Assembly (NCBI GenBank): GCA_965262775.1
Contig: CBDHFT010000005.1
Coordinates: forward strand, 17,760 to 81,759
Length of the DNA stretch: 64,000 nt
Reading direction: 5' to 3'
Source of the DNA: Alphaproteobacteria bacterium
GTDB taxonomy: Bacteria > Pseudomonadota > Alphaproteobacteria > JASGCL01
The translations under genes were made by a program, and so were the position numbers. Shown here one piece after another: positions 1 to 64,000 of the stretch; within the stretch, counting starts at the first letter, position 1, and each line of letters begins with the position of its first letter. The notes beneath the pieces are model-generated. The model did no database searches and was not told the DNA's origin. It saw nothing but the letters and a program-made list of their open reading frames with translations.

Positions 1-601
1 AGTTGCCGATATTGGCGGCGGCATGGCTATAAAATATCAAGACGAAACCCCTGTCGATATGAAGGATTACACCGCCATGGTCAGCGATGTATTTGCGCCG
101 CTACGCTCTATAGGTCTGGAAAAAATCGCTATCGAGCCTGGCCGGTCGATTGTTGGGCGGTCGGGCTTGCTCGTTTCGCGGGTTATCTTACAAAAACAAA
201 GTGGTGATAAGCATGTGGTGGTGGTGGATGCCGCCATGAATGACCTCATCCGCCCTACGCTATACCATGCCTACCATGCTATTTTACCTATCCAAGACCC
301 GTTTTTTGCCTCCAAACCCCTAAGCAACGGCAAGGGCGATAGTATTGACATAAAATTACAAAATGTGGTAGGTGGGATATGCGAAACAGGTGATTTTTTT
401 GCCCTGGCACGGAAATTGCCATCATTTAAGAATGATGAAATCCTTGCCTTGTTTCACGTTGGCGCTTATGGGGCTATGATGTCGTCCAATTATAACACCC
501 GCATGATGCCCACCGAAATTTTAATAACAAAATCAACCCACATAATAATGCGCCCGCGCCAGACATACGAAGATTTCTTTGCTTTAGAGAAGATTTTTTA
601 A
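1..601 (+). CDS. lysA: diaminopimelate decarboxylase, C-terminal part (5' end lies outside the window)
   Basis: The translation contains NDLIRPTLYHAYH, GGICETGDFFA and VGAYGAMMSSNYNTR, which are typical of the LysA/ODC fold-III C-terminal domain. The ORF runs to the window edge. Confidence 0.85.
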   Translation, partial: VADIGGGMAIKYQDETPVDMKDYTAMVSDVFAPLRSIGLEKIAIEPGRSIVGRSGLLVSRVILQKQSGDKHVVVVDAAMNDLIRPTLYHAYHAILPIQDPFFASKPLSNGKGDSIDIKLQNVVGGICETGDFFALARKLPSFKNDEILALFHVGAYGAMMSSNYNTRMMPTEILITKSTHIIMRPRQTYEDFFALEKIF

Positions 602-613
602 TATAGTAAAACC

Positions 614-2080
614 ATGAAAAATAATACTGCTTTTGATGAATTGGGTAAGCGTGCTAATCGTTTTTCACAACCAGTAGCCATTGTTTTTGCTCTTTTGGGC
701 GTCGGCTCACTATTTTTGGGTTATGGGTTTAGGGATTCTTTTCGACAAGCTATTTCTGGGGCCGATATTCCCACAATAGAAACCACCGACTATCCAGACG
801 CAACCGTTGCCGACAATACAGGCGATAGCGCCACAACCCCCGCGGATAAGGCAGCCCTTAGCAAAATTCAAACCACCAGCAACAAAGCCGTGGCCAAAAC
901 CGATGCCAATAACGCCTTGCCCGCTAGCCAAATTGCCAACCTTAGTTCGGGAACATCTAATATTAACAAAGCCGACCTAGCTAATTTTACACAAAAAGAT
1001 ACCTTTGGTAAGGCTCTTATTCGTGGTGGGGTTTCACCAACCGAAGCTTACCTAGCCACCGAGCAGGCACGCAAAGTATTCCCCCTTTCAAGTTTGGGTG
1101 AAAACCAAGTGGTCAAACTTGATTTTGGCAGGACATTAGCTAATCAACCATTTCTAAAACAATTTTCGGTCAGGGTTGGCGATACGTCGGAACTATTTGT
1201 TAAGCGTTTGGAAAATGGCAGTTTTGAGGCTTCCCTCAACCAATTGGCGGTGAATAATGCTGTAAAGTTATATCGATTTAAAATTGATAAAAGCGGCGGC
1301 TTGAACAGCAGCGCCGAAGCGGCAGGGCTTTCAGCAGAAAACATCAATAACATGGTTAATCTTTTAGGGTTAGACATCAACCTGCAAACCGACATCAATG
1401 AAAATGACCTGATCCAATTGTTGTTTGATGACAGCGGTGCCACCCAATCCAACGAACTGGGGGGAAACTTGCGCGTGGTTTTAATCTCCTCGGCCAAAAC
1501 GGGTAAGGACAACGCCTTCTTCTATTATGCTGATGATGCGGGCAGCATTGGTTATTATAACAATGAAGGCAAAAGCCAACGAAAAATGTTGCTTGCAACC
1601 CCCGTCGACGGGGCGCGGTTGGTTTCCAATTTTGGTATGCGCCTTCACCCCGTCCTGGGGTTTACCCGCGCCCATAAGGGTATCGATTTCGCCGCCCCGA
1701 CGGGCACGAAAGTTAAAGCATCGGGTGATGGCGTGGTGGAGGTATTACGCTGGGAAAATGGCTACGGCAATTACTTAAAAATTCGCCATCGCGATGGTTA
1801 TTCCACCGCCTACGCTCACCTATCGCGTTATGAAAAAGGCGTCACGGTGGGAAGCAAAGTCAAACAAGGACAAATTATTGCCTATGTCGGCAACACTGGC
1901 CTTAGCACTGGATCGCATTTGCATTACGAAATTTTGGTAAATAATGATCAAGTCAATCCCACGACCGTCAAATTACCGGCTTTACGCGCCTTAGCAGGCA
2001 ATGACCTCAACCGCTTTCAGGTGGCGAAAAAAGACGCCTTGCTGCGCATTCAAAATGCCCAAATAATGGTTAAACAATAG
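614..2080 (+). CDS. M23 (LytM) family metallopeptidase with an N-terminal membrane anchor and a low-complexity Thr/Ala-rich linker
   Basis: The C-terminus carries the M23 signature HKGIDFAAPTGTKVKA followed by GNTGLSTGSHLHYEI. A hydrophobic segment sits at aa 20-40. Confidence 0.8.
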   Translation: MKNNTAFDELGKRANRFSQPVAIVFALLGVGSLFLGYGFRDSFRQAISGADIPTIETTDYPDATVADNTGDSATTPADKAALSKIQTTSNKAVAKTDANNALPASQIANLSSGTSNINKADLANFTQKDTFGKALIRGGVSPTEAYLATEQARKVFPLSSLGENQVVKLDFGRTLANQPFLKQFSVRVGDTSELFVKRLENGSFEASLNQLAVNNAVKLYRFKIDKSGGLNSSAEAAGLSAENINNMVNLLGLDINLQTDINENDLIQLLFDDSGATQSNELGGNLRVVLISSAKTGKDNAFFYYADDAGSIGYYNNEGKSQRKMLLATPVDGARLVSNFGMRLHPVLGFTRAHKGIDFAAPTGTKVKASGDGVVEVLRWENGYGNYLKIRHRDGYSTAYAHLSRYEKGVTVGSKVKQGQIIAYVGNTGLSTGSHLHYEILVNNDQVNPTTVKLPALRALAGNDLNRFQVAKKDALLRIQNAQIMVKQ

Positions 2081-2102
2081 AACTGAAAGTGTGTAGACGC
2101 CC

Positions 2103-3425
2103 ATGATACACCGTTCCTTGGCGCGTACATTTGCTATTCAACTAAGCGTTTTATTAATCGTGGCGGCGCAGACTTACCACGGCGTTATCATTCAAATTCA
2201 AGCCAACGATTATGGCATCAATACCTTGGGAATTGGGATTGTCACCAGCTTTTTCTATGTGGGGTATTTTATTTCCTGCTTAATAACCAAGCAATTTATT
2301 GCCGCTTTGGGTTATATTCGGGGACATGCTTTGATGACCACCATCTATGCTTTGGCGGCCTTATTATTTCCTATCCATCCTGGGGTCGTGACTTGGTCAT
2401 TGCTTTATTGCATCTGTGGCATGGCCATTGGCGGCATGTATGTGGTTTTTGAATCATGGTTAAATTTTGCAACCGATAACAAAGGTCGCGGTCAACTCAT
2501 GGCGGCTTATATCATCATGGCTACGCTAGGCAAGATAGTTGGCAACTACTCCTTCAATTATATCAGTAGTTTTAGTTTTAGCCACTATAGCTATATCACC
2601 ATGTTTATTTTGGCATCAATGCTGCCCCTACTAACAACCATGCTGCAACAACCTAATCCCGTGAGTGGCGAATTTTTGTCTTTTCGCACGGTGTATAAAA
2701 TATCGCCCGCCGCCTTTGTTGTTTTGTTTTTAAGCCAGATTGGGGCTTCGGCCGCCAACAGTCTTGGCGCTCTTTTAGGAAAATTAATGGGGTTTAACTC
2801 TTGGTATATTTCTCACCTCATGACTTTGATATTCTTGTCGGCTATTTTGATACAGTTCCCCTTGGGGTATTTATCAAACAAAACCGATAGGCGATTGATT
2901 ATTCTGTGGGTGATATTTTTTATGATGGCGGGTAATTGGTTGCTGCTAACCGCGCCCGTCGGCAGTGTCTCTTTTTGGGTGGCGATTATTATGATAGGCG
3001 GCAGTATTTATAACTTCTACCCCTTGGCCATGGCGCATATCAATGACCTGCTTCATGAACAACATCGCGCAGCAATTACCATGCAGCTTTTGTTGGTGTC
3101 CTCGATTGGGCAAACCATTGGTCCCATGACAACATCCTATTTCATGAGTCATTTTAGCTACCGTGGTTTTGCCATTGTATTGATTATTGAAGGTGCCTTG
3201 ATGTTGCTGTTCTTGCTTAATCGCTTGCGCATTCGTCGGCCCGAAAAAAGCAACCTGGTCCATATTAAATTCCTCGCGGATATTCCCATGGCACCGACGG
3301 TGGTTAAAGCAAATTCAGACCCCATTATTACCAAACCCATCGCGCAGTCCATAACCAAGCGCGCAGCCAAGTCGTTAAAAAAAGCCCTCAAAAATAAATC
3401 ACGAAATGTCATTCGTTCGAATTAA
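2103..3425 (+). CDS. MFS-type transporter
   Basis: About 12 predicted hydrophobic helices, a G-rich loop typical of MFS transporters, and a basic C-terminal tail. Confidence 0.65.
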   Translation: MIHRSLARTFAIQLSVLLIVAAQTYHGVIIQIQANDYGINTLGIGIVTSFFYVGYFISCLITKQFIAALGYIRGHALMTTIYALAALLFPIHPGVVTWSLLYCICGMAIGGMYVVFESWLNFATDNKGRGQLMAAYIIMATLGKIVGNYSFNYISSFSFSHYSYITMFILASMLPLLTTMLQQPNPVSGEFLSFRTVYKISPAAFVVLFLSQIGASAANSLGALLGKLMGFNSWYISHLMTLIFLSAILIQFPLGYLSNKTDRRLIILWVIFFMMAGNWLLLTAPVGSVSFWVAIIMIGGSIYNFYPLAMAHINDLLHEQHRAAITMQLLLVSSIGQTIGPMTTSYFMSHFSYRGFAIVLIIEGALMLLFLLNRLRIRRPEKSNLVHIKFLADIPMAPTVVKANSDPIITKPIAQSITKRAAKSLKKALKNKSRNVIRSN

Positions 3426-3555
3426 CGAATTTTTATATTTATCAGCGGCGCAAGCTATTATTTAAGATAATGTTTGCGGTTTTTAAAAGCCTATGGTAAG
3501 TGCTACCAAAGTCTTATAAAACTTTATAAGAAGTTTTATATATCATTTTAATATG

Positions 3556-3632
3556 GTGGCTGTAGCTCAGTTGGTTAGAGCACCTGATTGTGGTTCAGGG
3601 GGTCGCCGGTTCAAATCCGGTCAGCCACCCCA
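3556..3632 (+). tRNA. tRNA-His (anticodon GTG), CCA encoded
   Basis: Cloverleaf GGTGGCTGTAGCTCAGTTGGTTAGAGCACCTGATTGTGGTTCAGG...CAGCCACCCCA. The anticodon loop is TTGTGGT. The extra 5' G (G-1) opposite discriminator C is the tRNA-His hallmark. Confidence 0.85.
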
Positions 3633-3692
3633 TTCCTTAAAATAATTTTTTTTAATTTTGGCGACCGCGTTAATAACCCCGCCCTTTGCCGA

Positions 3693-4256
3693 TTACATTT
3701 TTATTGATTTTTGGTAAACTTCAAATGCCCCTGCACCATGCAACAGGGCAATAAAAACACCAACAATTAAGTCTGGCCAAATAGAGGGGTAATAGATTGT
3801 TGCCACGCCCGTTGCTATGACGGCTATGTTGGTGATGGCATCATTACGCGACGAGAGATAGGTAGCGCGAATAAGGTTATCCTTATTCTTTTGGTATTTA
3901 ATCAAAATCAAAGAACAAAAAACATTGATAATAAGCGCGCCAAAACTAACCCAAGACATGGTCAAACCATGGGGTGGGGTTTGCAAGGCAAGTTGTCGCC
4001 ACACCGCCCAAAAGGTAACCAGGGCGGGCACGGCCATACTGCTCGCCAACAATATTCCGATGCGCCGACGCCACAGCAACGACCAGGTCGTAGCAAAAAA
4101 TATCAAAAAATTAAGCGAGGCGTCTTCCAAAAAATCAATCGAATCGGCGACCAACGATACCGATGATATTTTTAATGCGTAAAAAAATTCAATACCGAAA
4201 TATAAAAAATTTAATACAGCAACCAGCAAAATAATTTTGCGTATTTTTTTATCCAT
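3693..4256 (-). CDS. cation diffusion facilitator-like membrane protein; it has the transmembrane domain only and lacks the usual C-terminal cytoplasmic domain
   Basis: Six hydrophobic helices. An SLVADSIDFLED motif in TM2 and a D-containing TM5 resemble the CDF metal-binding sites. The protein ends 60 bp from tRNA-His. Confidence 0.5.
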   Translation of the reverse strand: MDKKIRKIILLVAVLNFLYFGIEFFYALKISSVSLVADSIDFLEDASLNFLIFFATTWSLLWRRRIGILLASSMAVPALVTFWAVWRQLALQTPPHGLTMSWVSFGALIINVFCSLILIKYQKNKDNLIRATYLSSRNDAITNIAVIATGVATIYYPSIWPDLIVGVFIALLHGAGAFEVYQKSIKM

Positions 4257-4277
4257 GTTTTTATCCTGCCTTATTTT

Positions 4278-5222
4278 TTATTGAAAAACATCGCTTAGAG
4301 CATTTTCACTTGATGCAAAGATAAAGGAAAAATTCTCCGATAAAAGTTTTTTTGGCACAACCCGTTGCCCATGTAATAATAACCTATCGCCCATTTCACC
4401 AAACATCAATTTGATAACAAATTTTGGCATGAAGAACAAAGTATTTTTTCTTGCGGCCTTCATAAAAACTTTGGCAAAATCCTTCTGTTTGATTGGTTGC
4501 GGCGCGGTTAGGTTATAAACGCCCTGGGAACGGGTGTTTTGTAAAAAATAAGCCATGGCCCGCAACAAATCGGTGATATGTATCCAGGATAGGTAATGCT
4601 CCCCCTGCCCCATGCGTGGCGAGCACCCCAAGCGCGCGGGCAACATAAGGCGCGACAAGAAATCTCCCCCCTTATGATGCGGCGATTGATAGAGGGGCTT
4701 GCCCAGCACCACGCCCAAGCGCATGATAACGGTGCGGCAAGATGGTTCGGCGCGGCGCGCCTCATATTCCCACGCGGCGCAAACCTTGCTGGTGAATTCG
4801 TGGCCAACCTTAACCCGTTCGTCAATAATTTCTTCCCCCATCGCGCCATAATATCCAACGGCCGAGCAAGATATAAAAACCTTTGGCTTTTTTTGGTTTT
4901 TTTCTATCCATGCCACCAATCGCCTTGTCCCCACCAAACGCGATTCCAAAATCAATGATTTTTGTTTGGCACTCCATTTTTTTGCAGCGATAGGCTCGCC
5001 AGCCAAATTAATCACAACATCAAATGCTTCATTCGGAGACAATTCTTCAAGGCTGGTTATAAGGTTGATACCTTGCGGTGCATAGGTTTCATCCCCATGT
5101 AGGCGACGGGTAAGAATGGTTATATGATGCGGCCCAACGGGAAAGCCATGTTGCCCATTTTGTAGAGCCTGGATAAGATAGGTGCCAACGAATCCCGTGC
5201 CCCCCGTGATAAGTATTTTCAT
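4278..5222 (-). CDS. TIGR01777/YfcH-type NAD-dependent epimerase family protein
   Basis: N-terminal ILITGGTGFVG Rossmann motif. Aligned by eye along its full length to E. coli YfcH (VINLAGEPIA, ISGSATGYYG-like, LPKKL). Confidence 0.75.
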   Translation of the reverse strand: MKILITGGTGFVGTYLIQALQNGQHGFPVGPHHITILTRRLHGDETYAPQGINLITSLEELSPNEAFDVVINLAGEPIAAKKWSAKQKSLILESRLVGTRRLVAWIEKNQKKPKVFISCSAVGYYGAMGEEIIDERVKVGHEFTSKVCAAWEYEARRAEPSCRTVIMRLGVVLGKPLYQSPHHKGGDFLSRLMLPARLGCSPRMGQGEHYLSWIHITDLLRAMAYFLQNTRSQGVYNLTAPQPIKQKDFAKVFMKAARKNTLFFMPKFVIKLMFGEMGDRLLLHGQRVVPKKLLSENFSFIFASSENALSDVFQ

Positions 5223-5275
5223 AATATATTCTTACACCGATTCTTTCCTATACATAAAGTTAAAAAAAATCTATA

Positions 5276-6625
5276 ATGCCTGCTATGGCTCACGACTCCC
5301 CAACATCCCTGACGGCTACAACCCCTCAGGTTATTGATAAAATAAGGGGCAACGCGGCCAAGGGCGTTTTTATTATCTTGCCGTTGCACCCCCATCAACG
5401 GGTTTATGAAGAAGAAAAATTGTTGGAGGCTAGCGAATTGGTGCGCGCCCTGGGTGAATATGTCATCGGGTTTCATGTTGTGCCGCTGCGCGCCATCAGC
5501 CCTGCAACCTTAATCGGTAAGGGTTCCTTAGAAATAATCAAACAAAAATTATTGGCCGCCGCCCCACCGATGGAGGATTGGCAAACCGCGCCGCAATTGG
5601 GCTTTGTCTATGTTGATGGCGCCCTGACCGCGGTGCAACAACGCAACATCGAAAAAAATTTACAATGTTATGTCGAAGACCGCGAAGGCATCATCCTCAA
5701 TATTTTTTCTAAAAGAGCGCAAAGCGAAGAAGGCCGTTTGCAGGTCAAAATGGCGCGGCTACAATATGACCAATCACGGCTGGTAAGAAGCTGGACCCAC
5801 CTTGAAAGGCAACGCGGCAGCACGGGCAACATCGGCGGGCCAGGGGAACGGCAGATAGAATTGGATAAACGAAAACTGGCCGATGAAATAAAAAAAATAG
5901 AACGAAAATTGGCGAAGGTTCTGCAAACCCGCAGTTTGCATCGCAAAACGCGGCAAAAAGTTCCCTACCCCCTCATAGCCTTGGTTGGTTATACCAACGC
6001 TGGCAAGTCAACGGTTTTCAATCGTTTAACGGGGGCGAAGGAATTGGCAACCGATTTGTTGTTTGCGACGCTTGATACCCATGTCAGGCGCGTTACCTTG
6101 CCATCCAAAAGGCAGGTTATTTTTTCTGACACGGTGGGGTTTATCAGCAACCTGCCCACGCATTTGATAGCCGCCTTTCGGGCAACCTTAGAAGAATTAG
6201 AACAGGCCAGCATTATCATTCACCTCGCCGATATTTCTGCCAATGATTTTACATTTAAGGTCAACCAGGTCGAAAAAATTTTATCGCAACTTCCCCTACC
6301 CGCAGGCCAAAAAAAATTCTTGGTGGGTAATAAATACGATCTGTTTAAAAAAAATGGCCAGGCCAGCCATTTAATAACCGATGTTAACATCGCGGGCATC
6401 GATGGCGAAAATTTTCCCGCCCTGTTAAAATTAATCGACGAAGAATTGGATAAGCAAGAAGATGTGGTAACCAAAACCTATGAATTCGCTATAAGCGACC
6501 AACATTTACCGCAAAAACTTTACGAAGTTGGGCGCGTGCTAAAGGACGAGGTTATGGATGAGCCGCCCCATCAACGGCACATCACGGTTAAATTGTCGCG
6601 CCTGCATTCGATGCAAATCCTATAG
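5276..6625 (+). CDS. hflX: GTPase HflX
   Basis: HflX N-domain followed by a G-domain with GYTNAGKST (G1), DTVGF (G3) and NKYD (G4). 449 aa. Confidence 0.85.
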   Translation: MPAMAHDSPTSLTATTPQVIDKIRGNAAKGVFIILPLHPHQRVYEEEKLLEASELVRALGEYVIGFHVVPLRAISPATLIGKGSLEIIKQKLLAAAPPMEDWQTAPQLGFVYVDGALTAVQQRNIEKNLQCYVEDREGIILNIFSKRAQSEEGRLQVKMARLQYDQSRLVRSWTHLERQRGSTGNIGGPGERQIELDKRKLADEIKKIERKLAKVLQTRSLHRKTRQKVPYPLIALVGYTNAGKSTVFNRLTGAKELATDLLFATLDTHVRRVTLPSKRQVIFSDTVGFISNLPTHLIAAFRATLEELEQASIIIHLADISANDFTFKVNQVEKILSQLPLPAGQKKFLVGNKYDLFKKNGQASHLITDVNIAGIDGENFPALLKLIDEELDKQEDVVTKTYEFAISDQHLPQKLYEVGRVLKDEVMDEPPHQRHITVKLSRLHSMQIL

Positions 6626-6722
6626 ATAATAAAAAAATAATTTTCCTGCTTGCCTTTTCATTTAATATTTGCTAGCCAACCAGGAGCATAGAAAAAATCG
6701 TAAAAACCCCAACAAAAATCCC

Positions 6723-6923
6723 ATGCCCAAATTAAAAAACAAATCATCCGCCAAAAAACGTTTCAAAATAACTGCAACGGGCAAAGTTAGATTTTATAGC
6801 GCTTATTTGCGCCACGGCACCTCGAAACGCCCAACCCAGATGAAGCGGCAAAATCGCGGTTCGCAAATTTTAAAAGATTGTGATGGGCGTAAAATTCTTA
6901 AAAATTATTTGCGCGTTCAATAG
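6723..6923 (+). CDS. rpmI: 50S ribosomal protein L35
   Basis: MPKLKNKSSAKKRFKITATGKV is a classic L35 N-terminus. The track ORF starts 54 nt upstream, but that extension has no homology. Confidence 0.85.
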   Translation: MPKLKNKSSAKKRFKITATGKVRFYSAYLRHGTSKRPTQMKRQNRGSQILKDCDGRKILKNYLRVQ

Positions 6924-6982
6924 GTAATCATTATCATAGTTCAAGCAGTCATAAAAAGTAAAAGCACGAAAGGAAAAAAATC

Positions 6983-7351
6983 ATGGCAAGAGTAAAACGC
7001 GGCGTCACCGCACACAGCAGACATAAAAAAGTATTAAAAAAAGCCAAAGGCTATTTTGGCCGTCGCAAAAACACCATTCGCGTCGCCAAGCAAGCCGTCG
7101 AAAAGGCGGGTCAATATGCTTATCGCGATCGGCGTAATAAAAAACGCGTTATGCGCGGTTTATGGATTCAACGTATCAATGCCGCGGCACGCTTGCATGG
7201 CTTAACATACAACCGCTTGATTGATGGTTTAAAAAAATCAAATATCGATTTGGACAGAAAAGTTTTATCAGAAATTGCCATCCATGATATGAACGGTTTT
7301 AAGCAGTTGACAGAAAAAGCTAAAGCGTCTGTCGGCAAAACCAAAGCTTAA
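6983..7351 (+). CDS. rplT: 50S ribosomal protein L20
   Basis: [30 protein letters not shown] is a classic L20 start. The rpmI-rplT-pheST gene order is conserved. Confidence 0.9.
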
Positions 7352-7422
7352 AAAATCTTAAGATTTTTTAACTTGTCTTTGAACTGGTCTTTGAACTTGT
7401 CTTGGGCGATAGCACCGCACGG

Positions 7423-7428
7423 TATAAT
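7423..7428 (+). promoter_or_regulatory. candidate sigma-70 -10 hexamer (TATAAT) upstream of pheS; the -35 element is poor
   Basis: A perfect TATAAT lies 59 nt upstream of the pheS ATG. It sits inside the loop of an AGCACC...GGTGCT inverted repeat. Confidence 0.25.
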
Positions 7429-7486
7429 TTGGTGCTGGTCATTGGCGACATAAATTTATTATCATCAAAACATATAAATATTAATA

Positions 7487-8587
7487 ATGTCTTCCACTAT
7501 TCAAGATATTTTATCCATTGAAAATATTGCTGTAACCGAATTATCGTCGGTAACCGACCTCGTTGCACTTGACCAATGGAAAAGTAAATTTTTGGGTAAA
7601 AAAAGCTTGCTGGCCAACGCGGGTGCCGCCCTCGCCGATTATTCGACGGATGATAAAAAAAAATGGGGGCAAGCCCTTAACCAAGTTAAAAACAAATTAA
7701 CCGCCGCCTGGGAAGAAAAAACCGCCACCCTTAACATGGCGGCCCTAACCGAAAAGTTAGCCGCCGACAAAGTCGATATGACTTTGCCCCCGCGCCCGCA
7801 ACATATTGGCAAATTGCATCCCATAGGTCAAACCATCGAAGAAGCCTTCGCCATTTTGGGTGAAATGAATTTTACATTGGCAACGGGGCCAGAAATCGAA
7901 ACAGATTTTTACAATTTTACCGCCCTGAATATTCCCGAATCGCACCCCGCGCGGCAAATGCAGGATACTTTTTATGTTAATCGCCTTGATTCAACGGGCA
8001 GGCCGTTGGTGCTACGTACCCATACATCGCCCGTGCAAATACGCGCCAGCAAAAAATGGGGCGCGCCGTTACGCATTATGGCGCCAGGGCGCGTTTACCG
8101 CGCCGATAGCGACATCACCCACACCCCGATGTTTCACCAAATAGAAGGCTTGGTGATAGATAAAAATATTCACTTTGGTCATCTGAAAGGGTGTTTGTTT
8201 GAATTTTGCCGTATTTTTTTTGAAGTAACCGATTGGTCAGAATCCTTGTTGCGCTTCCGCCCCAGCTACTTCCCCTTCACCGAACCTTCGGCAGAGGTTG
8301 ATATTGCCGCAACACGCAAAGACGGAAAGTTGCTCATCGGCACGGGCGATAGCTGGCTTGAAATATTGGGGGCGGGCATGGTGCATAAAAACGTCATTAC
8401 CAACATGGGGCTTGACCCCAATGAATGGCAAGGTTTTGCCTTCGGCCTGGGGATTGAACGGATGGCGATGTTAAAATATGGCATCCCCGATCTGCGAACT
8501 TTTTTTGATTCCGACCTGCGTTGGTTAGACCATTATGGATTCAAACCCTATTTGCAACCTTCCCTTCTAACTTCGTTGGTGCCTTAA
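7487..8587 (+). CDS. pheS: phenylalanine--tRNA ligase alpha subunit
   Basis: Class II aaRS motifs are present (FRPSYFPFTEPSAEVD, GLGIERMAML). The stop overlaps the pheT start region. Confidence 0.9.
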   Translation: MSSTIQDILSIENIAVTELSSVTDLVALDQWKSKFLGKKSLLANAGAALADYSTDDKKKWGQALNQVKNKLTAAWEEKTATLNMAALTEKLAADKVDMTLPPRPQHIGKLHPIGQTIEEAFAILGEMNFTLATGPEIETDFYNFTALNIPESHPARQMQDTFYVNRLDSTGRPLVLRTHTSPVQIRASKKWGAPLRIMAPGRVYRADSDITHTPMFHQIEGLVIDKNIHFGHLKGCLFEFCRIFFEVTDWSESLLRFRPSYFPFTEPSAEVDIAATRKDGKLLIGTGDSWLEILGAGMVHKNVITNMGLDPNEWQGFAFGLGIERMAMLKYGIPDLRTFFDSDLRWLDHYGFKPYLQPSLLTSLVP

Positions 8588-8589
8588 AA

Positions 8590-10983
8590 ATGAAATTTAC
8601 CTTATCATGGCTTGCTGACCATTTGGATACCACGGCCGATACCCAAACCATTGCCAACACCCTAACCCATATAGGGTTGGAGGTTGAAACAATGGAAGAC
8701 AAGGGCGCGATGTTAAAGCCATTTGTGATTGGCGAAGTCATGGAATGCGGCAAACACCCCAACGCTGATAAATTATCTTTGTGCAAGGTTTCTGATGGCA
8801 AGCAAACTTTCCAAGTCGTATGCGGTGCCCCCAATGTGCGCCAAGGGTTAAAGGTGGTTATGGCCCATGTCGGCGACACTATCCCGCGCTCGGGCGTGAT
8901 ATTAAACGAAGGGGTCATTCGCGGCATGGCGTCGCAAGCCATGTTATGTTCAAACTATGAATTATGTTTGGGCGATGACCACGATGGCATCATCGAATTA
9001 CCCAAGGATGCCCCCATGGGTAAAAATTATGCCGCCTGGGCAAGTTTGAACGATGTGATGTTCGACATCAAACTAACCCCTAATCGCGGTGATTGTTTGG
9101 GGGTGCGGGGCATAGCACGCGACCTGGCGGCCGCGGGGTTGGGAACATTGAAACCGCTTAATGTCAAATCAATCGCGGGAGGCTTTCCCTCCCCACTCCT
9201 ATGGAAAATTGAATCCGCCGCGGCCGAAGCCTGCCCCCTGGTTATGGGGCGATATTTTAAAGGGGTAAAGAACTGCCCCTCCCCCGCTTGGTTAAAAGCA
9301 AAATTAGCATCGGTGGGCATGAAGTCAATCTCCGCCCTGGTGGATATTACAAATTATTTGTCGCAGGATTTGGCGCGCCCCCTCCATGTATTTTCGGCCA
9401 AAAAATTAAAACCTGGCGATATAACCATGCGTTATGCGAAACAAGGCGAAAAAATATTGGCACTTGATGAAAAAGAATATAGCCTGGATGATAAAATGTT
9501 GGTGATAGATAATGCGGGGGCGGTTGCATCGGTTGGCGGTATCATGGGCGGGCTTGCCAGTGGTTGCCAATTGGACGATACCGATATTTTTTTAGAAGTT
9601 GCTTATTTTGAACCAACGGGCATTGCACGAACTGGGCGGTTGTTAAATTTGCTATCCGATGCGCGTTATCGGTTTGAACGCGGTATAGACCCCGAAGGTT
9701 TGCAGTTAGGATTGGATAGAGCTACCCAATTGATATTAGAAATATGCGGCGGCGAAGCATCCACCATCACCACGGCGGGCAAAAAACTACCGCCACAAAA
9801 ACCTATCGATTTTTCGCCAGCCAAAGTTAAAACCTACGGCGGTTTGACGCTGGGCGATGATGTTATCGAAAAAAAATTAACCGCCCTGGGTTTTGTCATC
9901 AACAAAGGCAACCCAACCTGGCAAGTCATCGCACCCAGTTGGCGCCGCGATATTGAAAATGATAATTGTTTGGTAGAAGAAGTATTGCGGTTGCACGGTT
10001 TTGATAAAATCCCCGATGTTGCCCTGCCCCGCCTCATGCCTCACCAAGCCATCAATGAGCAAGGACGGCGATTGATGACCATGCGCCGCGCCCTGGCGCA
10101 ATGTGGATTTTATGAAACCATCACCTGGTCATTTACAAAAGAATCTTTGGCTACCGACTTTGGGGGTTCGCCTGCCTTGGAGATTATCAAATTGCAAAAC
10201 CCTATCCATAGCGACATGGATTGCATGCGCCCTTCCGTCCTATGTAATCTTATTTTGGCCGCGGGTTATAATCAAGCGCGTAACCTGTCGCCCATTTACC
10301 TGTTTGAATCGGGTTTGGCATTTCATGGGGTTGAGCCCGAGCAACAGGTGCCGATGATAGCAGGCATAAAATTGAGCGCGGACGAACAACATTGGCAAAA
10401 ATTGCCGCCGCTTGATGCCTTCGTTATCAAATCGGACATGTTTGCCGCTATAGAATCGGTTGGGTTTAATCCCCATAACCTGCAAATAAAGCAAGATAAT
10501 ATACCACCGCATTATCACCCCCATGCGGCGGCCAGCCTGAACCTTGGGAAAGATATTGTCGGGTATTTTGGCGAACTTCACCCCGCCGTGTTGGCGCGCC
10601 ATGGCGTAACGGGCAAATTATTTGGCTTCGAAATTTTTATGGATAAGATTCCCGTGGCGCATGAAGCGAAATCGCGCGCCAAGCCGCCGCTTATAGTAAA
10701 TGATTTGCCGCGCGTGCATCGTGATTTTGCTTTTTTGGTTGATAAAAATATAACCGCGGCACAGATAGTCAATGCGATAAAAAAGGCAGATAAGAAATTC
10801 ATTGACAATGTCAGGATATTTGATATTTATCAAGATATCAAACATCCATCGCAAACCTCGATAGCATTACGGGTCACCATCATCCCCGATGGCAAAACCT
10901 TATCCGATATCGAAATAAAAACTATCAGCGACAAAATTGTTGCCGAGGTGCTTCGTGCCACCAACGGACAATTGCGCCAATAA
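8590..10983 (+). CDS. pheT: phenylalanine--tRNA ligase beta subunit
   Basis: MKFTLSWLADHLDT is the classic PheT N-terminus. About 798 aa. B3/4, B5 and FDX-ACB domains are recognisable. Confidence 0.9.
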   Translation: MKFTLSWLADHLDTTADTQTIANTLTHIGLEVETMEDKGAMLKPFVIGEVMECGKHPNADKLSLCKVSDGKQTFQVVCGAPNVRQGLKVVMAHVGDTIPRSGVILNEGVIRGMASQAMLCSNYELCLGDDHDGIIELPKDAPMGKNYAAWASLNDVMFDIKLTPNRGDCLGVRGIARDLAAAGLGTLKPLNVKSIAGGFPSPLLWKIESAAAEACPLVMGRYFKGVKNCPSPAWLKAKLASVGMKSISALVDITNYLSQDLARPLHVFSAKKLKPGDITMRYAKQGEKILALDEKEYSLDDKMLVIDNAGAVASVGGIMGGLASGCQLDDTDIFLEVAYFEPTGIARTGRLLNLLSDARYRFERGIDPEGLQLGLDRATQLILEICGGEASTITTAGKKLPPQKPIDFSPAKVKTYGGLTLGDDVIEKKLTALGFVINKGNPTWQVIAPSWRRDIENDNCLVEEVLRLHGFDKIPDVALPRLMPHQAINEQGRRLMTMRRALAQCGFYETITWSFTKESLATDFGGSPALEIIKLQNPIHSDMDCMRPSVLCNLILAAGYNQARNLSPIYLFESGLAFHGVEPEQQVPMIAGIKLSADEQHWQKLPPLDAFVIKSDMFAAIESVGFNPHNLQIKQDNIPPHYHPHAAASLNLGKDIVGYFGELHPAVLARHGVTGKLFGFEIFMDKIPVAHEAKSRAKPPLIVNDLPRVHRDFAFLVDKNITAAQIVNAIKKADKKFIDNVRIFDIYQDIKHPSQTSIALRVTIIPDGKTLSDIEIKTISDKIVAEVLRATNGQLRQ

Positions 10984-11013
10984 GAATAACAGATTATCAT
11001 CGAGGAGATTATC

Positions 11014-13866
11014 ATGCAGCAAAGCAAAATCATTATAAAAGGCGCAAGACAAAATAATTTAAAAAATATATCGTTGGAACTACCCCGCGATCAATTGGTG
11101 GTTATAACGGGGCTTTCAGGTTCGGGGAAATCTTCCCTCGCTTTTGATACTATTTTTGCAGAAGGGCAAAGACGTTATGTCGAAAGCCTTTCATCCTACG
11201 CCAGACAGTTTCTGGAAATGATGCAAAAGCCCGATGTCGATTCCATCGACGGTCTGTCGCCCGCTATTTCGATTGAGCAAAAAACGACTTCGCGCAATCC
11301 CCGTTCCACCGTCGGCACGGTAACCGAAATCTATGACTACATGCGTCTCTTGTGGGCGCGGGTTGGCATTCCCTACTCCCCCGCTACGGGCTTGCCGATA
11401 GAAAGCCAAACCGTGAGTCAAATGGTTGACAGCGTGCTTAAAATGAGCGAAGGCACCAAAATATTCGTCATGGCCCCCGTGGTGCGTGGGCGCAAAGGCG
11501 AATACCGCAAGGAAATGCTGGATTACCGCAAAAAAGGATTCCAACGTATCAAAATCGATGGCAGTTTTTATGAACTTGATGATATTCCCAGCCTTGATAA
11601 AAACCTTAAGCATGATATTTCTGTCGTGGTTGACCGACTGGTGGTCAATAAAAAAGACAATGATGCCGAAAAAGAATTTACCCGTCGCTTGGCCGATAGC
11701 ATCGAGCAGGCGTTAAAACTAAGCGAAGGGTTGATGACCATAGAAGAAGCCGAGGGCGGCAAACAACATATTTTTTCTGAACAATTTTCTTGCCCCGTTT
11801 CGGGCTTTACTATCGAAGAAATCGAGCCAAGGCTTTTTTCTTTTAATAATCCCCATGGTGCTTGCGCGGCCTGTGGCGGGATTGGTGAAAAACGCACCAT
11901 CGATGAATTGCTGTTGGTGCCCAACGATAAATTATCGTTGGAGGAAGGAGCCTTGCAAGGTTGGGGCGGACAAAACCCCGCCCCTTGGTATCGCCAAACA
12001 TTGGAAACGGTTTGCAAAGCCTTCGGCGGCGATATGCACACCCCTTACCGCGACCTGCCCGCTAAAACCAAGAAAGCCATCATCCATGGCACAAAAGAAG
12101 CCCTTAATTTTCAATTTGATGACGGCGTAAGGAAAGTAAAAACGTTAAAACCATTCGAAGGCGTCATCCATAATTTGGAACGGCGTTATCGCGAAACCGA
12201 ATCAAATTGGGCGCGCGAAGAGATAGAACGCTACATGTCGGTGGTGGCTTGCGATGTTTGCCAAGGACAACGTTTGAAACCCGAAGCCCTGGCGGTAAAA
12301 ATTAACCAGAAAAATATATCGGATGTAACGGGGTTATCGATTAGTCAGGCGCAAAAATGGTTTAAAGAATTATCCAGCCATCTTGACAAAAAACGCCAAA
12401 CCATCGCCGAGCGTATCTTGCGTGAAATTAATGAACGTTTGCAATTTTTGGATAATGTCGGGTTGGATTATTTAAGCCTGTCGCGCGCGGCGGGTAGTTT
12501 ATCGGGCGGGGAATCGCAACGTATTCGCCTGGCATCACAAATTGGTTCGGGCCTAACGGGCGTGCTGTATGTGCTAGACGAACCGTCGATTGGTTTGCAC
12601 CAACGCGACAACGCGCGGCTTTTGACGACTTTGGAAAAATTACGCGACCTCGGCAATACTGTTATTGTGGTGGAGCATGACGAAGATGCCATGCGCCATG
12701 CTGATTTCTTAATCGACATTGGCCCTGGGGCTGGGGTGCACGGCGGGCATTTGGTGGCGATTGGCACACCCGCGCAAGTTTTAAAATCGAAAGACAGCAT
12801 CACCGCGCAATATCTTTCGGGCAGGAAGTCTATCGCCCTCCCCAAACAACGGCGCAAAGGCAATGGCAAGAAATTGGGAATCAGCGGCGCAAAATCAAAC
12901 AACCTTAAAGATGTTGCGATTGAAATTCCGCTTGGTTGCCTTACTTGCGTTACTGGCGTTTCTGGTTCGGGCAAATCAACTTTGATATTGGAAACCCTTT
13001 ACCCCGCCCTGTCCAAAGCCTTGATGGGCAGCACCTTCCCTGGTTTACCCTACGACAAATTGGAAAATTCAGTTTATTTGGATAAGGTCATCGACATTGA
13101 CCAATCCCCTATTGGCAGGACGCCGCGCTCTAACCCCGCGACCTACACCGGGCTTTTTACCCCGATAAGGGATTGGTACACCAATTTACCTGAATCAAAA
13201 GCACGCGGTTATGACGCGGGACGTTTTAGTTTTAATGTTAAGGGCGGCCGTTGCGAATCTTGCCAGGGTGATGGCGTGTTAAAAATTGAGATGCATTTTT
13301 TACCCGATGTTTATGTAACCTGCGACCAATGTAGGGGTAAGCGTTACAACCGTGAAACATTGGATATTACCTGGCGTGATAAAAATATTTTTGATATTTT
13401 AGATATGACGGTTGAGGAAGGCCATAAATTCTTTGCCGCCGTTCCCTTTATCAAAGAAAAATTAGAAACCTTGGAACGGGTCGGGCTTGGTTATATAAAA
13501 ATTGGTCAATCGGCGACAACATTGTCAGGTGGGGAAGCTCAGCGTATAAAATTAGCCAAAGAATTATCGCGCAAAGCAACGGGTAAAACTATTTATATTT
13601 TGGATGAACCCACCACGGGTTTGCATATCGAAGATGTTCGCAAATTGTTGGATGTGTTGCAAGCCCTGGTCGACCAAGGTAACACCGTGTTGGTTATCGA
13701 ACATAATTTGGAAGTTATCAAATGTGCCGATTGGGTTATTGACATGGGACCAGAGGGCGGCGATAAAGGCGGCGAAGTGGTCGCGGTGGGCACCCCCGAA
13801 GATATTGCCATGGCGAGCAAATCCTTGACGGGCGAATTCTTAAAACCTATCCTGCGGCGTAAATAA
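11014..13866 (+). CDS. uvrA: excinuclease ABC subunit A
   Basis: Two ABC ATPase modules: [14 protein letters not shown] and [10 protein letters not shown] Walker A motifs, LSGGE signatures, and zinc-finger Cys clusters. 950 aa. Confidence 0.95.
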
Positions 13867-13878
13867 TAAAAAAAATCC

Positions 13879-14226
13879 ATGAGCCAACCATTAGACCTAG
13901 CGGTAAAAATATTTTTATTGATATTTGATGGCGTCGCCCAGTTTTATTATTGGGTGGCTATCTTGCATATCCTGTTATCATGGTTGATTAGTTTTAATAT
14001 CATCGATGTTCATCATCGTGTTATCGGCAGGGTGGTTGATGTCATCAATAGAATTGTCATGCCAGTATATGATTGGATTTATAATTTTTTAAAGCCGATT
14101 GGCGGTGGCATTATCGCCATGTTTGATTTCAGGCCCATGCTATTCATCTTGTTTCTTTACTTTTTTCAACCGATGGTTCATGCTATGGTTTATAAACTTA
14201 TTTATTTTTTAACAACTATTAATTAA
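13879..14226 (+). CDS. YggT-family small membrane protein
   Basis: 115 aa, hydrophobic. The [18 protein letters not shown]...DFRP stretch resembles the YGGT repeat consensus. Confidence 0.5.
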
Positions 14227-14260
14227 CAATTATCATCAACTAGTCTGGGCATTTATTAGC

Positions 14261-15142
14261 ATGACAAAAATTATTGATGGCAAAGCATTTGCCGATAACC
14301 TTGTAAAAAACATTGCCAGCGAAACCGCTAAAATAATTGCCAAGGGCATCAAACCTTGCCTGGTGGTGGTTTTGGTGGGGGATAATCCCGCGTCGGAGGT
14401 TTATGTTAAAAATAAAGTAAAAACCACCATGGCGGCGGGGATGGAAAGTCGCGAACATCGCTTACCCGCCACCACTTCTGAAAAGGAATTGCTCGACCTT
14501 ATTGACCAATTAAATAAAGATAAGAGCGTTAATGGTATTTTGGTTCAATTGCCGTTGCCCAAGGGGTTGGATGAACATAAGGTTATACAAAAAATTGCCG
14601 TGGAAAAAGATGTGGATGGTTTTCATTTAACCAATGTTGGGTTGCTCAGCACGGGAAATAAATCGGCTTTGGTGCCCTGCACCCCCTATGGCTGTTTGCT
14701 ATTATTGCAAGACATCTATCAAACAAAAGATTTATCGGGCAAGAAGGCCGCCATCATCGGGCGATCCAACATTGTTGGCAAACCGATGTTCCAACTTTTG
14801 TTGGGTGCCAACGCGACGCCAACCATTTTGCACAGCAAAACAAAAAATATAGAAAGCGAATTATCGCAATATGATATTGTGGTGGCGGCGGTGGGCGTGC
14901 CCGAAATGGTTAAGGGCGAATGGTTAAAAAAAGATGCCGTGGTTATCGATGTTGGTATTAATCGCATAGAACGCAATGGCAAGAAAATTATTGTCGGCGA
15001 TGTTGATACTGCCTCGGCCATGAATATTGCCGCGGCCATCACGCCAGTGCCTGGCGGGGTTGGCCCCATGACCATTGCCTGTTTGTTGCGCAATACCTTG
15101 ATAGCCACCGCACGCCAACATGGTTTAAACGACATGATGTAA
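14261..15142 (+). CDS. folD: bifunctional methylenetetrahydrofolate dehydrogenase/cyclohydrolase
   Basis: [11 protein letters not shown] start, and the motifs [16 protein letters not shown] and [10 protein letters not shown]. Confidence 0.9.
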
Positions 15143-15161
15143 GCAGGATACGGTAGCCGCG

Positions 15162-15917
15162 GTGATAGAAGTTTATCATCATAGCAAATATTATAAAATG
15201 ATAAGCAAACCAATGGCTGATATGTCGCGAAAGTCAGGCGCAAGGGCGGTGAAGAATTTAACCGCGGCTGTGGATAAAAATTTAAGCAAAAAAGTTGAGG
15301 CTATATTTTCAGCCTTTCGCCAGCATAACCCCGAACCCAAGGGTGAATTATATTACATCAACGAATTTACATTATTGCTGGCGGTTATTTTATCGGCCCA
15401 GGCGACCGATTCGGGCGTCAACAAGGCAACCAAAATATTATTTGAAAAAATTAAAACACCGCAAGATGTTATCAGCATGGGGTTAGAAAACTTAACCGCG
15501 GGGGTTAAATCAATTGGGCTATATCGCACCAAGGCCGCCAATATCATGAAAACATGCCAGTTATTAATAGAAAAACACGCGGGCCAGGTGCCGCAAACCA
15601 TGGATGAATTGCGTTCCTTGCCAGGGGTGGGCAGGAAAACCGCCAATGTGGTATTGAATATAGCCTTTGGCAAACCAACCATCGCGGTTGATACCCATGT
15701 GTTTCGGGTTAGCAACCGTTTGGGTTTGTGCAACACGAGCAACCCCGAAAAAACCGAAGCCGCTTTGCTAGCCATCATCCCCCAAGATTTTTTACAACAT
15801 GCACACCATTGGCTGATTTTGCATGGTCGTTACATATGCAAAGCGCAAAACCCGCAATGCAACCAATGTTTTTTGACGACCTATTGCAATTTCTACAAAG
15901 CCAATTTTTCTAAGTGA
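15162..15917 (+). CDS. nth: endonuclease III; the true start is probably at the internal MISKP/MADMS (about 15198-15213)
   Basis: The HhH-GPD motifs LSAQATD and LPGVGRKTANVVL are present. The C-terminal 4Fe-4S cluster loop reads C-x6-C-x2-C-x5-C. Confidence 0.85.
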   Translation: MIEVYHHSKYYKMISKPMADMSRKSGARAVKNLTAAVDKNLSKKVEAIFSAFRQHNPEPKGELYYINEFTLLLAVILSAQATDSGVNKATKILFEKIKTPQDVISMGLENLTAGVKSIGLYRTKAANIMKTCQLLIEKHAGQVPQTMDELRSLPGVGRKTANVVLNIAFGKPTIAVDTHVFRVSNRLGLCNTSNPEKTEAALLAIIPQDFLQHAHHWLILHGRYICKAQNPQCNQCFLTTYCNFYKANFSK

Positions 15918-16600
15918 CGTGTTTTTTCCTCTATCCGTTTTTGCAACTCTTTTAAAAAATCATCTTTATTCAACCCCGTCGGCATGGCGGGCAAAATAGC
16001 AATCTCGGCCTTACCCTGGCGCATCATTGCTTTGTTCCAAAAACACCCGGTATTTAATGCCACGGGGTATATGGGAATACCCAGGCGGCTGGTCATGTAA
16101 ACCCCAGGCTGATAGGGACGTGTTTTGCCCACCGCGGTGCGGGTGCCCTCAGGAAATATTACCAACACCCGTTTTTTAGCGATTTGTTTTTTCATGCCTT
16201 TGATAACTGCCAACATCGCCCCTGCCCCCGCCTTACGGTCGATGGCAATATTTTCAACCGATTTTAAAAATCCACCAACCAGGGGAATGGACAACAATTC
16301 CTTTTTTAATATGACGCACGGATTATAAAAATGAACCGACAGCAACAATGTTTCGAACATCGATTGATGTTTCATCGCCAACACAAATGGTGGCTTGGTC
16401 AGGTTTTCTGCGCCCGTTATTTGATAAGATAAACCCACAATGTGGCGAAGACCCCAGAGGAGTCCTTCCTCCCACAACTTGGAAAGCAAATAAACTGCAT
16501 GTTGGTTTTTGATAATATAAAGCGGGGAAAAAATAATCCCCAACACCAACGTCCAGATGGCAGCAAAAAGATAATAGCTATATTGTCTTATGAAAGACAT
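15893..16600 (-). CDS. plsC: 1-acyl-sn-glycerol-3-phosphate acyltransferase
   Basis: An HxxxxE-type motif (KHQSMFE) and the FPEGTRT motif are present, preceded by an N-terminal TM helix. Confidence 0.8.
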   Translation of the reverse strand: MSFIRQYSYYLFAAIWTLVLGIIFSPLYIIKNQHAVYLLSKLWEEGLLWGLRHIVGLSYQITGAENLTKPPFVLAMKHQSMFETLLLSVHFYNPCVILKKELLSIPLVGGFLKSVENIAIDRKAGAGAMLAVIKGMKKQIAKKRVLVIFPEGTRTAVGKTRPYQPGVYMTSRLGIPIYPVALNTGCFWNKAMMRQGKAEIAILPAMPTGLNKDDFLKELQKRIEEKTRHLEKLAL

Positions 16601-16615
16601 CCTGCCCTCATCAAG

Positions 16616-17878
16616 CTACTGATTCATCGTCTCAAAGAAATCGGTGTTGCTCTTGGTTGATTTTAATTTTTCATTCAAAAATTCCATGGCTTCGATGGTC
16701 CCCATGGGGTTCAGCACGCGGCGCAACACCCACATTTTTGATAGGGTATTTTTGTCAACCAACATTTCTTCCTTACGCGTGCCCGATTTCACCACGTCGA
16801 TGGCGGGGAAAATACGTTTATCAGAAATTTTTCTATCCAACACTATCTCGGCATTGCCCGTGCCTTTGAATTCTTCGAATATAACCTCGTCCATCCGCGA
16901 ACCAGTATCTATCAAGGCGGTTGAAATAATGGTCAAGGAGCCGCCCTCTTCAATATTTCTTGCCGCACCAAAAAAACGTTTGGGGCGTTGTAAGGCATTG
17001 GCGTCAACGCCGCCCGTCAAAACCTTGCCCGAGGAGGGCACCACGGTGTTATAAGCCCGACCCAATCGCGTGATGGAATCAAGCAAGATAACGACGTCTT
17101 TTTTATGTTCAACCAATCTTTTGGCCTTGGCTATCACCATATCGGCTACCTGGACATGGCGTGTCGCGGGTTCGTCGAAAGTCGATGATATAACATCGCC
17201 ACGGACGCTACGTTGCATGTCGGTTACTTCTTCGGGGCGTTCGTCAATCAACAGCACCATCAAATAAATCTCGGGGTGATTTTTTTCTAAAGCATGGGCG
17301 ATATTTTGCATGATAACAGTTTTACCCGTGCGCGGTGGCGCGACTATCAATGCACGTTGCCCCTTCCCCAATGGTGCGACCAATTCAATAACCCGCGTTG
17401 TAAAATCGCGTTTGCCATCTTTGTCCAATTCTATTTCTAATTTCAATTTTTGTGTGGGATAAAGCGGCGTCAAATTATCAAAATTAACCCGATTCTTGCA
17501 CAAAGCAGGATCGCCAAAATTAACCTCGGCCACTTCATCAAGTGAAAAGTATTTTTCGCCTTCCTTTGGCGCGACGATGCCACCACTGATGGTGTCGCCC
17601 GTGCGCAATGATAAAGATTTGATGGTGTTGGGCGAAACATAAATATCATCTGGCCCCGCCAAATAATTTGATTCGGTGGAACGTAAAAAACCAAACCCAT
17701 CTTGCATAACTTCCAACACGCCATGGGCCGATATGGCTTCGCCCTTTTCGGCGATGGATTTTAAAATGGCAAACATCATTTCCTGGCGACGCATCGCGGC
17801 TGGGTTTTCTACCCCATTTTTTTCGGCGAGCGTTAATAAATCGCCCGTATTCTTAGAAGAGAGTTCTTTAAGATGCAT
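16616..17878 (-). CDS. rho: transcription termination factor Rho (start set at the internal MHLKEL)
   Basis: Near-colinear with E. coli Rho throughout: the RNA-binding GFGFLR, the Walker A motif GKT in PPRTGKTV, and LIDERPEEV. The extra 16 N-terminal codons in the track have no homology. Confidence 0.9.
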
Positions 17879-18027
17879 GATATTTCCTATAACAATTTGT
17901 GGTCTTGTGTTTTTGAAAAAAAACAAGGCGTCAGAACGATACCTTTAAAAATTATTCCTGACCCTAAACCACCTATATATCATTGTCAATTGATTTTTTA
18001 TTAAATAAGGACTATATTACTACTGTA

Positions 18028-18609
18028 ATGTTCATCGAAACCGAAACAACCCCCAATCCTGAGGTTTTAACCTTTCGCCCACAATTGGATAGTGGCCGTA
18101 TGGAATTACCACGCGAAATAGCCTTCACCAACAAGGAAGCGGCAAAAACCGCCTCTCCCCTCGCCTATCAATTATTTTCGTTGGATGGCGTGCAAGAGGT
18201 TTTTTTGGGCAGGGATTTTATTTCGGTCATGAAGGGAAAAGATATATCGTGGGCTAGCCTACGCCCCCTTATCATCAGCAACATCACCGATTATATTGCG
18301 GGCGGTGGTAAAATTATTTCGGAGGGGGCATTGCAACAAAGCCAAGAAGAGAAGAAAGTTGCCTATGACCCGAAAGATGCCCCAACGGTTGAGAAAATCG
18401 AAGAATTAATCGAAACCCGTATTCGCCCCGCCGTGGCGCGCGATGGCGGGAATATAGTGTTGCAAGCCTACGACAAGGGCGTGGTTTACCTAAGTATGCA
18501 AGGGGCCTGCTCGGGTTGCCCCTCCTCCACCGCTACATTGCAATCGGGGATAGAGAATATGCTCAAGCATTTCATTCCCGAAGTCACCGAAGTGCGCCAA
18601 GCCATGTAA
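18028..18609 (+). CDS. NfuA/NifU-like Fe-S cluster carrier (Nfu_N domain plus a NifU C-terminal domain)
   Basis: The conserved Nfu_N start MFIETETTPNP is present. The C-terminal CxxC motif (GACSGCPSS) is also present. Confidence 0.75.
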   Translation: MFIETETTPNPEVLTFRPQLDSGRMELPREIAFTNKEAAKTASPLAYQLFSLDGVQEVFLGRDFISVMKGKDISWASLRPLIISNITDYIAGGGKIISEGALQQSQEEKKVAYDPKDAPTVEKIEELIETRIRPAVARDGGNIVLQAYDKGVVYLSMQGACSGCPSSTATLQSGIENMLKHFIPEVTEVRQAM

Positions 18610-18620
18610 GCATTAAGAAG

Positions 18621-18908
18621 TTAGGCCTTGCGGCTTAACTCGGCGGTAAACCGTGGGTAGAGTGCCAAAAAGGGCGTGCCAAAAATTGGCAAAAGATAAA
18701 ACCCCGAGCGATTAACATCATGCAAACGCCGCACGGTCACCGACAGGGCTGGCAAGATAGTCAGGAAATAAAAAATCCAACCAACGACGGGCACAAACCA
18801 ACATGCCACACAAAAAAGATGAAACCACCAAAATTCTGAACGCCCAGCCCGACCCGAAAAGACAATAGATTTTGCAAAACAAGTTTGCAGGGATTCTAAT
18901 AAATACAT
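18621..18908 (-). CDS. DUF805-family inner membrane protein
   Basis: GRAGRSEFWWF followed by RRLHDVNRSGFYLL, the DUF805 (YhaH-like) signature. Confidence 0.65.
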   Translation of the reverse strand: MYLLESLQTCFAKSIVFSGRAGRSEFWWFHLFCVACWFVPVVGWIFYFLTILPALSVTVRRLHDVNRSGFYLLPIFGTPFLALYPRFTAELSRKA

Positions 18909-18917
18909 AACCTCATG

Positions 18918-19475
18918 TTATTTTTTATTTTTGAGCCTCTCCATGGTAAAAGTTTTTATGCCCCTTTGCAATTCTTCGACCGAATCTTTGCCGTAACTGT
19001 TAAGTCCCGCCGTGCCGCGTTGCAAGTAAATACTCACCAAAATAATTTCATAGATTAAACCACAATATAGCAAACTGGTTATTTTAAATTGCTCCACCAA
19101 CGAGGCGTTTTGAAAGAAAAAATCATTCATCGATTCGCCATGCAAGGTGGCGCGGGCAGCAAACAAAAACCACGGCACATAAAAAAATTTCGGCAATAAA
19201 AACCACCCCGAATATTCCACATCGTGCAAACGCCGCACATGGCATGGCACCAAAGATGGCAAAAAAAGCCCCATCGCCGTTAGGCTAAGCATCAAACCCC
19301 AGCCGTCGGCCGTCACCACCAAACATATTAATAATCCATAAATTATTTGGAAGCACCAAAATTCTAAACGGCTGGTGCGACCGCTATAAAGTTTAAACCC
19401 CATGAAGGAATTTTTAAAAATGTAAATAATTTTCCAAAAAAAATAAGGTAAATTATTTATCCCTGATTCTGCCAT
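18918..19475 (-). CDS. DUF805-family inner membrane protein (paralogue, longer)
   Basis: GRTSRLEFWCF followed by RRLHDVEYSGWFLL. It sits in tandem with the previous gene. Confidence 0.6.
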   Translation of the reverse strand: MAESGINNLPYFFWKIIYIFKNSFMGFKLYSGRTSRLEFWCFQIIYGLLICLVVTADGWGLMLSLTAMGLFLPSLVPCHVRRLHDVEYSGWFLLPKFFYVPWFLFAARATLHGESMNDFFFQNASLVEQFKITSLLYCGLIYEIILVSIYLQRGTAGLNSYGKDSVEELQRGIKTFTMERLKNKK

Positions 19476-19522
19476 AATCGCACAGTTATCAAATTGCCTT
19501 CAAAAATACAAGATAACAATTT

Positions 19523-20767
19523 TTATAATACGGCCTTGGTCAGGGCTTGATGCAGCAGCAGCATATCCCGCCAAGACGACTCATCCTTGCCGTGGTCTAA
19601 CCAACTTGAAAATTGGACAATCACGACATTATTTGTTTTATCTATCATTGTTTGTTGGCCAAATACCCCCGAGCAGGCAATGACCTTGGGTTCCAGACTC
19701 CTAATCCAAAAATAATTTTTGTAGCCACCATGTGGGCTGAGCTCGGGGTCTTTGTTATCAAATTTATAAGGCGCGGTATCGTAACATTCTGCCACCAAGT
19801 TGGCGGGCAGTAATTGTTTGCCGTTGATGAAGCCATCTTCCGCCATCATAACGCCAAATTTTAACATATCGCGAGCGCGGGCGCACATCCCGCCTGAGGC
19901 AAGGGCATAACCCACGGGGTCGACGGTGATATAGGCATCGGCCTCGGCCCCCATCGGTCGCCAAAAAAAGCTAGAAATCAAATCGGCCAGCTTGGCCCCC
20001 GTTAATTTTTCTATGCAATGGCCAACTACATCAGTCTCCAGGCAACGATACACCATCCTTTCTCCATGGGGGAAAACTGTATTTTTAAATGTCTGAGCGA
20101 AGGAAAAACTATCTGGACAAATATTGGGTTTGTTGGGCATGGGTTTCCAGCCATTGGCAACATCCAATAAATAGCAGTCGCCTTCTAAAGGGGTATCGAA
20201 ATATGTTTCTTTAAAATCTATGCCCGTGCGCATATCCATCGCCTGTTGCACCGTGGCCCCCGCGTAACCCGTGTTTTTTAATTCGGGTAAAATATTTTCT
20301 ATAAGCGTATCGGGTTTTAGTATTTTCTCATGTTTTAATTTTTGTGCCACCGCCCCAACCACCGATTTCGTCATCGATTGCATCAGGTGGCAACTGGTTG
20401 GTTTGGTAAAGGCAAAATATTTTTCATAAACAATTTTACCCTTGTGATACATGACCAAGGCATCGGTGTGACTTGCTTCCATATATTCCTTAACGGAAAT
20501 ATTTTTATTTTGACTATTGGTAAAAGAAACATGGTCCAATGATTGATAATTGTTATCAAAAAATAAAGCATTTTTTTCATCGCGCGCAATAATCGCCGAC
20601 GGTATGAATTCATTGCAATGATTAAATGCCCACCGATTATAAGGGGGCGAATCCCAATTTTGTAAATTAACTTGCCATTCTTGAGGAATGGGTTTGCCCG
20701 CCATAATGGGGGGTTGGGGTTGATTGTTGGCGTAGCCTAACTTTGTTTGATTATCGTTTTTATTCAT
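19523..20767 (-). CDS. serine hydrolase of the class C beta-lactamase/esterase superfamily, apparently cytoplasmic
   Basis: An SxxK motif (SMTKS) sits about 130 aa from the N-terminus. The protein is about 410 aa. I see no signal peptide. Confidence 0.65.
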   Translation of the reverse strand: MNKNDNQTKLGYANNQPQPPIMAGKPIPQEWQVNLQNWDSPPYNRWAFNHCNEFIPSAIIARDEKNALFFDNNYQSLDHVSFTNSQNKNISVKEYMEASHTDALVMYHKGKIVYEKYFAFTKPTSCHLMQSMTKSVVGAVAQKLKHEKILKPDTLIENILPELKNTGYAGATVQQAMDMRTGIDFKETYFDTPLEGDCYLLDVANGWKPMPNKPNICPDSFSFAQTFKNTVFPHGERMVYRCLETDVVGHCIEKLTGAKLADLISSFFWRPMGAEADAYITVDPVGYALASGGMCARARDMLKFGVMMAEDGFINGKQLLPANLVAECYDTAPYKFDNKDPELSPHGGYKNYFWIRSLEPKVIACSGVFGQQTMIDKTNNVVIVQFSSWLDHGKDESSWRDMLLLHQALTKAVL

Positions 20768-20933
20768 AGATCGATTTTTTAATTTGTAGGTTTCAATAAA
20801 TTGATGAATAGATTGTTATATATCAGGTTGAGCGGAATCTAACATTATACTAATATTATGCAAGCAAAATCTTTCATGAAAAATAAAATATTTAAACATT
20901 GTTTTTCTTAAAAAAAAATGTTAGCAGAAAAAA

Positions 20934-22088
20934 ATGATTAGTGAAAAGCAAAAAAAGTTCTTATTAAGAAATGAAAAATTACCTACCCCGTTTCAGGTCA
21001 TAGACCTTGAGCAAGTCGCCAGTCAGTATCAAAAATTTTGTGATTATTTACCCTTCGCCAAGGTTTATTATGCGGTGAAAGCCAATCCGACCGACGCTGT
21101 TATCAAAAATCTTATCGGCCTGGGAAGTTTTTTTGATACCGCCTCGATAGAGGAAATAGAACAAGTGTTGTCTTTGGGGGCCGATGTTACAAAATTATCT
21201 TACGGTTCGACCATCAAAAAATCATCGGCCATCCATTCTGCACTTGAAAAAGGCGTGCGATTATTTGCGGTCGATTGCGACATGGAATTAAAAAAAATTG
21301 CCGACGAAGCAAAATCCTTGAAAATAACCGATGCAGGGGTTTATTGTCGTATTTTGCATGATGGGCGCGATTCGGGTTATCCCTTAAATCATAAATTTGG
21401 CACCACGCCAAGCGAAGCAGTTGATATTTTGCTCAAGGCAAAATCCTTGGGCTTAACGCCACGCGGTGTTTCGTTCCATGTTGGCTCCCAGGCCAAAAAA
21501 TCCGCGCCCTGGCTTGCCGCCCTGCAAGAAGTTAAAAATATATTTGATGCCCTGGCAGAAAAGGGAATTACGTTGAACCTTATCAATTTGGGTGGCGGTT
21601 TTCCTGCCACCTATCGCAACAGCGAAGATGTGGAATCGTTAGAAAAAATTGGTTCTGATATTGGCGAAGCAATCAAAAAATTATTTGCTGGCCAAAAAAT
21701 CGATTACCTTATCGAGCCAGGACGCGGTTTGGTGTCCGAAGCCGCGATATCGGTTACCGAAGTTATTTTAAAAAGTCATAAGAAAGAAAGTGGCGAATGG
21801 TTGTATATCGACCTTGGCGTTTATAACGGATTGTTTGAAGCCATTGACCCCACTATCCAACATACTATTATCCCCCTTCAACCAACCAGTGGCCCCACCC
21901 AACCCATGATATTGGCAGGGCCCACTTGCGATAGCTGGGACACCCTATATGCCAAAAAAACATACGACCTGCCCCAGGACACCAAGGCGGGGGATAGATT
22001 GGTTTTGCTTAATACAGGCTCTTACAGCGGTAGCATGGCATCGCTAAATTTTAATGGCTTTCAACCCATCGCCATTTATACCATCTAA
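20934..22088 (+). CDS. ornithine (or lysine/ornithine) decarboxylase, PLP-dependent fold III
   Basis: The PLP-lysine motif YAVKANP, a GGGFP glycine loop and a CDSWD substrate motif match eukaryotic-type ODC/DapDC. Confidence 0.75.
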   Translation: MISEKQKKFLLRNEKLPTPFQVIDLEQVASQYQKFCDYLPFAKVYYAVKANPTDAVIKNLIGLGSFFDTASIEEIEQVLSLGADVTKLSYGSTIKKSSAIHSALEKGVRLFAVDCDMELKKIADEAKSLKITDAGVYCRILHDGRDSGYPLNHKFGTTPSEAVDILLKAKSLGLTPRGVSFHVGSQAKKSAPWLAALQEVKNIFDALAEKGITLNLINLGGGFPATYRNSEDVESLEKIGSDIGEAIKKLFAGQKIDYLIEPGRGLVSEAAISVTEVILKSHKKESGEWLYIDLGVYNGLFEAIDPTIQHTIIPLQPTSGPTQPMILAGPTCDSWDTLYAKKTYDLPQDTKAGDRLVLLNTGSYSGSMASLNFNGFQPIAIYTI

Positions 22089-23017
22089 TTTCCTACATCA
22101 AATCCAAACGGTGCCATTTCTTTTTTGTTGCGCCAATCGGGCGTTAAGCGGATAAATATTTTTAAGAAAACTTTCTGCTCAAACACTTCTTCCATTTCTA
22201 ACCTGGCGCGGCTGGCGATGGCTTTAAGATTCTGCCCACCGCGCCCCAATATCATCGGACGATGATTTTCTTTTTCAATGTGGATGGTTTGATAAATATG
22301 CAAAGTTTCTTTCTTGGTTTTGTCATTTTTTTGTAACGTCCATTTTTCGGTTTCAACCCCCAAACGATAGGGTAATTCTTGATGCAGGTAGTGAAACAAT
22401 TGCTCGCGTAAAATTTCTGCCGCAAACAAACGGTCGGGCAAATCGCTGGCGGTTTCGCTATCATATCCCCATTCGCCTTGCGGCAACATGGTTAACAACA
22501 ATTGCAGTAGATCCTCGGTGCCATCTTTTTTTAATGCCGATATCATCATCACCTTTTGCACCGCTGGCTGTTCTGTAAGGTAATTTGCCAATGTAAGCAA
22601 TTTTTCTTTTTTAACTTTATCAATTTTATTGATAACGGCTATGACCTGCTGGTTCAATTTTGCAAAGTTTTTTAAAATATATTCAACATTGGGGGTGATG
22701 CCGCTATCGGCCGCCACCAAAAACACCGCGCCATCAACCTTATCCAACGCTTGCCACGCCGCCTTCACCATCTGCTTATCAAAATTATCTTGGCTACCGC
22801 TGGTGTTAAAAACCCCAGGGGTATCTATCATGGCCATTTGCGAATTATCGCGTTCGATAATGGCGGTTAGGCGGAATCGCGTGGTTTGCGCTTTTTTGCT
22901 GACAATCGAAACTTTTTGCCCCGTCAACACATTAACCAGCGTTGATTTGCCAGCGTTCGGCGCGCCCAACAGCGCGACGACCCCAAATTTTTTGGCTTCG
23001 GGCGTTATAGTCATCAC
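22085..23017 (-). CDS. era: GTPase Era
   Basis: G-domain with GAPNAGKST, DTPG and NKID. A C-terminal KH domain is present. 310 aa. Confidence 0.9.
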   Translation of the reverse strand: MMTITPEAKKFGVVALLGAPNAGKSTLVNVLTGQKVSIVSKKAQTTRFRLTAIIERDNSQMAMIDTPGVFNTSGSQDNFDKQMVKAAWQALDKVDGAVFLVAADSGITPNVEYILKNFAKLNQQVIAVINKIDKVKKEKLLTLANYLTEQPAVQKVMMISALKKDGTEDLLQLLLTMLPQGEWGYDSETASDLPDRLFAAEILREQLFHYLHQELPYRLGVETEKWTLQKNDKTKKETLHIYQTIHIEKENHRPMILGRGGQNLKAIASRARLEMEEVFEQKVFLKIFIRLTPDWRNKKEMAPFGFDVGN

Positions 23018-23718
23018 AATCGCATTTTCTTTATTTTGGCAATGGCTTCGGCCGCCGCTTTGCTCATGGCTAATTTTTTGCTGGTGGCCGATGCCCGAAC
23101 CAAACCAACGGCTTCCATCCCCATGTTTAATTCAACGGTGAATATTGGTTCGTGGTCGTGACCGTCGGTGCCCACCACTTCATAAATTGGTGCTGGCAAT
23201 TTGCGCGCCTGCAACCATTCTTGCAATTGGCCACGCGGGTTGTCTAATCCATCGTCTGGTTGGCTAAAGAAATCTTGCCAATGTTTTTTAACGAAGGCTT
23301 GCACCGCTTCTAACCCTTTCGTCAAAAACAACACCGCCAAAAACGATTCCAAACTATTCGCCATGGCCGAATCCATGGCGCGGGTATCCAACCGTTTTGT
23401 TCCATCCTTCCCAATGCCCGTTATTAAAAGATGTTCAAATTGTAATTTTTTTGCCACCAGCAAGAGGGTGGGTTTTGAAACCAACCGCGCCGAGGCGACC
23501 GACAGATCACCTTCCTGGTAATGGGGATAATATTCATGAAGCCAATGAGCCATGGTTATAGCTAACACCCTATCACCCAAAAATTCCAGTCTTTCATAAT
23601 TTTTTTGTCCTTTTAAGCTAGGGTGCGTAAAGGCTTCCCGCAAAAGCAGCTCTTCACTTTTATCAAATGCTACTTCGGTTAAATAGTTAATACGCTCTAA
23701 AAAATCTTTATCTTGCAT
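23014..23718 (-). CDS. rnc: ribonuclease III
   Basis: The RNase III signature ERLEFLGD is present. A C-terminal dsRBD is recognisable. The gene overlaps era by 4 nt, as in the conserved rnc-era operon. Confidence 0.9.
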   Translation of the reverse strand: MQDKDFLERINYLTEVAFDKSEELLLREAFTHPSLKGQKNYERLEFLGDRVLAITMAHWLHEYYPHYQEGDLSVASARLVSKPTLLLVAKKLQFEHLLITGIGKDGTKRLDTRAMDSAMANSLESFLAVLFLTKGLEAVQAFVKKHWQDFFSQPDDGLDNPRGQLQEWLQARKLPAPIYEVVGTDGHDHEPIFTVELNMGMEAVGLVRASATSKKLAMSKAAAEAIAKIKKMRL

Positions 23719-23773
23719 TGGATGGATGGGTTGGTGGTTTCATGACGTCCTGGTTTCGCGGCGGACTAATTCA

Positions 23774-24607
23774 TCAAGGATAGAAAAAGAATCGATCCCA
23801 ACGCAACGACCAACCAAGCTTGCTTTGCTTGTCGCTCTTGTTGGTGGAAAAAAGAACCAAAGCAACGCGACCTATGATATTTTCGCGTGGAATAAAACCA
23901 ACGCCAAATGGCGCCGCAACCCGACTATCCATCGAATTATCGCGGTTATCCCCCATGCCAAAATAATGACCAGCGGGCACGACATAGGATGCCGTGTTAT
24001 CCAAATCGCCTTGGTTGCCATTCAATTCAAGAATTTTATAGGTTTTTGTTCTATCCTCATGATGCGGTTGTCGCGCGACAGTTTCGTTAAACATGGCAAC
24101 GGGCATGTTGTTGTTATCATCCATGATATAATCTTTCGTTTGTTTTTTGCCTAACATTTTACCATTGATATAAAGCATACCATTTTTTACTTGGAGTGTA
24201 TCGCCTGGCAAACCGACGATGCGTTTTACGTAACTTTCACTGGGGTTGGGCGGGTAACGAAAAACCACAATATCGCCACGTTGAATCTCTGCCCCCAATA
24301 TGCGACCACGAAAATCAAGCGGTTGCAGGGGGAAGCTATATTTACCATAACCGTAACTCATTTTATTGACCAAAATATAATCGCCAACCAGCAAATTGGG
24401 AACCATCGACGAAGAAGGAATAATAAATGGTTCCAAAAAAAGAGCGCGAAAAGCCATTACCAATACAAAAATTTCAGCAAAGAAAAAAGCCAGGTCGTAG
24501 TCCTCTTCTGCTTTTTTTGAGAAAAAACCGTGTCCCCGAAAACGACGAAGCGCGTAATCTATCGCAACCAACACCAACAAAAGATAAATTATTATTGACC
24601 AACGCAT
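23774..24607 (-). CDS. lepB: signal peptidase I
   Basis: An N-terminal TM helix. S26 peptidase boxes are present: SMVPNL (catalytic Ser), GDNRDNSMDSR and a VKRIVG-type motif. Confidence 0.85.
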   Translation of the reverse strand: MRWSIIIYLLLVLVAIDYALRRFRGHGFFSKKAEEDYDLAFFFAEIFVLVMAFRALFLEPFIIPSSSMVPNLLVGDYILVNKMSYGYGKYSFPLQPLDFRGRILGAEIQRGDIVVFRYPPNPSESYVKRIVGLPGDTLQVKNGMLYINGKMLGKKQTKDYIMDDNNNMPVAMFNETVARQPHHEDRTKTYKILELNGNQGDLDNTASYVVPAGHYFGMGDNRDNSMDSRVAAPFGVGFIPRENIIGRVALVLFSTNKSDKQSKLGWSLRWDRFFFYP

Positions 24608-24669
24608 TTTTTTTTATATTCTTTTTTATAAGTCTGATGAAGTTGTGGCAGGTTTCTTATTTTTTGGCT

Positions 24670-25785
24670 TTATTGCTCTTCTAACTGGGTTAAAAAACTT
24701 GCTAGTCGCTCTTCTTTATCAGTTTTTATTAGCGGGTCTATGACTTCATCAAGCGCCGAACCATCCATGATTTCCATCAATTTGTAAAGTGTTAATTTTA
24801 TTCTATGGTCTGATACACGCCCTTCTGGAAAGTTGTAAGTCCTTATTTTTTCTGCTCTTTCGCCCGACCCAACCATCAAACGGCGTGCCGCGGTGCGCTT
24901 TTTCATCTCTTCTTCGCGCTGGTGTTCGAACAACCTTGCCCGCAGCAACCTCATGGCTTGGGCGCGATTTTTATGCTGGGATTTTTCAGTCTGGCAAGCG
25001 ACCGCCACGCCCGATGGCAAATGGGTAATCCTGACCGCGGAATCGGTGGTGTTGACATGTTGTCCGCCCGCCCCCTGCGACCTGTAGGTATCAACCCGCA
25101 AATCTTCGGGGCTAATGACAATCTCAACCTCTTCTGGTTCGGGAAGGATAGCCACCGTCGCGGTTGAGGTATGAACCCGCCCCGCATTTTCGGTCACGGG
25201 CACCCGTTGCACGCGATGCACCCCGCCTTCAAATTTCATACGTTCATAAATCCCCTCCCCCTTTATGGATGCCGAACCAGTCGCTATACCGCCCAAATCA
25301 TTTTCGCTAATATCGATTGTTTCAAATCGCCAACCTTTTTTTTCTGCGTAGCGACGATACATGGCAAGCAAATGACCAGCGAACAAGGCTGCCTCCAACC
25401 CGCCCGTTCCTGCCCTTACCTCGACAATCAGCGAATCAATTTTGTCATCACCATCGCTGGGCATGATTTCCAATTCCAATTCATGGCGTAAAATGGGCAA
25501 TTGTTCTAACAGCGTGCTTTTTTCTTGCTCGACCTCGGCTTTCATCTCGCTATCCAGGGTTTTATCCGCCAACATGTCATCACAATCGTGGAGGGATTTT
25601 ACCATCTTAAGATATTTCTCCATATCGGGAACTATTTTGGACAAGGATGATAATTCCTTGGCGAGGCCGCCCATGCCCTTGAAGCCCGTGGTATCCCCCT
25701 TCACCATTTTATCTTGCAATTCTTGATAATAAGCTAATCGTTGTCGGATGTAATTATCAAGTGCATTATTTTCTTTTGTCATCAC
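24670..25785 (-). CDS. prfA: peptide chain release factor 1 (intact, no programmed frameshift)
   Basis: GGQ motif (SQGAGGQHVNTTDSAVRITH). The codon-recognition tripeptide is a PVT (PxT) type (QRVPVTE), not the SPF of RF2. Confidence 0.85.
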   Translation of the reverse strand: MMTKENNALDNYIRQRLAYYQELQDKMVKGDTTGFKGMGGLAKELSSLSKIVPDMEKYLKMVKSLHDCDDMLADKTLDSEMKAEVEQEKSTLLEQLPILRHELELEIMPSDGDDKIDSLIVEVRAGTGGLEAALFAGHLLAMYRRYAEKKGWRFETIDISENDLGGIATGSASIKGEGIYERMKFEGGVHRVQRVPVTENAGRVHTSTATVAILPEPEEVEIVISPEDLRVDTYRSQGAGGQHVNTTDSAVRITHLPSGVAVACQTEKSQHKNRAQAMRLLRARLFEHQREEEMKKRTAARRLMVGSGERAEKIRTYNFPEGRVSDHRIKLTLYKLMEIMDGSALDEVIDPLIKTDKEERLASFLTQLEEQ

Positions 25786-25797
25786 TGCTTTCTTTCA

Positions 25798-27057
25798 TTA
25801 AGTATTTTTAATTGCAAGCGCCCTATCTACCATAGCATCGTATGATAATAAAGTTTGCTCGCCAGTTTGTAAATCTTTCCATTGATATTGCTTATTGGCT
25901 AGTTCTTCCTCGCCAACAATAATAGCCACCTGCGCACCCAATTTGTTGGCACGCGATAGCGACTTTTTCAAATTATCGCTCAACCCCATGTCGATGCGTA
26001 TGCCCGCCGCGCGTAATTTTTCCGCCAGGCCTAAAATGCCTTGCTGCGCGGTTGCGCCGACAGGGCAAAGAAAAAATAACGGTAAGTCGCGCGTCCTATC
26101 GGCGGGCAGCAACGCCATCAATCGTTCCAGCCCTGCTGCGAACCCTACCCCGACAACCCCCTTCGCGCCAAACATGGCGGGCAAATCGTCATAACGCCCA
26201 CCCGCCAATATGGTTCCCTGGGCCCCAAGGTTTTCGGTAATGAATTCAAAAGCCGTGTGGCAATAATAATCCAACCCCCGCACAAGTTTCGGGTTATGAA
26301 CAAAGGGAATTTTTAAATCGGTTAAAATGGTTTGCAAGGCAACGAATTTTTCTTTTGATTCTGTATCATAATAATCAACCATGGCTGGAGCAGACAGCAA
26401 TAGTTTTTTATCGCCCTCATCTTTTGAATCCAAAATACGCAGGGGGTTTTCTGTCAAGCGCATTTGTGAATCGGCCGATAGGTCGTTTTTATAGGGGGTA
26501 AAATAATCAACCAAGGCCTTGCGGTAATTGTTGCGCGACGTCGTATTGCCCAACGAATTAATTTCTAATCTTATCTCGCCGATATTGAGGCTTAATAAAA
26601 ATTGATAGGCCAAGGATATTACCTCGGCATCGATCCGCGCCGTTTCTTCATCGGCGGCATGCAGGTATTCTACGCCAAATTGATGAAATTGGCGGTAGCG
26701 ACCTTTTTGCGGGCGTTCATAACGAAACATGGGGCCATAATAAAAAAATTTGCTGGGTAGTTGCTGTTGCAAACCATTCTCGACAAATGCCCTCATCACC
26801 CCCGCGGTATTTTCGGGGCGCAGGCATATTTTATCGCCGCCGCGGTCTTCAAAGACAAACATTTCTTTATGAATAATATCAGAAGCCTGGCCCAGGGCTT
26901 CTGTAAATACCCCCGCCGATTCGATAACGGGGGTGATTATTTCTTGATAATTATAACGCATTGCCATATTGCGCGCTTGGCTCTGCAAATAAAAAATTTT
27001 TTTAGCTTCATCGCCTATAAAATCTTTTGTGCCGCGAACGGATTGTATCTTAACCAT
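25798..27057 (-). CDS. hisS: histidine--tRNA ligase
   Basis: Class II HisRS motifs are present (FRYERPQKGRYRQFHQ, GGRYDDL). The anticodon-binding domain is recognisable. Confidence 0.9.
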   Translation of the reverse strand: MVKIQSVRGTKDFIGDEAKKIFYLQSQARNMAMRYNYQEIITPVIESAGVFTEALGQASDIIHKEMFVFEDRGGDKICLRPENTAGVMRAFVENGLQQQLPSKFFYYGPMFRYERPQKGRYRQFHQFGVEYLHAADEETARIDAEVISLAYQFLLSLNIGEIRLEINSLGNTTSRNNYRKALVDYFTPYKNDLSADSQMRLTENPLRILDSKDEGDKKLLLSAPAMVDYYDTESKEKFVALQTILTDLKIPFVHNPKLVRGLDYYCHTAFEFITENLGAQGTILAGGRYDDLPAMFGAKGVVGVGFAAGLERLMALLPADRTRDLPLFFLCPVGATAQQGILGLAEKLRAAGIRIDMGLSDNLKKSLSRANKLGAQVAIIVGEEELANKQYQWKDLQTGEQTLLSYDAMVDRALAIKNT

Positions 27058-27079
27058 GGTGACGTATCATCGTTGTATG

Positions 27080-28297
27080 TTAGTGGCGCGGCAAATGGGT
27101 TGTGGCATTGGTTTTGCCCGACTGCGGGGCGGGCGATTTATCTACTGAGCTATTTACTGAGCTATTATGGCGCGCCGCCAATTTTTCTTCCACCAAGCCA
27201 ACCAAATAATCAACGATGTTATCTTGTTGAAAACGATGGGCGGGAATACCCCCCAAATAAATTTGATGGGTCGCCAAGCCCGATGCCCCCTTGCCGCCGC
27301 CTGTGAATCCTATATCGGTTTCGCGGGCTTCGCCTGGGCCATTCACCACGCATCCTATCACCGATAGGGTGATTTCCTCTTTGATATGCGATAATCTTTT
27401 TTCCAATTCGGTAACGATTTTGATGACATCAAATTGCTGCCTGGCGCAACTGGGGCAGGAAATTATTTTTACGCCACGGCTTCTTATCCCAAGCGATTTT
27501 AACATTTCGAATCCTACCTTCACTTCCTCGGTTATATCGGCTGACAAGGACACGCGAATGGTGTCGCCAATCCCCGCCCAAAGCAACGACCCGATGCCAA
27601 TCGCCGAGCGCACCGAACCGCTTAGCAAACCGCCCGCTTCGGTAATGCCCAAATGCAACGGGCAATCTATCCTATCCGCCAATTGTTGATAGGCCGCCAC
27701 CGCCAAAAAAATATCCGATGCCTTGACCGATATTTTGAATTCATGGAAATCCAAATCTTGTAAAATTTTGGCATGATGCAATGCCGATTCCACCAAAGCC
27801 TCGGGGCACGGCTCCCCATATTTTTCTAGGAGGTTTTTTTCCAACGACCCGCCATTAACCCCTATCCTCATCGAACAACCATAATCCTTGGCGGCCTTCA
27901 CCACTTCTTGAACCCTATCCAAAGAACCAATATTGCCTGGGTTTATGCGTAGGCAAGCCGCGCCATTTTTTGCGGCCTCAATACCGCGGCGGTAATGAAA
28001 ATGAATATCCGCAACAATGGGCACGGGTGAATATTTGGTGATTTCTTTTAGGGCCGCGCTTGATGCTTCATCAGGGCAAGAAACCCTAACAATATCTGCC
28101 CCCGCTTCGCTGGCCCTTTCAATCTGCTGTAATGTTCCCTTGATGTCGGTGGTAAGGCTGTTGGTCATGGTTTGCACGGCGATGGGTGCGGTGCCGCCAA
28201 CCATGACATTGCCAACCTTAATGGTGCGACATTTGCGTCTGATAATAGTTCGAAAAGGGCGGTGATTCTGCATAAGATACCCCCTTTTATATGCCAT
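27080..28297 (-). CDS. ispG: 4-hydroxy-3-methylbut-2-enyl diphosphate synthase
   Basis: GcpE TIM-barrel motifs ([16 protein letters not shown]). The C-terminal Fe-S cluster cysteines are CPSC plus a downstream C. Confidence 0.9.
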
Positions 28298-28336
28298 TTT
28301 TACAGCAAAATTGCAAATTCTTGGCGGGTTTGATTT

Positions 28337-29365
28337 TTATTTACGCAATGCAGTCCTATTGACGACGCGCCATAGCAAATTAAAAAAATTTTCTTCCATC
28401 ATCACACGGCGTTTGTTTTCTGCAATGGCTTTGCTATTTTTTTCATAGGCCCCCGATGCGATGGTTTGTTTGATAATTTTGATTGCCGCGGCGGGTTTAG
28501 AAATATCCAGTGCCATAATCGAACCCGTATCAAAATAATCACCGATATTCGGCGCGCCCGCGTAAAAAACAAAACATTCGGCCAACAATGGGTCGGCCAA
28601 TTTTTCGGTCCAATAATCGGCAATCAGGGAATTTTCCAAAGCAACATGATATTTGTATTTTTCTAACCCCATGGCCTTATCGACGATAAAATTTCTTTTG
28701 CTGCCAAAAACATCCATGCTGTTGATTAATTCCGCGTCCGCCGCCAAAGCATCAACAAACTTGATGCGTTTTTTTTGTTGCGCCGTCATATGTTGACGCG
28801 AAGCTATCACCGATAAAACCTTGGTTTTCTTGGGTGACGCCAACAAACCTTGCCATGTTTTGTTAATAACCCGTTTGGCCGATTTTTGTTTCGATTGCGC
28901 AAAACCATACCACCATTCTAATCCGCCATGGGTTTGCAACCAATCACCACCCTGATACCATCTTGGCCTTGGGTATTGTGCGACCACGGTGCCAAATTGC
29001 GATAAAAATTTTTTGCTGTAAATGACGCGCGCAAAGGGCAATGTCATGGGTTCGGTTTGAATATGGATTTTTTGCGCCCGCGGATGGTCAATCAATTTGG
29101 TTGGAAAGGGTATCGATAATTTTTTGGCAAGGCTATGCCAAAAAGTTTTTTTATAGGGAGGGTAATGCCACACCACCACCCTATCATCGGGCAAAATTTT
29201 TTGATTAAAAACAACCCGCAGGTTTTTCCATATAACCGCCGATTGCTTTCGCGCGGGTGACTGGCGACTTAGAACATAGGCACTCGCCACATGCTGGGTA
29301 AGGACATTGACTCTGATGAACCCCTTGCTTGCGCCCCTGCCCCGTTCTCTCGGTTGTTTTTTCAT
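28337..29365 (-). CDS. glycosyltransferase family 10-like (alpha-1,3-fucosyltransferase-type)
   Basis: KYKYHVALENSLIADYWTEKL matches the GT10 alpha-1,3-FucT signature (YKFxLAFENS...Y[VI]TEK). I see no signal peptide or TM segment. Confidence 0.55.
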   Translation of the reverse strand: MKKQPRERGRGASKGFIRVNVLTQHVASAYVLSRQSPARKQSAVIWKNLRVVFNQKILPDDRVVVWHYPPYKKTFWHSLAKKLSIPFPTKLIDHPRAQKIHIQTEPMTLPFARVIYSKKFLSQFGTVVAQYPRPRWYQGGDWLQTHGGLEWWYGFAQSKQKSAKRVINKTWQGLLASPKKTKVLSVIASRQHMTAQQKKRIKFVDALAADAELINSMDVFGSKRNFIVDKAMGLEKYKYHVALENSLIADYWTEKLADPLLAECFVFYAGAPNIGDYFDTGSIMALDISKPAAAIKIIKQTIASGAYEKNSKAIAENKRRVMMEENFFNLLWRVVNRTALRK

Positions 29366-29408
29366 GCTTTATCTTTTATAGATTTTAAACAAGATTACAA
29401 GAATTTTT

Positions 29409-30470
29409 ATGCCACGCTCGACCCCCCGCTCAACCTCCCCCGTAACTCGCTCGCCTTTTGTTGCGGTTATCATGCCTGCCTACAACGCCGAAAAATATAT
29501 TAGGAAGTCCATCGATTCTATCCTCCACCAAACCTATCAAAATTTAGAACTGATTATTATTGACGATGGTTCCCAAGACAACACGGCAAACATTATCCAA
29601 TCATACAAAGACCCAAGAATACAATATTACAAAAATAAAAAAAATTCTAAAGAATGGTTCTCGCGGCAGGTGGGCCTCCAACAAGCCCTCAACAACAATA
29701 AGGTTGATTATATCGCCTGGCAAGATGCTGACGATATGGCCGCCCCCACCAGGATTGAAAAGCAGTTATCATTTTTGCAACAACATAAGAAAATTAACCT
29801 GGTCGCAACCGACATGATAATTATCGATGACCATGAACAAAAAATAAAAACGGTAAGCAACACCGCCGCCAATGCCGCGTTGCATCGCCAACGGTTATTC
29901 TGCCCAACCATGATGTTTGATAAAAAAATACTTACCGCCTTGCCCATGCCGTTTTTTCGCCCCCTGCCCATTGGCACCGACATTGATTTTCTTTACCGTG
30001 TTATGGAAAAAAATTGGGCGGCGGGGAGCATCCCCCAGCCGCTCTATCATTATCGCCGCAGCAGCGAGCAAACCACTGCCTTCCATCTTCTATCCTTATT
30101 ATACGGCGAATTGGTGCGTTATTCGGCCTATAGCAGGCGTCTGTTGGGTAGCGACTTGCTGCCTATTTCTGATGACCAGCTGTTAACGAGTAAGGATTTA
30201 CCACGCGCCTTCGCCCCATTTATAAAACAAAAAAAATTGAGCAACATCCATAAAATTTTTATTCGGCGTTTTGTCATCGGGCAACTCTATGCCATCATCA
30301 AAAATCCTATCTTGCTTTTTCGTCACAGCCAGATTTTATTTTCTATCTATTTTTTATTATGGCGTTATCAACCATGGCTATCCATCATTCATGGTTTTTA
30401 CGCCTTGCCGCGCAACATTGTAAGTTTTATTTATTGCTTAGCCAATAAAAAAGATTTTTTTGTTGAGTAA
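29409..30470 (+). CDS. family 2 glycosyltransferase
   Basis: VAVIMPAYNAEKYIRKSIDSILHQTY then IIIDDGSQDNT is the GT2 N-terminal DXD-containing consensus. Confidence 0.75.
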   Translation: MPRSTPRSTSPVTRSPFVAVIMPAYNAEKYIRKSIDSILHQTYQNLELIIIDDGSQDNTANIIQSYKDPRIQYYKNKKNSKEWFSRQVGLQQALNNNKVDYIAWQDADDMAAPTRIEKQLSFLQQHKKINLVATDMIIIDDHEQKIKTVSNTAANAALHRQRLFCPTMMFDKKILTALPMPFFRPLPIGTDIDFLYRVMEKNWAAGSIPQPLYHYRRSSEQTTAFHLLSLLYGELVRYSAYSRRLLGSDLLPISDDQLLTSKDLPRAFAPFIKQKKLSNIHKIFIRRFVIGQLYAIIKNPILLFRHSQILFSIYFLLWRYQPWLSIIHGFYALPRNIVSFIYCLANKKDFFVE

Positions 30471-30493
30471 GCTGCGTATCTTTGTTCGCCGTT

Positions 30494-30527
30494 GCTTGCG
30501 CAAGATTTGACTTCTTGCGTAAGATTT
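30494..30527. repeat. 15-bp direct repeat CTTGCG(C/T)AAGATTTG, two copies, in the kup upstream region
   Basis: Copies at 30494-30508 and 30513-30527 match at 14 of 15 positions. Each contains a palindromic TTGCGCAA-like core. Confidence 0.4.
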
Positions 30528-30650
30528 GCTATTTGCAACTAGGAGAATTTATTTATTTTTATTTTTTAAAAAAAATTAAAGACATAGTTATTTTATTTCG
30601 GACGAAATATTTTTTATTATTCGTCGCCAACATGTCTTGCCACAACGCCC

Positions 30651-32543
30651 ATGTCTACCTCTTCGCACAAATCTCAGGGATTCTTAGGCCTCAGTTTTCT
30701 TTCTTTGGGGATTGTTTATGGCGACATTGGCACCAGCCCGCTTTATGCCTTGCAAGGCATATTTAATCAAACAACAGGCATTGGCTTAACCCCCGATAAT
30801 ATCGTGGGCGCCATTTCTTCCATCCTTTGGGCCTTAATAATTACCGTTTCGTTGAAATATGTTATGTTCGTGTTGCGCGCCGATAATCGGGGGGAAGGTG
30901 GCATTTTAGCCCTGCTGACGCTGGTTTCTTCGGTCGTACGCAAAGATACCATGCCCTACACTATATTTATTTTTTTGGGTATGTTGGGCGCGGCCTTATT
31001 TTTGGCCGAGAGTGTTATCACGCCATCCATTTCAGTGCTAGGCGCGTTGGAAGGATTAAATTATGCCCCCGCCTTGCAAAATATAAATTTTAATATCGTT
31101 GGTATTGCCGTTCTGATTTTACTTGGGCTTTTTTATGCACAACGCAGTGGCACCGCAAAAATTGGCAATTATTTTAGCTACATCATGGTGCTGTGGTTCC
31201 TTACTTTAGGTTTTTTTGGTTTTTTGAGTATTATGAAAAATCCAACGATATTATCGGCCATTAACCCGCTTGTTGCTGTCCATTTTTTATACGGTGAGGG
31301 CAAAATTCTATTTGTTGCTCTAAGCGGTATTGTGCTTGCTGTCACTGGGGTGGAAGCATTATATGCCGACATGGGCCATTTGGGGCGCAACCCAATTCGC
31401 TTTGCTTGGACATTGTTTGTCTTGCCATCTCTAGCCCTTAACTACCTTGGTCAAGGGGCCGAGCTGTTGCTTGACCCAGAAGGCTCGATTGTCAATCCTT
31501 TCTACCATCTTTTTCCTCAGCATTATGTTCTCCCTGCGGTTATTCTTGCCACTTTTGCAACAATCATTGCCTCGCAAGCTGTCATCTCTGGCACTTTTTC
31601 CATGACGCGTCAGGCTATCCAACTTGGGCTTTTGCCACGCCTCAACATTATCCATAAATCACCCAATGTCATTGGCCAAATTTATATTCCTTTAATTAAT
31701 TGGCTGTTATTTTTCTTCGTGTTGCTAACAACTATTATATTTCAAAGCACCCATAACCTTGCCTCGGCCTATGGTATTTCCGTTACCCTTACCATGACCA
31801 TTTCTTCCATCTTGCTCTACCAAGTTGTAACCAAACGTTGGCATTGGAAAAAATGGATCGCCATTCCTGTCATCGGATTCTTTTTATTGTTTGATTTGTC
31901 CTTTGCCATTTCCTGTTTAGGAAAATTATGGCACGGCGGGTGGTTTACGATTTTGCTAGCCGCCCTGGTTATGGTGTTGGTGATAACCTGGCGCCAGGGC
32001 AAAGCCATTTTAATGCGCGTTATGCGTAGCGAGGCTTTTTACCTGGAGCCTTATATCAAAAGTTTGATGAGCCGAAAAAAATTCCCATCGGTCGAACGCA
32101 CCGCCATTTATTTGGTTGAAAATACGGATTCGGTGCCTTCGGCGTTGGTTGATAATTTGAAGCATAACATGGTGTTGCACAACCGCAATATTTTTCTTAC
32201 CGTGGAATTCACCACCGCCTCCATCGTGCCCACTGCTCACCGTTTGGAAGTAAAAGAAATGATGACGGGTTTTTGGCAAGTGAAGGTTCGTTATGGTTTT
32301 ATGGAACACCCCGATATTACCTCCATCATTGCTTTGCTTAAACAACGTGGCCTAGCGTTGGATATGCAAAAAACATCCTATTTCATGAGCCATCAAACAA
32401 TTGTTTCCACCCATATTTATGGTATGGCGCGTTGGCGCGAACAAATATTTTCTTGGATGTATCGCAATTCCAATTCGATATTCGAATATTTTGATATTCC
32501 CCCCAGCCAAGTGGTCATCTTGGGTTCGCGGATTCAAATATAA
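30651..32543 (+). CDS. kup: KUP/HAK/KT potassium uptake transporter
   Basis: LSLGIVYGDIGTSPLY is the Kup N-terminal signature. 12 TM helices plus a C-terminal cytoplasmic domain. 630 aa. Confidence 0.9.
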   Translation: MSTSSHKSQGFLGLSFLSLGIVYGDIGTSPLYALQGIFNQTTGIGLTPDNIVGAISSILWALIITVSLKYVMFVLRADNRGEGGILALLTLVSSVVRKDTMPYTIFIFLGMLGAALFLAESVITPSISVLGALEGLNYAPALQNINFNIVGIAVLILLGLFYAQRSGTAKIGNYFSYIMVLWFLTLGFFGFLSIMKNPTILSAINPLVAVHFLYGEGKILFVALSGIVLAVTGVEALYADMGHLGRNPIRFAWTLFVLPSLALNYLGQGAELLLDPEGSIVNPFYHLFPQHYVLPAVILATFATIIASQAVISGTFSMTRQAIQLGLLPRLNIIHKSPNVIGQIYIPLINWLLFFFVLLTTIIFQSTHNLASAYGISVTLTMTISSILLYQVVTKRWHWKKWIAIPVIGFFLLFDLSFAISCLGKLWHGGWFTILLAALVMVLVITWRQGKAILMRVMRSEAFYLEPYIKSLMSRKKFPSVERTAIYLVENTDSVPSALVDNLKHNMVLHNRNIFLTVEFTTASIVPTAHRLEVKEMMTGFWQVKVRYGFMEHPDITSIIALLKQRGLALDMQKTSYFMSHQTIVSTHIYGMARWREQIFSWMYRNSNSIFEYFDIPPSQVVILGSRIQI

Positions 32544-32602
32544 GCCAACTGATATTTCCTAGAAAAAAAATAGCTAGGCTATTGCTTCAAATATAAAGGA
32601 GG

Positions 32603-33952
32603 CTACTTGCCCGCGACCGTCATACCGTCGATGCGTAGGGTTGGGGAATTGTGATGATGAATAAATTCTAAATCGTTGGCGGGCGTCATATTCATAAACA
32701 TTTGGTTCAAATTGCCCGCGACAGTCATTTCATTAACGGCGTGCGATATTTGCCCATTAATAATCCAAAAACCGCTGGCCCCTTGCGAATAATCACCCGT
32801 GACGCCATTGACACCAAACCCCATCAGGCTGGTTATATAAAAGCCCGCCTTGATATCGGCCATCAATGCGGTGGGCGATATTTTTCCCGCAGCAATATGA
32901 ACATTGCTAAGGGCGGGATAAACCCCCGTTAAGCCGCGGTGCGCATGACCCGTCGGTGGTAATTGCAGTTGCCTTGCCGAAGCCAAATCAAGCACGTAGC
33001 AAGTTAAAACCCCCTTATCGATGATATTTCTCTTGGCGGCGGGCAAGCCCTCGCCATCATAAAATTGCGAAGCAAATCCCCTTTTTTGTAAAGGGTCATC
33101 AACCATGGTTATGCCCGTCGCCATAACCTGTTGCCCTAACTTGCCTTGCAAGAAGCTTGTGCCTTTGGCTAACTTTTGGCCATTGATGGCTGAGGCCAGG
33201 TTGCCTATCATGCTGGTCGCAACTCGTGGGTCCAATATAATGGGGTATTGCCCCGATTTTTCTTGCCTGGCCCCCAATTGTGCCGCGGCCCGTTTGGCCG
33301 CGCTGACGCCAACTTTTTCTGGCGGGGTCAAATCGCCAAAAAAAACCTTGCTGGAATAATCATAATCGGCTTCCATATTTGTGCCATCGCTGGCAATCAC
33401 CGAAATGCCCAAGGAATAATGCGAATGTTTTTCTTCACCCCTAAAACCATTGGAAAAGGCAAACCAATCTTGTTGATGACCAAAGGAAACGCTCGACCCT
33501 TCGGAATTAACTATGTTTTTTTCACCGCGCGCCGCATCCTCTATCTGTTTCGCAACCGCTTGCATTGCTTCGGGTAATAATTCGGTTTTATCAAATGTTT
33601 CAAGGTCTTGCACCGCGCCATTTTTGGCGGCGTGGTAAAGTTGTTCGGGGCTTGCCTCCCCCGCAAATGGGTTGTCGGGTAAAACCTTCGCCATCGCCAA
33701 CAATTTGTCTAACAGCGGTTCGATAACATCCATCGTTTTGCCATTGCTGGTAACCGCCGATTCTTTCTGCCCCACTCTAATTTTTATTCCCAACACTTCT
33801 TGTTCGGCGCGTTCGCTTTCTTCAACCTTGCCCATCCTCACCTGTTGGCTTTGGTTAAGCGACTTGCTCAACACCACTTCGGCGGCATCGGCACCCTTGG
33901 CTTTTGCCAATTTGATAACATCGTCAAAAAAATTAAAAATATCGGCTGTCAT
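32603..33952 (-). CDS. pmbA: TldD/PmbA-family metalloprotease
   Basis: 449 aa. The PmbA_TldD fold motifs GFASQFYDGEG and HAHRGL, plus the overall length, favour PmbA over TldD. Confidence 0.75.
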   Translation of the reverse strand: MTADIFNFFDDVIKLAKAKGADAAEVVLSKSLNQSQQVRMGKVEESERAEQEVLGIKIRVGQKESAVTSNGKTMDVIEPLLDKLLAMAKVLPDNPFAGEASPEQLYHAAKNGAVQDLETFDKTELLPEAMQAVAKQIEDAARGEKNIVNSEGSSVSFGHQQDWFAFSNGFRGEEKHSHYSLGISVIASDGTNMEADYDYSSKVFFGDLTPPEKVGVSAAKRAAAQLGARQEKSGQYPIILDPRVATSMIGNLASAINGQKLAKGTSFLQGKLGQQVMATGITMVDDPLQKRGFASQFYDGEGLPAAKRNIIDKGVLTCYVLDLASARQLQLPPTGHAHRGLTGVYPALSNVHIAAGKISPTALMADIKAGFYITSLMGFGVNGVTGDYSQGASGFWIINGQISHAVNEMTVAGNLNQMFMNMTPANDLEFIHHHNSPTLRIDGMTVAGK

Positions 33953-33985
33953 GGTCGAATCAGGGTCTTATCATGTTGCATGGCG

Positions 33986-34318
33986 TTAATAAGTGGCGAT
34001 GCTATTATCTACCTGCAAAGCATATTGATGAATGCCCCCGCTTATGTTTTTGCAATCGTAGCCCTGCTTTTGCAAATATTGGCATACCATGGCCGAACGG
34101 CCACCGTGATGACAAAAAACATACAGGGTTTCATCCTTGGGCAATTCGTCAAGTCTGTCGGTTATTTCATTCATGGAAATATGTTTGGCACCTTTTATGC
34201 TGGCCATGGCTACTTCGTTTGCTTCGCGCACATCCAGCAAAAATACATCTTGCGCCGCCATTATTTTGGCTAGCTCGGCTACCGAGACAGTGGGAATATT
34301 GACAGCCGTATCGTTCAT
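33986..34318 (-). CDS. single-domain rhodanese (sulfurtransferase)
   Basis: Active-site loop CHHGGRS with catalytic Cys. 110 aa. Confidence 0.75.
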   Translation of the reverse strand: MNDTAVNIPTVSVAELAKIMAAQDVFLLDVREANEVAMASIKGAKHISMNEITDRLDELPKDETLYVFCHHGGRSAMVCQYLQKQGYDCKNISGGIHQYALQVDNSIATY

Positions 34319-34332
34319 CTTAGCAATAGTTT

Positions 34333-35064
34333 TTAAGAAGCCATGCGGTCCATGTTGCCGCTGGAATAATGTTGAGGATTGGCAAATTCCGCCATGATGG
34401 GCAACCCCGCCACCTGTCCAAAATAATTAATTTTGCCATTTTTTTCAATCCGCACCAAATTAGCCAATTGATTTTTTTCTTGCGGGGATTTTTTATCCTG
34501 CAGGCTGGTCAACAACGCGCCATGTTCATCCAATTGTGCCAATAATTTTTCAGGAATAGCAGGCAGCGACCCCAGCACAATGATAGATTGGTAAGGAGCA
34601 AATTTTTTGCAACCTTCGGCAATGCTTCCTTCCGCATCGACAATTGTAAAATTGCTTTTAAGAATCATTTTTTTTATTTTGTCGCAAGAACTTTGCAATG
34701 CAAAAACATTCACCCCCATCATGGCTAAAATATTACATTCATAACCATGCCCGCCGCCAATGACCAAGGTTTTATGGCCAGGTTGCAAATTAGCATGTTG
34801 CAGTAATAAACCAGCGGCGGTGGGCGACAATGATATTCTACCCCCTTCACACATTACGCATTTATCGCTATAGGCGCGTTTTTTTTGGTCTATCGTATCA
34901 TCCATAAATTCTTCGCGATTAACATGCAAAAAACCATCCAGCAGCGCGGAATCAATCACGCCCGCTGGCATCAATTGCCCTTCTATCATTTTTTGTCTTT
35001 TTATAATTGTCATTTTTATACCCTGGGTTGGTTTTAATAATTTTCTATAGTCTATTTGTATCAA
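34333..35064 (-). CDS. protein-L-isoaspartate O-methyltransferase-like SAM-dependent methyltransferase
   Basis: SAM-binding motif I LVIGGGHGYECNILAMM. The size and layout resemble Pcm. Confidence 0.5.
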   Translation of the reverse strand: MIQIDYRKLLKPTQGIKMTIIKRQKMIEGQLMPAGVIDSALLDGFLHVNREEFMDDTIDQKKRAYSDKCVMCEGGRISLSPTAAGLLLQHANLQPGHKTLVIGGGHGYECNILAMMGVNVFALQSSCDKIKKMILKSNFTIVDAEGSIAEGCKKFAPYQSIIVLGSLPAIPEKLLAQLDEHGALLTSLQDKKSPQEKNQLANLVRIEKNGKINYFGQVAGLPIMAEFANPQHYSSGNMDRMAS

Positions 35065-35558
35065 GGTTGGAAGGTATTTTGTAGCGGATTTTGTTGCACG
35101 GGATTGATGGGGTTAACCTTATTTTTATCTTTGCCGTAACGTCCAAAATTGGTAACCAATTCTTGTAGGAATGATTTATCACGCGCAACGGTTGGCGTGG
35201 TATCTTTCGACACCGATAATTTAACTGCATCCTCCCCCGTGAAGCGTTTGTAGCCTAAGTAAACCCCTTGGTCGCTTAACTTTATTTGATAAACCTCTTG
35301 GTCGGCGAAGCTTGGCGATAAGAAGCCCCATTGATTTCTGGTCTGGCTGAAATAATACCATATACGTTTGTCGTAATTGGAAAAACTGGTTGGCGTGCCA
35401 AGGTTGGCAAGCACATCGTTGTAGGTGCTTTTTCCAACTTCTAACATTTCTAATTGATAATCCTTCACCACCTGACCGCGGCGCAATGTTTCGGCGCAAG
35501 CCGACAACCCCACAAGCAAGCACAACAACAAAAGCAAAGAAAAAAAACGCTGGGTCAT
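35061..35558 (-). CDS. bamE: outer membrane protein assembly factor BamE (SmpA/OmlA lipoprotein)
   Basis: Signal peptide with a lipobox LSAC. The stretch KSTYNDVLANLGTPTS matches the BamE fold consensus. Confidence 0.65.
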   Translation of the reverse strand: MTQRFFSLLLLLCLLVGLSACAETLRRGQVVKDYQLEMLEVGKSTYNDVLANLGTPTSFSNYDKRIWYYFSQTRNQWGFLSPSFADQEVYQIKLSDQGVYLGYKRFTGEDAVKLSVSKDTTPTVARDKSFLQELVTNFGRYGKDKNKVNPINPVQQNPLQNTFQP

Positions 35559-35607
35559 AGGTTATGTATATATTCTTTCTAAGAATTTGACGAGTCAAAA
35601 ATAGCAG

Positions 35608-36502
35608 TTACAAATGGAAGCTATCAAGGACAAAATGCGGCGTCGCATCATAAGTCTTAAATAAATTTTCCATCCGTTGTTTGTCTATGCCATGATAAAA
35701 ATCCGCCGCATGAATGCCACCCAAAATAAACAAAGAATCAATCTCGGCCAACCTCGCCCCCGCAATATCATGCTCAAGGCTATCACCTATCCCAATTATT
35801 TTTTTTGCGGCGGGGAAATTCCTGCTTGCACATATCGTAAACTTCTTTGGCTGGTTTGCCAAACCTTACAACATGGCCACCCTGTTCTTCATAATATTTT
35901 GCTAAACTGCCTGGGCAAATTTTTAATGACCCGTCGGGCATGTTGGCCACCATATCGGGGTTGGTGCATAACATGGTGATATTTTTTTTTATCCCAATGT
36001 CCATCTCCTCTTGATAGGCTTCCAATGTGCCACGCCCCGCACCCGCCGCCAAGATAATATCGGCTTCTTCAACCGATTCGGTGATGATAAAGCCCAAGTC
36101 ATCTATGGCACGATGGTCATCGTCAAATCCCCAAAACAGTAATTTTTTCTTATCGCCCGTTGCAATATTTTTTGCCAAGGGGTGTTTTTTATCTATCAAC
36201 CATTCGCGCGCCGCCTGGCCCGAACTGATAACCTTATGGATAGCGTCCATGTTGAAACCCATTCTGCCTATCAATTTATGGGAATGGCTGGCTAACTTAC
36301 CCGAATTAGAAAGGACAATAATTTTTGTGCCTGCTTCATACAGCGCGGCCACGGCATCCACCGCGCCACGAAATGGCACCACCCCATTATGCAGCACGCC
36401 CCATTGGTCAATAATCGCCAAATCGTAATGGCCTAGAATATCTTTTATGCCGCTTAAAATTCTTGTCATGCTGTTGTTTGTCTTGTTGTTTTCCTTAATC
36501 AA
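35608..36502 (-). pseudogene. HAD-superfamily subfamily IIA hydrolase, split by a frameshift in a T8 run (about 35798-35805)
   Basis: ORFs 35783-36502 and 35608-35862 overlap. Together they give a contiguous HAD-IIA homologue (DQWGVLHNG ... KIIGIGDSLEHDIAGA). Confidence 0.6.
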
Positions 36503-37698
36503 ATCGATGGCAAGGGCAAGCGCGCCAAGCGCGTTTGCTTATCAAACATTTTTCCCATGACCAATGATACGCCATGCGGTAAATTATTATAAATCTGTTC
36601 ATTATCAACATTAAATACCATCATCTTTAACCTCAATTTTTCTAAAGACAGGACTTTCTCCGCCATGAGTTCGTAGCCCATTTTTTCCTGCAGGAATTGC
36701 AAGTTATCAAAAGAAGATAAATAAAAATCTATCCCCGTGCGTAATAATAGCGACGGATCATCATCCAATATCGGGTTGAGCAAAGTTGTGTTGTCGTTGG
36801 TATAAAGCATCGCCAATTTGATTCCTTCCGAATTTAAAAATTGGCAATTTTCAGCATGACGGTAAAGCCCCGCGGTAAATGGCAAAATGAAAACCATACG
36901 GCTAAAGGCCCTTGCCAACCCTGGGTTTGAAATTTTCTGTGATTTTAAAAAACTTTTGAGGTCATTCATGAAGCCCTTCTCGTTCAGGGCGCGTTCGGAC
37001 AGGGGGAAAAAGCAATAGGGCAAATTATTGACGTGCGAAGATTTTTCGTGGCTGCCTTCTTCGACTTGGAAGCCATCTTGAAATACTTTTTGCCAATAAA
37101 AGCGCAAGGTTTCCAATAATAAAATTTCGATATCACCCGCCACGGCATCTTTGGGACTGGCATTAATAATACTGGCGGTGTCAATACCCTGACCATTGGG
37201 GTATTCGATAAATCCTTGGCAATAATAACCTTTCAATTGGCGGGTTTTTGTATCCACCACGTCATGCCCTATCATGACCAGGGCCAACCCCCCCGTTAAC
37301 AATTCGTTCTGGTAAGCATTTTTAAAAATATCCTGCATGGCATTAACTTTTTTGCTTGGAACTTTTTTGGGTTCACTGAATTCTGGCATCACGGCACTGG
37401 GGCTTGCTTTATGTTGCGTGGCGCCAAGATTAGAAGCCATGCGGTTTGAACTAGCCGAGGACGACCTATCGGTTGCACCAGCGCGGGCATGCGGCGTAGC
37501 ATGAAGTTCGGCAACCGACCTTCTGCCCTTTCCCCGACTCGCCAACAGCAAATGCAAAAAGGATAAGCCAAGCCATGTCAGGCCACAATAAATAACGATG
37601 TTATATAAATCTAACTGAGAATAAAAATAAAAGCTTAGTCCTAGCAATAAGACAAGTGCAAAATAAAAAAATATATAAAGGAAGTTTTTTCTTAACAT
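36499..37698 (-). CDS. hypothetical membrane-anchored protein with no recognisable family
   Basis: Two N-terminal TM helices, a Ser/Ala-rich linker, then a roughly 300-aa domain with no motif I can place. The gene overlaps the HAD gene start by 4 nt. Confidence 0.45.
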   Translation of the reverse strand: MLRKNFLYIFFYFALVLLLGLSFYFYSQLDLYNIVIYCGLTWLGLSFLHLLLASRGKGRRSVAELHATPHARAGATDRSSSASSNRMASNLGATQHKASPSAVMPEFSEPKKVPSKKVNAMQDIFKNAYQNELLTGGLALVMIGHDVVDTKTRQLKGYYCQGFIEYPNGQGIDTASIINASPKDAVAGDIEILLLETLRFYWQKVFQDGFQVEEGSHEKSSHVNNLPYCFFPLSERALNEKGFMNDLKSFLKSQKISNPGLARAFSRMVFILPFTAGLYRHAENCQFLNSEGIKLAMLYTNDNTTLLNPILDDDPSLLLRTGIDFYLSSFDNLQFLQEKMGYELMAEKVLSLEKLRLKMMVFNVDNEQIYNNLPHGVSLVMGKMFDKQTRLARLPLPSI

Positions 37699-37775
37699 GA
37701 TAATACCAGCACTAATGATTAGATGGGAAAGAGATAAAATAATAATCTATTGTTATCAATCCTCCACCATGTATC

Positions 37776-38349
37776 TTATTCCATGTCATCATCCCTATTT
37801 GATTTTCTTTTATTCACGGCGCGTTGGTTGCCAGTCAAAAAACTAGGCAGGTCTTCACCATTGGCATTTTCATTGCCCGACGATTCTTCGTTATCGTTAT
37901 CATCAACATAACGCACAACGCCGCGACTCATCATCCTTACATCGCCGCCATTACCGCCGCGCATGCCGCCAGAACGTGGCAAAGGTTGTTGCGAATCGTT
38001 ATCGCCATAATTATCAGATGACATACCGTCATCGTCGCTCGGTTTAAATTGTCCCTGATGCTCGGTTATCAGCCGTTGATAATGTTCGGCATATTGCAAA
38101 CAAGCCTCCGCCAATACTCTATCACCATCTGACATGGCTTCTTTAGCCAACCACAAGATATTTGTCCATGATCTGCATCGCGTTACCACGCACCCTGCCC
38201 AATGGGCCATTTGAATCCATTTGTTGTCGTAAGGGATTTCTTACCACGGCGCTGCTTTGTCTGCTGCCGCCACCGCGACCACGATTTCCACCACCACGGT
38301 TACCACCGCCGCGACTGCCATGACGGCGCCAATTATTCTGTCTTTGCAT
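37776..38349 (-). pseudogene. DUF4167-family protein split by a 1-bp insertion
   Basis: ORF 38143-38349 encodes the Gly/Arg-rich N-terminus and the FDSNGP-like box (MDSNGPLGRVRGNAMQIMDKYL). ORF 37776-38210 continues it in the +1 frame (LAKEAMSDGDRVLAEACLQYAEHY). The shift lies within the ccaacc at 38147-38152. Confidence 0.55.
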
Positions 38350-38691
38350 TATTTTTTCTATTTAGTCCGATTATTATTGAGTTTTAGTTTTTCATGGTTG
38401 GTTTTCTTAACCAACTTTTTCTAGAATAATATAAATTCTAAAAAAATATTAAACCAATGATTAACAATGAAGATATTTTAATATTTAGCTGTGCCTAACA
38501 GATTATCAACAATCTATAATACAATTTTTTTTTAGTTATAACATAAGCAAGTTATGATACAACCATTGGTTAGCCCAAAAAATATCTATAACAAGCAAAT
38601 ACCGCAAACCAACACCCCTGTCAAGCAAAATTTAAAAAAAGTTATTGCTTAAATTTCTAACATTAATCTTTCGGGACGTTCGAGCAAATTT

Positions 38692-39801
38692 TTAAACCTC
38701 GGTCAGGAAGCTGACGGCTTCCCTGCCATCGATGATGCGATGGTCGTAAGATAAAGCAAGGTACATCACGGGGGCGATGGCTATCATGCCGTTTTTAACC
38801 ACGGCGCGTTCTTGTATCTTGTGCATGCCCAATATAGCCGATTGTGGCGGGTTAAGAATGGGGGTTGATAACATCGAACCAAAAATACCGCCGTTGGTAA
38901 TGGTGAAGGTGCCGCCCGCAAGGTCGGCCAGGGTTAATTGTCCGCCCTCGGCCTTGATGCCAAACTCCGAAATTGCCTTTTCGATAACAGCGAATGATTT
39001 TTTATCGGCATCTTTTAATACTGGCACCACCAAACCCGTGGGTGAGCCAACCGCGATACCAATATCGTAATAATTTTTATAGATAACCTCATTCCCCGAA
39101 ATTTCAGCGTTGACTATCGGAAAAGATTTGAGGGCCGCACATACCGCCTTCACAAAAAAACTCATGAAGCCCAATTTTGTGCCATATTCTTTTTGAAAAC
39201 GTTCGCGATGCAATTGGCGCATTTCTATCAATGACGACATATCAACCTCGTTAAAGGTGCTTAAGGTTGCCGCGTTGTTTTGTGAATATTTCAACCGCCT
39301 GGCGATGGCTTCGCGCAGTTTGCTCATCTTAACTCTTTCCTCCCCCCGTTCATCGGTCACGTGGGGGGGCATGTGATAGGTTTGCACCTGTGGCATGGGC
39401 GTCAATTGAGCTGGCGATTGCAGCGAGGTTGGCGCAGCGGATGGCAAACTATCTTCTGATGCTTCTTTCATTTTTTTATTATGAGCCGATTCATCCAATT
39501 TTGCTGGCGAAGTTGCCACGGGGGCTTCCATTGCTTTTTTTGGTTTATTATCGGCGGTGGCTATCGCATGTTCGTCGATGATTCCCAATAAGCCACCAAC
39601 TTGAACATCGTCGCCCTCTTTAACTTGCCATTGGGTCAACACCCCGTTTTCGGGGGCTATCACTTCTAAACTTATTTTTTCTGTATCTAACAGGCAGAGG
39701 TTGTCATCTTTTTTCACGCTGTCGCCTGGCGCCACCAACAACTTCGCAACGCGTGCCGACATAATCGACTCACCCAACGCGGGAACCTTCACTTCTATCA
39801 T
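38692..39801 (-). CDS. sucB: dihydrolipoyllysine-residue succinyltransferase (E2 of 2-oxoglutarate dehydrogenase); the last ~17 codons are replaced by TEV-stop through a 1-bp insertion
   Basis: The lipoyl domain and the catalytic DHRIIDG motif are intact. The conserved tail KNLLERPERLMLEI-stop is readable in the +1 frame and ends at 38649. The ancestral CDS was therefore 38649-39801. Confidence 0.8.
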   Translation of the reverse strand: MIEVKVPALGESIMSARVAKLLVAPGDSVKKDDNLCLLDTEKISLEVIAPENGVLTQWQVKEGDDVQVGGLLGIIDEHAIATADNKPKKAMEAPVATSPAKLDESAHNKKMKEASEDSLPSAAPTSLQSPAQLTPMPQVQTYHMPPHVTDERGEERVKMSKLREAIARRLKYSQNNAATLSTFNEVDMSSLIEMRQLHRERFQKEYGTKLGFMSFFVKAVCAALKSFPIVNAEISGNEVIYKNYYDIGIAVGSPTGLVVPVLKDADKKSFAVIEKAISEFGIKAEGGQLTLADLAGGTFTITNGGIFGSMLSTPILNPPQSAILGMHKIQERAVVKNGMIAIAPVMYLALSYDHRIIDGREAVSFLTEV

Positions 39802-39817
39802 AATTCTTTTTCTATCA

Positions 39818-42800
39818 CTATTTTAGTGCCTCGGCAATGATAGTTTGTTGTTCAAGGTTATGGGCCTTCGCCGAACCGACGGCGGGGCTGGCGGCCTCGC
39901 GCCGACCGATATACAATAGATCTTGTTGCGGCGCGTTTAATTGGCGCAGTAATTTTTCTATAAGCGGGCGCACGAATGACCACGCGCCGTTATTTTCGGG
40001 TTCTTCTTGGCACCAAATAAATTGCGCCTGCCGACATTTTTCCATAATGGCTTTCAGGCTTTCATCGGGGAACGGGTATAATTGCTCCAACCTCACGATA
40101 GCAATATCCTTGCGCCCGCTGTTTTCGCGCCCTTGATAAAGGTCATAATAAATTTTTCCCGAACATAAGATAACTTTGGCAAATTTATCGGGCGCAACCA
40201 ATTGCCCCGCGGTGAAGGCATCGTCGGGCAGGATACGCCGAAAGGACGACCCCGTAGCAAAATCATCTAGGTTAGAAACACAAAGCGGATGACGCAGCAG
40301 CGACTTGGGGCTCATCACAATAAGTGGTTTGCGAAAGTTCCTTTTGATTTGGCGGCGCAAGGCATGAAAATAATTGGCGGGCGTGGTGATATTACATACT
40401 TGCCAATTATCATCGGCGGAAAGATTCAAATAACGTTCCAACCTGGCGGAGGAATGCTCTGGCCCTTGCCCCTCATAACCATGGGGCAACAACATGACCA
40501 AGCCACACATTTTAAACCATTTGGTTTCGCCCGCCGCAATAAATTGGTCAATAATCACTTGCGCGCCATTGGCAAAATCGCCAAATTGCGCTTCCCACAA
40601 TATTAAAGCATGGGGCTCGGCGCAGGAATAACCATATTCAAAACCCAACAACCCAAATTCGCTTAAGCGGGCTATTAATAACCTCTATCTTGCTTTGCCC
40701 CGCGCGCAGGTGGTTAAGCGGCACGTAGGACGCGCCCGTTTTTTGGTCCGACCACACCGCATGGCGATGAGAAAAAGTGCCGCGCTCCGAATCTTCGCCC
40801 GACAATCTAATCGGTATCCCCTCGAGCAGTAGGCTACCAAACGCCAAACCCTCGGCCATGCCCCAGTCAATTTTTTTACCTTTTTCCACGCTCAATCTTT
40901 TTATTTGTAGCGACGTAGCAATTTTTGGGATGCAAAGCAAAGTTGGCGGGGGCTTGGGTAATCTTGCTGGTTATTTCTTGTATAACATCGCTTTCGACCG
41001 CGGTGGTGCCTTTCCTCTTGCCCCCTTCGGCCATGGTCAAACCGTGCCAGCGCCCTTCCAACCAATCAACCTTATTTGGTTTAAAATCCTTGGCAAGGGC
41101 TAAGGCATTTTCTAAACGCTCGTTAAAACTCTTGCTTATCTCTTGCACTTCTGAATCGCTAAAAATATGTTCGGCCACCAATTTCTTGGCGTAAATATTA
41201 CTTAGGCGCGGATGTTCCAAAATTTTTGATACATCAAAGGTTGGGTAAAAAATGGCTCGTCGGCTTCGTTATGGCCATGGCGGCGATAACAATAAATATC
41301 GATAACAATGTCCTTTTTAAATTTTTGCCTATATTCGACAGCCAATTGCGCGGCGCGCACGCATACCTCAGGGTCGTCGCCATTAACATGCAACACGGGG
41401 GCATCTATCATTTTGGCCATGTCGGTGCAGTAGGGCGATGACCGACCGTCTTTCGGCACCGTGGTGAAACCTATCTGGTTGTTGATGGCGATATGGATGG
41501 TGCCGCCCGTGCGGTAACCCTTTAGCTGCGATAATAAAAAAGTTTCTGCCACCACCCCCTGACCAATGAAGGCCGCATCGCCATGCAACAACACCGCCAT
41601 CACCTTCTCTTTTTATCGTCGTTTTTTTGTTTTTGCTTGGCCCGCACCTTGCCCAACACCACGGTGTTAACCGCTTCAAGGTGGCTGGGGTTTGGCGCCA
41701 GGGAAAGGTGAACCGTGCGTTGTTCGCCATTGGGGGTATTAACCACCATGTCATGGCTAGCCCCGATGTGATATTTTACATCGCCCATCTGTGGCAGGTT
41801 ATCGGGGGTGACACTGCCGCCATAAAATTCATAAAATATTTGCCGATAGGGTTTACCCAAAATATTGGCCAGCACATTCAATCGGCCGCGATGTGCCATA
41901 CCAATATCAACCTCTTCTATCCCCAACTCGGCACCGCGGGTGATGATTTCCATCAACACGGGGATGGTGCTTTCGCCGCCGTCTAAACCAAACCTCTTTG
42001 CGCCCTGGTATTTTTTATCCAAAAAACTTTCAAACATTTCTGCATGAACTATCTGCTGATAAATCGATTTCTGCTTGTTGGCGGTTAGGCTTTTGCCCGC
42101 ATAATCCGCCTCGACCTTTTCTTGCAGCCAGAGTTTTTCATCGGGGTCCTGCACATGCATGAATTCGATAGCAAAACGACCGCAATAGGCCTTGCGACAA
42201 ATAGCAATAATATCTTTTAACCTTGCGCTTTCTAACCCCAAATAATAATTGATATAGATTGTTTTTTCCAAATCCTCTTCGGTGAAGCCGTGCGAGCGAT
42301 AATCCAATTCTGGAAAATTTATTTTTGGCGATAGTTGCAACGGGTCAAGGTCAGCCTCCAAATGGCCACGGGTTCTGAAGGCACGAATGAGCATGATGGC
42401 GCGTATAGAATTAAGTCGCTCCGCCACTTCGCGCTCGCCCATCACCCCTTCTATCACCTTTTGATCGCTGAGGTAACGGCTCAAACTATCTTGTAAATTT
42501 TCGCCGCGCACCATGCCCGATAACAAAAAATCGGAAAGGCTCTTGCCAAATTTTTTATGCACGCCGATAACCGCATCTTTTTGCGCCGCGCCGTTGCTTG
42601 GTTTCCGCGCCCACGATGGTTGATAACTGCTGGCGTTGGTAAAATATTGTTCATTGCCATTGCTGGGGTCGGATTGCGCTGAAACTGGGTTTGCGTCATC
42701 CACCCCATCCATGGCGGCAAACACCTGTTGCCAATCCGACGCTACCGAGGACGGATCTTGTAAATAGCGTCTATAAATATCAAAAATATAGGCCTCCCCG

Positions 42801-42988
42801 CCCTGCAGGCCAGCCTGCAAACCCGCTTGTAAAATATCTTGCAAGTTTCCATTCCTATTCGCCTGCGCCGTGCCCCCTGGGTTAGCGTCCAAACTTCCTA
42901 CTGCCTTTGCTTGCATCGCGCCGTTAGCGGGCAAACCAGGTTTAGGGGAAGCATCGCCACCATCTAAAATATCATTATTCTGGGTCAT
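39818..42988 (-). pseudogene. sucA: 2-oxoglutarate dehydrogenase E1 component, broken into five ORFs by four single-base frameshifts
   Basis: The fragments 41600-42988, 41202-41603, 40876-41220, 40638-40940 and 39818-40651 are each colinear with consecutive segments of E. coli SucA ([43 protein letters not shown]). Each junction is a 1-bp indel. Confidence 0.8.
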
Positions 42989-43134
42989 ATATTTATATTA
43001 TTCAATAAGATACGGCATTCTTGCGTTGCAACCATTCTTCATGCAATCTTCTTTTTATATTGTGTATTTTTCGATAAATTGCACCAAAGAGGCACGATTG
43101 CGCGCAGGTTTTGCGATAGGAAACATTATACCAT

Positions 43135-44012
43135 TTATTTATTCAAAAGGGAAACCATGGTTTGCCCCATCAAATGCTGGGGCGGGCGCCACGGCAATAC
43201 CCGCCGAACGCAGGGCTTCGATTTTGACGCGGCGGTGCCCATGCCCCCCGCGACAATAGCCCCAGCATGCCCCATGCGCTTACCCGCAGGGGCCGATAAC
43301 CCCGCGATGAATCCGACCATGGGCTTTTTAATCTTGGATCTTTTATAAAATGCGGCAGCCTCCTCTTCTTCCCCGCCGCCTATTTCGCCTATCATAACAA
43401 TGGCATCGGTATCTTTATCAGCCAAAAACATTTCTAAACAATCAATGAAACTTAAACATGCACAGGGTCGCCGCCAATCCCCACGCAGCTGGATTGCCCC
43501 AATCCCGCTTGGGTGGTTTGCCACACCGCTTCGTAGGTTAAAGTGCCCGAACGCGAAACAACCCCAACCTTGCCCGGTTGATGAATAAAGCCAGGCATGA
43601 TGCCAATTTTGCATTGGCCTGGCGTAATGACACCCGGGCAATTGGGTCCCAACAAAATTGTTTTGCTGGCCTTCAGTTTTTCTTTCACCCTAACCATATC
43701 CAGTGTCGGGATGCCTTCGGTGATACAAACCACCAACCTTACATCGGCATCGATGGCTTCAATAATGGCGGCGGCGGCAAAAGCGGGTGGCACATAAATG
43801 ACCGAGTTGCCTCGCAACCAGTTTTCTCTTTTTGCCTCCGCCACGGTATTAAAAACGGGTAAACCCAAATGACTTTGCCCGCCTTTCTTCGGCACCACGC
43901 CGCCAACCATCTTGGTGCCATATTGCATGGCTTGCTCGGTATGGAACGAGCCCTGCAACCCCGTTAGGCCCTGGCATATTACTTTAGTGTTTTTATCAAC
44001 CAATATAGACAT
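43135..44012 (-). pseudogene. sucD: succinate--CoA ligase alpha subunit, split by one frameshift near 43455-43475
   Basis: The N-terminal ORF ends ...GIGGDPVHV-stop. The downstream ORF resumes at [25 protein letters not shown] in another frame. Confidence 0.8.
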
Positions 44013-44036
44013 TTCTTTTTTTTATTTTATTTGCCT

Positions 44037-45224
44037 TCACATTTTTTTTGCGGCATCGCCCAGGTCGCTTGCGGTAATAATCGGTAAACCAGAATCTTGT
44101 AATAGTTTTTTGCCTAACTCGACATTGGTTCCTTCCAACCTTACCACCAACGGCAAATGCAAATCCTTCATGCCGTGCAACGCGTTGATAATTCCTTTGG
44201 CAATAATATCGCACCGCATAATCCCGCCGAAGATATTAACCAATATTCCTTTTACATTTTTATCCGACAAAATAATTTCGAAGGCTTTCTTGACTCGTTC
44301 CTCGGTTGCGCCGCCGCCGACATCTAAAAAATTGGCGGGCGACGCCCTTCCTGCTTAATAATATCCAATGTCGCCATGGCAAGCCCCGCGCCATTCACCA
44401 TGCAGCCTATGTTACCATCCAGCTTGATATAACTTAGGTCATGCTTGGCGGCTTCGCGTTCCATCGGTTCTTCTTTCGGCGGCGTCGCGCAATTTTTCTA
44501 TATCGGGGTGTCTGAATAATCCATTGTCATCGAAACTTATTTTTGCATCAAGCAATACCAACCGATTATCTTGGGTTAAAATCATGGGATTAATTTCTAT
44601 CAAGGAACAATCTTTTTCTAAAAATACTTTGAACAAACGCTCATAATTTTTTCCCAGACCGCCCACGACCGAGGATGGCAAACCTAAGTTCTGCGCCGCC
44701 TGCGCCGCCATGGTGCTATCGATTGGTTTATTGATGTCCAAAGGAATTTTGAAATTTTGTCGGGTGTGTTTTTCTGCAACCTCCTCTATATTCATGCCGC
44801 CCGCTGGCGACAGCACAAAAATCGGCGTTGCCGAAGCACGGTCAATCAGCAGGCTTAGGTAAAATTCCGCCTTAATGTCGGCTCCCTCCTCGATATACAA
44901 ACACTGGACTTCTTTGCCCAACGCGCCAGTTTGCTTGGTCATCAGGGTATGGTGCAACATGGCTTCGGCGTTTTTCATCACCTCCGCGCTTGTCTTGACC
45001 ACGCGCACCCCGCCTTTTTCATTCTCTTGTCCTTTAAAATGCCCCGCGCCCCTGCCCCCTGCGTGAATTTGCGCCTTCACAACGAATATTTTATTTCCTG
45101 CAATTTTTTGCAATGCCGCGGTGGCTTTTTCTACCTCATCCAGGCTTCTTATCGCTACGCCATGTGGCGCGGGCAAGCCGTAAGCTTTTAATATTTCTTT
45201 GCCCTGATATTCATGAATATTCAT
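44037..45224 (-). pseudogene. sucC: succinate--CoA ligase beta subunit with two frameshifts about 150 nt apart
   Basis: N-terminal ORF 44439-45224 and C-terminal ORF 44037-44270 are separated by a stretch that reads as conserved SucC sequence ([47 protein letters not shown]) only in a third frame. The shift sites are at ttctttc (about 44471) and ggcggg (about 44335). Confidence 0.8.
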
Positions 45225-45260
45225 AAATTTATAAATGAGCGCAATAGAGAATGAAAGGGG

Positions 45261-46223
<963 letters not shown>

Positions 46224-46375
46224 TTACTATTGTTTATAATATAAAATTCTTGTTTTCCTAAATTGACCAAATGGGCCATCACGCCCCTGGTAAAAAAACC
46301 ACTGGGAAAAACTACCCCAACTGCCCCATAAAATCAATCGCTATTATGCAAAACAGAATCATGATAAAATATATC

Positions 46376-47365
46376 ATGGTAGGTAAAATGGCTATAGAAT
46401 CTAACAGCGTGCTGCAACAGGCATGTCAAGATTGGCTCGATTCTTTGCGGGTAGAAAAAGGCTATGGCGACAATACCTTGCAATCCTACAAACATGATAT
46501 CGATGGCTTCATTGTTTTTTTAACCAAGCACCTGGGCGACCAGCCAAGTTTTGCAGATGTAGAAAAACTATCTTTGCAAGATTTTCGCTCCTGGCTTTAT
46601 TATCGCCACAATGACTTGGAATTAAAAAAAACCTCAACCGCACGCGCCCTGTCTGCCCTGCGCGGTTTTTTGGGTTATTTAAAAAAGAATAACAGCCTGG
46701 ATAACCAAGCTATCCAACATGTTCGCACCCCCAAACTTCCCACCGCCTTGCCGCGCGCGCTTGATATTGCCAATTGTGGCAATATCCTTGATTACCTAAG
46801 CCATCCCACCAAAACCACCGCCCCTGGCGATACTGCCCCTGTGACCAAATCATTATCATGGGTCGATTGGCGCAACTTGGCTATCATTGGCCTGCTCTAT
46901 GGGACGGGGTTACGCTTGATGGAGGCTCTTAACCTAACCCTCGCTGATTACACCCACCTAAAAAGCAACAATCAAACCCTTACCATAAGGGGTAAGGGTA
47001 GTAAGGATAGGGTGGTGGTGGTGTTGCCGCTGGTGATGGAATATTTAGAAAATTATCAATCGCGCCTGCCCTTTCAATTAGCCGCCGAGGATATTTTTTT
47101 TAGGGGGACGCAGGGCGGGGCATTATCCCCCAGGATTATCCAATTGCTGATGAAAAATTTGCAAAGCCAATTGCATTTACCGCCTGGCGCGACACCCCAT
47201 GCTTTGCGACATAGTTTCGCAACCCACCTGTTGCAGGCTGGTGGCGACCTGCGGACGATACAAGAATTGCTAGGTCATCAATCGCTGACATCAACCGCGC
47301 GCTATACCAAAATGGATATTGCTAGCCTGCAACGGCTTTACAATAATTCCCACCCACGCAAATAA
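46376..47365 (+). CDS. tyrosine recombinase of the XerC/XerD family
   Basis: The C-terminal catalytic box HALRHSFATHLLQAGGDLRTIQELLGHQSLTSTARYT is present, together with an N-terminal SAM-like domain. The first 35 codons of the track ORF have no homology. Confidence 0.8.
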   Translation: MVGKMAIESNSVLQQACQDWLDSLRVEKGYGDNTLQSYKHDIDGFIVFLTKHLGDQPSFADVEKLSLQDFRSWLYYRHNDLELKKTSTARALSALRGFLGYLKKNNSLDNQAIQHVRTPKLPTALPRALDIANCGNILDYLSHPTKTTAPGDTAPVTKSLSWVDWRNLAIIGLLYGTGLRLMEALNLTLADYTHLKSNNQTLTIRGKGSKDRVVVVLPLVMEYLENYQSRLPFQLAAEDIFFRGTQGGALSPRIIQLLMKNLQSQLHLPPGATPHALRHSFATHLLQAGGDLRTIQELLGHQSLTSTARYTKMDIASLQRLYNNSHPRK

Positions 47366-47412
47366 ATAAGATAACATATAACGCGCCACCGCCAAGCTTG
47401 ACGCGATGCCTA

Positions 47413-47427
47413 GCATAAAATTTATGC
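47413..47427. terminator. perfect 15-nt palindrome GCATAAAATTTATGC between convergent genes; a candidate bidirectional terminator hairpin
   Basis: It lies between the xerC/D stop (47365) and the outer-membrane-protein stop (47500) and is flanked by CCTA/AAGG. It is AT-rich, so only a weak candidate. Confidence 0.3.
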
Positions 47428-47499
47428 AAGGTAAGACAAAAATACTAAGGCAAAAATAATAACAAAGACGAGTATTATCATGGTTTTTTTAAAGGCATT

Positions 47500-48330
47500 T
47501 TAGAAGGATGTGCTCATAACAAAATTAATGACATGGGTGTTGCTTGGGGTATAAAGGATAGGATTAGCATCACCCCCATTTACCAAATTCCCCACCTCGA
47601 GAGAATTGCCAAAGGGTATCCAGTAATTATATTTAACACCAATCGCCCAATTGGTGGCGAAAAACCAATCAAACCCCGTGCCAATTTGGAACAAACCCGT
47701 TGCCCCAACCGACGATCTTTTATAACCCGCCGTTTGTTCAATATTTTGATTTAACCATGAAATGATATTTAAACCCAACCCAACCCCCAAAAATGGAGAT
47801 ATAAACCCCTTGGTCGATACCAGTGGCCGCCAATTAGCCTCGACAAGGGCTTGGGTGCCCTCCAACAAAATTTTGTTACCTGGGAGGATACCCGCGGCGT
47901 TAGCCCCTGGCGCGATGGTTCCATACCAACGGGCGTAGCTAACCACCCCCGTTAAATCAATTTGCGCTATAGAACCATGGTTAAAAGATCCGCCAAACGA
48001 AAAACCCGCATTCCAACCAGCCTTATCAGGAATCAATGTATCGGCGGCGCCGCCACGAACTATCTTGGCTTCGCTAGGAATAATAACCCCACCATCCAGG
48101 CGAAAGTGATACCAGATAGGATTTTTTTTGGCGAAAACTTTACTGCCATAACCAAAATCCTCGGCGGTTTGAGCATGGCTGACATTGGCAGTATAAGCCA
48201 GGGCAAGCACGCCCGCGGCGACCCCTGCCCTCCGCAACCACGCAAAAGTTGCAAAGCCTGAAAGAAATTTTTGTTTTTGAGAAATTTTATTCATGATTAT
48301 AAAAATAGCAAAAATCATGCCAAAAATCAA
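47500..48330 (-). CDS. outer membrane beta-barrel protein; the true start is probably at the internal MNKISQ (48294)
   Basis: Signal peptide ending AYTANVSHA-QT. An alternating amphipathic strand pattern. The C-terminal residue is Phe (…MSTSF), the beta-barrel sorting signal. Confidence 0.55.
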   Translation of the reverse strand: MIFGMIFAIFIIMNKISQKQKFLSGFATFAWLRRAGVAAGVLALAYTANVSHAQTAEDFGYGSKVFAKKNPIWYHFRLDGGVIIPSEAKIVRGGAADTLIPDKAGWNAGFSFGGSFNHGSIAQIDLTGVVSYARWYGTIAPGANAAGILPGNKILLEGTQALVEANWRPLVSTKGFISPFLGVGLGLNIISWLNQNIEQTAGYKRSSVGATGLFQIGTGFDWFFATNWAIGVKYNYWIPFGNSLEVGNLVNGGDANPILYTPSNTHVINFVMSTSF

Positions 48331-48415
48331 ACTGCGCTATAAAAAAAACTTGTCAAAAAAAATTTTTATTGTTAAGGTTTTATTATAAAAAAATATAAAT
48401 GATGGAGGATAAACA

Positions 48416-49840
48416 ATGGAAAATATAAATTACAGTGGCAAATTTGTTATTTTGGGCTTTGGCTCCATCGCTAGTGGCTTGCTGCCGCTGTTGTTTAAAC
48501 ATTTCCATAGCCCGCATATCAAGGTTATAACCGCCGATTCACGCAACGCAACCATCGCCCAGCATTATAAAGTTCCTCATATCGTCAATCCCCTAACCCG
48601 CGATAATTATAAATCTGTATTAGAAGAAAATCTCTCGGCGGGCGATTTTCTCATCAACCTTAGCGTTGATGTTAGCTCGGTCGCGCTCATCGAATGGTGT
48701 CACGAACATAATGTCTTGTATATCGATACCTGCATCGAGCCATGGGTTGGGTTTTATACCGACACCAAACTCTCGGCGTCGCAACGTAGCAATTATGCTT
48801 TGCGCGAATCGGCCCTCGCCAAGCGGACCGAATGGCAAAAAAAAGAACATGGTAGCCAAGCCAAGAACCCAACCGCCATCATTGCCCATGGCGCGAATCC
48901 TGGGGTGGTAAGCCATTTTGTTAAACAAGCCCTTATCAATGTTGCCAAGGATACTGGCCACAACACCGCCGTGCCGCAAACCAAACAAGAATGGGTCGAA
49001 CTAGCCAGCAACTTGGGGGTTAAGGTTATCCATATTGCCGAACGCGACACACAATATAGCGCGAAACCCAAAATGCGCGACGAATTTGTTAATACCTGGA
49101 GCATCGATGGATTCCATTCGGAAGGTTGCCAACCAGCCGAATTGGGTTGGGGCAGTCATGAAAAAGAAATACCAGCCGATGCCGAACAACATACATTTGG
49201 TGGCGGGGCCGCCATCTACCTTAACCAGCCAGGGGCAATAACGCAATGCCGCTCTTGGACTCCCGATGAAGGTCCCTACCAAGGCTGGATTATCACCCAC
49301 AACGAATCTATCTCCATCGCCGATTATTTTTCGGGCAAGGTGGATGGTAAACTCTATCGCCCCACCGTGCATTATGCTTATCACCCTTGCGACGCTGCTG
49401 TGCTGTCGCTTCATGAATTGGCGGGGCGTAATTTTGAATTGCAACCGACGCAACGGCTGATTGGCGATGAAATTGTTGACGGCGTGGATGAATTGGGCGT
49501 GTTGCTGATGGGGCATAAAAAAACTTCCTATTGGTATGGGTCGCATCTATCCATTCATCAAGCGCGCGATTTGGCACCCCATAACAGCGCCACCAGTTTG
49601 CAAGTAACCTCCCCCGTTTTGGCGGGAATCATTTGGGCCATCAACAACCCCAACAAAGGTATTTTGGATTCTGACGAATTGCCGTTTGATGAAATACTTG
49701 CGGTTTGCTTGCCCTATTTGGGCGACATGGTTGGCGAATATAGCGACTGGACGCCACTGAAAGATCGTCGCAAATTGTTCCCCGAGGATAGAGACGACGA
49801 AGACCCCTGGCAATTTAAAAACTTTCGGGTTCGTAGCTAA
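48416..49840 (+). CDS. hss: homospermidine synthase
   Basis: End-to-end similarity to bacterial HSS as I recall it: N-terminal GFGSIASGLLPLL, central HIAERDTQ and WTPDEG, and a C-terminal FPEDRDDEDPWQFKNF. Confidence 0.8.
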   Translation: MENINYSGKFVILGFGSIASGLLPLLFKHFHSPHIKVITADSRNATIAQHYKVPHIVNPLTRDNYKSVLEENLSAGDFLINLSVDVSSVALIEWCHEHNVLYIDTCIEPWVGFYTDTKLSASQRSNYALRESALAKRTEWQKKEHGSQAKNPTAIIAHGANPGVVSHFVKQALINVAKDTGHNTAVPQTKQEWVELASNLGVKVIHIAERDTQYSAKPKMRDEFVNTWSIDGFHSEGCQPAELGWGSHEKEIPADAEQHTFGGGAAIYLNQPGAITQCRSWTPDEGPYQGWIITHNESISIADYFSGKVDGKLYRPTVHYAYHPCDAAVLSLHELAGRNFELQPTQRLIGDEIVDGVDELGVLLMGHKKTSYWYGSHLSIHQARDLAPHNSATSLQVTSPVLAGIIWAINNPNKGILDSDELPFDEILAVCLPYLGDMVGEYSDWTPLKDRRKLFPEDRDDEDPWQFKNFRVRS

Positions 49841-49868
49841 GTCCTTCAACCACGATTTAAGCAATCAA

Positions 49869-51038
49869 TTATTGGCGTTGCGACGCCCTTATCTTCAAAC
49901 TTTCAGACTTTAATTGCCCGCAGGCCGCCGAAATATCGCGCCCGCGGGGTCGCCGTGTTGGCACCGCATAACCCGCACCGCGCACGATGGCGGAAAAAAT
50001 ATCGATGGTTTCTTCGCTCGAACATTCATAATCGCACCCCTGCCATGGGTTAAATGGTATGATATTTATTTTCGAAGGAATATCTTTGATTAAATTTATC
50101 AGGGCATGTGCGTCGCTCGGCTTATCATTCACATCCTTTATCATGACATATTGCCATGTTACGCGGCGGCCCTGGTAATCGCCTATCAATTCTCCCCGCC
50201 CGCGCCCCGCGCCGCGCTTGTCGTAATATTTTATATCGGCATGATAGATGGCGGGATATTGCCGAACCGCGGAAATTAACTGCTGCAACGGGTATTTCTT
50301 ATTGATGGGCATGATAAGACTGCGTAATTCATCGGTCGCGGCATGAAGCGATATAGCCAAATTGACCATCGTTTCTTCGCCAACCCGCACTATGTCGGTT
50401 GCAATGCCCGATGTCGAAACCGTCACCTTGCGCCGCGAAAACCCCAGGGCTTGGGTATCGAGCATTATTTTAATCGCCTTGATAACTTCGTCGGTATTAT
50501 AAAGCGGTTCGCCCATACCCATAAAAACAATATTGGTAATTTTGCGATTTTGCGGGTCGGTATCGCCAACCTGCCTTTTTGCCATCAATATTTGCGATAA
50601 AATTTCCCCCGCGGTTAAATTGCGCACCAAATTTTGAGTCCCCGTGTGGCAAAAATGGCAATTGAGGGTGCAACCGATTTGCGATGAAATACATAATGTT
50701 CCCGATTCTTCATATGGCCCGCTTTTTTTAATAAACACCGTTTCTATTTCTTGGTTGGTGCCAAAGGAGAATAACCATTTTTCGGTGCCGTCGCTGGATA
50801 CCTGGTGATTATTAATATGGGGATAGATAAGGCAATAGGTTTTTTTTAATTCCTCGCGTAGATCCTTTGACAAATCGGTCATGGCATCGATTGAATCGGC
50901 GGAGCGTTGATAAAGCCATTGATAGAGTTGCTTGGCACGAAACTTCCCCTGCCCCATGTCCGACATAATTTTTTCCACCTGCGCCAGGTTCATACCCAAC
51001 AGGTTGATTTTGGCAGGAAGGTTGTCGGCGGCAAGCAT
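49869..51038 (-). CDS. rlmN: 23S rRNA (adenine2503-C2)/tRNA methyltransferase RlmN, radical SAM
   Basis: CTLNCHFCHTG radical-SAM cysteine motif. The MGMGEP motif is also present. 389 aa. Confidence 0.9.
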   Translation of the reverse strand: MLAADNLPAKINLLGMNLAQVEKIMSDMGQGKFRAKQLYQWLYQRSADSIDAMTDLSKDLREELKKTYCLIYPHINNHQVSSDGTEKWLFSFGTNQEIETVFIKKSGPYEESGTLCISSQIGCTLNCHFCHTGTQNLVRNLTAGEILSQILMAKRQVGDTDPQNRKITNIVFMGMGEPLYNTDEVIKAIKIMLDTQALGFSRRKVTVSTSGIATDIVRVGEETMVNLAISLHAATDELRSLIMPINKKYPLQQLISAVRQYPAIYHADIKYYDKRGAGRGRGELIGDYQGRRVTWQYVMIKDVNDKPSDAHALINLIKDIPSKINIIPFNPWQGCDYECSSEETIDIFSAIVRGAGYAVPTRRPRGRDISAACGQLKSESLKIRASQRQ

Positions 51039-51088
51039 GGCTTATATTTCACTATCTATATTATTATAGGGGACTATCGTCAAAGAAG

Positions 51089-51165
51089 TGGCGATGGAGA
51101 CGGGGCTCGAACCCGCGACCTTCGGCGTGACAGGCCGATGTTCTAACCAACTGAACTACTCCACC
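51089..51165 (-). tRNA. tRNA-Asp (anticodon GTC), CCA encoded
   Basis: The reverse complement reads GGTGGAGTAGTTCAGTTGGTTAGAACATCGGCCTGTCACGCCGAAGGTCGCGGGTTCGAGCCCCGTCTCCATCGCCA. The anticodon loop is CTGTCAC. Confidence 0.85.
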
Positions 51166-51384
51166 ATCATTTATATTTCTTGTCATCGGTTTTAAAAATG
51201 GGGTTTTGCCCCACCCGATGGCAACATTGTATCCTATGCCACTTATGCTCACCCATAAACCGCCCATAAAACGATGTCAAGTTTTAATAACATTTTTTTA
51301 TCATCAGGTATTTTCTGTCGCAGGATGGGTTGCATCAAGCGGCGAATCGGCGCAAGAATCGCGACTGATAAATAATTAATAATC

Positions 51385-52134
51385 ATGACGGAAATATTGC
51401 GCATCGAACATATAAAAAAAACCATTGGCAAGCGCGCCGTGGTGAACGATGTTTCGCTTTCACTGCAAGCGGGTGAGGTTGTTGGCTTGCTTGGCCCCAA
51501 TGGCGCGGGCAAAACCACCCTGTTTTATGGTATTTTGGGTTTGTTGCCCATCAACAGTGGCCATATTTTTATTGGCGATGTTGATGTATCGCGCCTGCCC
51601 GTTTATCGCCGTGCGCGGCTTGGTTTGTCTTATTTGCCCCAAGAACCCTCTATCTTTCGCGGTTTAACGGTTAAGGAGAATTTGCAGGCGGTGTTGGAAA
51701 TAAAAATGAAACGGCAAGACGATATCGAATCTTATAGCGAACAATTGCTGAAAGATTTTAATTTGGTAGAACGCAGGAACGCCGAGGCTGTTACCTTATC
51801 GGGCGGGGAGCGTCGCCGTTTGGAAATTGCCCGCGCCCTATGCGCCTTCCCCACCTTTTTGTTGTTGGATGAGCCCTTTGCGGGCGTCGACCCCCTGGCC
51901 ATTCGCGATGTCAGGTTGCTGGTGAAGAATTTGGCCAAACGCGGCATTGGCGTGCTTATCACCGACCATAATGTGCGCGAAACATTACGTATTGTCGAAC
52001 GCGCCTATATTATTCATGACGGAAAAATTATTGCCGAGGGTTCGCCCAAAGATATTATCAACAATCCTTTGGCCCGCGAATTATATTTGGGCGAGGAGGT
52101 TACCCAAGAGTTAACCGCGGGCACCATCAATTAA
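51385..52134 (+). CDS. lptB: LPS export ABC transporter ATP-binding protein
   Basis: Walker A GPNGAGKTT, LSGGERRRLEIARAL signature, and Walker B LLLDEPFAGVDP. It lies immediately upstream of rpoN, the conserved arrangement. Confidence 0.85.
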   Translation: MTEILRIEHIKKTIGKRAVVNDVSLSLQAGEVVGLLGPNGAGKTTLFYGILGLLPINSGHIFIGDVDVSRLPVYRRARLGLSYLPQEPSIFRGLTVKENLQAVLEIKMKRQDDIESYSEQLLKDFNLVERRNAEAVTLSGGERRRLEIARALCAFPTFLLLDEPFAGVDPLAIRDVRLLVKNLAKRGIGVLITDHNVRETLRIVERAYIIHDGKIIAEGSPKDIINNPLARELYLGEEVTQELTAGTIN

Positions 52135-52161
52135 TTAAAGATTAACGGGGAACATTTCTTT

Positions 52162-53667
52162 ATGAATCAAAAAGTAAAACTAGACCTGGTCACCAGCAAC
52201 AATTTGGTGATGACGCCGCAGTTGCAACAGGCGATAAAATTATTACAATATAGCGGCGACCAGTTGACCGAATTTTTATTAAAAGAAATAGAAAAAAATC
52301 CTTTGCTGGAACTAAGCACCGACAGCCAGGCGGAGCATGCGGGGGCAGGCAACGCGGCGGCAAGTCAATCTACCGAACATAATAACCCCCATGTTTTGGA
52401 AGGTAGCAAAGATGTCCATGGGGTAACCGATGGCGCGAATACCCCCGCCCCCTCTCACCAAGAACAAGATGCCGAACAAAATTTTTATCAAAATGATCAT
52501 AGCTTGAAAGGTTCGGGGTCATTTAACAACGATGGTGATAACGACGCCATAGCGCGGGTTGCGGGGCAAGAATCCTTGCAGGGGCATTTGATGAATCAAA
52601 TTGATATTTTATTTTCTAAAAATAGCCCCGATTATAAAATTGCCCTGGTGTTTTTGGGGTTGTTGGAAGAAACGGGTTGGTTGGCCAGCAATTGGCAGCA
52701 GGACCTGACCTCCCTCGGCGTAACCAGCGCGAAGGTCGAAGAAGTTTTACACAAATTGCAAACCCTTGAACCCGCGGGGATATTTTGTCGTAATTTGCGC
52801 GAATGTTTGATGATTCAATTGCGCGACAAAGATCTGCTTAGCGACAACATGCAGTGCCTGCTTGATAACCTTGATTGTTTTATATCGGGCGATGAAAAAA
52901 AATTATTGGAAAGAACTGGGCTAACATCTGACGATATCAAACCCTTGATTACTATCATCAGGGCGCAAGACCCCAAGCCTGGGCTGGCCTATCAATTTCA
53001 AGCCCCCATCGCCATCGAACCCGATGTCGTGGTGTTTAAAAATTCTTTGGGCGAATGGCAAGCCGAATTAAACAGCCGCGCCAGCCCGCGGGCTATCCTT
53101 CATGAAAAAAACTATCAACATTATACCCAATCACGTTCTTTATTAAAAAAAGACAGGCAATTTATAGCCGAAAAATTTTATGCAGCAAAATGGCTGATAA
53201 AAAGTTTGGAACAGCGGCAAGAAACAATTTTAAAAGTTGCCAGCAAAATTATTGAAAAGCAGAAAAACTTTTTTGATTACGGTATCGAAAACCTAAAACC
53301 GCTTATTTTGCGCGACATTGCTTCGGCGATTGAAATGCACGAAAGCACGGTTAGCCGCGTTACCACCAACAAATACATGGCAACGCCGCGCGGCATGTTC
53401 GAAATGAAATTTTTCTTTACCCAAGCATTGGAAGGCAGCGACAAAGACAACCCCGTATCGGCGGAGGTTGTTCGCCATTATATAAAAAATATCATCGCGG
53501 GCGAAACCCCCGACAAAATTTTGTCAGACGATGTTATTGTTGAAAATTTAAAAGAAATTGGTTTCCAGGTCGCGCGTCGCACCGTGGCAAAATATCGCGA
53601 ATCCCTTTCCATTCCATCATCGGTCATGCGCCGCAAGATGAAAAACAATTTTTTATATCTGGGCTAG
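52162..53667 (+). CDS. rpoN: RNA polymerase sigma-54 factor
   Basis: N-terminal region I (LQQAIKLLQYS). A C-terminal HTH and an RpoN-box-like ARRTVAKYRE are present. 501 aa. Confidence 0.9.
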   Translation: MNQKVKLDLVTSNNLVMTPQLQQAIKLLQYSGDQLTEFLLKEIEKNPLLELSTDSQAEHAGAGNAAASQSTEHNNPHVLEGSKDVHGVTDGANTPAPSHQEQDAEQNFYQNDHSLKGSGSFNNDGDNDAIARVAGQESLQGHLMNQIDILFSKNSPDYKIALVFLGLLEETGWLASNWQQDLTSLGVTSAKVEEVLHKLQTLEPAGIFCRNLRECLMIQLRDKDLLSDNMQCLLDNLDCFISGDEKKLLERTGLTSDDIKPLITIIRAQDPKPGLAYQFQAPIAIEPDVVVFKNSLGEWQAELNSRASPRAILHEKNYQHYTQSRSLLKKDRQFIAEKFYAAKWLIKSLEQRQETILKVASKIIEKQKNFFDYGIENLKPLILRDIASAIEMHESTVSRVTTNKYMATPRGMFEMKFFFTQALEGSDKDNPVSAEVVRHYIKNIIAGETPDKILSDDVIVENLKEIGFQVARRTVAKYRESLSIPSSVMRRKMKNNFLYLG

Positions 53668-53680
53668 GCCGTAGGCCTAG
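53664..53680. repeat. 17-bp quasi-palindrome CTAGGCCGTAGGCCTAG, the left flank of the AT-rich islet
   Basis: It overlaps the rpoN stop codon. A near-identical copy, CTAAGCCTACGCCTAG, lies at 54774-54789 and matches the reverse complement at 14 of 16 positions. Confidence 0.4.
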
Positions 53681-53717
53681 AACCAGACTTTTCAGCTTTG
53701 GGGAGATGACATCTATT

Positions 53718-54686
53718 TTATGGCCAAACGTCAGAGATGACCTTTGCCTTACGCAACGTTTCCAAATTTGTATATCTTGGCCCTTGTAACTGGTCGCCAT
53801 TGCGCCGCCTTTTAATGCGTTCTTCAAAAACCTTAGGCTTATCCTTAAAATTTAATCTATAATAATTAATCATCTTTCCCGTTTTTTTATTATTTTTGGT
53901 TTCGTGAACAACTATGTTTTCGACTGCTGCGTAGTGAGTGATCGCAGAAATAGGCGATTTGCGATAAATAGCCAAATACTTAATTTTGTCTTTTAAATTC
54001 TCGCTTATTCTTATTGCATACCAACAATTTTCTTCCATAAATATTTTATTAAAAGTTTCTTCACCACTAGGCACAACAATGGCATCAATCTGCTTATTAC
54101 CTTGCAATAAATCATTTTTAATTTCTGCTATTTCTTCTTCTGCATCTTCTGCGTTTCTATCATTAGATTTTTTAATTTTCTTTGCCGATTCATCAAAGGC
54201 CTCTAGCCCAATTAATTCTGCAACATGTAATATTTCTTTTAACCTGTTTCTTAAAGACGATTTGCTAGAATCATCAAGAGTCGGTTCGCTAGGAAAATTT
54301 CCATTTTCTAATACACATACACCCAACTCGCCAGCCAACTTGCATAAAGCATATTCTAGCCATTGAATCCGCGCCTTATCAAATTTTTCTGAAAGAATGG
54401 CCACGCCCCATTCCCAAAAATCTTTATTTTTAATATGAGATTCAATCCTTCCCCTCACCGTGGCATCACCCTCGCCAATATAAATACGCTCAACATCATC
54501 ATTATGCCCAGAATAACCAACCAAAATATAAACACCATTATGTTTAAAATTCTCTTGGTCTTTAACTAAATCCCATTTGTCTTTTGGGAACGCTATAGCT
54601 GACCACACCCAGTCGTCGTTGACAATGATGCGGGCACCCTGCGGGTCGCCATCTAAACAACGAATTTTTATTGTATATTCTGCCAT
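53718..54686 (-). CDS. GIY-YIG-family nuclease with a C-terminal DUF4357-like domain
   Basis: N-terminus: GVYILVGY followed by RIYIGEGDATVRGRIESH and then E in QWLEYAL (GIY-x11-YIG-R-H-E spacing). C-terminus: ...ITHYAAVENI...QGPRYTNLETLRKA resembles the DUF4357 consensus as I recall it. The gene is clearly more AT-rich than both flanks. Confidence 0.6.
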   Translation of the reverse strand: MAEYTIKIRCLDGDPQGARIIVNDDWVWSAIAFPKDKWDLVKDQENFKHNGVYILVGYSGHNDDVERIYIGEGDATVRGRIESHIKNKDFWEWGVAILSEKFDKARIQWLEYALCKLAGELGVCVLENGNFPSEPTLDDSSKSSLRNRLKEILHVAELIGLEAFDESAKKIKKSNDRNAEDAEEEIAEIKNDLLQGNKQIDAIVVPSGEETFNKIFMEENCWYAIRISENLKDKIKYLAIYRKSPISAITHYAAVENIVVHETKNNKKTGKMINYYRLNFKDKPKVFEERIKRRRNGDQLQGPRYTNLETLRKAKVISDVWP

Positions 54687-54773
54687 CGCCTGACAATATA
54701 CAATTCAACAGGAAGGCGCAAATGGTTTTTATAAAATTTAAAATTTTAATTTCTAGCGATAGCAAAATTGGTT

Positions 54774-54789
54774 CTAAGCCTACGCCTAG
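54774..54789. repeat. 16-bp quasi-palindrome CTAAGCCTACGCCTAG, the right flank of the AT-rich islet
   Basis: Partner of the 53664-53680 repeat. It lies 36 nt upstream of dapD. Confidence 0.4.
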
Positions 54790-54825
54790 TTTGCAAATTG
54801 TAAAAAAATCCCCTATAGAAAAAAA

Positions 54826-55671
54826 ATGCCCCACGAAAAATTACAAAAAATCATTGAAACCGCTTGGCAACAACGCGACGCTATAACCCCCGACAAACAT
54901 GACGCGGCGGTAAAATCGGCGGTTGATGAAGTTCTCAACCTCCTTGATGCTGGCACATTGCGCGTCGCCGAAAAAACGGGCGACAAATGGCATACCCACC
55001 AATGGTTAAAAATGGCGGTGCTGTTGTCTTTCAAATTATCCCCTAACAAGGTTATCAAGGGCGGCAGCGGCGGCGGTTGGTTCGACAAGGTCGATTCCAA
55101 ATGGCTGGGGTGGGATGAATCTTCTTGGCAGAAACATGGGTTTCGTGCCGTGCCCAACGCCGTGGTGCGCCATTCGGCTTACATTGCCCCTTCGGTGGTG
55201 TTGATGCCGTCGTTCGTTAATGTCGGGGCCTATGTTGATTCGGGCACCATGGTCGATACTTGGAGCACGGTTGGCTCCTGCGCCCAAATTGGTAAAAATG
55301 TTCACCTGTCGGGCGGGGTGGGCATCGGCGGGGTATTGGAACCATTGCAAGCCAACCCCACCATTATCGAAGATGATTGCTTCATCGGCGCCAGGGCCGA
55401 GGTTGCCGAAGGTGTGGTGGTCGGCAGGGGTTCGGTCCTTGCCATGGGTGTTTTTTTATCCGCCAGCACAAAAATTATCGACCGCGCCACGGGCAAAATT
55501 TACACGGGCATGGTGCCGCCCTATTCCGTGGTGGTGTCGGGGTCGTTGCCATCGAACAAAACAATGGCCGACGGCACACCAAGCCCCCATTTATATTGCG
55601 CGGTGATTGTGAAACAGGTGGATGAAAAAACCCGCGCCAAAACATCCATCAATGAATTATTGCGCGATTAA
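54826..55671 (+). CDS. dapD: 2,3,4,5-tetrahydropyridine-2,6-dicarboxylate N-succinyltransferase
   Basis: Left-handed beta-helix hexapeptide repeats are visible. The N-terminus [18 protein letters not shown] is DapD-like. 281 aa. Confidence 0.85.
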
Positions 55672-55694
55672 TAATAATTCATTATAATCGCCGC

Positions 55695-56852
55695 ATGGAA
55701 ACCTCGGTCGCCGTTAATATTGCCAAGCAACTTATTGCTTGCCCGTCGGTCACGCCGCGCGATAAAGGCGCGATGAAGGTTCTAACCGATTTCCTAGAAC
55801 CATTGGGTTTCGTTTGTAATATTTATGAATTTGGTGACGGCATCCACCGCACAAAAAACCTCTATGCAAAATGGGGCAGCGGCGAACCCAACCTATGTTT
55901 TGCTGGCCATGTGGATGTTGTGCCGACGGGCGATGAAACAAAATGGTCGGCCCCGCCGTTTTCCGCCAACATCAAAGATAATTTTTTATATGGCCGCGGC
56001 GCGTGCGACATGAAGGGTGGCATTGCTTCATGGTGCGCCGCCATAGAAAATTTTTTGCAGCAACATAAAAACAAATCGATAAAAGGCTCCTTGTCCATGC
56101 TCATAACGGGCGATGAAGAAGGCCATGCCCAATTTGGCACAAAAAAATTGTTAGAAGCCATCGCCAGCAAGGGAGAAAAACTATCGGCCTGCATAACGGG
56201 GGAGCCAACCTGCCCCGAGCGATTGGGCGACATGGCAAAAATTGGTCGCCGCGGTTCTTTGACGGGCGTGATTAAGGTAAACGGCACCATGGGGCATACG
56301 GGCTATCCGCAACTTGCTGATAACCCTATCCCCCGCCTGCTCGATATGTTGCAGATATTAAAAAATTGGCAAATAGATAAAGGCAATGAAAAATTCGAAC
56401 CCAGCCAATTGGTCATCACCACCATCGATGTCGGTAACAAGGCCGATAACATCATTCCCAGCCAAGCCAGCGCGCAATTTAATATTCGTTTTAACAACGA
56501 CCAAACCAGCGAAGGTTTGATGAAAAAAATTGAATCGATGTTTTCAGATTTTGATAAAAAAAAATGGAGCATTGCTTGGCGCGCCAATTGCGAAAGTTTT
56601 TTAACCCCCGAGGGCACCCTGTCTAACAAATTGCAAGCCGCTATAAAAAAAATCACGGGGTTGGATGTTCAATTAACCACCCTTGGCGGTACGTCGGATT
56701 CGCGTTTTATAAAAAATTATTGCCCCGTGTTGGACTTTGGTCATGTTTATAAAACCATCCACCAAGTTGACGAACGGGTGGCGACGAAAGACCTTGATGA
56801 CCTCGCCAAAATATATTATGAACTCATGGTTGATTATTTCGGGGCTGTTTAG
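55695..56852 (+). CDS. dapE: succinyl-diaminopimelate desuccinylase
   Basis: M20 peptidase metal-ligand motifs (GHVDVVP, the catalytic D in GACDMKGG, and GDEEGHA). 385 aa. It sits adjacent to dapD. Confidence 0.85.
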   Translation: METSVAVNIAKQLIACPSVTPRDKGAMKVLTDFLEPLGFVCNIYEFGDGIHRTKNLYAKWGSGEPNLCFAGHVDVVPTGDETKWSAPPFSANIKDNFLYGRGACDMKGGIASWCAAIENFLQQHKNKSIKGSLSMLITGDEEGHAQFGTKKLLEAIASKGEKLSACITGEPTCPERLGDMAKIGRRGSLTGVIKVNGTMGHTGYPQLADNPIPRLLDMLQILKNWQIDKGNEKFEPSQLVITTIDVGNKADNIIPSQASAQFNIRFNNDQTSEGLMKKIESMFSDFDKKKWSIAWRANCESFLTPEGTLSNKLQAAIKKITGLDVQLTTLGGTSDSRFIKNYCPVLDFGHVYKTIHQVDERVATKDLDDLAKIYYELMVDYFGAV

Positions 56853-56902
56853 CAACCGTTATTTTCTTTTTCTTAACAATCATAAAATGACGCCCCTACC
56901 CC

Positions 56903-58870
56903 ATGGTTGAAAAAATTTTGTGGCAACCGAGCGAATCGCAAATTGCCGCTAGCAACTTACATCATTTCAGCCATTGGCTGTCGCAGCAAGTGGGCAAGAA
57001 ATTTTCCGACTATGCAAGCCTGCATCAATTTTCTTGTGAAAATCTAGAACAATTTTGGTTTCATTTTTGGGATTATGCAGGGGTTATAGGAAGCAAGGGC
57101 GCGGTTGCGGTAACCCACCCCAACAAAATGCCCCATGCAGGCTTCTTCCCCCAAGCCACCTTAAATTTTGCCGAAAATATTCTATGTTCCAAAAAAATTG
57201 ACCGCGACAAAACCGAAGTTTTTTTTAAAGGCGAAACGGGAAAATCTTATAAAAAATCACACGCCATTTTATTAAAGGAAGCCATGCAGTTGGCGCGTAA
57301 ATTAGAAACATTGGGGGTCAAACCTGGCGACCGTGTGGCGGCCTTCATGCCTAACATTCCTGAAACCGTGGTTGCCATGTTGGCAACCTCTTCTATCGGC
57401 GCGGTTTTTACCTCCTGCTCGCCCGATTTTGGCGTGGCGGGCGTGTTGGACAGGTTTGGTCAAACCGCGCCCAAGGTGCTTATTGCTTGCGACGGTTATT
57501 ATTATGGCGGCAAAGAAATCGATAGTTTGCCAAAAATTGCCGATATTGTTTCTCAATTACCGTCCTTGCTCGCGGTGGTGGTGGTGCCGTTCCTTCATGC
57601 CGAACCTAACCTAAGTATGTTGGCAAAAAATAAGCCGCAGGTTATATTGTGGGGCGATGGTTTGGCGGGGCAGGATGCCACGCCGCGTTTTACCCCATTG
57701 CCGTTTGACCACCCATTATTTATTATGTATTCGTCGGGCACGACGGGCGTTCCCAAATGTATCGTCCATGGCGCGGGCGGAACATTGTTAAAATTTATGG
57801 TCGAGCAAACCATCCATTGTGATTTAAAACCGCGGGATAAAATATTCTTTTTTAGCACCTGTGGCTGGATGATGTGGAATTGGTTGCTGGGTTGTTTGCA
57901 CACTGGGGCGTCGCTCGCCTTGTTTGATGGTTCGCCACTTTATCCCACCCCCAGCGTTTTATGGGATTATGCCGAGGAATATGGCTTCAGCCATTTTGGC
58001 ACATCCGCCAAATATATCGACAGCATAAAAAAATCGGGTTATCGGCCGATGGAAAAACACTCCTTTCCACATTTGCGTATGGTGCTGACCACTGGCTCGC
58101 CCTTGCTGCCCGAAAGTTTTGATTTTATTTATGAAGCCGTGAAACCAAATATCCAGGTTGCCTCCATCTCTGGCGGGACCGATATTTTAGGATGTTTTTT
58201 GGCGGGCAACCCCACCCAACCCGTGGTGCGGGGTGAATTGCAATGCGCCGTGTTGGGTATGGCGGTTGCGGCATTTGATGACGCTGGCCAGCAAATAAAA
58301 GAAGGGCGCGGCGAGCTAGCCTGCACCAAGCCCTTCCCCTCGATGCCGATATATTTTTGGAACGATGCCGATGGCCAAAAATACAAACAGGCTTATTTTG
58401 ATCGCTACCCCAATGTTTGGTATCATGGCGATTTTTTAGAAATAACACCAACGGGTTATGTCATCCATGGTCGGTCGGACGCAACATTGAATCCTGGCGG
58501 CGTGCGCATAGGGACGGCAGAAATTTATCGCCAAGTTGAGCAGTTGCCCACTATTGTCGAATCCATCGTTATAGGCCAAGATTGGCAGGGGGATACCCGC
58601 GTCGTGCTATTCGTTAAATTGCAAGATGGCGTAGGGTTGGACGAAGCCTTAATCAATGCCATCAAGAAAAAAATTCGTGATAATTGTTCGCCGCGCCATG
58701 TTCCCGCTAAAATATTGGCGGTGGCCGACATTCCACGGACCAAATCGGGCAAAATAACCGAATTGGCGGTGCGCGATGTTGTGATGGGCAAAGAAGTTAA
58801 AAACAAAGAAGCACTACTCAACCCCGAAGCATTACTATATTTCAAAAACCTGCCAGCGTTGCAGGTTTAA
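56903..58870 (+). CDS. acetoacetyl-CoA synthetase (AMP-forming acyl-CoA ligase family)
   Basis: 655 aa. AMP-binding motifs are present: YSSGTTGVPKC, YGxTE-like, and the C-terminal PRTKSGKI lysine motif. The length and N-terminal region fit acetoacetate--CoA ligase. Confidence 0.75.
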   Translation: MVEKILWQPSESQIAASNLHHFSHWLSQQVGKKFSDYASLHQFSCENLEQFWFHFWDYAGVIGSKGAVAVTHPNKMPHAGFFPQATLNFAENILCSKKIDRDKTEVFFKGETGKSYKKSHAILLKEAMQLARKLETLGVKPGDRVAAFMPNIPETVVAMLATSSIGAVFTSCSPDFGVAGVLDRFGQTAPKVLIACDGYYYGGKEIDSLPKIADIVSQLPSLLAVVVVPFLHAEPNLSMLAKNKPQVILWGDGLAGQDATPRFTPLPFDHPLFIMYSSGTTGVPKCIVHGAGGTLLKFMVEQTIHCDLKPRDKIFFFSTCGWMMWNWLLGCLHTGASLALFDGSPLYPTPSVLWDYAEEYGFSHFGTSAKYIDSIKKSGYRPMEKHSFPHLRMVLTTGSPLLPESFDFIYEAVKPNIQVASISGGTDILGCFLAGNPTQPVVRGELQCAVLGMAVAAFDDAGQQIKEGRGELACTKPFPSMPIYFWNDADGQKYKQAYFDRYPNVWYHGDFLEITPTGYVIHGRSDATLNPGGVRIGTAEIYRQVEQLPTIVESIVIGQDWQGDTRVVLFVKLQDGVGLDEALINAIKKKIRDNCSPRHVPAKILAVADIPRTKSGKITELAVRDVVMGKEVKNKEALLNPEALLYFKNLPALQV

Positions 58871-58946
58871 AATACCCGCTTTAATCTAAAAACTTACTAA
58901 ATGATAGTTATGCACAGGATAATTTGTTATTTTCTATAATTATGTA

Positions 58947-58961
58947 GAACAAAGTAAAAAC
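58947..58961 (+). promoter_or_regulatory. candidate alphaproteobacterial SOS box (GAAC-N7-AAAC, one mismatch to GAAC-N7-GAAC) upstream of lexA
   Basis: GAACAAAGTAAAAAC lies about 90 nt upstream of the lexA ATG. A GTTC also lies 12 nt downstream. Confidence 0.25.
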
Positions 58962-59052
58962 ATCTGCTATAGTTCAAGCGAATTGCCCAAATAATGGGTT
59001 ATTTTACACATTATTCATCAACTTGCCTTATGGCATCGCTCTCAACAAAAAT

Positions 59053-59742
59053 ATGTTAACCCAACAACAACATCGCCTCCTTATGTATCTTCAAAAATGT
59101 ATTATGGAGCGTGGCTATGCCCCATCTTACGAAGAAATGAAAAATGCGCTGGGGTTGAAATCAAAATCGGGTGTGCATCGGTTGGTTTTTTCGCTGGAGG
59201 AGCGCGGTTATGTTAATCGTCTTCCCAATCGCGCCCGCGCGGTGGAGGTGTTGCGCACCCCCGAAGCGAAATTCGGGGTGAAGACGCGCGATATCCTCAA
59301 TAAAAATTTTGTTAGCAAAGAAGGCCAGGCAAGAGGATTAAGCGAAAAAAATAGCGAGGTTACTATTCTGCCGCTATATGGAAAAATTGCAGCGGGCACG
59401 CCGATTACGGCGTTGCAAGATCCCAACGAATTTATCGAGGCCCCCAGTTCCATGTTGGGTTTCGGTGATTTTTATGCATTAAAAATTGAGGGGGATTCGA
59501 TGAAGGACGCTGGCATTTTTGACGGCGATGTGGTTGTTATCAAAAAACAAGACCACGCCGATGATGGGCAAATTGTGGTGGCGTTGGTGGATAAAGAGGA
59601 AGCAACATTAAAAAAAATAAAATACAGCGGCGACAAGGTTTTATTACAACCCGCCAACAAACATTATAAAGTTTATGATTTGGCGCGCCATCGCGTTATT
59701 ATCCAGGGCATATTGCGCGGCCTTATTAGGCAATATAAATAG
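59053..59742 (+). CDS. lexA: LexA repressor (start set at MLTQQQ)
   Basis: N-terminal wHTH (LTQQQHRLLMYLQ...SGVHRLVFSLEERGYV). The catalytic Ser/Lys dyad is in EGDSMKDAGI and VVAL...KK, placing it in the S24 family. Confidence 0.85.
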   Translation: MLTQQQHRLLMYLQKCIMERGYAPSYEEMKNALGLKSKSGVHRLVFSLEERGYVNRLPNRARAVEVLRTPEAKFGVKTRDILNKNFVSKEGQARGLSEKNSEVTILPLYGKIAAGTPITALQDPNEFIEAPSSMLGFGDFYALKIEGDSMKDAGIFDGDVVVIKKQDHADDGQIVVALVDKEEATLKKIKYSGDKVLLQPANKHYKVYDLARHRVIIQGILRGLIRQYK

Positions 59743-59769
59743 CGGCGGCGGCCAACGCCCCTTCCCAGC

Positions 59770-60414
59770 CTATTTTTTATTATTTTTTTTGGAGGAATTT
59801 TTTAACTTTGCTAGGGCTGGATTTTTTTTGGTTGAGGATGCTTCGTCCATAACCCGTTTGATGCGGCGTTGAATGGTATAATATATACCAAGCATCACGA
59901 GGCTGAATAACCCCACCGCCAGCCAACGGCTATGCCCCAAATCGTCCCAATATTGGGTGCCAAATTCACGGATAACGAAAAATAATCCACCCGTCCAAAT
60001 AACTATCACTAACAAACTCATTAACAACACCTGCCTGATGTTGAATTTATAAAAACCAAGCGCGCCATAGATGGCTATACGCATGCCAGGCACATAACGC
60101 GCCGCCAATATCGCCAATATCAAATGATTTTGTAACCATTGCATGACTTTGTACATGCCTTCCCTTGCCATTATTTTTCTAATCCAACTATTGCGGTGCG
60201 CCAAATGACCAAGGAGATAACAAACCGATTCCCCCAAAAAAATGCCACCAAACAAAGAAGTAAGAGCCATAAAAGTAGAAATTTTACCGCCCACAGCCAA
60301 AACCGCCGCGGTAATGATAGTAGCATCCTCTGCAAAAATAACCGCCAACCCCAACAGCAAACCAATAATATGCGGGTTGTCGCGTAAAAAACTTAAAATA
60401 TAGTCAGCCACCAT
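59770..60414 (-). CDS. DedA/SNARE-associated (TVP38) family membrane protein
   Basis: DedA core motif pattern (FAEDATIITAAVLA, GESVCYLLGH, RYVPGMR). Confidence 0.65.
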   Translation of the reverse strand: MVADYILSFLRDNPHIIGLLLGLAVIFAEDATIITAAVLAVGGKISTFMALTSLFGGIFLGESVCYLLGHLAHRNSWIRKIMAREGMYKVMQWLQNHLILAILAARYVPGMRIAIYGALGFYKFNIRQVLLMSLLVIVIWTGGLFFVIREFGTQYWDDLGHSRWLAVGLFSLVMLGIYYTIQRRIKRVMDEASSTKKNPALAKLKNSSKKNNKK

Positions 60415-60420
60415 TATTTT

Positions 60421-60966
60421 TTATAACCGATTGATAAAATTTAATCTACCGCGATGTTTTAGTATTTCTTGCTTATCATGGCAACGAACCAATAACGACA
60501 AAGGCGCGATAGGACCGTCAAAACTGTATTGTTCTGTATTTTCATAATTTTCTATATTGCAAAACCCGTGCCGCTGGTAGTAATCATAACCGCCAACTAA
60601 AAATATAAGGTGATTGAAGCTATGTTCTGCATCAACCGACGCCAAACCTTGCTGAATAAGGAAATTCCCCAAGCCTTGCCGTTGGTAATCACGGTGAATA
60701 GCCACGGGACCCATGAGGCTAGCCTCGGTGTTATCTTCTAATATTAACTTATAGAAACGAATGAGCCCCAATAATTTGTCGTCTTGGTTGCGGTAATGAA
60801 AACTATGCTTGTAATCGGGGGCAATATTACGCCGTAAAAAATTTAAAGTCCGCAGGTGCCGCCCCAAGCCAAATACATTGTCTAAAAAATTCTCGCTATC
60901 AAGGAAATCTTCCTTCCTTTCTAATCTCAGATATTTTTTTTCCCACAACATGACGACACCATTCAT
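60421..60966 (-). CDS. GNAT-family N-acetyltransferase
   Basis: Acetyl-CoA binding motif A, QRQGLGNFLIQ. 181 aa. Confidence 0.6.
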   Translation of the reverse strand: MNGVVMLWEKKYLRLERKEDFLDSENFLDNVFGLGRHLRTLNFLRRNIAPDYKHSFHYRNQDDKLLGLIRFYKLILEDNTEASLMGPVAIHRDYQRQGLGNFLIQQGLASVDAEHSFNHLIFLVGGYDYYQRHGFCNIENYENTEQYSFDGPIAPLSLLVRCHDKQEILKHRGRLNFINRL

Positions 60967-61949
60967 GTTGGTTGTGTGGCCTGCCTAATGCGCAATATAT
61001 CTTGCCACAGCGACCTTTTTTCCACGGGGTTTTGCCAATAGTAATCGGGCGACTGGCTAACCAGCACGGGAATTTCCTGGCTAGATTTGTCGCCAGCAAT
61101 TGATAAGGTTACATTGTTTTTGCCTTGGTATTTGGCGAGGGTGCTGTTGAAAAATCCCATGACGCCGCCGATACCCATTATCCATAATTGTTTGGGGTTG
61201 ATAATTTCTATCTGCTTGAGCAAAAATGGCAAACAAGATAATTGTTCGCCAAGGTTAGGCGAGCGGTTGCCTGGCCTTTTCCAATAAAGACTATTGGTAA
61301 TATATATATTTTTATCCATGCTAAACCCGCCCGCCAGCAAGGCTTTTTTGATAAGGATGCCTGGCGCGCCCGTAAAAACTTGACCTTCTCTATCCTCGGT
61401 GGCGTCGGGCGCATCGCCAATCACCATGATATCGGGGTTCTGGCTAACCCCCGCGCCAAACACCAAATGACGGGCTAGGTTTTTCAGTGGGCAACCCTCG
61501 TAACCCTCAAGCGCCGCAAGCAATTCATCAAGGGTTTTGCATCCGCTGGCCAATAATTTTGCCTGCTCGCTGGCGGCGAAACTGCCGAGTGGCACGGTGG
61601 TGGTGGTAACGGGCGGCGGGTTGTTGCCTTGATGATTGCTGTTCTGATTTGGCTTGCGCGATGAAGATAATGCCGTGGCCGCAGCGGAATGACTATCCTG
61701 CACCATATTTACTTTTTTAACAGCGCGGTTGAGCGATATCGCAGCCTCGCCAAATCGCGATAGGGGCTTGATGGCGTGGTCTTCATCGGCCCCCATTGAT
61801 AATTGCCAATCAAGTGCCGATAATAAATTTCTTAGGGTATTTTTATCCATGTTTTCATCCATGTTTTTATCCATGGCGTCATGCCCTGCCCTGGTCTCCC
61901 TGGCTATACTAGGCGAATGCAAAGAAAACATAGAATGGATGGTAGACAT
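60963..61949 (-). CDS. uracil-DNA glycosylase superfamily protein (family-4-like) with a ~150-aa low-complexity N-terminal extension
   Basis: The family-4 layout is present: a Cys pair (GCKTL...GCPLK), then VFGAGVSQNPDIMVIGDAPDATEDREGQVFTGAPG. The usual GE(A/G)PG motif is replaced by GDAPD. Confidence 0.6.
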   Translation of the reverse strand: MSTIHSMFSLHSPSIARETRAGHDAMDKNMDENMDKNTLRNLLSALDWQLSMGADEDHAIKPLSRFGEAAISLNRAVKKVNMVQDSHSAAATALSSSRKPNQNSNHQGNNPPPVTTTTVPLGSFAASEQAKLLASGCKTLDELLAALEGYEGCPLKNLARHLVFGAGVSQNPDIMVIGDAPDATEDREGQVFTGAPGILIKKALLAGGFSMDKNIYITNSLYWKRPGNRSPNLGEQLSCLPFLLKQIEIINPKQLWIMGIGGVMGFFNSTLAKYQGKNNVTLSIAGDKSSQEIPVLVSQSPDYYWQNPVEKRSLWQDILRIRQATQPT

Positions 61950-62084
61950 GGAATTGAAAAATAAGTTGCAATTTTTTTTTGACTATACTAGTTATATTTT
62001 TGTATCTTCAAGTAATCATTCGGCGATTCTGCCAATTTTGTAAAGCAACTTATTGACAATAACAAGAATACAAAAAACAAAACC

Positions 62085-63734
62085 ATGACACGCGAAGCAA
62101 TGGAATTTGATGTGGTGATAGTTGGGGCGGGCCCTGCGGGCTTGGCGGCGGCTATCAAATTAAAACAATTGGCGGCGGGCAACAACGGCGGGCGCGATAT
62201 ATCGGTATGCGTTATAGAAAAAGGTTCGGAAGTCGGTGCCCATATTTTGTCGGGCGCGGTGATGGAACCACGCGGTTTAAACGAATTGCTGCCTGATTGG
62301 CAAAAAATGGATAGCCCTGTCAAAACCGCGGCGAAGGATGACCATTTTATGTTCTTAACTAAAAACAATGCCTTTCGCTTACCCACCCCGCCACAAATGA
62401 ATAACCACGGCAATTATATTGTATCCTTGGGCCAAGTAGTGCGCTGGCTTGGCCAACAGGCTGAATCGCTAGGGGTAGAAATTTATCCTGGCTTCTCCGC
62501 CACCGAAGTTTTATTCAATAAAAATGGCGCGGTGGCGGGCGTTGCCACCAACGACGTGGGCGTGGATAAACAAGGGAAAAAAACAGCCGACTACCAACCT
62601 GGCATGGAATTGCGGGCGCGCTACACCATTTTTGCCGAGGGTTGCCGCGGCCACCTGACCAAAATGATGATGGAAAAATTCCAATTACGCAAAAATGCGC
62701 AACCGCAAACCTACGGCATTGGCATTAAAGAATTGTGGGAAATTCCAGTTAAGAATTCCAAACCTGGTAACATCATTCACACCACGGGTTGGCCCCTTTC
62801 TTTTGATACCTATGGCGGGTCATTTATTTATCATTTGGAAAAAACCGCCGAAAGGGGCGTGCTGGCAATTGGTTTTGTTATTGGTCTTGATTATCCGAAT
62901 CCTCACCTGTCGCCCTATATGGAATTTCAACGTTTTAAACATCACCCCTTTGTTAAAAAAATATTAACGGGCGGCAAGCGAATCTCTTACGGTGCGCGCG
63001 CCATTAACGAAGGGGGCTTCCAATCTATCCCCAAACTCACCATGCCTGGCGGTTTGTTGGTGGGTTGCACCGCGGGGTTTTTGAACGTGCCAAAAATTAA
63101 GGGTTCTCACACCGCAATAAAAACTGGCATGCTGGCGGCGGAATCAATCGCCGCTGCCCTTTCGACCGATAACCCCGCGGTGGAATTATTTGATTACGAG
63201 GTTGCGGTTAAGAAATCGTGGGTCTGGCAAGAATTAAAATTGGCGCGCAATATTCGCCCTTCCTTTAAATGGGGTTATTTGTTTGGCTTGGTTTACAGCG
63301 CGCTGGATACCTATATTTTTCGTGGCCGCGCACCGTGGACATTGTCGCATCATGGCGCCGACAACCTGTCATTAAAGAAAAAATCCGCCGCCAAAAAAAT
63401 AAATTATCCCAAACCTGATAATATCATTAGTTTCGACCGTCTGACAAATCTTGCATTTTCGGGCACCAATCACGAGGAAAACCAACCTTGCCACCTGACC
63501 TTAAAAAATAACAAAATTCCCATTACCATCAATTTGGCCAATTATGACGCGCCCGAACAACGTTATTGCCCCGCTGGCGTTTATGAAATCATTGGGGAGG
63601 GTAAAAAAGCTGCCTTGCAGATAAATGCTCAAAATTGCGTTCATTGCAAAACCTGCGATATCAAGGACCCAACCCAAAATATCAATTGGGTGGCCCCGAT
63701 GGGCGGTGGCGGTCCAAACTACACCCAAATGTAG
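62085..63734 (+). CDS. electron transfer flavoprotein-ubiquinone oxidoreductase
   Basis: N-terminal FAD motif VVIVGAGPAGLAAA. The C-terminal 4Fe-4S motif is CVHCKTCD followed by C in PMGGGGPNY. 549 aa. Confidence 0.9.
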   Translation: MTREAMEFDVVIVGAGPAGLAAAIKLKQLAAGNNGGRDISVCVIEKGSEVGAHILSGAVMEPRGLNELLPDWQKMDSPVKTAAKDDHFMFLTKNNAFRLPTPPQMNNHGNYIVSLGQVVRWLGQQAESLGVEIYPGFSATEVLFNKNGAVAGVATNDVGVDKQGKKTADYQPGMELRARYTIFAEGCRGHLTKMMMEKFQLRKNAQPQTYGIGIKELWEIPVKNSKPGNIIHTTGWPLSFDTYGGSFIYHLEKTAERGVLAIGFVIGLDYPNPHLSPYMEFQRFKHHPFVKKILTGGKRISYGARAINEGGFQSIPKLTMPGGLLVGCTAGFLNVPKIKGSHTAIKTGMLAAESIAAALSTDNPAVELFDYEVAVKKSWVWQELKLARNIRPSFKWGYLFGLVYSALDTYIFRGRAPWTLSHHGADNLSLKKKSAAKKINYPKPDNIISFDRLTNLAFSGTNHEENQPCHLTLKNNKIPITINLANYDAPEQRYCPAGVYEIIGEGKKAALQINAQNCVHCKTCDIKDPTQNINWVAPMGGGGPNYTQM

Positions 63735-63776
63735 TTTGTAAAAACCCTAGCGTCGTCTAGGCCCTTGACCAGCTTG

Positions 63777-64000
63777 TTACACCTTGGCCTGCAGTAGGTA
63801 ACTGCGAAAATCTTCGTTGCTTTTTTCTAATTCTGAAAAATTGCCGCTGCTTTTTATTTCGCCCTCTTTTATAAAAAGTATCTTATCACAGCTTTTTAAC
63901 GTCGAAAGGCGGTGGGCTATCATCACCACGGTTAATTGCCCTTTTAAGGTTTGCAAATAATCAAAAAACGATTTTTCGGTGGCCATGTCTAGTTTGGCCG
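63777..64000 (-). CDS. ABC transporter ATP-binding/permease protein, C-terminal end only (the 5' part lies outside the window)
   Basis: The ABC D-loop/H-loop region (VVMIAHRLSTLKSCDKILFIKEGEI) sits at the C-terminus. The ORF runs off the window edge. Confidence 0.6.
   Translation of the reverse strand, partial: AKLDMATEKSFFDYLQTLKGQLTVVMIAHRLSTLKSCDKILFIKEGEIKSSGNFSELEKSNEDFRSYLLQAKV

Follow-up and report, generated by a model that had tools for sequence, protein, structure and literature searches.

Small indels clustered in the sucCDAB region of an alphaproteobacterial contig are very probably local consensus errors

Introduction

The locus described here raises the question of whether the genes for 2-oxoglutarate dehydrogenase and succinyl-CoA synthetase have been broken in the organism, or only in its assembled sequence. 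The window, i.e. the whole 64,000-nucleotide stretch of DNA that was analysed (GCA_965262775.1 CBDHFT010000005.1:17760-81759), appears to derive from a 110,216-bp draft contig of an uncultured small-genome alphaproteobacterium. An original prediction had placed ten frameshifts in it, all between 35.6 and 45.2 kb, and had offered two explanations: a low-coverage or patched segment of the assembly, and relaxed selection on a contiguous region. Host-restricted bacteria form pseudogene clusters by reductive evolution, for example through the loss of TCA-cycle steps in endosymbionts. For long-read assemblies, two reports document indel errors that fragment genes (PMC12007338, PMC8011154) and present tools that address such errors, Kastor (PMC12007338) and Homopolish (PMC8011154).

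Results

Organisation of the affected stretch

The principal reference for comparison was L001 (OZ241918.1), from a sister genome with 93% nucleotide identity to the window, in which all seven genes are intact; a second sister-species contig, L161, carries the DUF4167 gene, the HAD hydrolase gene and the sucB end, all intact. In the ORF listing of the window, sucC, sucD, sucA, sucB, the DUF4167 gene and the HAD gene are all fragmented (minus strand, 35608-45224), and mdh (45261-46223) and an ORF of 399 codons (36499-37698) are unbroken. The features are as follows.

35608..36502, minus strand: HAD-IIA-type hydrolase, two ORFs, split by +1 C at 35815 (C3 to C4)
36499..37698, minus strand: 399-aa hypothetical protein, intact, within the stretch, no indel relative to L001
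37776..38349, minus strand: DUF4167 gene, split by +1 G at 38152
38650..39801, minus strand: sucB (E2 of 2-oxoglutarate dehydrogenase), +1 T at 38696 removes the last ~14 residues
39818..42988, minus strand: sucA (E1), five ORF pieces, -A 41614, -A 41227, +A 40926, +G 40668
43135..44012, minus strand: sucD, +A 43833 and +AA 43808 (net +3), -G 43457, -A 43225, +A 43178
44025..45224, minus strand: sucC, pairs 44768 +C/44754 -T, 44655 +G/44638 -G and 44476 +A/44347 -G
~44057 -T/~44047 +A, minus strand: probable fourth pair in sucC, from the L001 alignment
45261..46223, minus strand: mdh, intact, upstream edge of the affected stretch

The affected suc genes constitute one functional unit, the 2-oxoglutarate-to-succinate branch, which is how the loss of a pathway would look.

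The HAD gene has the Pfam domain Hydrolase_6 in one ORF and Hydrolase_like in the next; the insertion at 35815 is absent from L001 and L161, each of which has a single ORF (297 and 286 aa, respectively). The DUF4167 profile is divided in the same manner, with positions 1-42 in one ORF and 45-77 in the next (Pfam). The insertion at 38152 is absent from the intact gene (190 aa) of both relatives, and the protein obtained after removal of the indel is 99.5% identical to that of L001. The sucB ORF stops at position 219 of 232 of the catalytic domain profile (Pfam), the true 3′ end (~38650) being placed by alignment with L001; its catalytic domain differs from that of L001 by one residue and is otherwise identical, and its linker carries in-frame deletions of 3 and 9 bp (39503 and 39446). 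The four indels of sucA total zero; its variable N-terminus has an in-frame 24-bp insertion near 42853 and, after indel correction, the protein is ~99% identical to that of L001 from residue ~125 to 1048. Corrected SucD is 98% identical to the L001 protein (dN/dS 0.023). The sucC indels also total zero; the L001 readings EKTPEKIF and EKIMGGLF presumably resemble those of E. coli SucC, and the window state is the derived one because the L001 ORF is intact and that of the window is broken. An apparent stop at sucC codon 396 was considered as a nonsense substitution, though a -1/+1 pair probably fits better. Of the two unbroken genes, that for the 399-aa protein, which has no Pfam match, shows 94% amino-acid identity to its L001 counterpart (dN/dS 0.083), and mdh shows 96.6% (dN/dS 0.075, no indel).

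Number and context of the indels

Alignment with the intact L001 locus reveals at least 18 certain frame-breaking coding indels of 1-2 bp between 35815 and 44768, and ~20 indels of a length other than a multiple of three when one probable extra pair is included. The ten frameshifts predicted originally are thus real features of the sequence and are clustered as claimed, corresponding to the changes at 35815 (+C), 38152 (+G), 38696 (+T), 40668 (+G), 40926 (+A), 41227 (-A), 41614 (-A), 43457 (-G), 44347 (-G) and 44476 (+A), but their number was a lower bound. The same alignment exposes compensating pairs at 44768/44754, 44655/44638, 43833 with 43808 (net +3) and 43225/43178, with a further probable pair at ~44057/44047; the members of these pairs lie close together, and the original prediction could not have seen them. 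All five closely spaced pairs restore the frame, against a chance expectation of ~0.03. Restoration of this kind is expected from selection on a working gene, and also from local mis-registration in a noisy consensus.

The indels lie in runs of 1-6 bases, not chiefly in long homopolymers, although some are in A5-A6 runs, and 4 of 12 insertions do not duplicate the adjacent base. Insertions that do not copy their neighbours, and indels in short runs, resemble noisy-read error more than replication slippage. The location of several shifts in A-runs, together with the zero totals of sucC and sucA, favours the proposal that transcriptional slippage or programmed ribosomal frameshifting allows the genes to be expressed despite their shifts. 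Poly(A)-tract frameshifts in insect endosymbionts are reportedly rescued by transcriptional slippage, as Tamas and colleagues are said to have described in 2008, and the window resembles that system in that housekeeping genes of a bacterium with a small genome are frameshifted, some of the shifts lying in A-runs. Such rescue reportedly depends on runs of at least about 9 A, however, whereas the coding indels here are in 1-6 base runs, several fall outside runs, and the segments that are shifted contain stop codons; moreover, rescue would be required at each of ~20 separate sites. No shift is conserved in L001 or L161 and no slippery motif is common to the sites, which effectively refutes recoding.

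Confinement of the indels to one stretch

The aligned coding sequence contains 20 indels in 9057 bp of the stretch and none in 8439 bp of the flank (Fisher p = 2e-6), and the probability that all ten originally predicted frameshifts would fall inside 15% of the window by chance is 6e-9. Composition was rejected as a cause of the clustering, as GC content and skew are unremarkable and homopolymer runs of at least 5 bases are not enriched (12.0 per kb in the stretch, 13.0 elsewhere). A chimeric or recombinant segment was likewise rejected, since identity to L001 is equal inside and outside the stretch.

The claim that the remainder of the window reads in frame is borne out: the genes tested outside the stretch match their family profiles end to end (NCBIfam), and no coding frameshift was found relative to L001 over 46.2-56.2 kb or relative to L161 over 25.4-35.6 kb, where the sole 1-bp difference is at the PCMT stop codon. 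One detail needs correction, in that the A9 run reported at 7652-7660 lies at 7655-7663. Two other candidates were examined and set aside: ORFs 30482-30766 and 30651-32543 overlap only spuriously, since Kup matches positions 5-622 of its 622-position profile, and a short CDF transporter (3693-4256) that lacks its C-terminal domain adjoins a tRNA gene and so is not considered frameshifted. Profile matches revealed no pseudogene in the other 54 kb of the window, and the genome thus does not look to be in active decay.

Selection on the affected genes

Removal of the indels yields full-length conserved proteins which, sucC codon 396 aside, are without internal stops. Relative to L001, dN/dS values are 0.114 (sucC), 0.023 (sucD), 0.118 (sucA), 0.167 (sucB), 0.015 (DUF4167) and 0.061 (HAD), compared with 0.036-0.149 for flank genes, the higher values being due to the linker of sucB and the variable N-terminal part of sucA. 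The corresponding dS ranges are 0.15-0.34 for the affected genes and 0.14-0.31 for the flank genes. The indel-rich sub-patches are 92-97% identical to L001, as are the flanks, with no excess of substitutions. No nonsense substitution (codon 396 being read as a probable indel pair) and no deletion longer than 2 bp of a length other than a multiple of three was found in the affected genes in the L001 alignment, and the larger indels within them (24, 9 and 3 bp) are all multiples of three. Derived amino-acid changes in the window and in L001 number 2 and 10 for sucA, 4 and 5 for sucC, and 0 and 1 for sucD, respectively, as polarised with distant outgroups (43-62% identity) that left many sites without a polarity. 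The window lineage shows no excess of derived changes and is not evolving faster.

The non-coding spacers provide a neutral yardstick. Those of the window/L001 pair contain 83 substitutions, three 1-bp indels and three indels of 10-13 bp, a ratio of small indels to substitutions of ~0.04; the comparison with L161 shows further indels in spacers, 10, 11 and 20 bp long. At this ratio, 20 neutral small indels imply ~550 extra substitutions, none of which is seen in the stretch, where indels per substitution exceed the figure for neutral spacers more than fivefold. The size spectrum also differs, as the coding indels with lengths that are not multiples of three are all of 1-2 bp (p = 0.008 against spacer indels). 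By these comparisons of substitutions and indels, relaxed selection on the stretch, the second of the originally suggested explanations, is contradicted: the affected genes and the flanks have equal dN/dS, derived changes are not in excess, nonsense substitutions are absent, the larger indels keep the frame, and there are far more indels per substitution than in the spacers.

The same data bear on a real and very recent inactivation of the sucCDAB branch and two neighbours in a reduced-genome lineage, with the indels as true mutations fixed once selection on the pathway was lost. In its favour, all four suc genes, which form one pathway unit, are struck, and the adjoining mdh is spared; at only 1.63 Mb, the sister genome is of the size usual for host-dependent bacteria, where losses of this sort occur; and slippage is plausible for the indels in A5-A6 runs. 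As in pseudogene clusters formed by reductive evolution, there are several frameshifts per gene in neighbouring genes of a single pathway. Unlike such pseudogenes, the affected genes combine low dN/dS with no lineage-specific excess of changes, no nonsense substitutions and no larger frame-breaking deletions. The density of coding indels (0.22%) matches that accumulated by spacers in the two lineages together since they separated (0.35%), which would require neutrality throughout and hence a dN near 0.13, while the observed values are 0.002-0.039. In addition, sucD has five indels but only four nonsynonymous differences from L001, the unrelated DUF4167 and HAD genes are also struck, and the other 54 kb are free of pseudogenes. 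Such an inactivation is therefore very unlikely. A localised burst of indels only, real but too recent for substitutions to have followed, and destroying the genes for 2-oxoglutarate dehydrogenase and succinyl-CoA synthetase along with two neighbours, would on these comparisons carry only a slim probability.

An equivalent patch in a same-species contig

A contig of the window's own species, L160, has a name that states its coverage (ctg137113_2.20x_l, i.e. 2.20x) and is 98.3% identical to the window, with which it was compared over window positions 1-14.5 kb. Approximately 9.4 kb are free of indels, followed by 42 one- or two-bp indels in the final 5.1 kb, where mismatches are not raised. These indels break two essential genes, pheT and uvrA, whose window counterparts are unbroken.

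Independent sequence for the 35-45 kb interval was also sought. Exact-protein look-ups with mdh, a sucA fragment, rhodanese and BamE revealed no independent contig over this interval on record, and metagenome scans with the lineage-specific 399-aa protein and with mdh found no same-species contig (best mdh identity 62%). A search with the sucA-fragment protein matched itself and then relatives of at most 55% identity, the sister genome sucA not being among the matches. Those of the queried fragment proteins that the collection contains are each alone in a cluster and on one contig.

Discussion

The best account of these observations is that the indels are local consensus errors in a low-coverage assembly and not mutations of the organism, a reading in which, judging from the sequence comparisons, we have high confidence. 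Over ~35.8-44.8 kb, a span comparable to a single long read, too few or poor reads may have underlain the consensus, so that single-base insertion and deletion errors would have remained in it, at ~0.25% overall and ~0.6% in sucC-sucD. Errors of substitution are less common in data of this type and would not have persisted. The uneven spread of the indels, with three gaps of 1.6-2.3 kb, suggests a less simple cause than one read of uniformly poor quality. The original suggestion of a low-coverage or patched segment fits all of the indirect evidence, including the 2.20x patch of L160, although the low depth is itself inferred, as are the low local quality of the window's assembly and the sequencing technology.

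The window shares several properties with long-read or low-coverage assemblies that contain errors: conserved genes are split into neighbouring ORF pieces by 1-2 bp indels, there is no substitution load, removal of the indels against a close relative restores full-length proteins, and L160, the same-species contig with the 2.20x label, bears this signature too. It differs from them in that the errors occupy a single ~9 kb segment, the rest of the 64 kb being clean, and in that the indels are not concentrated in long homopolymers.

An origin that is in part biological should also be weighed, in which most of the sucC-sucA indels are errors but at least one of the isolated frameshifts (HAD 35815, DUF4167 38152, sucB 38696) is real and strain-specific. 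These three candidates lie 0.5-2.3 kb apart, at a density far below that of sucC-sucD; each lengthens a short run by one base, as slippage could do; and the sucB change costs only ~14 C-terminal residues. Nonetheless, the near-identity of corrected DUF4167 to its L001 counterpart and the low dN/dS of the HAD gene give no sign of decay, and all three candidates adjoin the dense patch and are absent from two sister-species sequences. Sequence alone cannot tell the three from errors, and a mixed origin is, in our assessment, highly improbable.

With consensus error as the preferred reading, it is most likely that sucC, sucD, sucA, sucB, the DUF4167 gene and the HAD gene are intact and expressed in the cell, as the comparison with the sister species suggests, and the indel cluster is in all probability not a genuine biological feature. 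The three measures applied here against a close relative, namely the spacer-calibrated indel-to-substitution ratio, the frame kept by larger indels and the lineage-specific amino-acid load, offer a read-free way to tell error patches from decay. Were the indels real, an unusually abrupt pathway loss would be documented, and an indel-only burst would mean that the loss of a TCA branch had been caught in progress and would suggest that some process generates indels regionally. If, instead, the error reading is true, automatic annotation would report an organism without 2-oxoglutarate dehydrogenase and succinyl-CoA synthetase, and metabolic reconstruction would wrongly give this uncultured lineage a broken TCA cycle.

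Frameshifts in the suc region

The affected stretch (35.6–45.2 kb of the window) carries on the minus strand, in order, mdh, sucC, sucD, sucA, sucB, DUF4167, a 399-aa hypothetical gene and a HAD-type hydrolase. In an ORF listing six of these (sucC, sucD, sucA, sucB, DUF4167 and HAD) are split into adjoining pieces, and Pfam confirmed both gene identities and splits: Hydrolase_6 and Hydrolase_like of the HAD gene lie in separate ORFs, DUF4167 profile positions 1–42 and 45–77 lie on different ORFs, and the sucB catalytic domain match ends at position 219 of 232. Two genes are intact:

45261–46223, minus strand, mdh, at the edge of the stretch
399-aa hypothetical gene, minus strand, inside the stretch

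A genome scan with mdh identified a sister genome, L001 (OZ241918.1), from an uncultured alphaproteobacterium with a chromosome of 1.63 Mb. Its DNA shares 93% identity with window 35248–56251, and its genes there are uninterrupted (sucC 400 aa, sucD 291, sucA 1048, sucB 387, DUF4167 190, the 399-aa gene, HAD 297). A second sister-species contig (L161; Logan, run SRR13639655), 98.8% identical to L001 and 94% to window 25403–38955, also has intact DUF4167, HAD and sucB end. Alignment to L001 placed the indels, and a tblastn search with the L001 proteins gave the same frame path in the window.

Small indels in the stretch, from alignment of the window to L001
35815, +C, HAD
38152, +G, DUF4167
38696, +T, sucB
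40668, +G, sucA
40926, +A, sucA
41227, -A, sucA
41614, -A, sucA
43457, -G, sucD
44347, -G, sucC
44476, +A, sucC
44768 +C / 44754 -T, close compensating pair, sucC
44655 +G / 44638 -G, close compensating pair, sucC
43833 +A / 43808 +AA, close compensating pair, sucD
43225 -A / 43178 +A, close compensating pair, sucD
about 44057/44047, -T/+A, probable pair, sucC 3′ end
43056, 38533 and 38479, three 1-bp spacer indels

Each of the ten frame changes of the original prediction was thus located, between 35815 and 44476. All are real in the sequence, but the count was incomplete, as closely spaced compensating pairs, which leave no visible break in the ORFs, raise the coding frame-breaking total to 18 certain and ~20 probable. 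The stretch indels (12 insertions, 9 deletions) fall in runs of 1–6 bases, long homopolymers not being the main sites, and 4 of the 12 insertions duplicate no neighbouring base. Most small insertions in nature are duplications produced by slippage, while noisy reads typically show single-base insertions that lack a template.

Sister-genome sucA (expected identity ~88%) was missing among protein-search matches to window 41600–42988, while mdh, PmbA and other proteins of that genome are present in the same collection; this looks like a collection or tool gap, not biology.

The claim that the frameshifts are limited to this stretch held, both in profile matches and in DNA comparison with the two sister sequences. 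Genes tested outside it match NCBIfam profiles end to end, including PheS, PheT, UvrA, FolD, Nth, Rho, Era, RNase III, LepB, PrfA, HisS, IspG, Kup, PmbA, DapE, acetoacetate-CoA ligase and LexA. No frame-breaking coding indel was seen in 46.2–56.2 kb against L001 DNA, nor in 25.4–35.6 kb against L161 except a single base at the stop codon of PCMT. The A9 run is in frame within pheS, as predicted, at 7655–7663 rather than 7652–7660. Coding indels number 20 in 9057 bp of the stretch and 0 in 8439 bp of flanks (Fisher p = 2e-6), and ten of ten events within 15% of the window gives p = 6e-9. Composition was rejected as a cause: homopolymer runs of ≥5 occur at 12.0/kb inside and 13.0/kb outside, and neither GC content nor skew stands out.

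Two further candidate frameshifts were rejected. Upstream of kup the overlap between two ORFs is spurious, Kup matching its profile end to end, and a short cation-diffusion-facilitator transporter (3693–4256, minus strand; 187 aa, profile positions 2–196 of 285) is not a frameshift because it adjoins tRNA-His (3556–3632). It lacks the cytoplasmic C-terminal domain, which would not fit into the space before the tRNA gene; a same-species contig (L160) has the identical 187-aa form, so the short form is common to both sequences rather than an error.

Selection on the affected genes

Codon comparison to L001 after homology-guided removal of indels gave the following values.

dN/dS against L001
sucC, 0.114, affected
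sucD, 0.023, affected; corrected protein 98% identical to L001
sucA, 0.118, affected; residues ~125–1048 ~99% identical
sucB, 0.167, affected; nearly all differences in the flexible linker
DUF4167, 0.015, affected; 99.5% identical
HAD, 0.061, affected
399-aa gene, 0.083, intact, inside stretch
mdh, 0.075, intact, edge of stretch
seven other flank genes, 0.036–0.149, intact

The original prediction had offered relaxed selection as one explanation and dN/dS of the remnants as a check; the affected genes (0.015–0.167, against 0.036–0.149 in the seven flank genes) bear no signature of decay. No nonsense substitutions were seen in the corrected genes relative to L001. Derived amino acid changes polarised by outgroups (window versus L001 lineage: sucA 2 versus 10, sucC 4 versus 5, sucD 0 versus 1, mdh 0 versus 3; many sites are unpolarised because the outgroups are distant) do not make the window lineage the faster-evolving one, and segments dense in indels show no higher substitution divergence in the alignment. 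These results contradict relaxed selection.

Most nonsynonymous differences in sucA and sucB come from two regions: the first ~120 residues of sucA (about 42600–42990), strongly diverged, rich in Gln, Gly and Leu and with an in-frame 24-bp insertion at 42830–42853, and the sucB linker (39446–39503), with in-frame deletions of 3 bp and 9 bp.

Neutral calibration on spacers

In 852 aligned bp of flank spacer (window/L001) there are 83 substitutions and six indels, three of 1 bp and three of 10–13 bp; left-flank spacer indels against L161 measure 1, 1, 1, 10, 11 and 20 bp. These counts therefore give a neutral rate of ~0.04 small indels per substitution, with many indels long. The spacer indels (window 33965, 32580, 30495, 51080, 47496 and 46292) are often 10–20 bp, a spectrum unlike the 1–2 bp indels of the suc stretch, and short direct repeats (CCCTGATAA.. 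and AGCCTAG..) flank at least two of the longer examples.

At this rate 20 neutral small indels imply ~550 extra substitutions (~6% extra divergence) in 9 kb on the window lineage. Total coding divergence is 6.9% inside the stretch versus 5.5% outside, the gap being located in naturally variable segments. Small indels in coding DNA of the stretch reach a density of 0.22%, near the 0.35% that spacers acquired over both lineages' whole divergence. If the decay were real, the genes would therefore have had to be neutral ever since the split, with dN near 0.13; the observed dN is 0.002–0.039. The coding and spacer size spectra differ (p = 0.008): non-3n coding indels are all 1–2 bp, and the larger indels inside affected genes (24, 9 and 3 bp only) are all multiples of three, which marks ongoing selection for reading frame.

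That the suc branch was truly lost, and very recently, is improbable: such a loss would need a burst of indel mutations that left no trace in substitutions, and coincidental damage to two unrelated neighbouring genes. Recoding of the shifted genes is excluded for practical purposes because the shift sites have neither motif nor conservation.

A same-species precedent

Exact look-up of ribosomal protein L20 found L160 ('ctg137113_2.20x_l', ENA assembly ERZ26695388), whose name states 2.20-fold coverage and which is 98.3% identical to window 1–14527. Its first ~10 kb differ from the window by two one-base indels (about 3.5–4.0 and 9.0–9.5 kb); substitutions are strain-level and patchy (0–19 per 500 bp). 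Its end (window 10.0–14.5 kb; aligned to 10000–14527) carries 42 one- or two-base indels with mismatches not raised, breaking pheT and uvrA, both full-length in the window. Real decay is not credible here, as an essential gene is hit. The patch has the same signature as the suc stretch, kilobase-scale and indel-only, and lies in a contig whose own label marks it as low-coverage.

Other features of the window

A 322-aa gene (53718–54686, minus strand) has no Pfam match; its N-terminal ~185 residues match the PADLOC candidate anti-phage family PDC-S14 (E = 1e-39). Its protein is 34% identical to syntenic L001 1523–2530, versus 96–98% for flanking genes. It appears to be a candidate defence gene with an allele that is hypervariable or was swapped. 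There are also two diaminopimelate-decarboxylase-like genes:

23–601, plus strand, cut by the window's left edge; full 449-aa form in L160
20934–22088, plus strand, 384-aa paralogue that falls short of the lysA cut-off and may be a different PLP-dependent decarboxylase

Origin of the cluster

The indel cluster is real in the deposited sequence. We consider it very probably a local patch of poor consensus, in which ~9 kb, about one long read, may have rested on very few reads. The low-coverage or patched segment proposed originally is thus favoured by the selection tests, spacer calibration and L160, with low depth inferred rather than observed. Protein look-ups and metagenome scans found no independent same-species sequence across 35–45 kb, and this verdict rests on evolutionary inference and the L160 precedent. 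A mixed case, in which one isolated single shift (HAD, DUF4167 or sucB end) is real, is less probable still than loss of the suc branch.

No counterparts of the window proteins were found in assemblies of public sequencing runs; in the public collection they occur only on one 110,216-bp NCBI/ENA contig, an observation compatible, if weakly, with an organism of low abundance sampled by long-read metagenomics.

Follow-up and report, generated by a model that had tools for sequence, protein, structure and literature searches.

The frameshifts that split the genes for succinyl-CoA synthetase and 2-oxoglutarate dehydrogenase in this DNA are probably errors in the deposited consensus and not mutations of the organism. 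Within the window, by which we mean the whole stretch of 64,000 nucleotides analysed, the lesions exist, are bound to position and consist of indels only; their technical cause is inferred from these properties. Shift sites were placed by aligning the window with its sister genome L001 (OZ241918.1), which shares ~93% nucleotide identity with the window and carries all four suc genes intact. The features concerned are the following.

45261..46223, minus strand: mdh (malate dehydrogenase), intact, 320 aa, with Ldh_1_N and Ldh_1_C at full length and no indel relative to L001.
44022..45224, minus strand: sucC (succinate--CoA ligase beta subunit), in ORF pieces 44439-45224, 44324-44464 and 44037-44270.
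43135..44012, minus strand: sucD (succinate--CoA ligase alpha subunit), in ORF pieces 43452-44012 and 43135-43641.
39818..42988, minus strand: sucA (2-oxoglutarate dehydrogenase E1), in ORFs 41600-42988, 41202-41603, 40876-41220, 40638-40940 and 39818-40651.
38649..39801, minus strand: sucB (E2 dihydrolipoyllysine succinyltransferase), ORF 38692-39801, with a stop 14 codons early.
37776..38349, minus strand: DUF4167 gene, not of the TCA cycle, in ORF pieces 38143-38349 and 37776-38210.
36499..37698, minus strand: gene for a conserved 399-aa protein, intact, with no Pfam match, positioned alike in L001, L080, L081 and L082.
35608..36502, minus strand: HAD-like hydrolase gene, not of the TCA cycle, ORF stop at 35783, with the C-terminal Hydrolase_like domain in another frame.
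35815..44768, no strand: lesion cluster, 18 frameshifting indels in ~9 kb, with none in the flanks.
54790..56849, plus strand: dapD and dapE (succinylase branch of diaminopimelate synthesis), intact (TIGR00965 positions 2-269 of 271, NF009557 positions 5-375 of 377).

The five sucA pieces tile the SucA equivalog profile of NCBIfam, NF006914, in order, at positions 18-337, 342-467, 470-570, 562-657 and 655-917 of 919. Together they match the profile over its whole length, and with four frame changes between them no single ORF exceeds the curated cut-off of 764 bits, the pieces scoring 335, 249, 49, 120 and 449 bits. Similarly, the sucC pieces match NF001913 at positions 1-241, 242-284 and 306-380 of 388, the sucD pieces match NF004230 at positions 1-184 and 182-265 of 291, and neither gene forms a single full-length ORF; despite this splitting, the identity of both is beyond doubt. 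In SucB, 2-oxoacid_dh (PF00198) is matched at positions 2-219 of 232, which falls short of the expected lipoyl domain (PF00364) plus a complete catalytic domain with its C-terminal segment, and the last 14 residues are out of frame: the tail KNLLERPERLMLEI is readable only in the next frame, at 38649-38693. The DUF4167 profile is likewise divided between separate ORFs (positions 1-42 and 45-77), and in the HAD-like gene the Pfam domain Hydrolase_6 lies in 35783-36502 and Hydrolase_like in 35608-35865. The original prediction had the gene identities and the order mdh-sucC-sucD-sucA-sucB right, and mdh is intact as it had said; it had also named an artefact as the alternative. The mdh gene is also the upstream edge of clean sequence.

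At the level of single sites, sucA is cut into its five ORFs by four 1-nt indels, just as had been predicted, at ~41614 (-1, A6 to A5), 41227 (-1), 40929 (+1) and 40668 (+1); their net effect is zero, and the projected gene has 0 stops. The +1/-1 shift described for sucC was found at ~44476(+1)/44347(-1), and two further compensated pairs had been missed, 44768(+1)/44754(-1) and 44655(+1)/44638(-1), the second of which comes from the blastn alignment only, MAFFT aligning the same region gap-free. These short pairs convert the conserved TPEKI to HTRQN and EKIMGG to GKNYER. In sucD, the one predicted shift corresponds to an uncompensated -1 at ~43457, and two compensated sets had gone unnoticed, 43833(+1) with 43808(+2) and 43225(-1)/43178(+1); the projected SucD protein is identical to that of L001 at 286/292 residues, with 0 stops. 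When the window is aligned together with both L001 and L166, every sucC and sucD indel that appears as a gap is window-specific, as was recorded individually for those at 44768, 44754, 44476 and 44347. The sucB C terminus is indeed lost to a 1-nt insertion, at ~38696 (+1, GGTT to GGTTT), which truncates the ORF at 38692, 14 codons early; SucB of L001 has 387 aa. The shift positions named beforehand lie within 5-30 nt of the alignment-placed sites. Two +1 indels, likewise missed, fall just downstream of the suc genes, one in the DUF4167 gene at ~38152 and one in the HAD-like hydrolase gene at ~35815 (C3 to C4). Four further indel pairs in the blastn alignment (44729/44724, 44589/44584, 39431/39425 and 36655/36649) were left uncounted, because substitutions explain them equally well or better.

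The lesions track position, not function, because all 18 fall in 35815-44768 and break two unrelated genes too, DUF4167 and HAD-like. With these two genes hit, the claim that damage was confined to the suc block does not hold. All 18 of the frameshifting indels lie within 9.1 kb, out of 29.3 kb of coding sequence in the alignment (P = 7e-10), and the coding DNA of the flanks, aligned to the sister lineage over 20.2 kb, contains no frameshifting indel. The intact gene for the 399-aa protein (36499..37698) sits within the cluster. Elsewhere in the window, ~50 other genes are full length, and nearly all of those that match a family do so end to end in NCBIfam (UvrA, PheST, Rho, Era, HisS, IspG, Kup, RpoN, DapDE and others). 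The only partial NCBIfam match among them is a CDF transporter at 3696-4277, which was rejected as a further frameshift: no out-of-frame remainder lies downstream, and a tRNA-His gene is found there. Overlapping same-strand ORF pairs (era/rnc, pheS/pheT and the genes at 33.9-35.6 kb) were also rejected as frameshifts, each ORF being a separate full-length gene.

The process behind the lesions is indel-only. There are 11 insertions and 7 deletions, of which 17 are of 1 nt and one is of 2 nt; ~13 of the 18 lengthen or shorten runs of 1-6 nt, and in a run-length census none fell in the 11 runs of at least 7 nt. Substitution density relative to L001 is 6.2% in the cluster and 5.0-5.6% in the flanks, and at 5.76% it is the same within 15 nt of an indel as elsewhere. 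A low-quality patch carrying errors of all kinds is not supported on this ground, there being no substitution excess near the indels. The combination found here, single-base indels that mostly change homopolymer length, without a rise in substitutions, distributed by position and independently of function, is that expected of an error patch. Long-read errors, for the most part short homopolymer indels, are a recognised cause of gene fragmentation (PMC12007338), whereas the indels of real bacterial pseudogenes follow power-law sizes with an excess of deletions, 1-nt deletions making up 131 of 396 (PMC6054270).

The main alternative is that a real and very recent pseudogenisation, in this lineage only, has spread neutral 1-nt indels over the suc genes and two dispensable neighbours and left the TCA cycle incomplete. 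We consider this unlikely, although several observations are in its favor. Reading frames are disrupted relative to functional orthologues, as in pseudogenes, several lesions per gene give the look of dead genes, all lesions are derived in the window lineage, and the small sister genome (1.63 Mb) would fit a reduced, possibly host-associated lifestyle; documented multi-indel pseudogenes occur in young symbionts (PMC6054270). On the other hand, the coding sequence around the lesions otherwise looks fully selected. When the interrupted genes were projected on L001 and the indels removed, 0 in-frame stops or nonsense substitutions remained, which bears out the original prediction that no stops lie between the shift sites. 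The corresponding dN/dS values relative to L001 are 0.092 for sucC, 0.023 for sucD, 0.095 for sucA and 0.144 for sucB, against 0.036-0.149 for intact neighbours; the DUF4167 gene gives 0.015, mdh 0.075, the 399-aa protein gene 0.082 and dapD 0.067. Third codon positions carry most of the changes (3/2/45 over positions 1/2/3 in sucD), and the 5 indels of sucD stand alongside a total dN of 0.006.

Polarised amino-acid changes in the suc genes number 19 in the window lineage and 13 in L001, a slight surplus that favors real decay and is not significant (binomial p = 0.38). In control genes the numbers are 7 for the window and 12 for L001 (suc versus control, Fisher p = 0.15). Neither a raised dN/dS nor a significant excess of non-synonymous change in the affected lineage was found in the interrupted genes, and the spectrum of natural inactivation, with nonsense substitutions, multi-nucleotide indels and an excess of deletions, was likewise not seen; events that are nearly all of 1 nt, with more insertions than deletions, are unlike those of natural pseudogenes (PMC6054270). 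Also against real decay, 15 indels in the 6.6 kb of suc genes accompany ~6 excess amino-acid changes, an indel-to-substitution ratio of ~1 or above. Mutation-accumulation studies give a ratio of ~0.1-0.2. The natural ratio is nevertheless hard to fix, given the intergenic gap events, and this counts against the error reading. Intergenic alignments between the window lineage and the L001 lineage contain many such events.

Real decay would also have had to break unrelated genes within 9 kb while leaving ~50 other genes and mdh untouched, and it would have removed both sources of succinyl-CoA. The sucAB and sucCD genes represent two routes to this compound, which is required for the synthesis of meso-diaminopimelate (PMC10943122). 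The succinyl-CoA-dependent dapD is intact in the same window and under constraint, as is an intact dapE, and a real loss of the two succinyl-CoA routes conflicts with the presence of both (PMC10943122). It is rather improbable that a burst of indels over ~9 kb has just inactivated 2-oxoglutarate dehydrogenase, succinyl-CoA synthetase and two neighbours while dapD and dapE were kept. The proposal of relaxed selection on this segment, with an incomplete TCA cycle and host dependence, is not supported by the same evidence: dN/dS resembles that of neighbours, 19 versus 13 is not significant, genes other than suc are broken, and dapD and dapE are intact.

Comparison with the orthologous operon in sister genomes, which had been put forward as a check, showed intact copies in the relatives, with the sucC and sucD gaps specific to the window. 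In L001, L166 and L082 (93-94% nucleotide identity to the window) and in L080 and L081 (~77% amino-acid identity in SucA), all covered genes are intact and their order is conserved. L001 and L082 carry an intact DUF4167 gene of 190 aa, L080 and L081 one of 206 and 173 aa, respectively, and the HAD-like hydrolase is intact in the relatives at 286-332 aa. Four relatives hold the block under strong constraint, a further point against real decay. The Logan contigs L082, L084, L085 and L166 fall on the L001 side, with 96.8-99.1% identity to L001 and 93-94% to the window. A genome scan for an assembly of the same lineage returned only the sister L001 at 93% identity, searches at the protein level with SucA and SucD after frame correction found nothing closer than the sister lineage, a metagenome scan gave no match above 55% identity, and a literature search on the accession numbers gave no match. 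The proteins of the window, suc fragments included, are recorded from one NCBI/ENA contig of 110,216 bp only and from no Logan short-read assembly, which agrees, though weakly, with a recent long-read metagenome bin. That the 9-kb block is foreign or recombined was rejected, as its dS (0.15-0.33) and substitution density are as in the flanks.

Four pairs of neighbouring indels, 14-47 nt apart, restore the reading frame, which exceeds random expectation at P = 0.003 with uniform positions and at P = 0.076 with fixed positions and shuffled signs. This over-representation could reflect a mixture, in which the short sucC and sucD pairs are real compensated frameshifts fixed in functional genes and the uncompensated lesions stem from consensus error or from a second, very recent phase of decay. 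The sucC pair at 44768/44754 fits such an origin, in that a single inserted C and a single deleted T are its only differences from L166. However, the pairs overwrite residues that are conserved across relatives (TPEKI in SucC and a stretch of 15 residues in SucD), the genes in the 20 kb of flanking sequence contain no compensated indel pair, and the pairs share a cluster with uncompensated lesions, for which one cause is more economical. We therefore give the mixture only a slim chance.

It is also conceivable that the proteins are expressed despite the shifts, by programmed ribosomal frameshifting or transcriptional slippage. The coding sequence is perfectly conserved on either side of each shift and one of the sites (~41614) is in an A run (A5), as recoding would allow. 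However, corrections would be needed in both directions (+1 and -1), no slippery motif is common to the sites and all of them are outside runs of at least 7 nt, and in the relatives each of these proteins comes from a single ORF, with no conserved recoding signal. The intact orthologues in relatives effectively refute programmed frameshifting and slippage, and we give recoding almost no credence.

To return to consensus error, the stretch at ~35.8-44.8 kb appears to have been called from far weaker read support than its surroundings. It may, for example, be a gap between better-covered parts that only one long read or a few span, or a patch that escaped polishing. Single-base indel errors at ~0.2% in such a stretch would, where they hit coding sequence, split sucC, sucD, sucA, sucB and the DUF4167 and HAD-like genes. 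Several points count against this explanation. The clean flanks require the error source to be local, which is an assumption. Independent random errors leave the compensating pairs unexplained, and these could be real selected compensation. Finally, there are recently host-restricted symbionts whose real pseudogenes carry several frameshifts and little substitutional decay (PMC6054270).

Taken at face value, the frameshifts would lead to a genome annotated without 2-oxoglutarate dehydrogenase and succinyl-CoA synthetase, and modelled as TCA-incomplete and host-dependent. This conclusion is unwarranted from the present record and should not be drawn. The case instead offers a read-free template for telling an error patch from a young pseudogene: whether lesions follow position or function, whether dN/dS rises once indels are masked, and whether nonsense substitutions and multi-nucleotide deletions are present. 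Real lesions would show the death of an operon at an unusually early point and would pose the puzzle of how the cell obtains its succinyl-CoA. A real burst would point to one of two things: a local mutational process specific to indels, with the frame partly compensated in sucC and sucD, or host dependence for metabolites derived from succinyl-CoA, seen at the very first step of operon decay.

Among known systems, Buchnera and Blochmannia use poly(A) transcriptional slippage to rescue frameshifted genes, which requires the lesion to sit in an A tract of at least ~9 nt. The window shares with them frameshifted genes whose coding sequence is otherwise conserved, whereas its lesions lie in runs of at most 6 nt at heterogeneous sites. 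The pseudogenes of host-restricted bacteria, namely the leaf-nodule Ca. Burkholderia (PMC6054270) and Sodalis glossinidius (PMC3091646), resemble the present genes in having several indels per gene, a recognisable orthologue and functional copies in close relatives. In contrast, pseudogenes occur throughout those genomes and here in one block; those genomes show a deletion excess with power-law sizes, and here 17 of 18 indels are of 1 nt and insertions exceed deletions. The dating of their pseudogenes relies on faster non-synonymous change, and no such acceleration was detected here. Errors in long-read and hybrid assemblies (Kastor; PMC12007338) are scattered over the whole assembly, whereas the lesions here occupy one stretch of ~9 kb in an otherwise clean 64 kb. 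In other respects the two are alike: 1-nt indels, mostly changes in homopolymer length, split genes into adjacent ORFs in different frames with no substitution signal, and are detected against intact orthologues (PMC12007338).

The window carries, on the minus strand between 35.6 and 46.3 kb, mdh, sucC, sucD, sucA, sucB, a DUF4167 gene, a gene for a 399-aa protein, a HAD-like hydrolase gene and bamE. The gene order xerC-mdh-sucC-sucD-sucA-sucB-DUF4167-unknown-HAD-bamE-pcm-rhodanese-pmbA is common to the window and two more distant relatives, L080 (GCA_030054115.1) and L081 (GCA_051010635.1), and is also found in the close sister genome L001 (OZ241918.1, chromosome of 1.63 Mb). In the window, sucC, sucD and sucA are divided into three, two and five ORFs, respectively, and sucB stops 14 codons early, with its tail KNLLERPERLMLEI present in the next frame. 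Because the ORF pieces tile the NCBIfam equivalog profiles of SucA, SucC and SucD consecutively, the original prediction was correct in describing three split genes and an out-of-frame sucB tail beside an intact mdh.

Genes of this region other than the suc genes
45261-46223, minus strand: mdh, intact, 320 aa
37776-38349, minus strand: DUF4167 gene, +1 at ~38152
36499-37698, minus strand: conserved 399-aa protein, family unknown, intact, between the broken DUF4167 and HAD-like genes
35608-36502, minus strand: HAD-like hydrolase, +1 at ~35815

Lesions were called by aligning the window with L001, which is ~93% identical in nucleotide sequence over 35248-56251; coordinates were placed within short runs. 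Comparison with the orthologous operon of sister genomes had been proposed as a check, and all four suc proteins were found intact in L001 (SucC, 400 aa; SucD, 291; SucA, 1048; SucB, 387).

Frameshifting indels relative to L001
sucC, minus strand: 44768 (+1)/44754 (-1); 44655 (+1)/44638 (-1); 44476 (+1)/44347 (-1)
sucD, minus strand: 43833 (+1) with 43808 (+2); 43457 (-1); 43225 (-1)/43178 (+1)
sucA, minus strand: 41614 (-1); 41227 (-1); 40929 (+1); 40668 (+1)
sucB, minus strand: 38696 (+1)
DUF4167 gene, minus strand: 38152 (+1), outside the block originally described
HAD-like gene, minus strand: 35815 (+1), outside the block originally described

These amount to 18 events, with insertions (11) outnumbering deletions (7); 17 involve one nucleotide. 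The 44655/44638 pair comes from the blastn alignment only, in which two indels and 4 mismatches stand in place of ~10 mismatches; MAFFT aligns the region without gaps. A third close lineage is represented by L166, a Logan assembly of run SRR13639653 with 96.8% identity to L001 and 93.3% to the window. Its sucC and sucD are both intact, and it shares the L001 state at each sucC and sucD site gapped in the three-way alignment, indicating that those indels are window-specific. The DUF4167 and HAD-like genes are intact in every relative covering them. The low-complexity N-terminus of SucA (42840-42930) shows many small length differences from L001, and the sucB linker shows in-frame ones (39425-39504; -3, -9); both look like ordinary variation of unconstrained segments and were excluded from the lesion count.

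The Logan assemblies L082, L084, L085 and L166, from three runs of a single series (SRR13639653-55), are close relatives of OZ241918.1 at 96.8-99.1% identity, a spread that implies at least two strains. The window's own lineage was absent from all three runs, and a literature search found no paper mentioning the runs. No independent assembly of this lineage was present in the genome, protein and metagenome collections searched.

Widening the sister-lineage comparison with L082 (window 25403-38955) brought the aligned coding DNA to 29.3 kb. Every one of the 18 frameshifting indels fell within 9.1 kb (35.6-45.3 kb), with none in the 20.2 kb of flanks (P = 7e-10 under a uniform rate), where gaps were confined to ORF ends or were 3-7-nt pairs that are really substitutions. 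Thus, the lesions form one physical patch, which takes in two genes unrelated to the TCA cycle and leaves mdh and the initial 456 nt of sucC untouched. The intact mdh of the original prediction was confirmed, but the DUF4167 and HAD-like genes outside its block are also frameshifted. We consider a local consensus-quality artefact to be probably the best explanation of the frameshifts. Real, extremely recent decay of the suc block is unlikely; it would require confinement to 9 kb together with effects on functionally unrelated neighbours.

Nearly all other window genes that match an NCBIfam family do so end to end. A single gene matches in part: the 194-aa cation-diffusion facilitator encoded at 3696-4277 (minus strand) covers only profile positions 2-196 of 285. 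No out-of-frame remainder was found downstream, where a tRNA-His gene (3556-3632, plus strand) fills the gap. L082 also conserves both members of a divergent glycosyltransferase pair (28337-30470).

28337-29365, minus strand: glycosyltransferase with a family-10 (fucosyltransferase-like) C-terminal domain
29409-30470, plus strand: family-2 glycosyltransferase

Indels were removed by projecting the window sequence onto the L001 reading frames. As the original prediction had stated for the stretches between shift sites, in-frame stops were absent; this held for all six broken genes. Their dN/dS values (sucC 0.092, sucD 0.023, sucA 0.095, sucB 0.144, DUF4167 0.015, HAD 0.061) compare with 0.036-0.149 in 10 of the 11 unbroken genes, the exception being the 123-aa g1 (0.575, from 12 differences only), and third codon positions hold the overwhelming share of differences. 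Amino-acid changes polarised with L080 and L081 numbered 19 window-specific and 13 L001-specific in the suc genes (p = 0.38, not significant), against 7 and 12 in three control genes (contrast p = 0.15, not significant). With dN/dS in the range of neighbouring genes and no significant excess of changes, the relaxed selection proposed for the suc genes was not borne out. Substitution density was 6.2% in the patch versus 5.0-5.6% outside, and was the same near indels as away from them (5.76% both); sucD combines five indels with a total dN of 0.006. The process behind the indels made essentially nothing else, and real decay would have to be an indel-only mutational process.

Succinyl-CoA, a requirement for the synthesis of meso-diaminopimelate and lysine, is supplied by the two routes that sucAB and sucCD encode (PMC10943122). 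The window retains the succinylase branch.

54790-56849, plus strand: dapD and dapE, full-length overlapping pair, succinylase branch of diaminopimelate synthesis

DapD depends on succinyl-CoA, and its gene has a dN/dS of 0.067. Loss of both routes with dapD and dapE kept is possible in a host-dependent cell, but is not the economical reading. Two LysA-like decarboxylase genes are also present, one of them truncated by the window edge (2-598) and the other at 20925-22085. Between rpoN and dapD, a gene without NCBIfam or Pfam match (53721-54704, minus strand) encodes a product 34% identical to its positional counterpart in L001 (1523-2530), and shows no detectable DNA similarity to it, although the neighbouring genes are ~95% DNA-identical to theirs; it looks fast-evolving or replaced.

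In four places (44754-44768, 44638-44655, 43808-43833 and 43178-43225) the reading frame is restored by a second indel 14-47 nt from the first, and such pairs are more frequent than random placement predicts (P = 0.003 with uniform positions; 0.076 with signs shuffled over fixed positions). The short pairs overwrite SucC and SucD residues conserved in all relatives, as in SucC, where AEKTPEKIFK becomes AEKHTRQNFK. Neither simple random error nor neutral decay accounts for these pairs, which could reflect real compensation or some structure in the errors. Recoding was ruled out, as the sites are heterogeneous, corrections of both signs would be needed and the orthologues each occupy one ORF.

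A run of 1-6 nt changed length in approximately 13 of the 18 events, and another four or five inserted a different base; the 11 runs of at least 7 nt in these genes were all unaffected. The lesion density (18 per ~9 kb, ~0.2%) falls within the range of one high-accuracy long read, or of a consensus with very thin coverage. Real decay would also require insertions to outnumber deletions and events to be almost exclusively of 1 nt. In a curated set of real bacterial pseudogenes, by contrast, deletions exceed insertions (396 vs 300), sizes follow a power law and only 131 of the 396 deletions are of 1 nt (PMC6054270), whereas in the window 11 insertions face 7 deletions and all but one event are of 1 nt. 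Long-read errors, a known source of spurious gene fragmentation, are predominantly short homopolymer-associated indels (PMC12007338), comparable to the run-length changes that predominate here.

Follow-up and report, generated by a model that had tools for sequence, protein, structure and literature searches.

The interval between rpoN and dapD holds an AT-rich insert of ~1.1 kb (~53664 to 54789; positions are those of the window, the whole 64-kb stretch of DNA analysed here) with one ORF inside. It is read here as a horizontally acquired, self-contained single-gene islet that would encode a solitary, type IV-like restriction endonuclease, and a probability somewhat better than even (roughly 0.55) is assigned to that reading. 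The islet gene most likely specifies a restriction enzyme directed against phages, one whose general type is already known rather than the first of a new kind. Its parts are listed in Table 1.

Table 1. Features of the rpoN-dapD insert, in window coordinates
Feature	Position	Strand	Remarks
Left arm of inverted repeat	53664..53685	+	CTAGGCC-GTA-GGCCTAG (53664-53680), then inward AACCA
Nuclease gene	53718..54686	-	969 bp; 322 aa plus stop
PUA-like (ASCH/YTH/EVE-like) putative target-recognition domain, aa 200-322	53721..54089	-	covered by no Pfam model
Hypervariable beta-hairpin of sensor domain, aa ~252-290	53817..53933	-	compared with L001
Flexible acidic/lysine-rich linker, aa 171-199	54090..54176	-	pLDDT <50 at residues 172-197
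PDC-S14-type nuclease module, aa 1-170	54177..54686	-	beta extension (aa ~6-34), GIY-YIG core, helical stalk
Upstream region of nuclease gene, inside insert	54687..54768	-	80% identical to L001; presumed own promoter
Right arm of inverted repeat	54769..54789	+	TGGTT, then imperfect palindrome CTAAGC-CTAC-GCCTAG; abuts dapD -35 box

The insert and its empty site

The original prediction, made from the letters of the window, described a minus-strand ORF with characteristic peptide motifs that is AT-rich and rich in K, N and I; ORF and motifs are present, and the composition is as described. Of the window's 46 non-overlapping ORFs that reach 200 aa, this one is lowest in GC content (0.365, z -3.3); its GC3 is 0.319 (z -4.0, same 46 ORFs), and K, N and I together make up 26.4% of its protein (z +3.0 against the ORFs of the window). 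The gene is compositionally foreign. Its GC content lies ~0.10 below that of the host in all three genomes that carry it, and so tracks host GC at a constant offset. The neighbours of the gene are housekeeping genes, rpoN and dapD, and a methyltransferase is absent from the locus. A candidate promoter (TTGCTA-N17-TTTAAA) can be read by eye on the minus strand of the upstream region; a consensus promoter scan called no site there, so that the promoter is putative.

The databases searched contained only five related genomes, two of which lack the gene at the rpoN-dapD site. An rpoN protein search found the informative one, the outgroup L174, in which the gene order lptB-rpoN-dapD-dapE-acs-lexA is kept, the rpoN-dapD spacer is 166 bp and there is zero trace of the nuclease gene. 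Homology between this empty site and the occupied ones ends at the rpoN stop codon and restarts at the dapD -35 box, and the hairpins described below sit exactly at the ends of the segment that L174 lacks. (Other searches yielded less: genome contigs searched with dapD gave one close relative and 79 loci without rpoN-dapD adjacency, a pattern for the C-terminus of rpoN had 0 matches in metagenomes, and a dapD protein search gave one further clade member, with a rearranged Nramp|dapD junction.) The empty site thus supports a real single-gene insert, as originally proposed, with its polarity taken from one outgroup; loss in L174 is the less probable alternative to gain in the other three. The pattern that had been named as speaking against an islet, the same gene in the same place in all relatives, is not the one seen: three genomes carry the gene at rpoN-dapD, L174 is empty and L093 is rearranged (Nramp|dapD).

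How old is the insertion? Between the window and L001, four-fold degenerate sites are identical at 60/82 positions in the gene and at 246/459 in its flanks (Fisher p = 0.001); the non-coding flanks inside the insert are 80-82% identical, the dapD promoter just outside it 57%. By these alignments the ancestry that window and L001 share in the cassette is evidently more recent than that of its flanks. The third carrier, L004, has an allele that is only 45-49% identical, with synonymous sites saturated and an amino-acid divergence two to four times that of the neighbour genes. The ratio dN/dS of the nuclease gene is 0.21 against L001 and 0.25 against L004, which indicates a functional gene under purifying selection.

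Might this, then, be an old resident of the chromosome, a housekeeping or repair gene whose AT-richness has to do with its expression and which was lost from L174 and, in L093, displaced? Purifying selection, the constant offset from host GC, an empty site in one outgroup only and a shared location in all three carriers, where the flanks have reached synonymous saturation, would all suit such a gene; they have to be set against its GC3 deviation, its excess divergence from the L004 allele, a cassette younger than its flanks (window and L001), its absence from this site in two of five related genomes, and a family that is scattered patchily across phyla, in defence islands, on plasmids and in one ICE. 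A resident gene is accordingly regarded as very improbable.

The nuclease domain

The protein has a two-domain architecture. Its AF2 model (pLDDT 86.5) contains the alpha/beta GIY-YIG fold, and the catalytic residue set is intact: the ordered residues of the superfamily, Tyr (GIY), Tyr-x-Gly (YIG), Arg, His, Glu and Asn, are all present (GVY53, IY69IG71, R80, H84, E111 and N128), with Y53, Y69, G71, R80, H84, E111 and N128 invariant among 55 homologues. I-TevI and SegE-like proteins are among the structural matches, and the R-x3-H and E-to-N spacings resemble those of I-TevI. Profile searches are less forthcoming. PF01541, by which the predicted GIY-YIG core was to be checked, does not match the window protein even at E<=1; of the 55 family members it picks up only 20, all of them weakly and under its 22.6-bit gathering cut-off (best E 0.008). 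Pfam and NCBIfam searches of the window protein gave nothing, and in PDB sequences neither the protein on its own nor the profile of its family found more than chance matches. The lack of any GIY-YIG or DUF4357 match in profile searches had been put down in advance as a point against the prediction, and in Pfam both matches are indeed lacking; for GIY-YIG this is overridden by the predicted fold and the invariant residues, which confirm the GIY-YIG core.

The closest defined relatives are the PADLOC PDC-S14 models, three of which match the window protein (E 1.3e-39, 3.9e-37 and 4.4e-37) over aa 1-184, 1-190 and 1-197 only, leaving profile positions past about 178-212 of 301-320 unmatched. The N-terminal 170-180 aa are homologous to those of canonical PDC-S14, with beta extension, catalytic residues and stalk in common (hhalign probability 99.8%, E 5e-28). 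Canonical members differ in three respects: 1) they cover the models over practically their whole length (E 1e-124; 21-316 of 320) and carry PF14267 (E 3e-15), the DUF4357 profile, where the C-terminal domain of the window protein is PUA-like and unrelated; 2) they are located between hsdS and hsdR in type I R-M operons, whereas the window gene is solitary; 3) their hosts, having those operons, methylate their own DNA, so that the nuclease chassis is not intrinsically modification-dependent. (The PDC systems of PADLOC are explicitly non-validated candidates. In a P. aeruginosa panel PDC-S14 was not enriched among phage-resistant strains; PMC10855318.)

The C-terminal domain

The original prediction likened the tail of the protein to DUF4357. 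That likeness does not hold: PF14267 matches neither the window protein nor any of 55 relatives at E<=1, and it does match the positive controls L090 and L091 (E 3e-15 and 6e-14); hhalign against a genuine GIY-YIG-DUF4357 protein aligns columns 2-178 only, and not the C-terminal halves. A DUF4357 tail is ruled out. It was still a sensible pointer, since canonical PDC-S14 proteins bear DUF4357 on this very nuclease module; in the window protein a different domain occupies the DUF4357 slot. In the predicted structure that domain is a PUA-like beta-barrel, joined to the nuclease by a linker whose length and sequence vary across the family.

The top structural neighbours of this domain include ASCH and many RNA-binding YTH domains; DNA-bound readers (the McrB N-terminal domain with 5mC, THYN1 with 5mC, and VcaM4I) score as well as these RNA readers. 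The Pfam ASCH, EVE and YTH profiles match neither the window protein nor its 55 relatives nor 10 other carriers of the domain. In the 55-member alignment W222, Y241 and Y276 are invariant and H251 and Y305 nearly so; these are candidate residues of a putative aromatic pocket for a flipped modified base. The sensor's beta-hairpin is its variable part: compared with L001 it has indels of 3 and 4 aa and 25/42 aligned residues identical, against 89% for the N-terminal domain. The domain is modular, being found elsewhere fused to HSDR_N+RAMA, GmrSD_N, VRR-NUC/PD-(D/E)XK and other GIY-YIG cores. Fusions with a protein kinase and with an IS66-family transposase also occur, and these two are not typical of a pure restriction sensor.

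Relatives and their surroundings

The window protein has 698 homologues; the best 120 of the 698 are 260-352 aa long and 37-46% identical to it, except L001 (82%). Homologues from outside the clade stand in defence or mobile-element contexts in 8/8 loci examined, with R-M, McrBC, BREX, Abi/TA or integrase/resolvase genes as neighbours; several of these contexts hold AbiE, RelB, zeta or HipA genes. The neighbourhood survey that had been proposed for the homologues thus comes out as expected of a one-gene defence element, which together with the PDC-S14 match bears out the plausibility originally claimed for one. The locus has other attributes of type IV restriction: a portable recognition domain is fused to a nuclease, and with one ORF in the insert and rpoN and dapD beside it there is no cognate methyltransferase at the locus. 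A phage origin was considered and rejected: tblastn of the nuclease found zero matches in 50,697 phage records, and a viral fold library gave just generic GIY-YIG and small PUA-like proteins.

Since GIY-YIG is a classic homing-endonuclease fold, one can ask whether the gene is instead a selfish, free-standing homing endonuclease like T4 Seg, which would cut the empty rpoN|dapD junction of related genomes and spread its cassette through repair off an occupied copy (intron-less homing), with no benefit to the host. The gene is present in some genomes and absent from others at a single, exactly defined intergenic position with conserved genes on either side, the structural matches to I-TevI and SegE-like proteins point the same way, and the youth of the cassette relative to its flanks (window and L001) has a companion in the last third of rpoN, where synonymous identity is slightly raised, to 0.64, against 0.39-0.48 elsewhere in rpoN, and could reflect co-conversion. 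On its other side, dapD shows no such gradient; the saturated, 45-49%-identical L004 allele implies long residence and not recurrent invasion; homologues of ~40% identity occupy eight unrelated contexts, in defence islands or mobile elements, with no conserved target; the 50,697 phage records yielded no homologue; and the tail is a PUA-like reader common to restriction nucleases, not the zinc-finger/HTH tail of Seg and Tev proteins. Homing is judged improbable.

The other question is whether the target might be RNA, or the outcome abortive infection: the PUA-like domain would bind modified or structured RNA, and the nuclease, once triggered, would degrade RNA, or DNA non-specifically. YTH binds m6A RNA and ASCH proteins act on RNA, which gives the structural neighbours of the domain some weight here, as do its kinase fusion and the toxin-antitoxin or Abi genes in several homologue contexts. 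Against this, the known GIY-YIG enzymes cut DNA as endonucleases; the nucleases to which the domain is otherwise fused (HSDR_N, GmrSD_N and VRR-NUC) restrict DNA; readers bound to DNA score as well as readers of RNA; and the insert contains no antitoxin-like partner gene. An RNA-directed or abortive-infection nuclease is held to be unlikely, and restriction of DNA remains the preferred reading.

The flanking hairpins

Matching palindromes bound the insert where the original prediction put them, one over the rpoN stop and one just before dapD. The left one, CTAGGCCGTAGGCCTAG (53664-53680), is perfect, with a 7-bp stem, and contains the rpoN stop codon TAG (53665-53667); the right one, CTAAGCCTACGCCTAG (54774-54789), lies exactly 36 nt upstream of the dapD ATG (54826). 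Each continues inward as part of a longer inverted repeat, of which it forms the outer portion: 53670-53685 agrees with 54769-54784 at 15/16 positions (94%; the best in shuffled flanks, n=30, was 14/16), and with one indel allowed the repeat spans 22 nt (CTAGGCCGTAGGCCTAGAACCA and TGGTTCTAAGCCTACGCCTAG). As DNA the left palindrome folds at -11 kcal/mol (z -5.1); the right one, imperfect in the window, has z -0.6 there, as against -2.8 in L001, where it is perfect. L001 keeps the left hairpin with a different loop (GCG), and in its right stem, CTATGCC-CAC-GGCATAG, a compensated T-A pair stands in the place of the left hairpin's G-C. Neither L004 nor the empty L174 site has the left hairpin; the outer arm of the right hairpin, with the -35 box (CGCCTAGTTTGCAA), is also found in L093, a genome without the nuclease.

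Are these ends private to the insert? A common intergenic motif would have weakened the case for an islet, and here the outcome is split. There is no copy of the motif anywhere in the 64-kb window besides the two flanking ones; an organism of 70% GC, unrelated to this one, however carries the identical 22-mer as a dispersed repeat, with 73 palindromes in selected contigs that add up to 306 kb. Probably, then, the palindromes belong among REP-like elements and are not ends private to this insert. A clade-specific REP shared by the two organisms is rejected, the proteins of the high-GC organism being just 30-43% identical to those of the window. Several other identities were tried and set aside: a terminator scan calls neither hairpin, and a T-run follows on neither strand; Rfam has zero matches at E<=1 across 53300-55100; integron attC, dif and IS ends bear no evident resemblance; and as a trait of the whole family inverted repeats fail, six distant homologues and L004 not rising above shuffled background.

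The locus bears a likeness to REP/REPIN and RAYT loci, in which a gene stands between two inverted REP hairpins. Short GC-rich palindromes directly after a stop codon, a single gene between two inverted copies, and a 22-mer that is multi-copy in another organism are common to both. REPs would be expected in many dispersed copies in the same genome, whereas only two are seen here (within the 64 kb of the window), and what they enclose is a GIY-YIG nuclease gene where a RAYT locus has its Y1 transposase. One can conceive of the insert as a "cargo REPIN", a minimal mobile vehicle in which a single defence gene between two inverted REP-like hairpins is moved in trans by a hairpin-recognising transposase (RAYT/IS200-type) or by the GIY-YIG nuclease itself. 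This would account for 1) hairpins precisely where the sequence that the empty site lacks begins and ends, 2) a cassette younger than its flanks between two lineages, 3) the compensated base-pair change in the hairpin stem and 4) the dispersed 22-mer of a distant high-GC organism. It is offered as a speculation with rather small odds.

Comparison with known enzymes and a proposed mechanism

On the preferred reading, a solitary restriction endonuclease, the nearest functional counterpart is CMoRE/PD-T4-3, a single-protein type IV restriction endonuclease in which a flexible linker joins a GIY-YIG domain at the N-terminus to a 5hmC sensor at the C-terminus (PMC12923530; PDB 9u75). Its defining GIYxY motif contains a third tyrosine; an acidic loop that covers the active site and is autoinhibitory, and cleavage specific for 5hmC/g5hmC, are further features. 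Its recognition of 5hmC is likened to that of the UHRF2 SRA domain (PMC12923530). The predicted model of the window protein (1-170, 200-322) has the same order of nuclease, flexible linker and sensor in one protein, and the locus likewise lacks a methyltransferase partner. There is no sequence relationship (a PADLOC search at E<=1 reports PDC-S14 models only): the window motif is G-V-Y53-I-L (family consensus GVYILVGY) and not GIYxY, a beta extension is added at the N-terminus and a helical stalk besides, and the sensor, of 125 aa, is ASCH/YTH/EVE-like.

PUA-superfamily readers are known from other modification-dependent restriction enzymes, namely VcaM4I and TspA15I (EVE-HNH) and EVE-PD-(D/E)XK proteins (Lutz et al. 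2019, PMC6765204; Bell et al. 2020, PMC7641849), and a type IV role has been predicted for EVE-GIY-YIG fusions (PMC7641849). The window protein shares with these enzymes a PUA-like reader joined to a nuclease; the nuclease superfamily differs, and relative to VcaM4I, whose reader is N-terminal, the domain order is reversed. Because the Pfam EVE, ASCH and YTH profiles miss the reader of the window protein, it is probably absent from the surveys just cited.

The proposed mode of action is as follows. What the C-terminal PUA-like domain would recognise in invading DNA is, if it resembles EVE, YTH, ASCH and SRA readers in this, most likely a modified base that has been flipped out. The flexible linker, ~25 aa long, would tether this reader to the N-terminal GIY-YIG domain, which would cut nearby: type IV, modification-dependent restriction of phage DNA with no partner methyltransferase, which host DNA is proposed to escape because it does not bear the mark. 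The analysis shows that the segment is an insert, that the protein has two domains and an intact set of catalytic residues, that the gene is under purifying selection, that the C-terminal domain is modular and that the family is distributed in defence islands; cutting of DNA, the kind of ligand and restriction of phages are predicted from these. The hairpins would be two inverted REP-like copies that mark the ends of the insert.

Significance

Nuclease plus reader is the established logic of type IV restriction, and nothing here overturns it. The PDC-S14 nuclease chassis is modular, taking either DUF4357 or a PUA-like domain that is so far unannotated. The latter, common to HSDR_N, GmrSD_N and VRR-NUC nucleases, deserves a family definition of its own and is a good candidate for a new modified-base specificity; enzymes specific for modified bases are useful as epigenetic tools, as proposed for CMoRE. 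The locus is also a clean natural example of a one-gene defence islet, with its empty site identified and its ends defined by hairpins, and if those hairpins are in truth mobilisation signals, it would be relevant to the way in which single defence genes travel beyond islands.

An AT-rich insert between rpoN and dapD

The predicted ORF is where it was expected, on the minus strand with the quoted peptides in it (see the table). One flank consists of rlmN, tRNA-Asp, lptB and rpoN (product P0390, with Sigma54 domains), the other of dapD (product P0121, THDPS_N_2/Hexapep), dapE and an AMP-forming acyl-CoA synthetase gene. Its AT-richness is borne out: among the 46 non-overlapping window ORFs that reach 200 aa it ranks last in G+C (0.365, with the mean at 0.460, z = -3.3; GC3 0.319, z = -4.0), and its codon use is indeed rich in K, N and I (together 26.4%, z = +3.0). 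The tRNA-Asp(GTC) gene between rlmN and lptB does not adjoin the islet and is thus not its integration site.

Is this an insert, or an old resident gene of the locus? Searches of the available collections located only five related genomes. L001 (GCA_030054115.1; flank proteins 68-86% identical to the window's) has the gene at the same site, 82% identical and equally AT-rich; L004, a sea-cave MAG (flank proteins 68-85% identical), also has it, 45% identical by tblastn and 49% in global alignment, with a GC of 0.31 within a 0.40 locus. L093 (dapD 82% identical), compared with the window at dapD only, has Nramp upstream of dapD and lacks the nuclease. The empty site comes from L174/L175, an outgroup to window, L001 and L004 (rpoN 60%, flank proteins 59-77% identical) with exactly the same synteny (lptB-rpoN-dapD-dapE-acs-lexA): a 166-bp spacer separates rpoN from dapD, with no trace of the gene. 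When empty and occupied sites are aligned, homology ends at the end of rpoN and returns with the TTTGCAA of the dapD -35 box, so that the stretch found only in the window and L001 extends from one hairpin to the other. The empty L174 spacer has its own, unrelated hairpin and lacks the CTAGGCC palindrome. Following ...NNFLY, RpoN ends in LG in the window and L001, in LDR in L004 and in GR in L174; in the window and L001 the stop codon comes from the hairpin's first arm, so that the insertion rewrote the final rpoN codons.

(Two notes on the locus. The L001 MAG, contig JASGCL010000016.1, is labelled "Hydrotalea sp."; Hydrotalea is a genus of Bacteroidota, the contig is syntenic with the window, L004 and L174, and the source records of L004 and L174 are alphaproteobacterial: a binning error for the contig or a wrong label on the MAG is the probable cause. 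The candidate dapD promoter, TTGCAA-N17-TATAGA, leaves just 6 nt between its -10 box and the ATG, so the dapD mRNA is probably leaderless; its geometry is kept in L001, L004 and L174, with N5-N6 between -10 box and ATG.)

Coordinates of features in the window, in related loci (L001, L004, L174), in plasmid loci (L090, L091) and in a metagenome locus (L122)
Feature	Locus	Coordinates	Strand	Remark
Nuclease gene	window	53718-54686	minus	969 bp, 322 aa
Variable beta-hairpin of sensor domain	window	53817-53933		aa ~252-290
tRNA-Asp(GTC) gene	window	51089-51165	minus	
RpoN tail end	window	53650-53667		
RpoN tail end	L001	9004-9020		
RpoN tail end	L004	2495-2511		
RpoN tail end	L174	2720-2735		
Candidate dapD promoter	window	54791-54828		
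Candidate dapD promoter	L001	7860-7896	minus	
Candidate dapD promoter	L004	3540-3576		
Candidate dapD promoter	L174	2869-2904		
Extra CTAGG	L001	8998-9008	minus (as read)	
Repeat units	L122	155, 8745, 8866, 9490		Ga0315282 contig
GIY-YIG-DUF4357 gene (PDC-S14)	L090	3986-4912		Acinetobacter plasmid
GIY-YIG-DUF4357 gene (PDC-S14)	L091	3974-4900		Ketogulonicigenium plasmid

The history of the cassette bears on the same question. Between window and L001 the nuclease gene has a dS of 0.48, its neighbors 0.86 to 1.73; at four-fold degenerate sites 60/82 are identical in the gene (0.73; first third 0.87) and 246/459 in four pooled flanking genes (0.54; Fisher's test, p = 0.001; with the gene limited to its first two thirds, p = 4e-5). 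Identity of the non-coding parts is 80-82% within the hairpins and 57% just outside, in the dapD promoter. Since gene and non-coding insert are more alike than the flanks, the cassette was exchanged or converted between the window and L001 lineages after their split. Compositional bias was considered as a cause of the raised synonymous identity and rejected: the equally AT-rich L004 allele is at the saturation level of the flanks (0.42). Against L004 the nuclease gene is saturated at synonymous sites, with a dN of about 0.43-0.46, two to four times that of its neighbors, and a dN/dS of about 0.25: the gene is under purifying selection. This divergence is compatible with long residence combined with fast protein evolution; an old resident gene is an improbable rival reading.

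The hairpins and a dispersed repeat

The two bracketing palindromes are present as described, the left one including the rpoN stop codon and the right one ending 36 nt ahead of the dapD ATG. Each makes up the outer 16-17 nt of one arm of a longer inverted repeat, which reads CTAGGCCGTAGGCCTAG-AACCA at the left end and TGGTT-CTAAGCCTACGCCTAG at the right; the arms match ungapped at 15/16 bases, exceeding all 30 flank shuffles. L001 has the same arrangement as the top-ranked inverted repeat of its locus (22 nt, 86% complementary), and its right stem, CTATGCC/GGCATAG against CTAGGCC/GGCCTAG on the left, carries a compensated change that keeps the stem perfect. L004 has no such hairpin pair, and flanking inverted repeats are not a general trait of the gene family. 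A terminator scan does not call the hairpins intrinsic terminators, and they match no Rfam family.

Is the palindrome merely a common intergenic motif? There is no other copy in the 64-kb window, but the motif is a dispersed repeat in a distant organism of ~70% GC. Scanning metagenomes with CTANGCCNNNGGCNTAGAACCA yielded 79 loci, 43 of them from one sample, Ga0315282, whose contigs here have a GC of about 70%. A single such contig can contain as many as four copies of the exact unit CTAGGCC-N3-GGCCTAG-AACCA (L122; L117 has three tandem copies), at times directly after ...CTAG, a candidate stop codon; the AACCA extension accompanies 54/73 palindromes on these contigs. The 22-mer opens a repeat of ~100 nt that continues with a second hairpin (CCGGCCCC...GGGGCCGG), and the whole is a REP/MITE-like dispersed repeat. 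The repeat-bearing contigs encode no nuclease homologue, and since their proteins are only 30-43% identical to the window's, their organism is only distantly related. In the other ~36 loci the stems differ; these are probably matches by chance or within coding sequence, as may be expected when a 17-base pattern is run against a database of this size. L093, without the nuclease gene, shares 14 identical bases with the window, CGCCTAGTTTGCAA, comprising the right hairpin's outer arm and the -35 box. This arm and the Ga0315282 repeat speak against hairpins that belong to the insert alone as its ends. An identical 22-mer flanks an AT-rich gene in a 45%-GC alphaproteobacterium and forms a REP-like repeat in a distant high-GC organism. 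That the hairpins mobilized the gene, as a "cargo REPIN" with a defense gene as its load, is improbable, an outside chance. (L001 has an extra CTAGG ahead of its left hairpin, GGGCTAGG|CTAGGCCGCGGGCCTAG; it is similar to the "...gggctag|CTAGGCC" junctions seen in the high-GC copies and may have arisen as a short duplication on insertion.)

A nuclease chassis with an exchanged tail

The original prediction of a GIY-YIG core followed by a DUF4357-like tail fared differently in its two halves. PF01541 does not match the window protein at E<=1 (20/55 aligned homologues match it weakly), nor does any NCBIfam model, and PDB sequences give chance matches only. The core is nevertheless there: Y53, Y69, G71, R80, H84, E111 and N128 do not vary across 55 aligned homologues and constitute an ordered and intact GIY-YIG catalytic set (in I-TevI: Y6, Y17, R27, H31, E75, N90). 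A large protein database holds 698 homologues, labelled "GIY-YIG nuclease family protein" by NCBI; the best 120 are 260-352 aa long and 37-46% identical over near-full length, except for L001 at 82%. Five PADLOC models of the defense candidate PDC-S14 match, up to E 1.3e-39, limited to residues 1-184 to 1-197, and PHROG 12629 (unknown function) matches residues 5-204.

PF14267, the DUF4357 profile, matches neither the window protein at E<=1 nor any of the 55 homologues. Most tblastn matches on plasmids span only residues ~5-173, and the two that were examined (L090, L091) both belong to type I R-M operons, with hsdS on one side and hsdR on the other; these proteins match PDC-S14 models over their full length (E 1e-124 and 1e-111) and contain PF14267 (E 3e-15 and 6e-14). 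When the profile of the window family is compared with that of one of them, the alignment is confined to columns 2-178 (probability 99.8%). The DUF4357 lead was thus a real kinship, because the nuclease chassis is common to both; the chassis is one that usually carries DUF4357, its tail swapped in the window's subfamily for an unrelated PUA-like domain.

The C-terminal half matches structures of the PUA-like superfamily: ASCH (score 8.4), YTH domains (7.0-7.5), EVE-type proteins (6.8-7.1), the modification-dependent enzyme VcaM4I (7.0), the 5mC-bound McrB N-terminal domain (6.5) and THYN1 bound to 5mC DNA (6.4). Foldseek again places ASCH/YTH/EVE on top, with modest E-values of about 0.02. This domain has no Pfam model in the window protein, the 55 homologues or ten other carriers scanned. 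A search with its 125 aa alone retrieves 565 representative clusters (E<=1e-3), and the 150 best listed range in length from 109 to 632 aa. Pfam scanning of ten carriers of other lengths shows as its partners GIY-YIG + DUF4357, a shorter GIY-YIG core, HSDR_N (PD-(D/E)XK) with or without RAMA, GmrSD_N and VRR-NUC/PDDEXK: it is a portable module. It is also joined to a Ser/Thr protein kinase and an IS66-family transposase, neither a restriction nuclease (P0305, 575 aa; P0308, 632 aa). One small domain fused to several unrelated restriction-type nucleases is the pattern of modification-dependent specificity domains (PMC6765204, PMC7641849); DUF4357, too, has been reported in an accessory position, on GmrSD, on McrB homologues and on GIY-YIG proteins (PMC4619093, PMC11090510). 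Divergence between the window and L001 proteins centers on one beta-hairpin of the sensor domain (two indels of 3 and 4 aa, 25/42 residues identical; the N-terminal domain is otherwise 89% identical), which may be a specificity-determining surface or one exposed to anti-defense.

A solitary type IV-like restriction enzyme?

The neighborhoods of eight full-length homologues from outside the window's clade are defense or mobile-element settings: 1) type I R-M fragments with Schlafen/AlbA, Fic and AbiEi/AbiEii; 2) an XhoI-type R-M pair and antitoxin; 3) AbiEii, RelB and zeta toxin; 4) McrBC, helicases and HipA; 5) an ICE with BREX; 6) a small plasmid, with integrase and restriction endonuclease adjoining; 7) a resolvase with SNF2, N6/N4 methyltransferase and ResIII; 8) AlpA with D12 methyltransferase and AlwI endonuclease. 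Among 50,697 phage records there is no homologue. A selfish homing endonuclease would fit a solitary nuclease on an exchanged cassette; these contexts and the reader-like tail fit it less well. The evidence best supports a type IV-like restriction endonuclease that acts on its own, in which the PUA-like reader would recognize a mark on foreign DNA and the tethered GIY-YIG domain would cut that DNA. Of the proposed one-gene defense element, the single-gene insert and the defense-island family stand; nuclease activity, ligand and phage restriction are predicted.

The closest characterized analogue is CMoRE/PD-T4-3: a GIY-YIG domain, flexible linker and C-terminal 5hmC sensor in a single component that provides direct defense, not abortive infection (PMC12923530). 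The window protein is not itself a CMoRE, because it matches no PD-T4-3 model and has no GIYxY motif. Some caution about the type IV reading is called for, since PUA-like folds bind RNA too, structural scores are moderate and type I R-M operons also make use of this chassis. A nuclease that is RNA-directed or acts by abortive infection would accommodate the first of these points but is an unlikely rival, the fusions to restriction-type nucleases favoring DNA. PDC systems are unvalidated "guilt-by-embedding" candidates, and phage-resistant P. aeruginosa showed no enrichment of PDC-S14 (PMC10855318).

That fusions of a reader with a nuclease act as type IV enzymes is established, and the N-terminal half of this family is present in PADLOC; EVE-GIY-YIG fusions were predicted earlier (PMC7641849), and a structure is available for one type IV enzyme of the GIY-YIG class (PMC12923530). 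What is new is a large subfamily in which an unannotated PUA-like domain replaces DUF4357, the sharing of that domain with several other restriction nucleases, and a clean, hairpin-bounded single-gene islet whose empty site has been identified.
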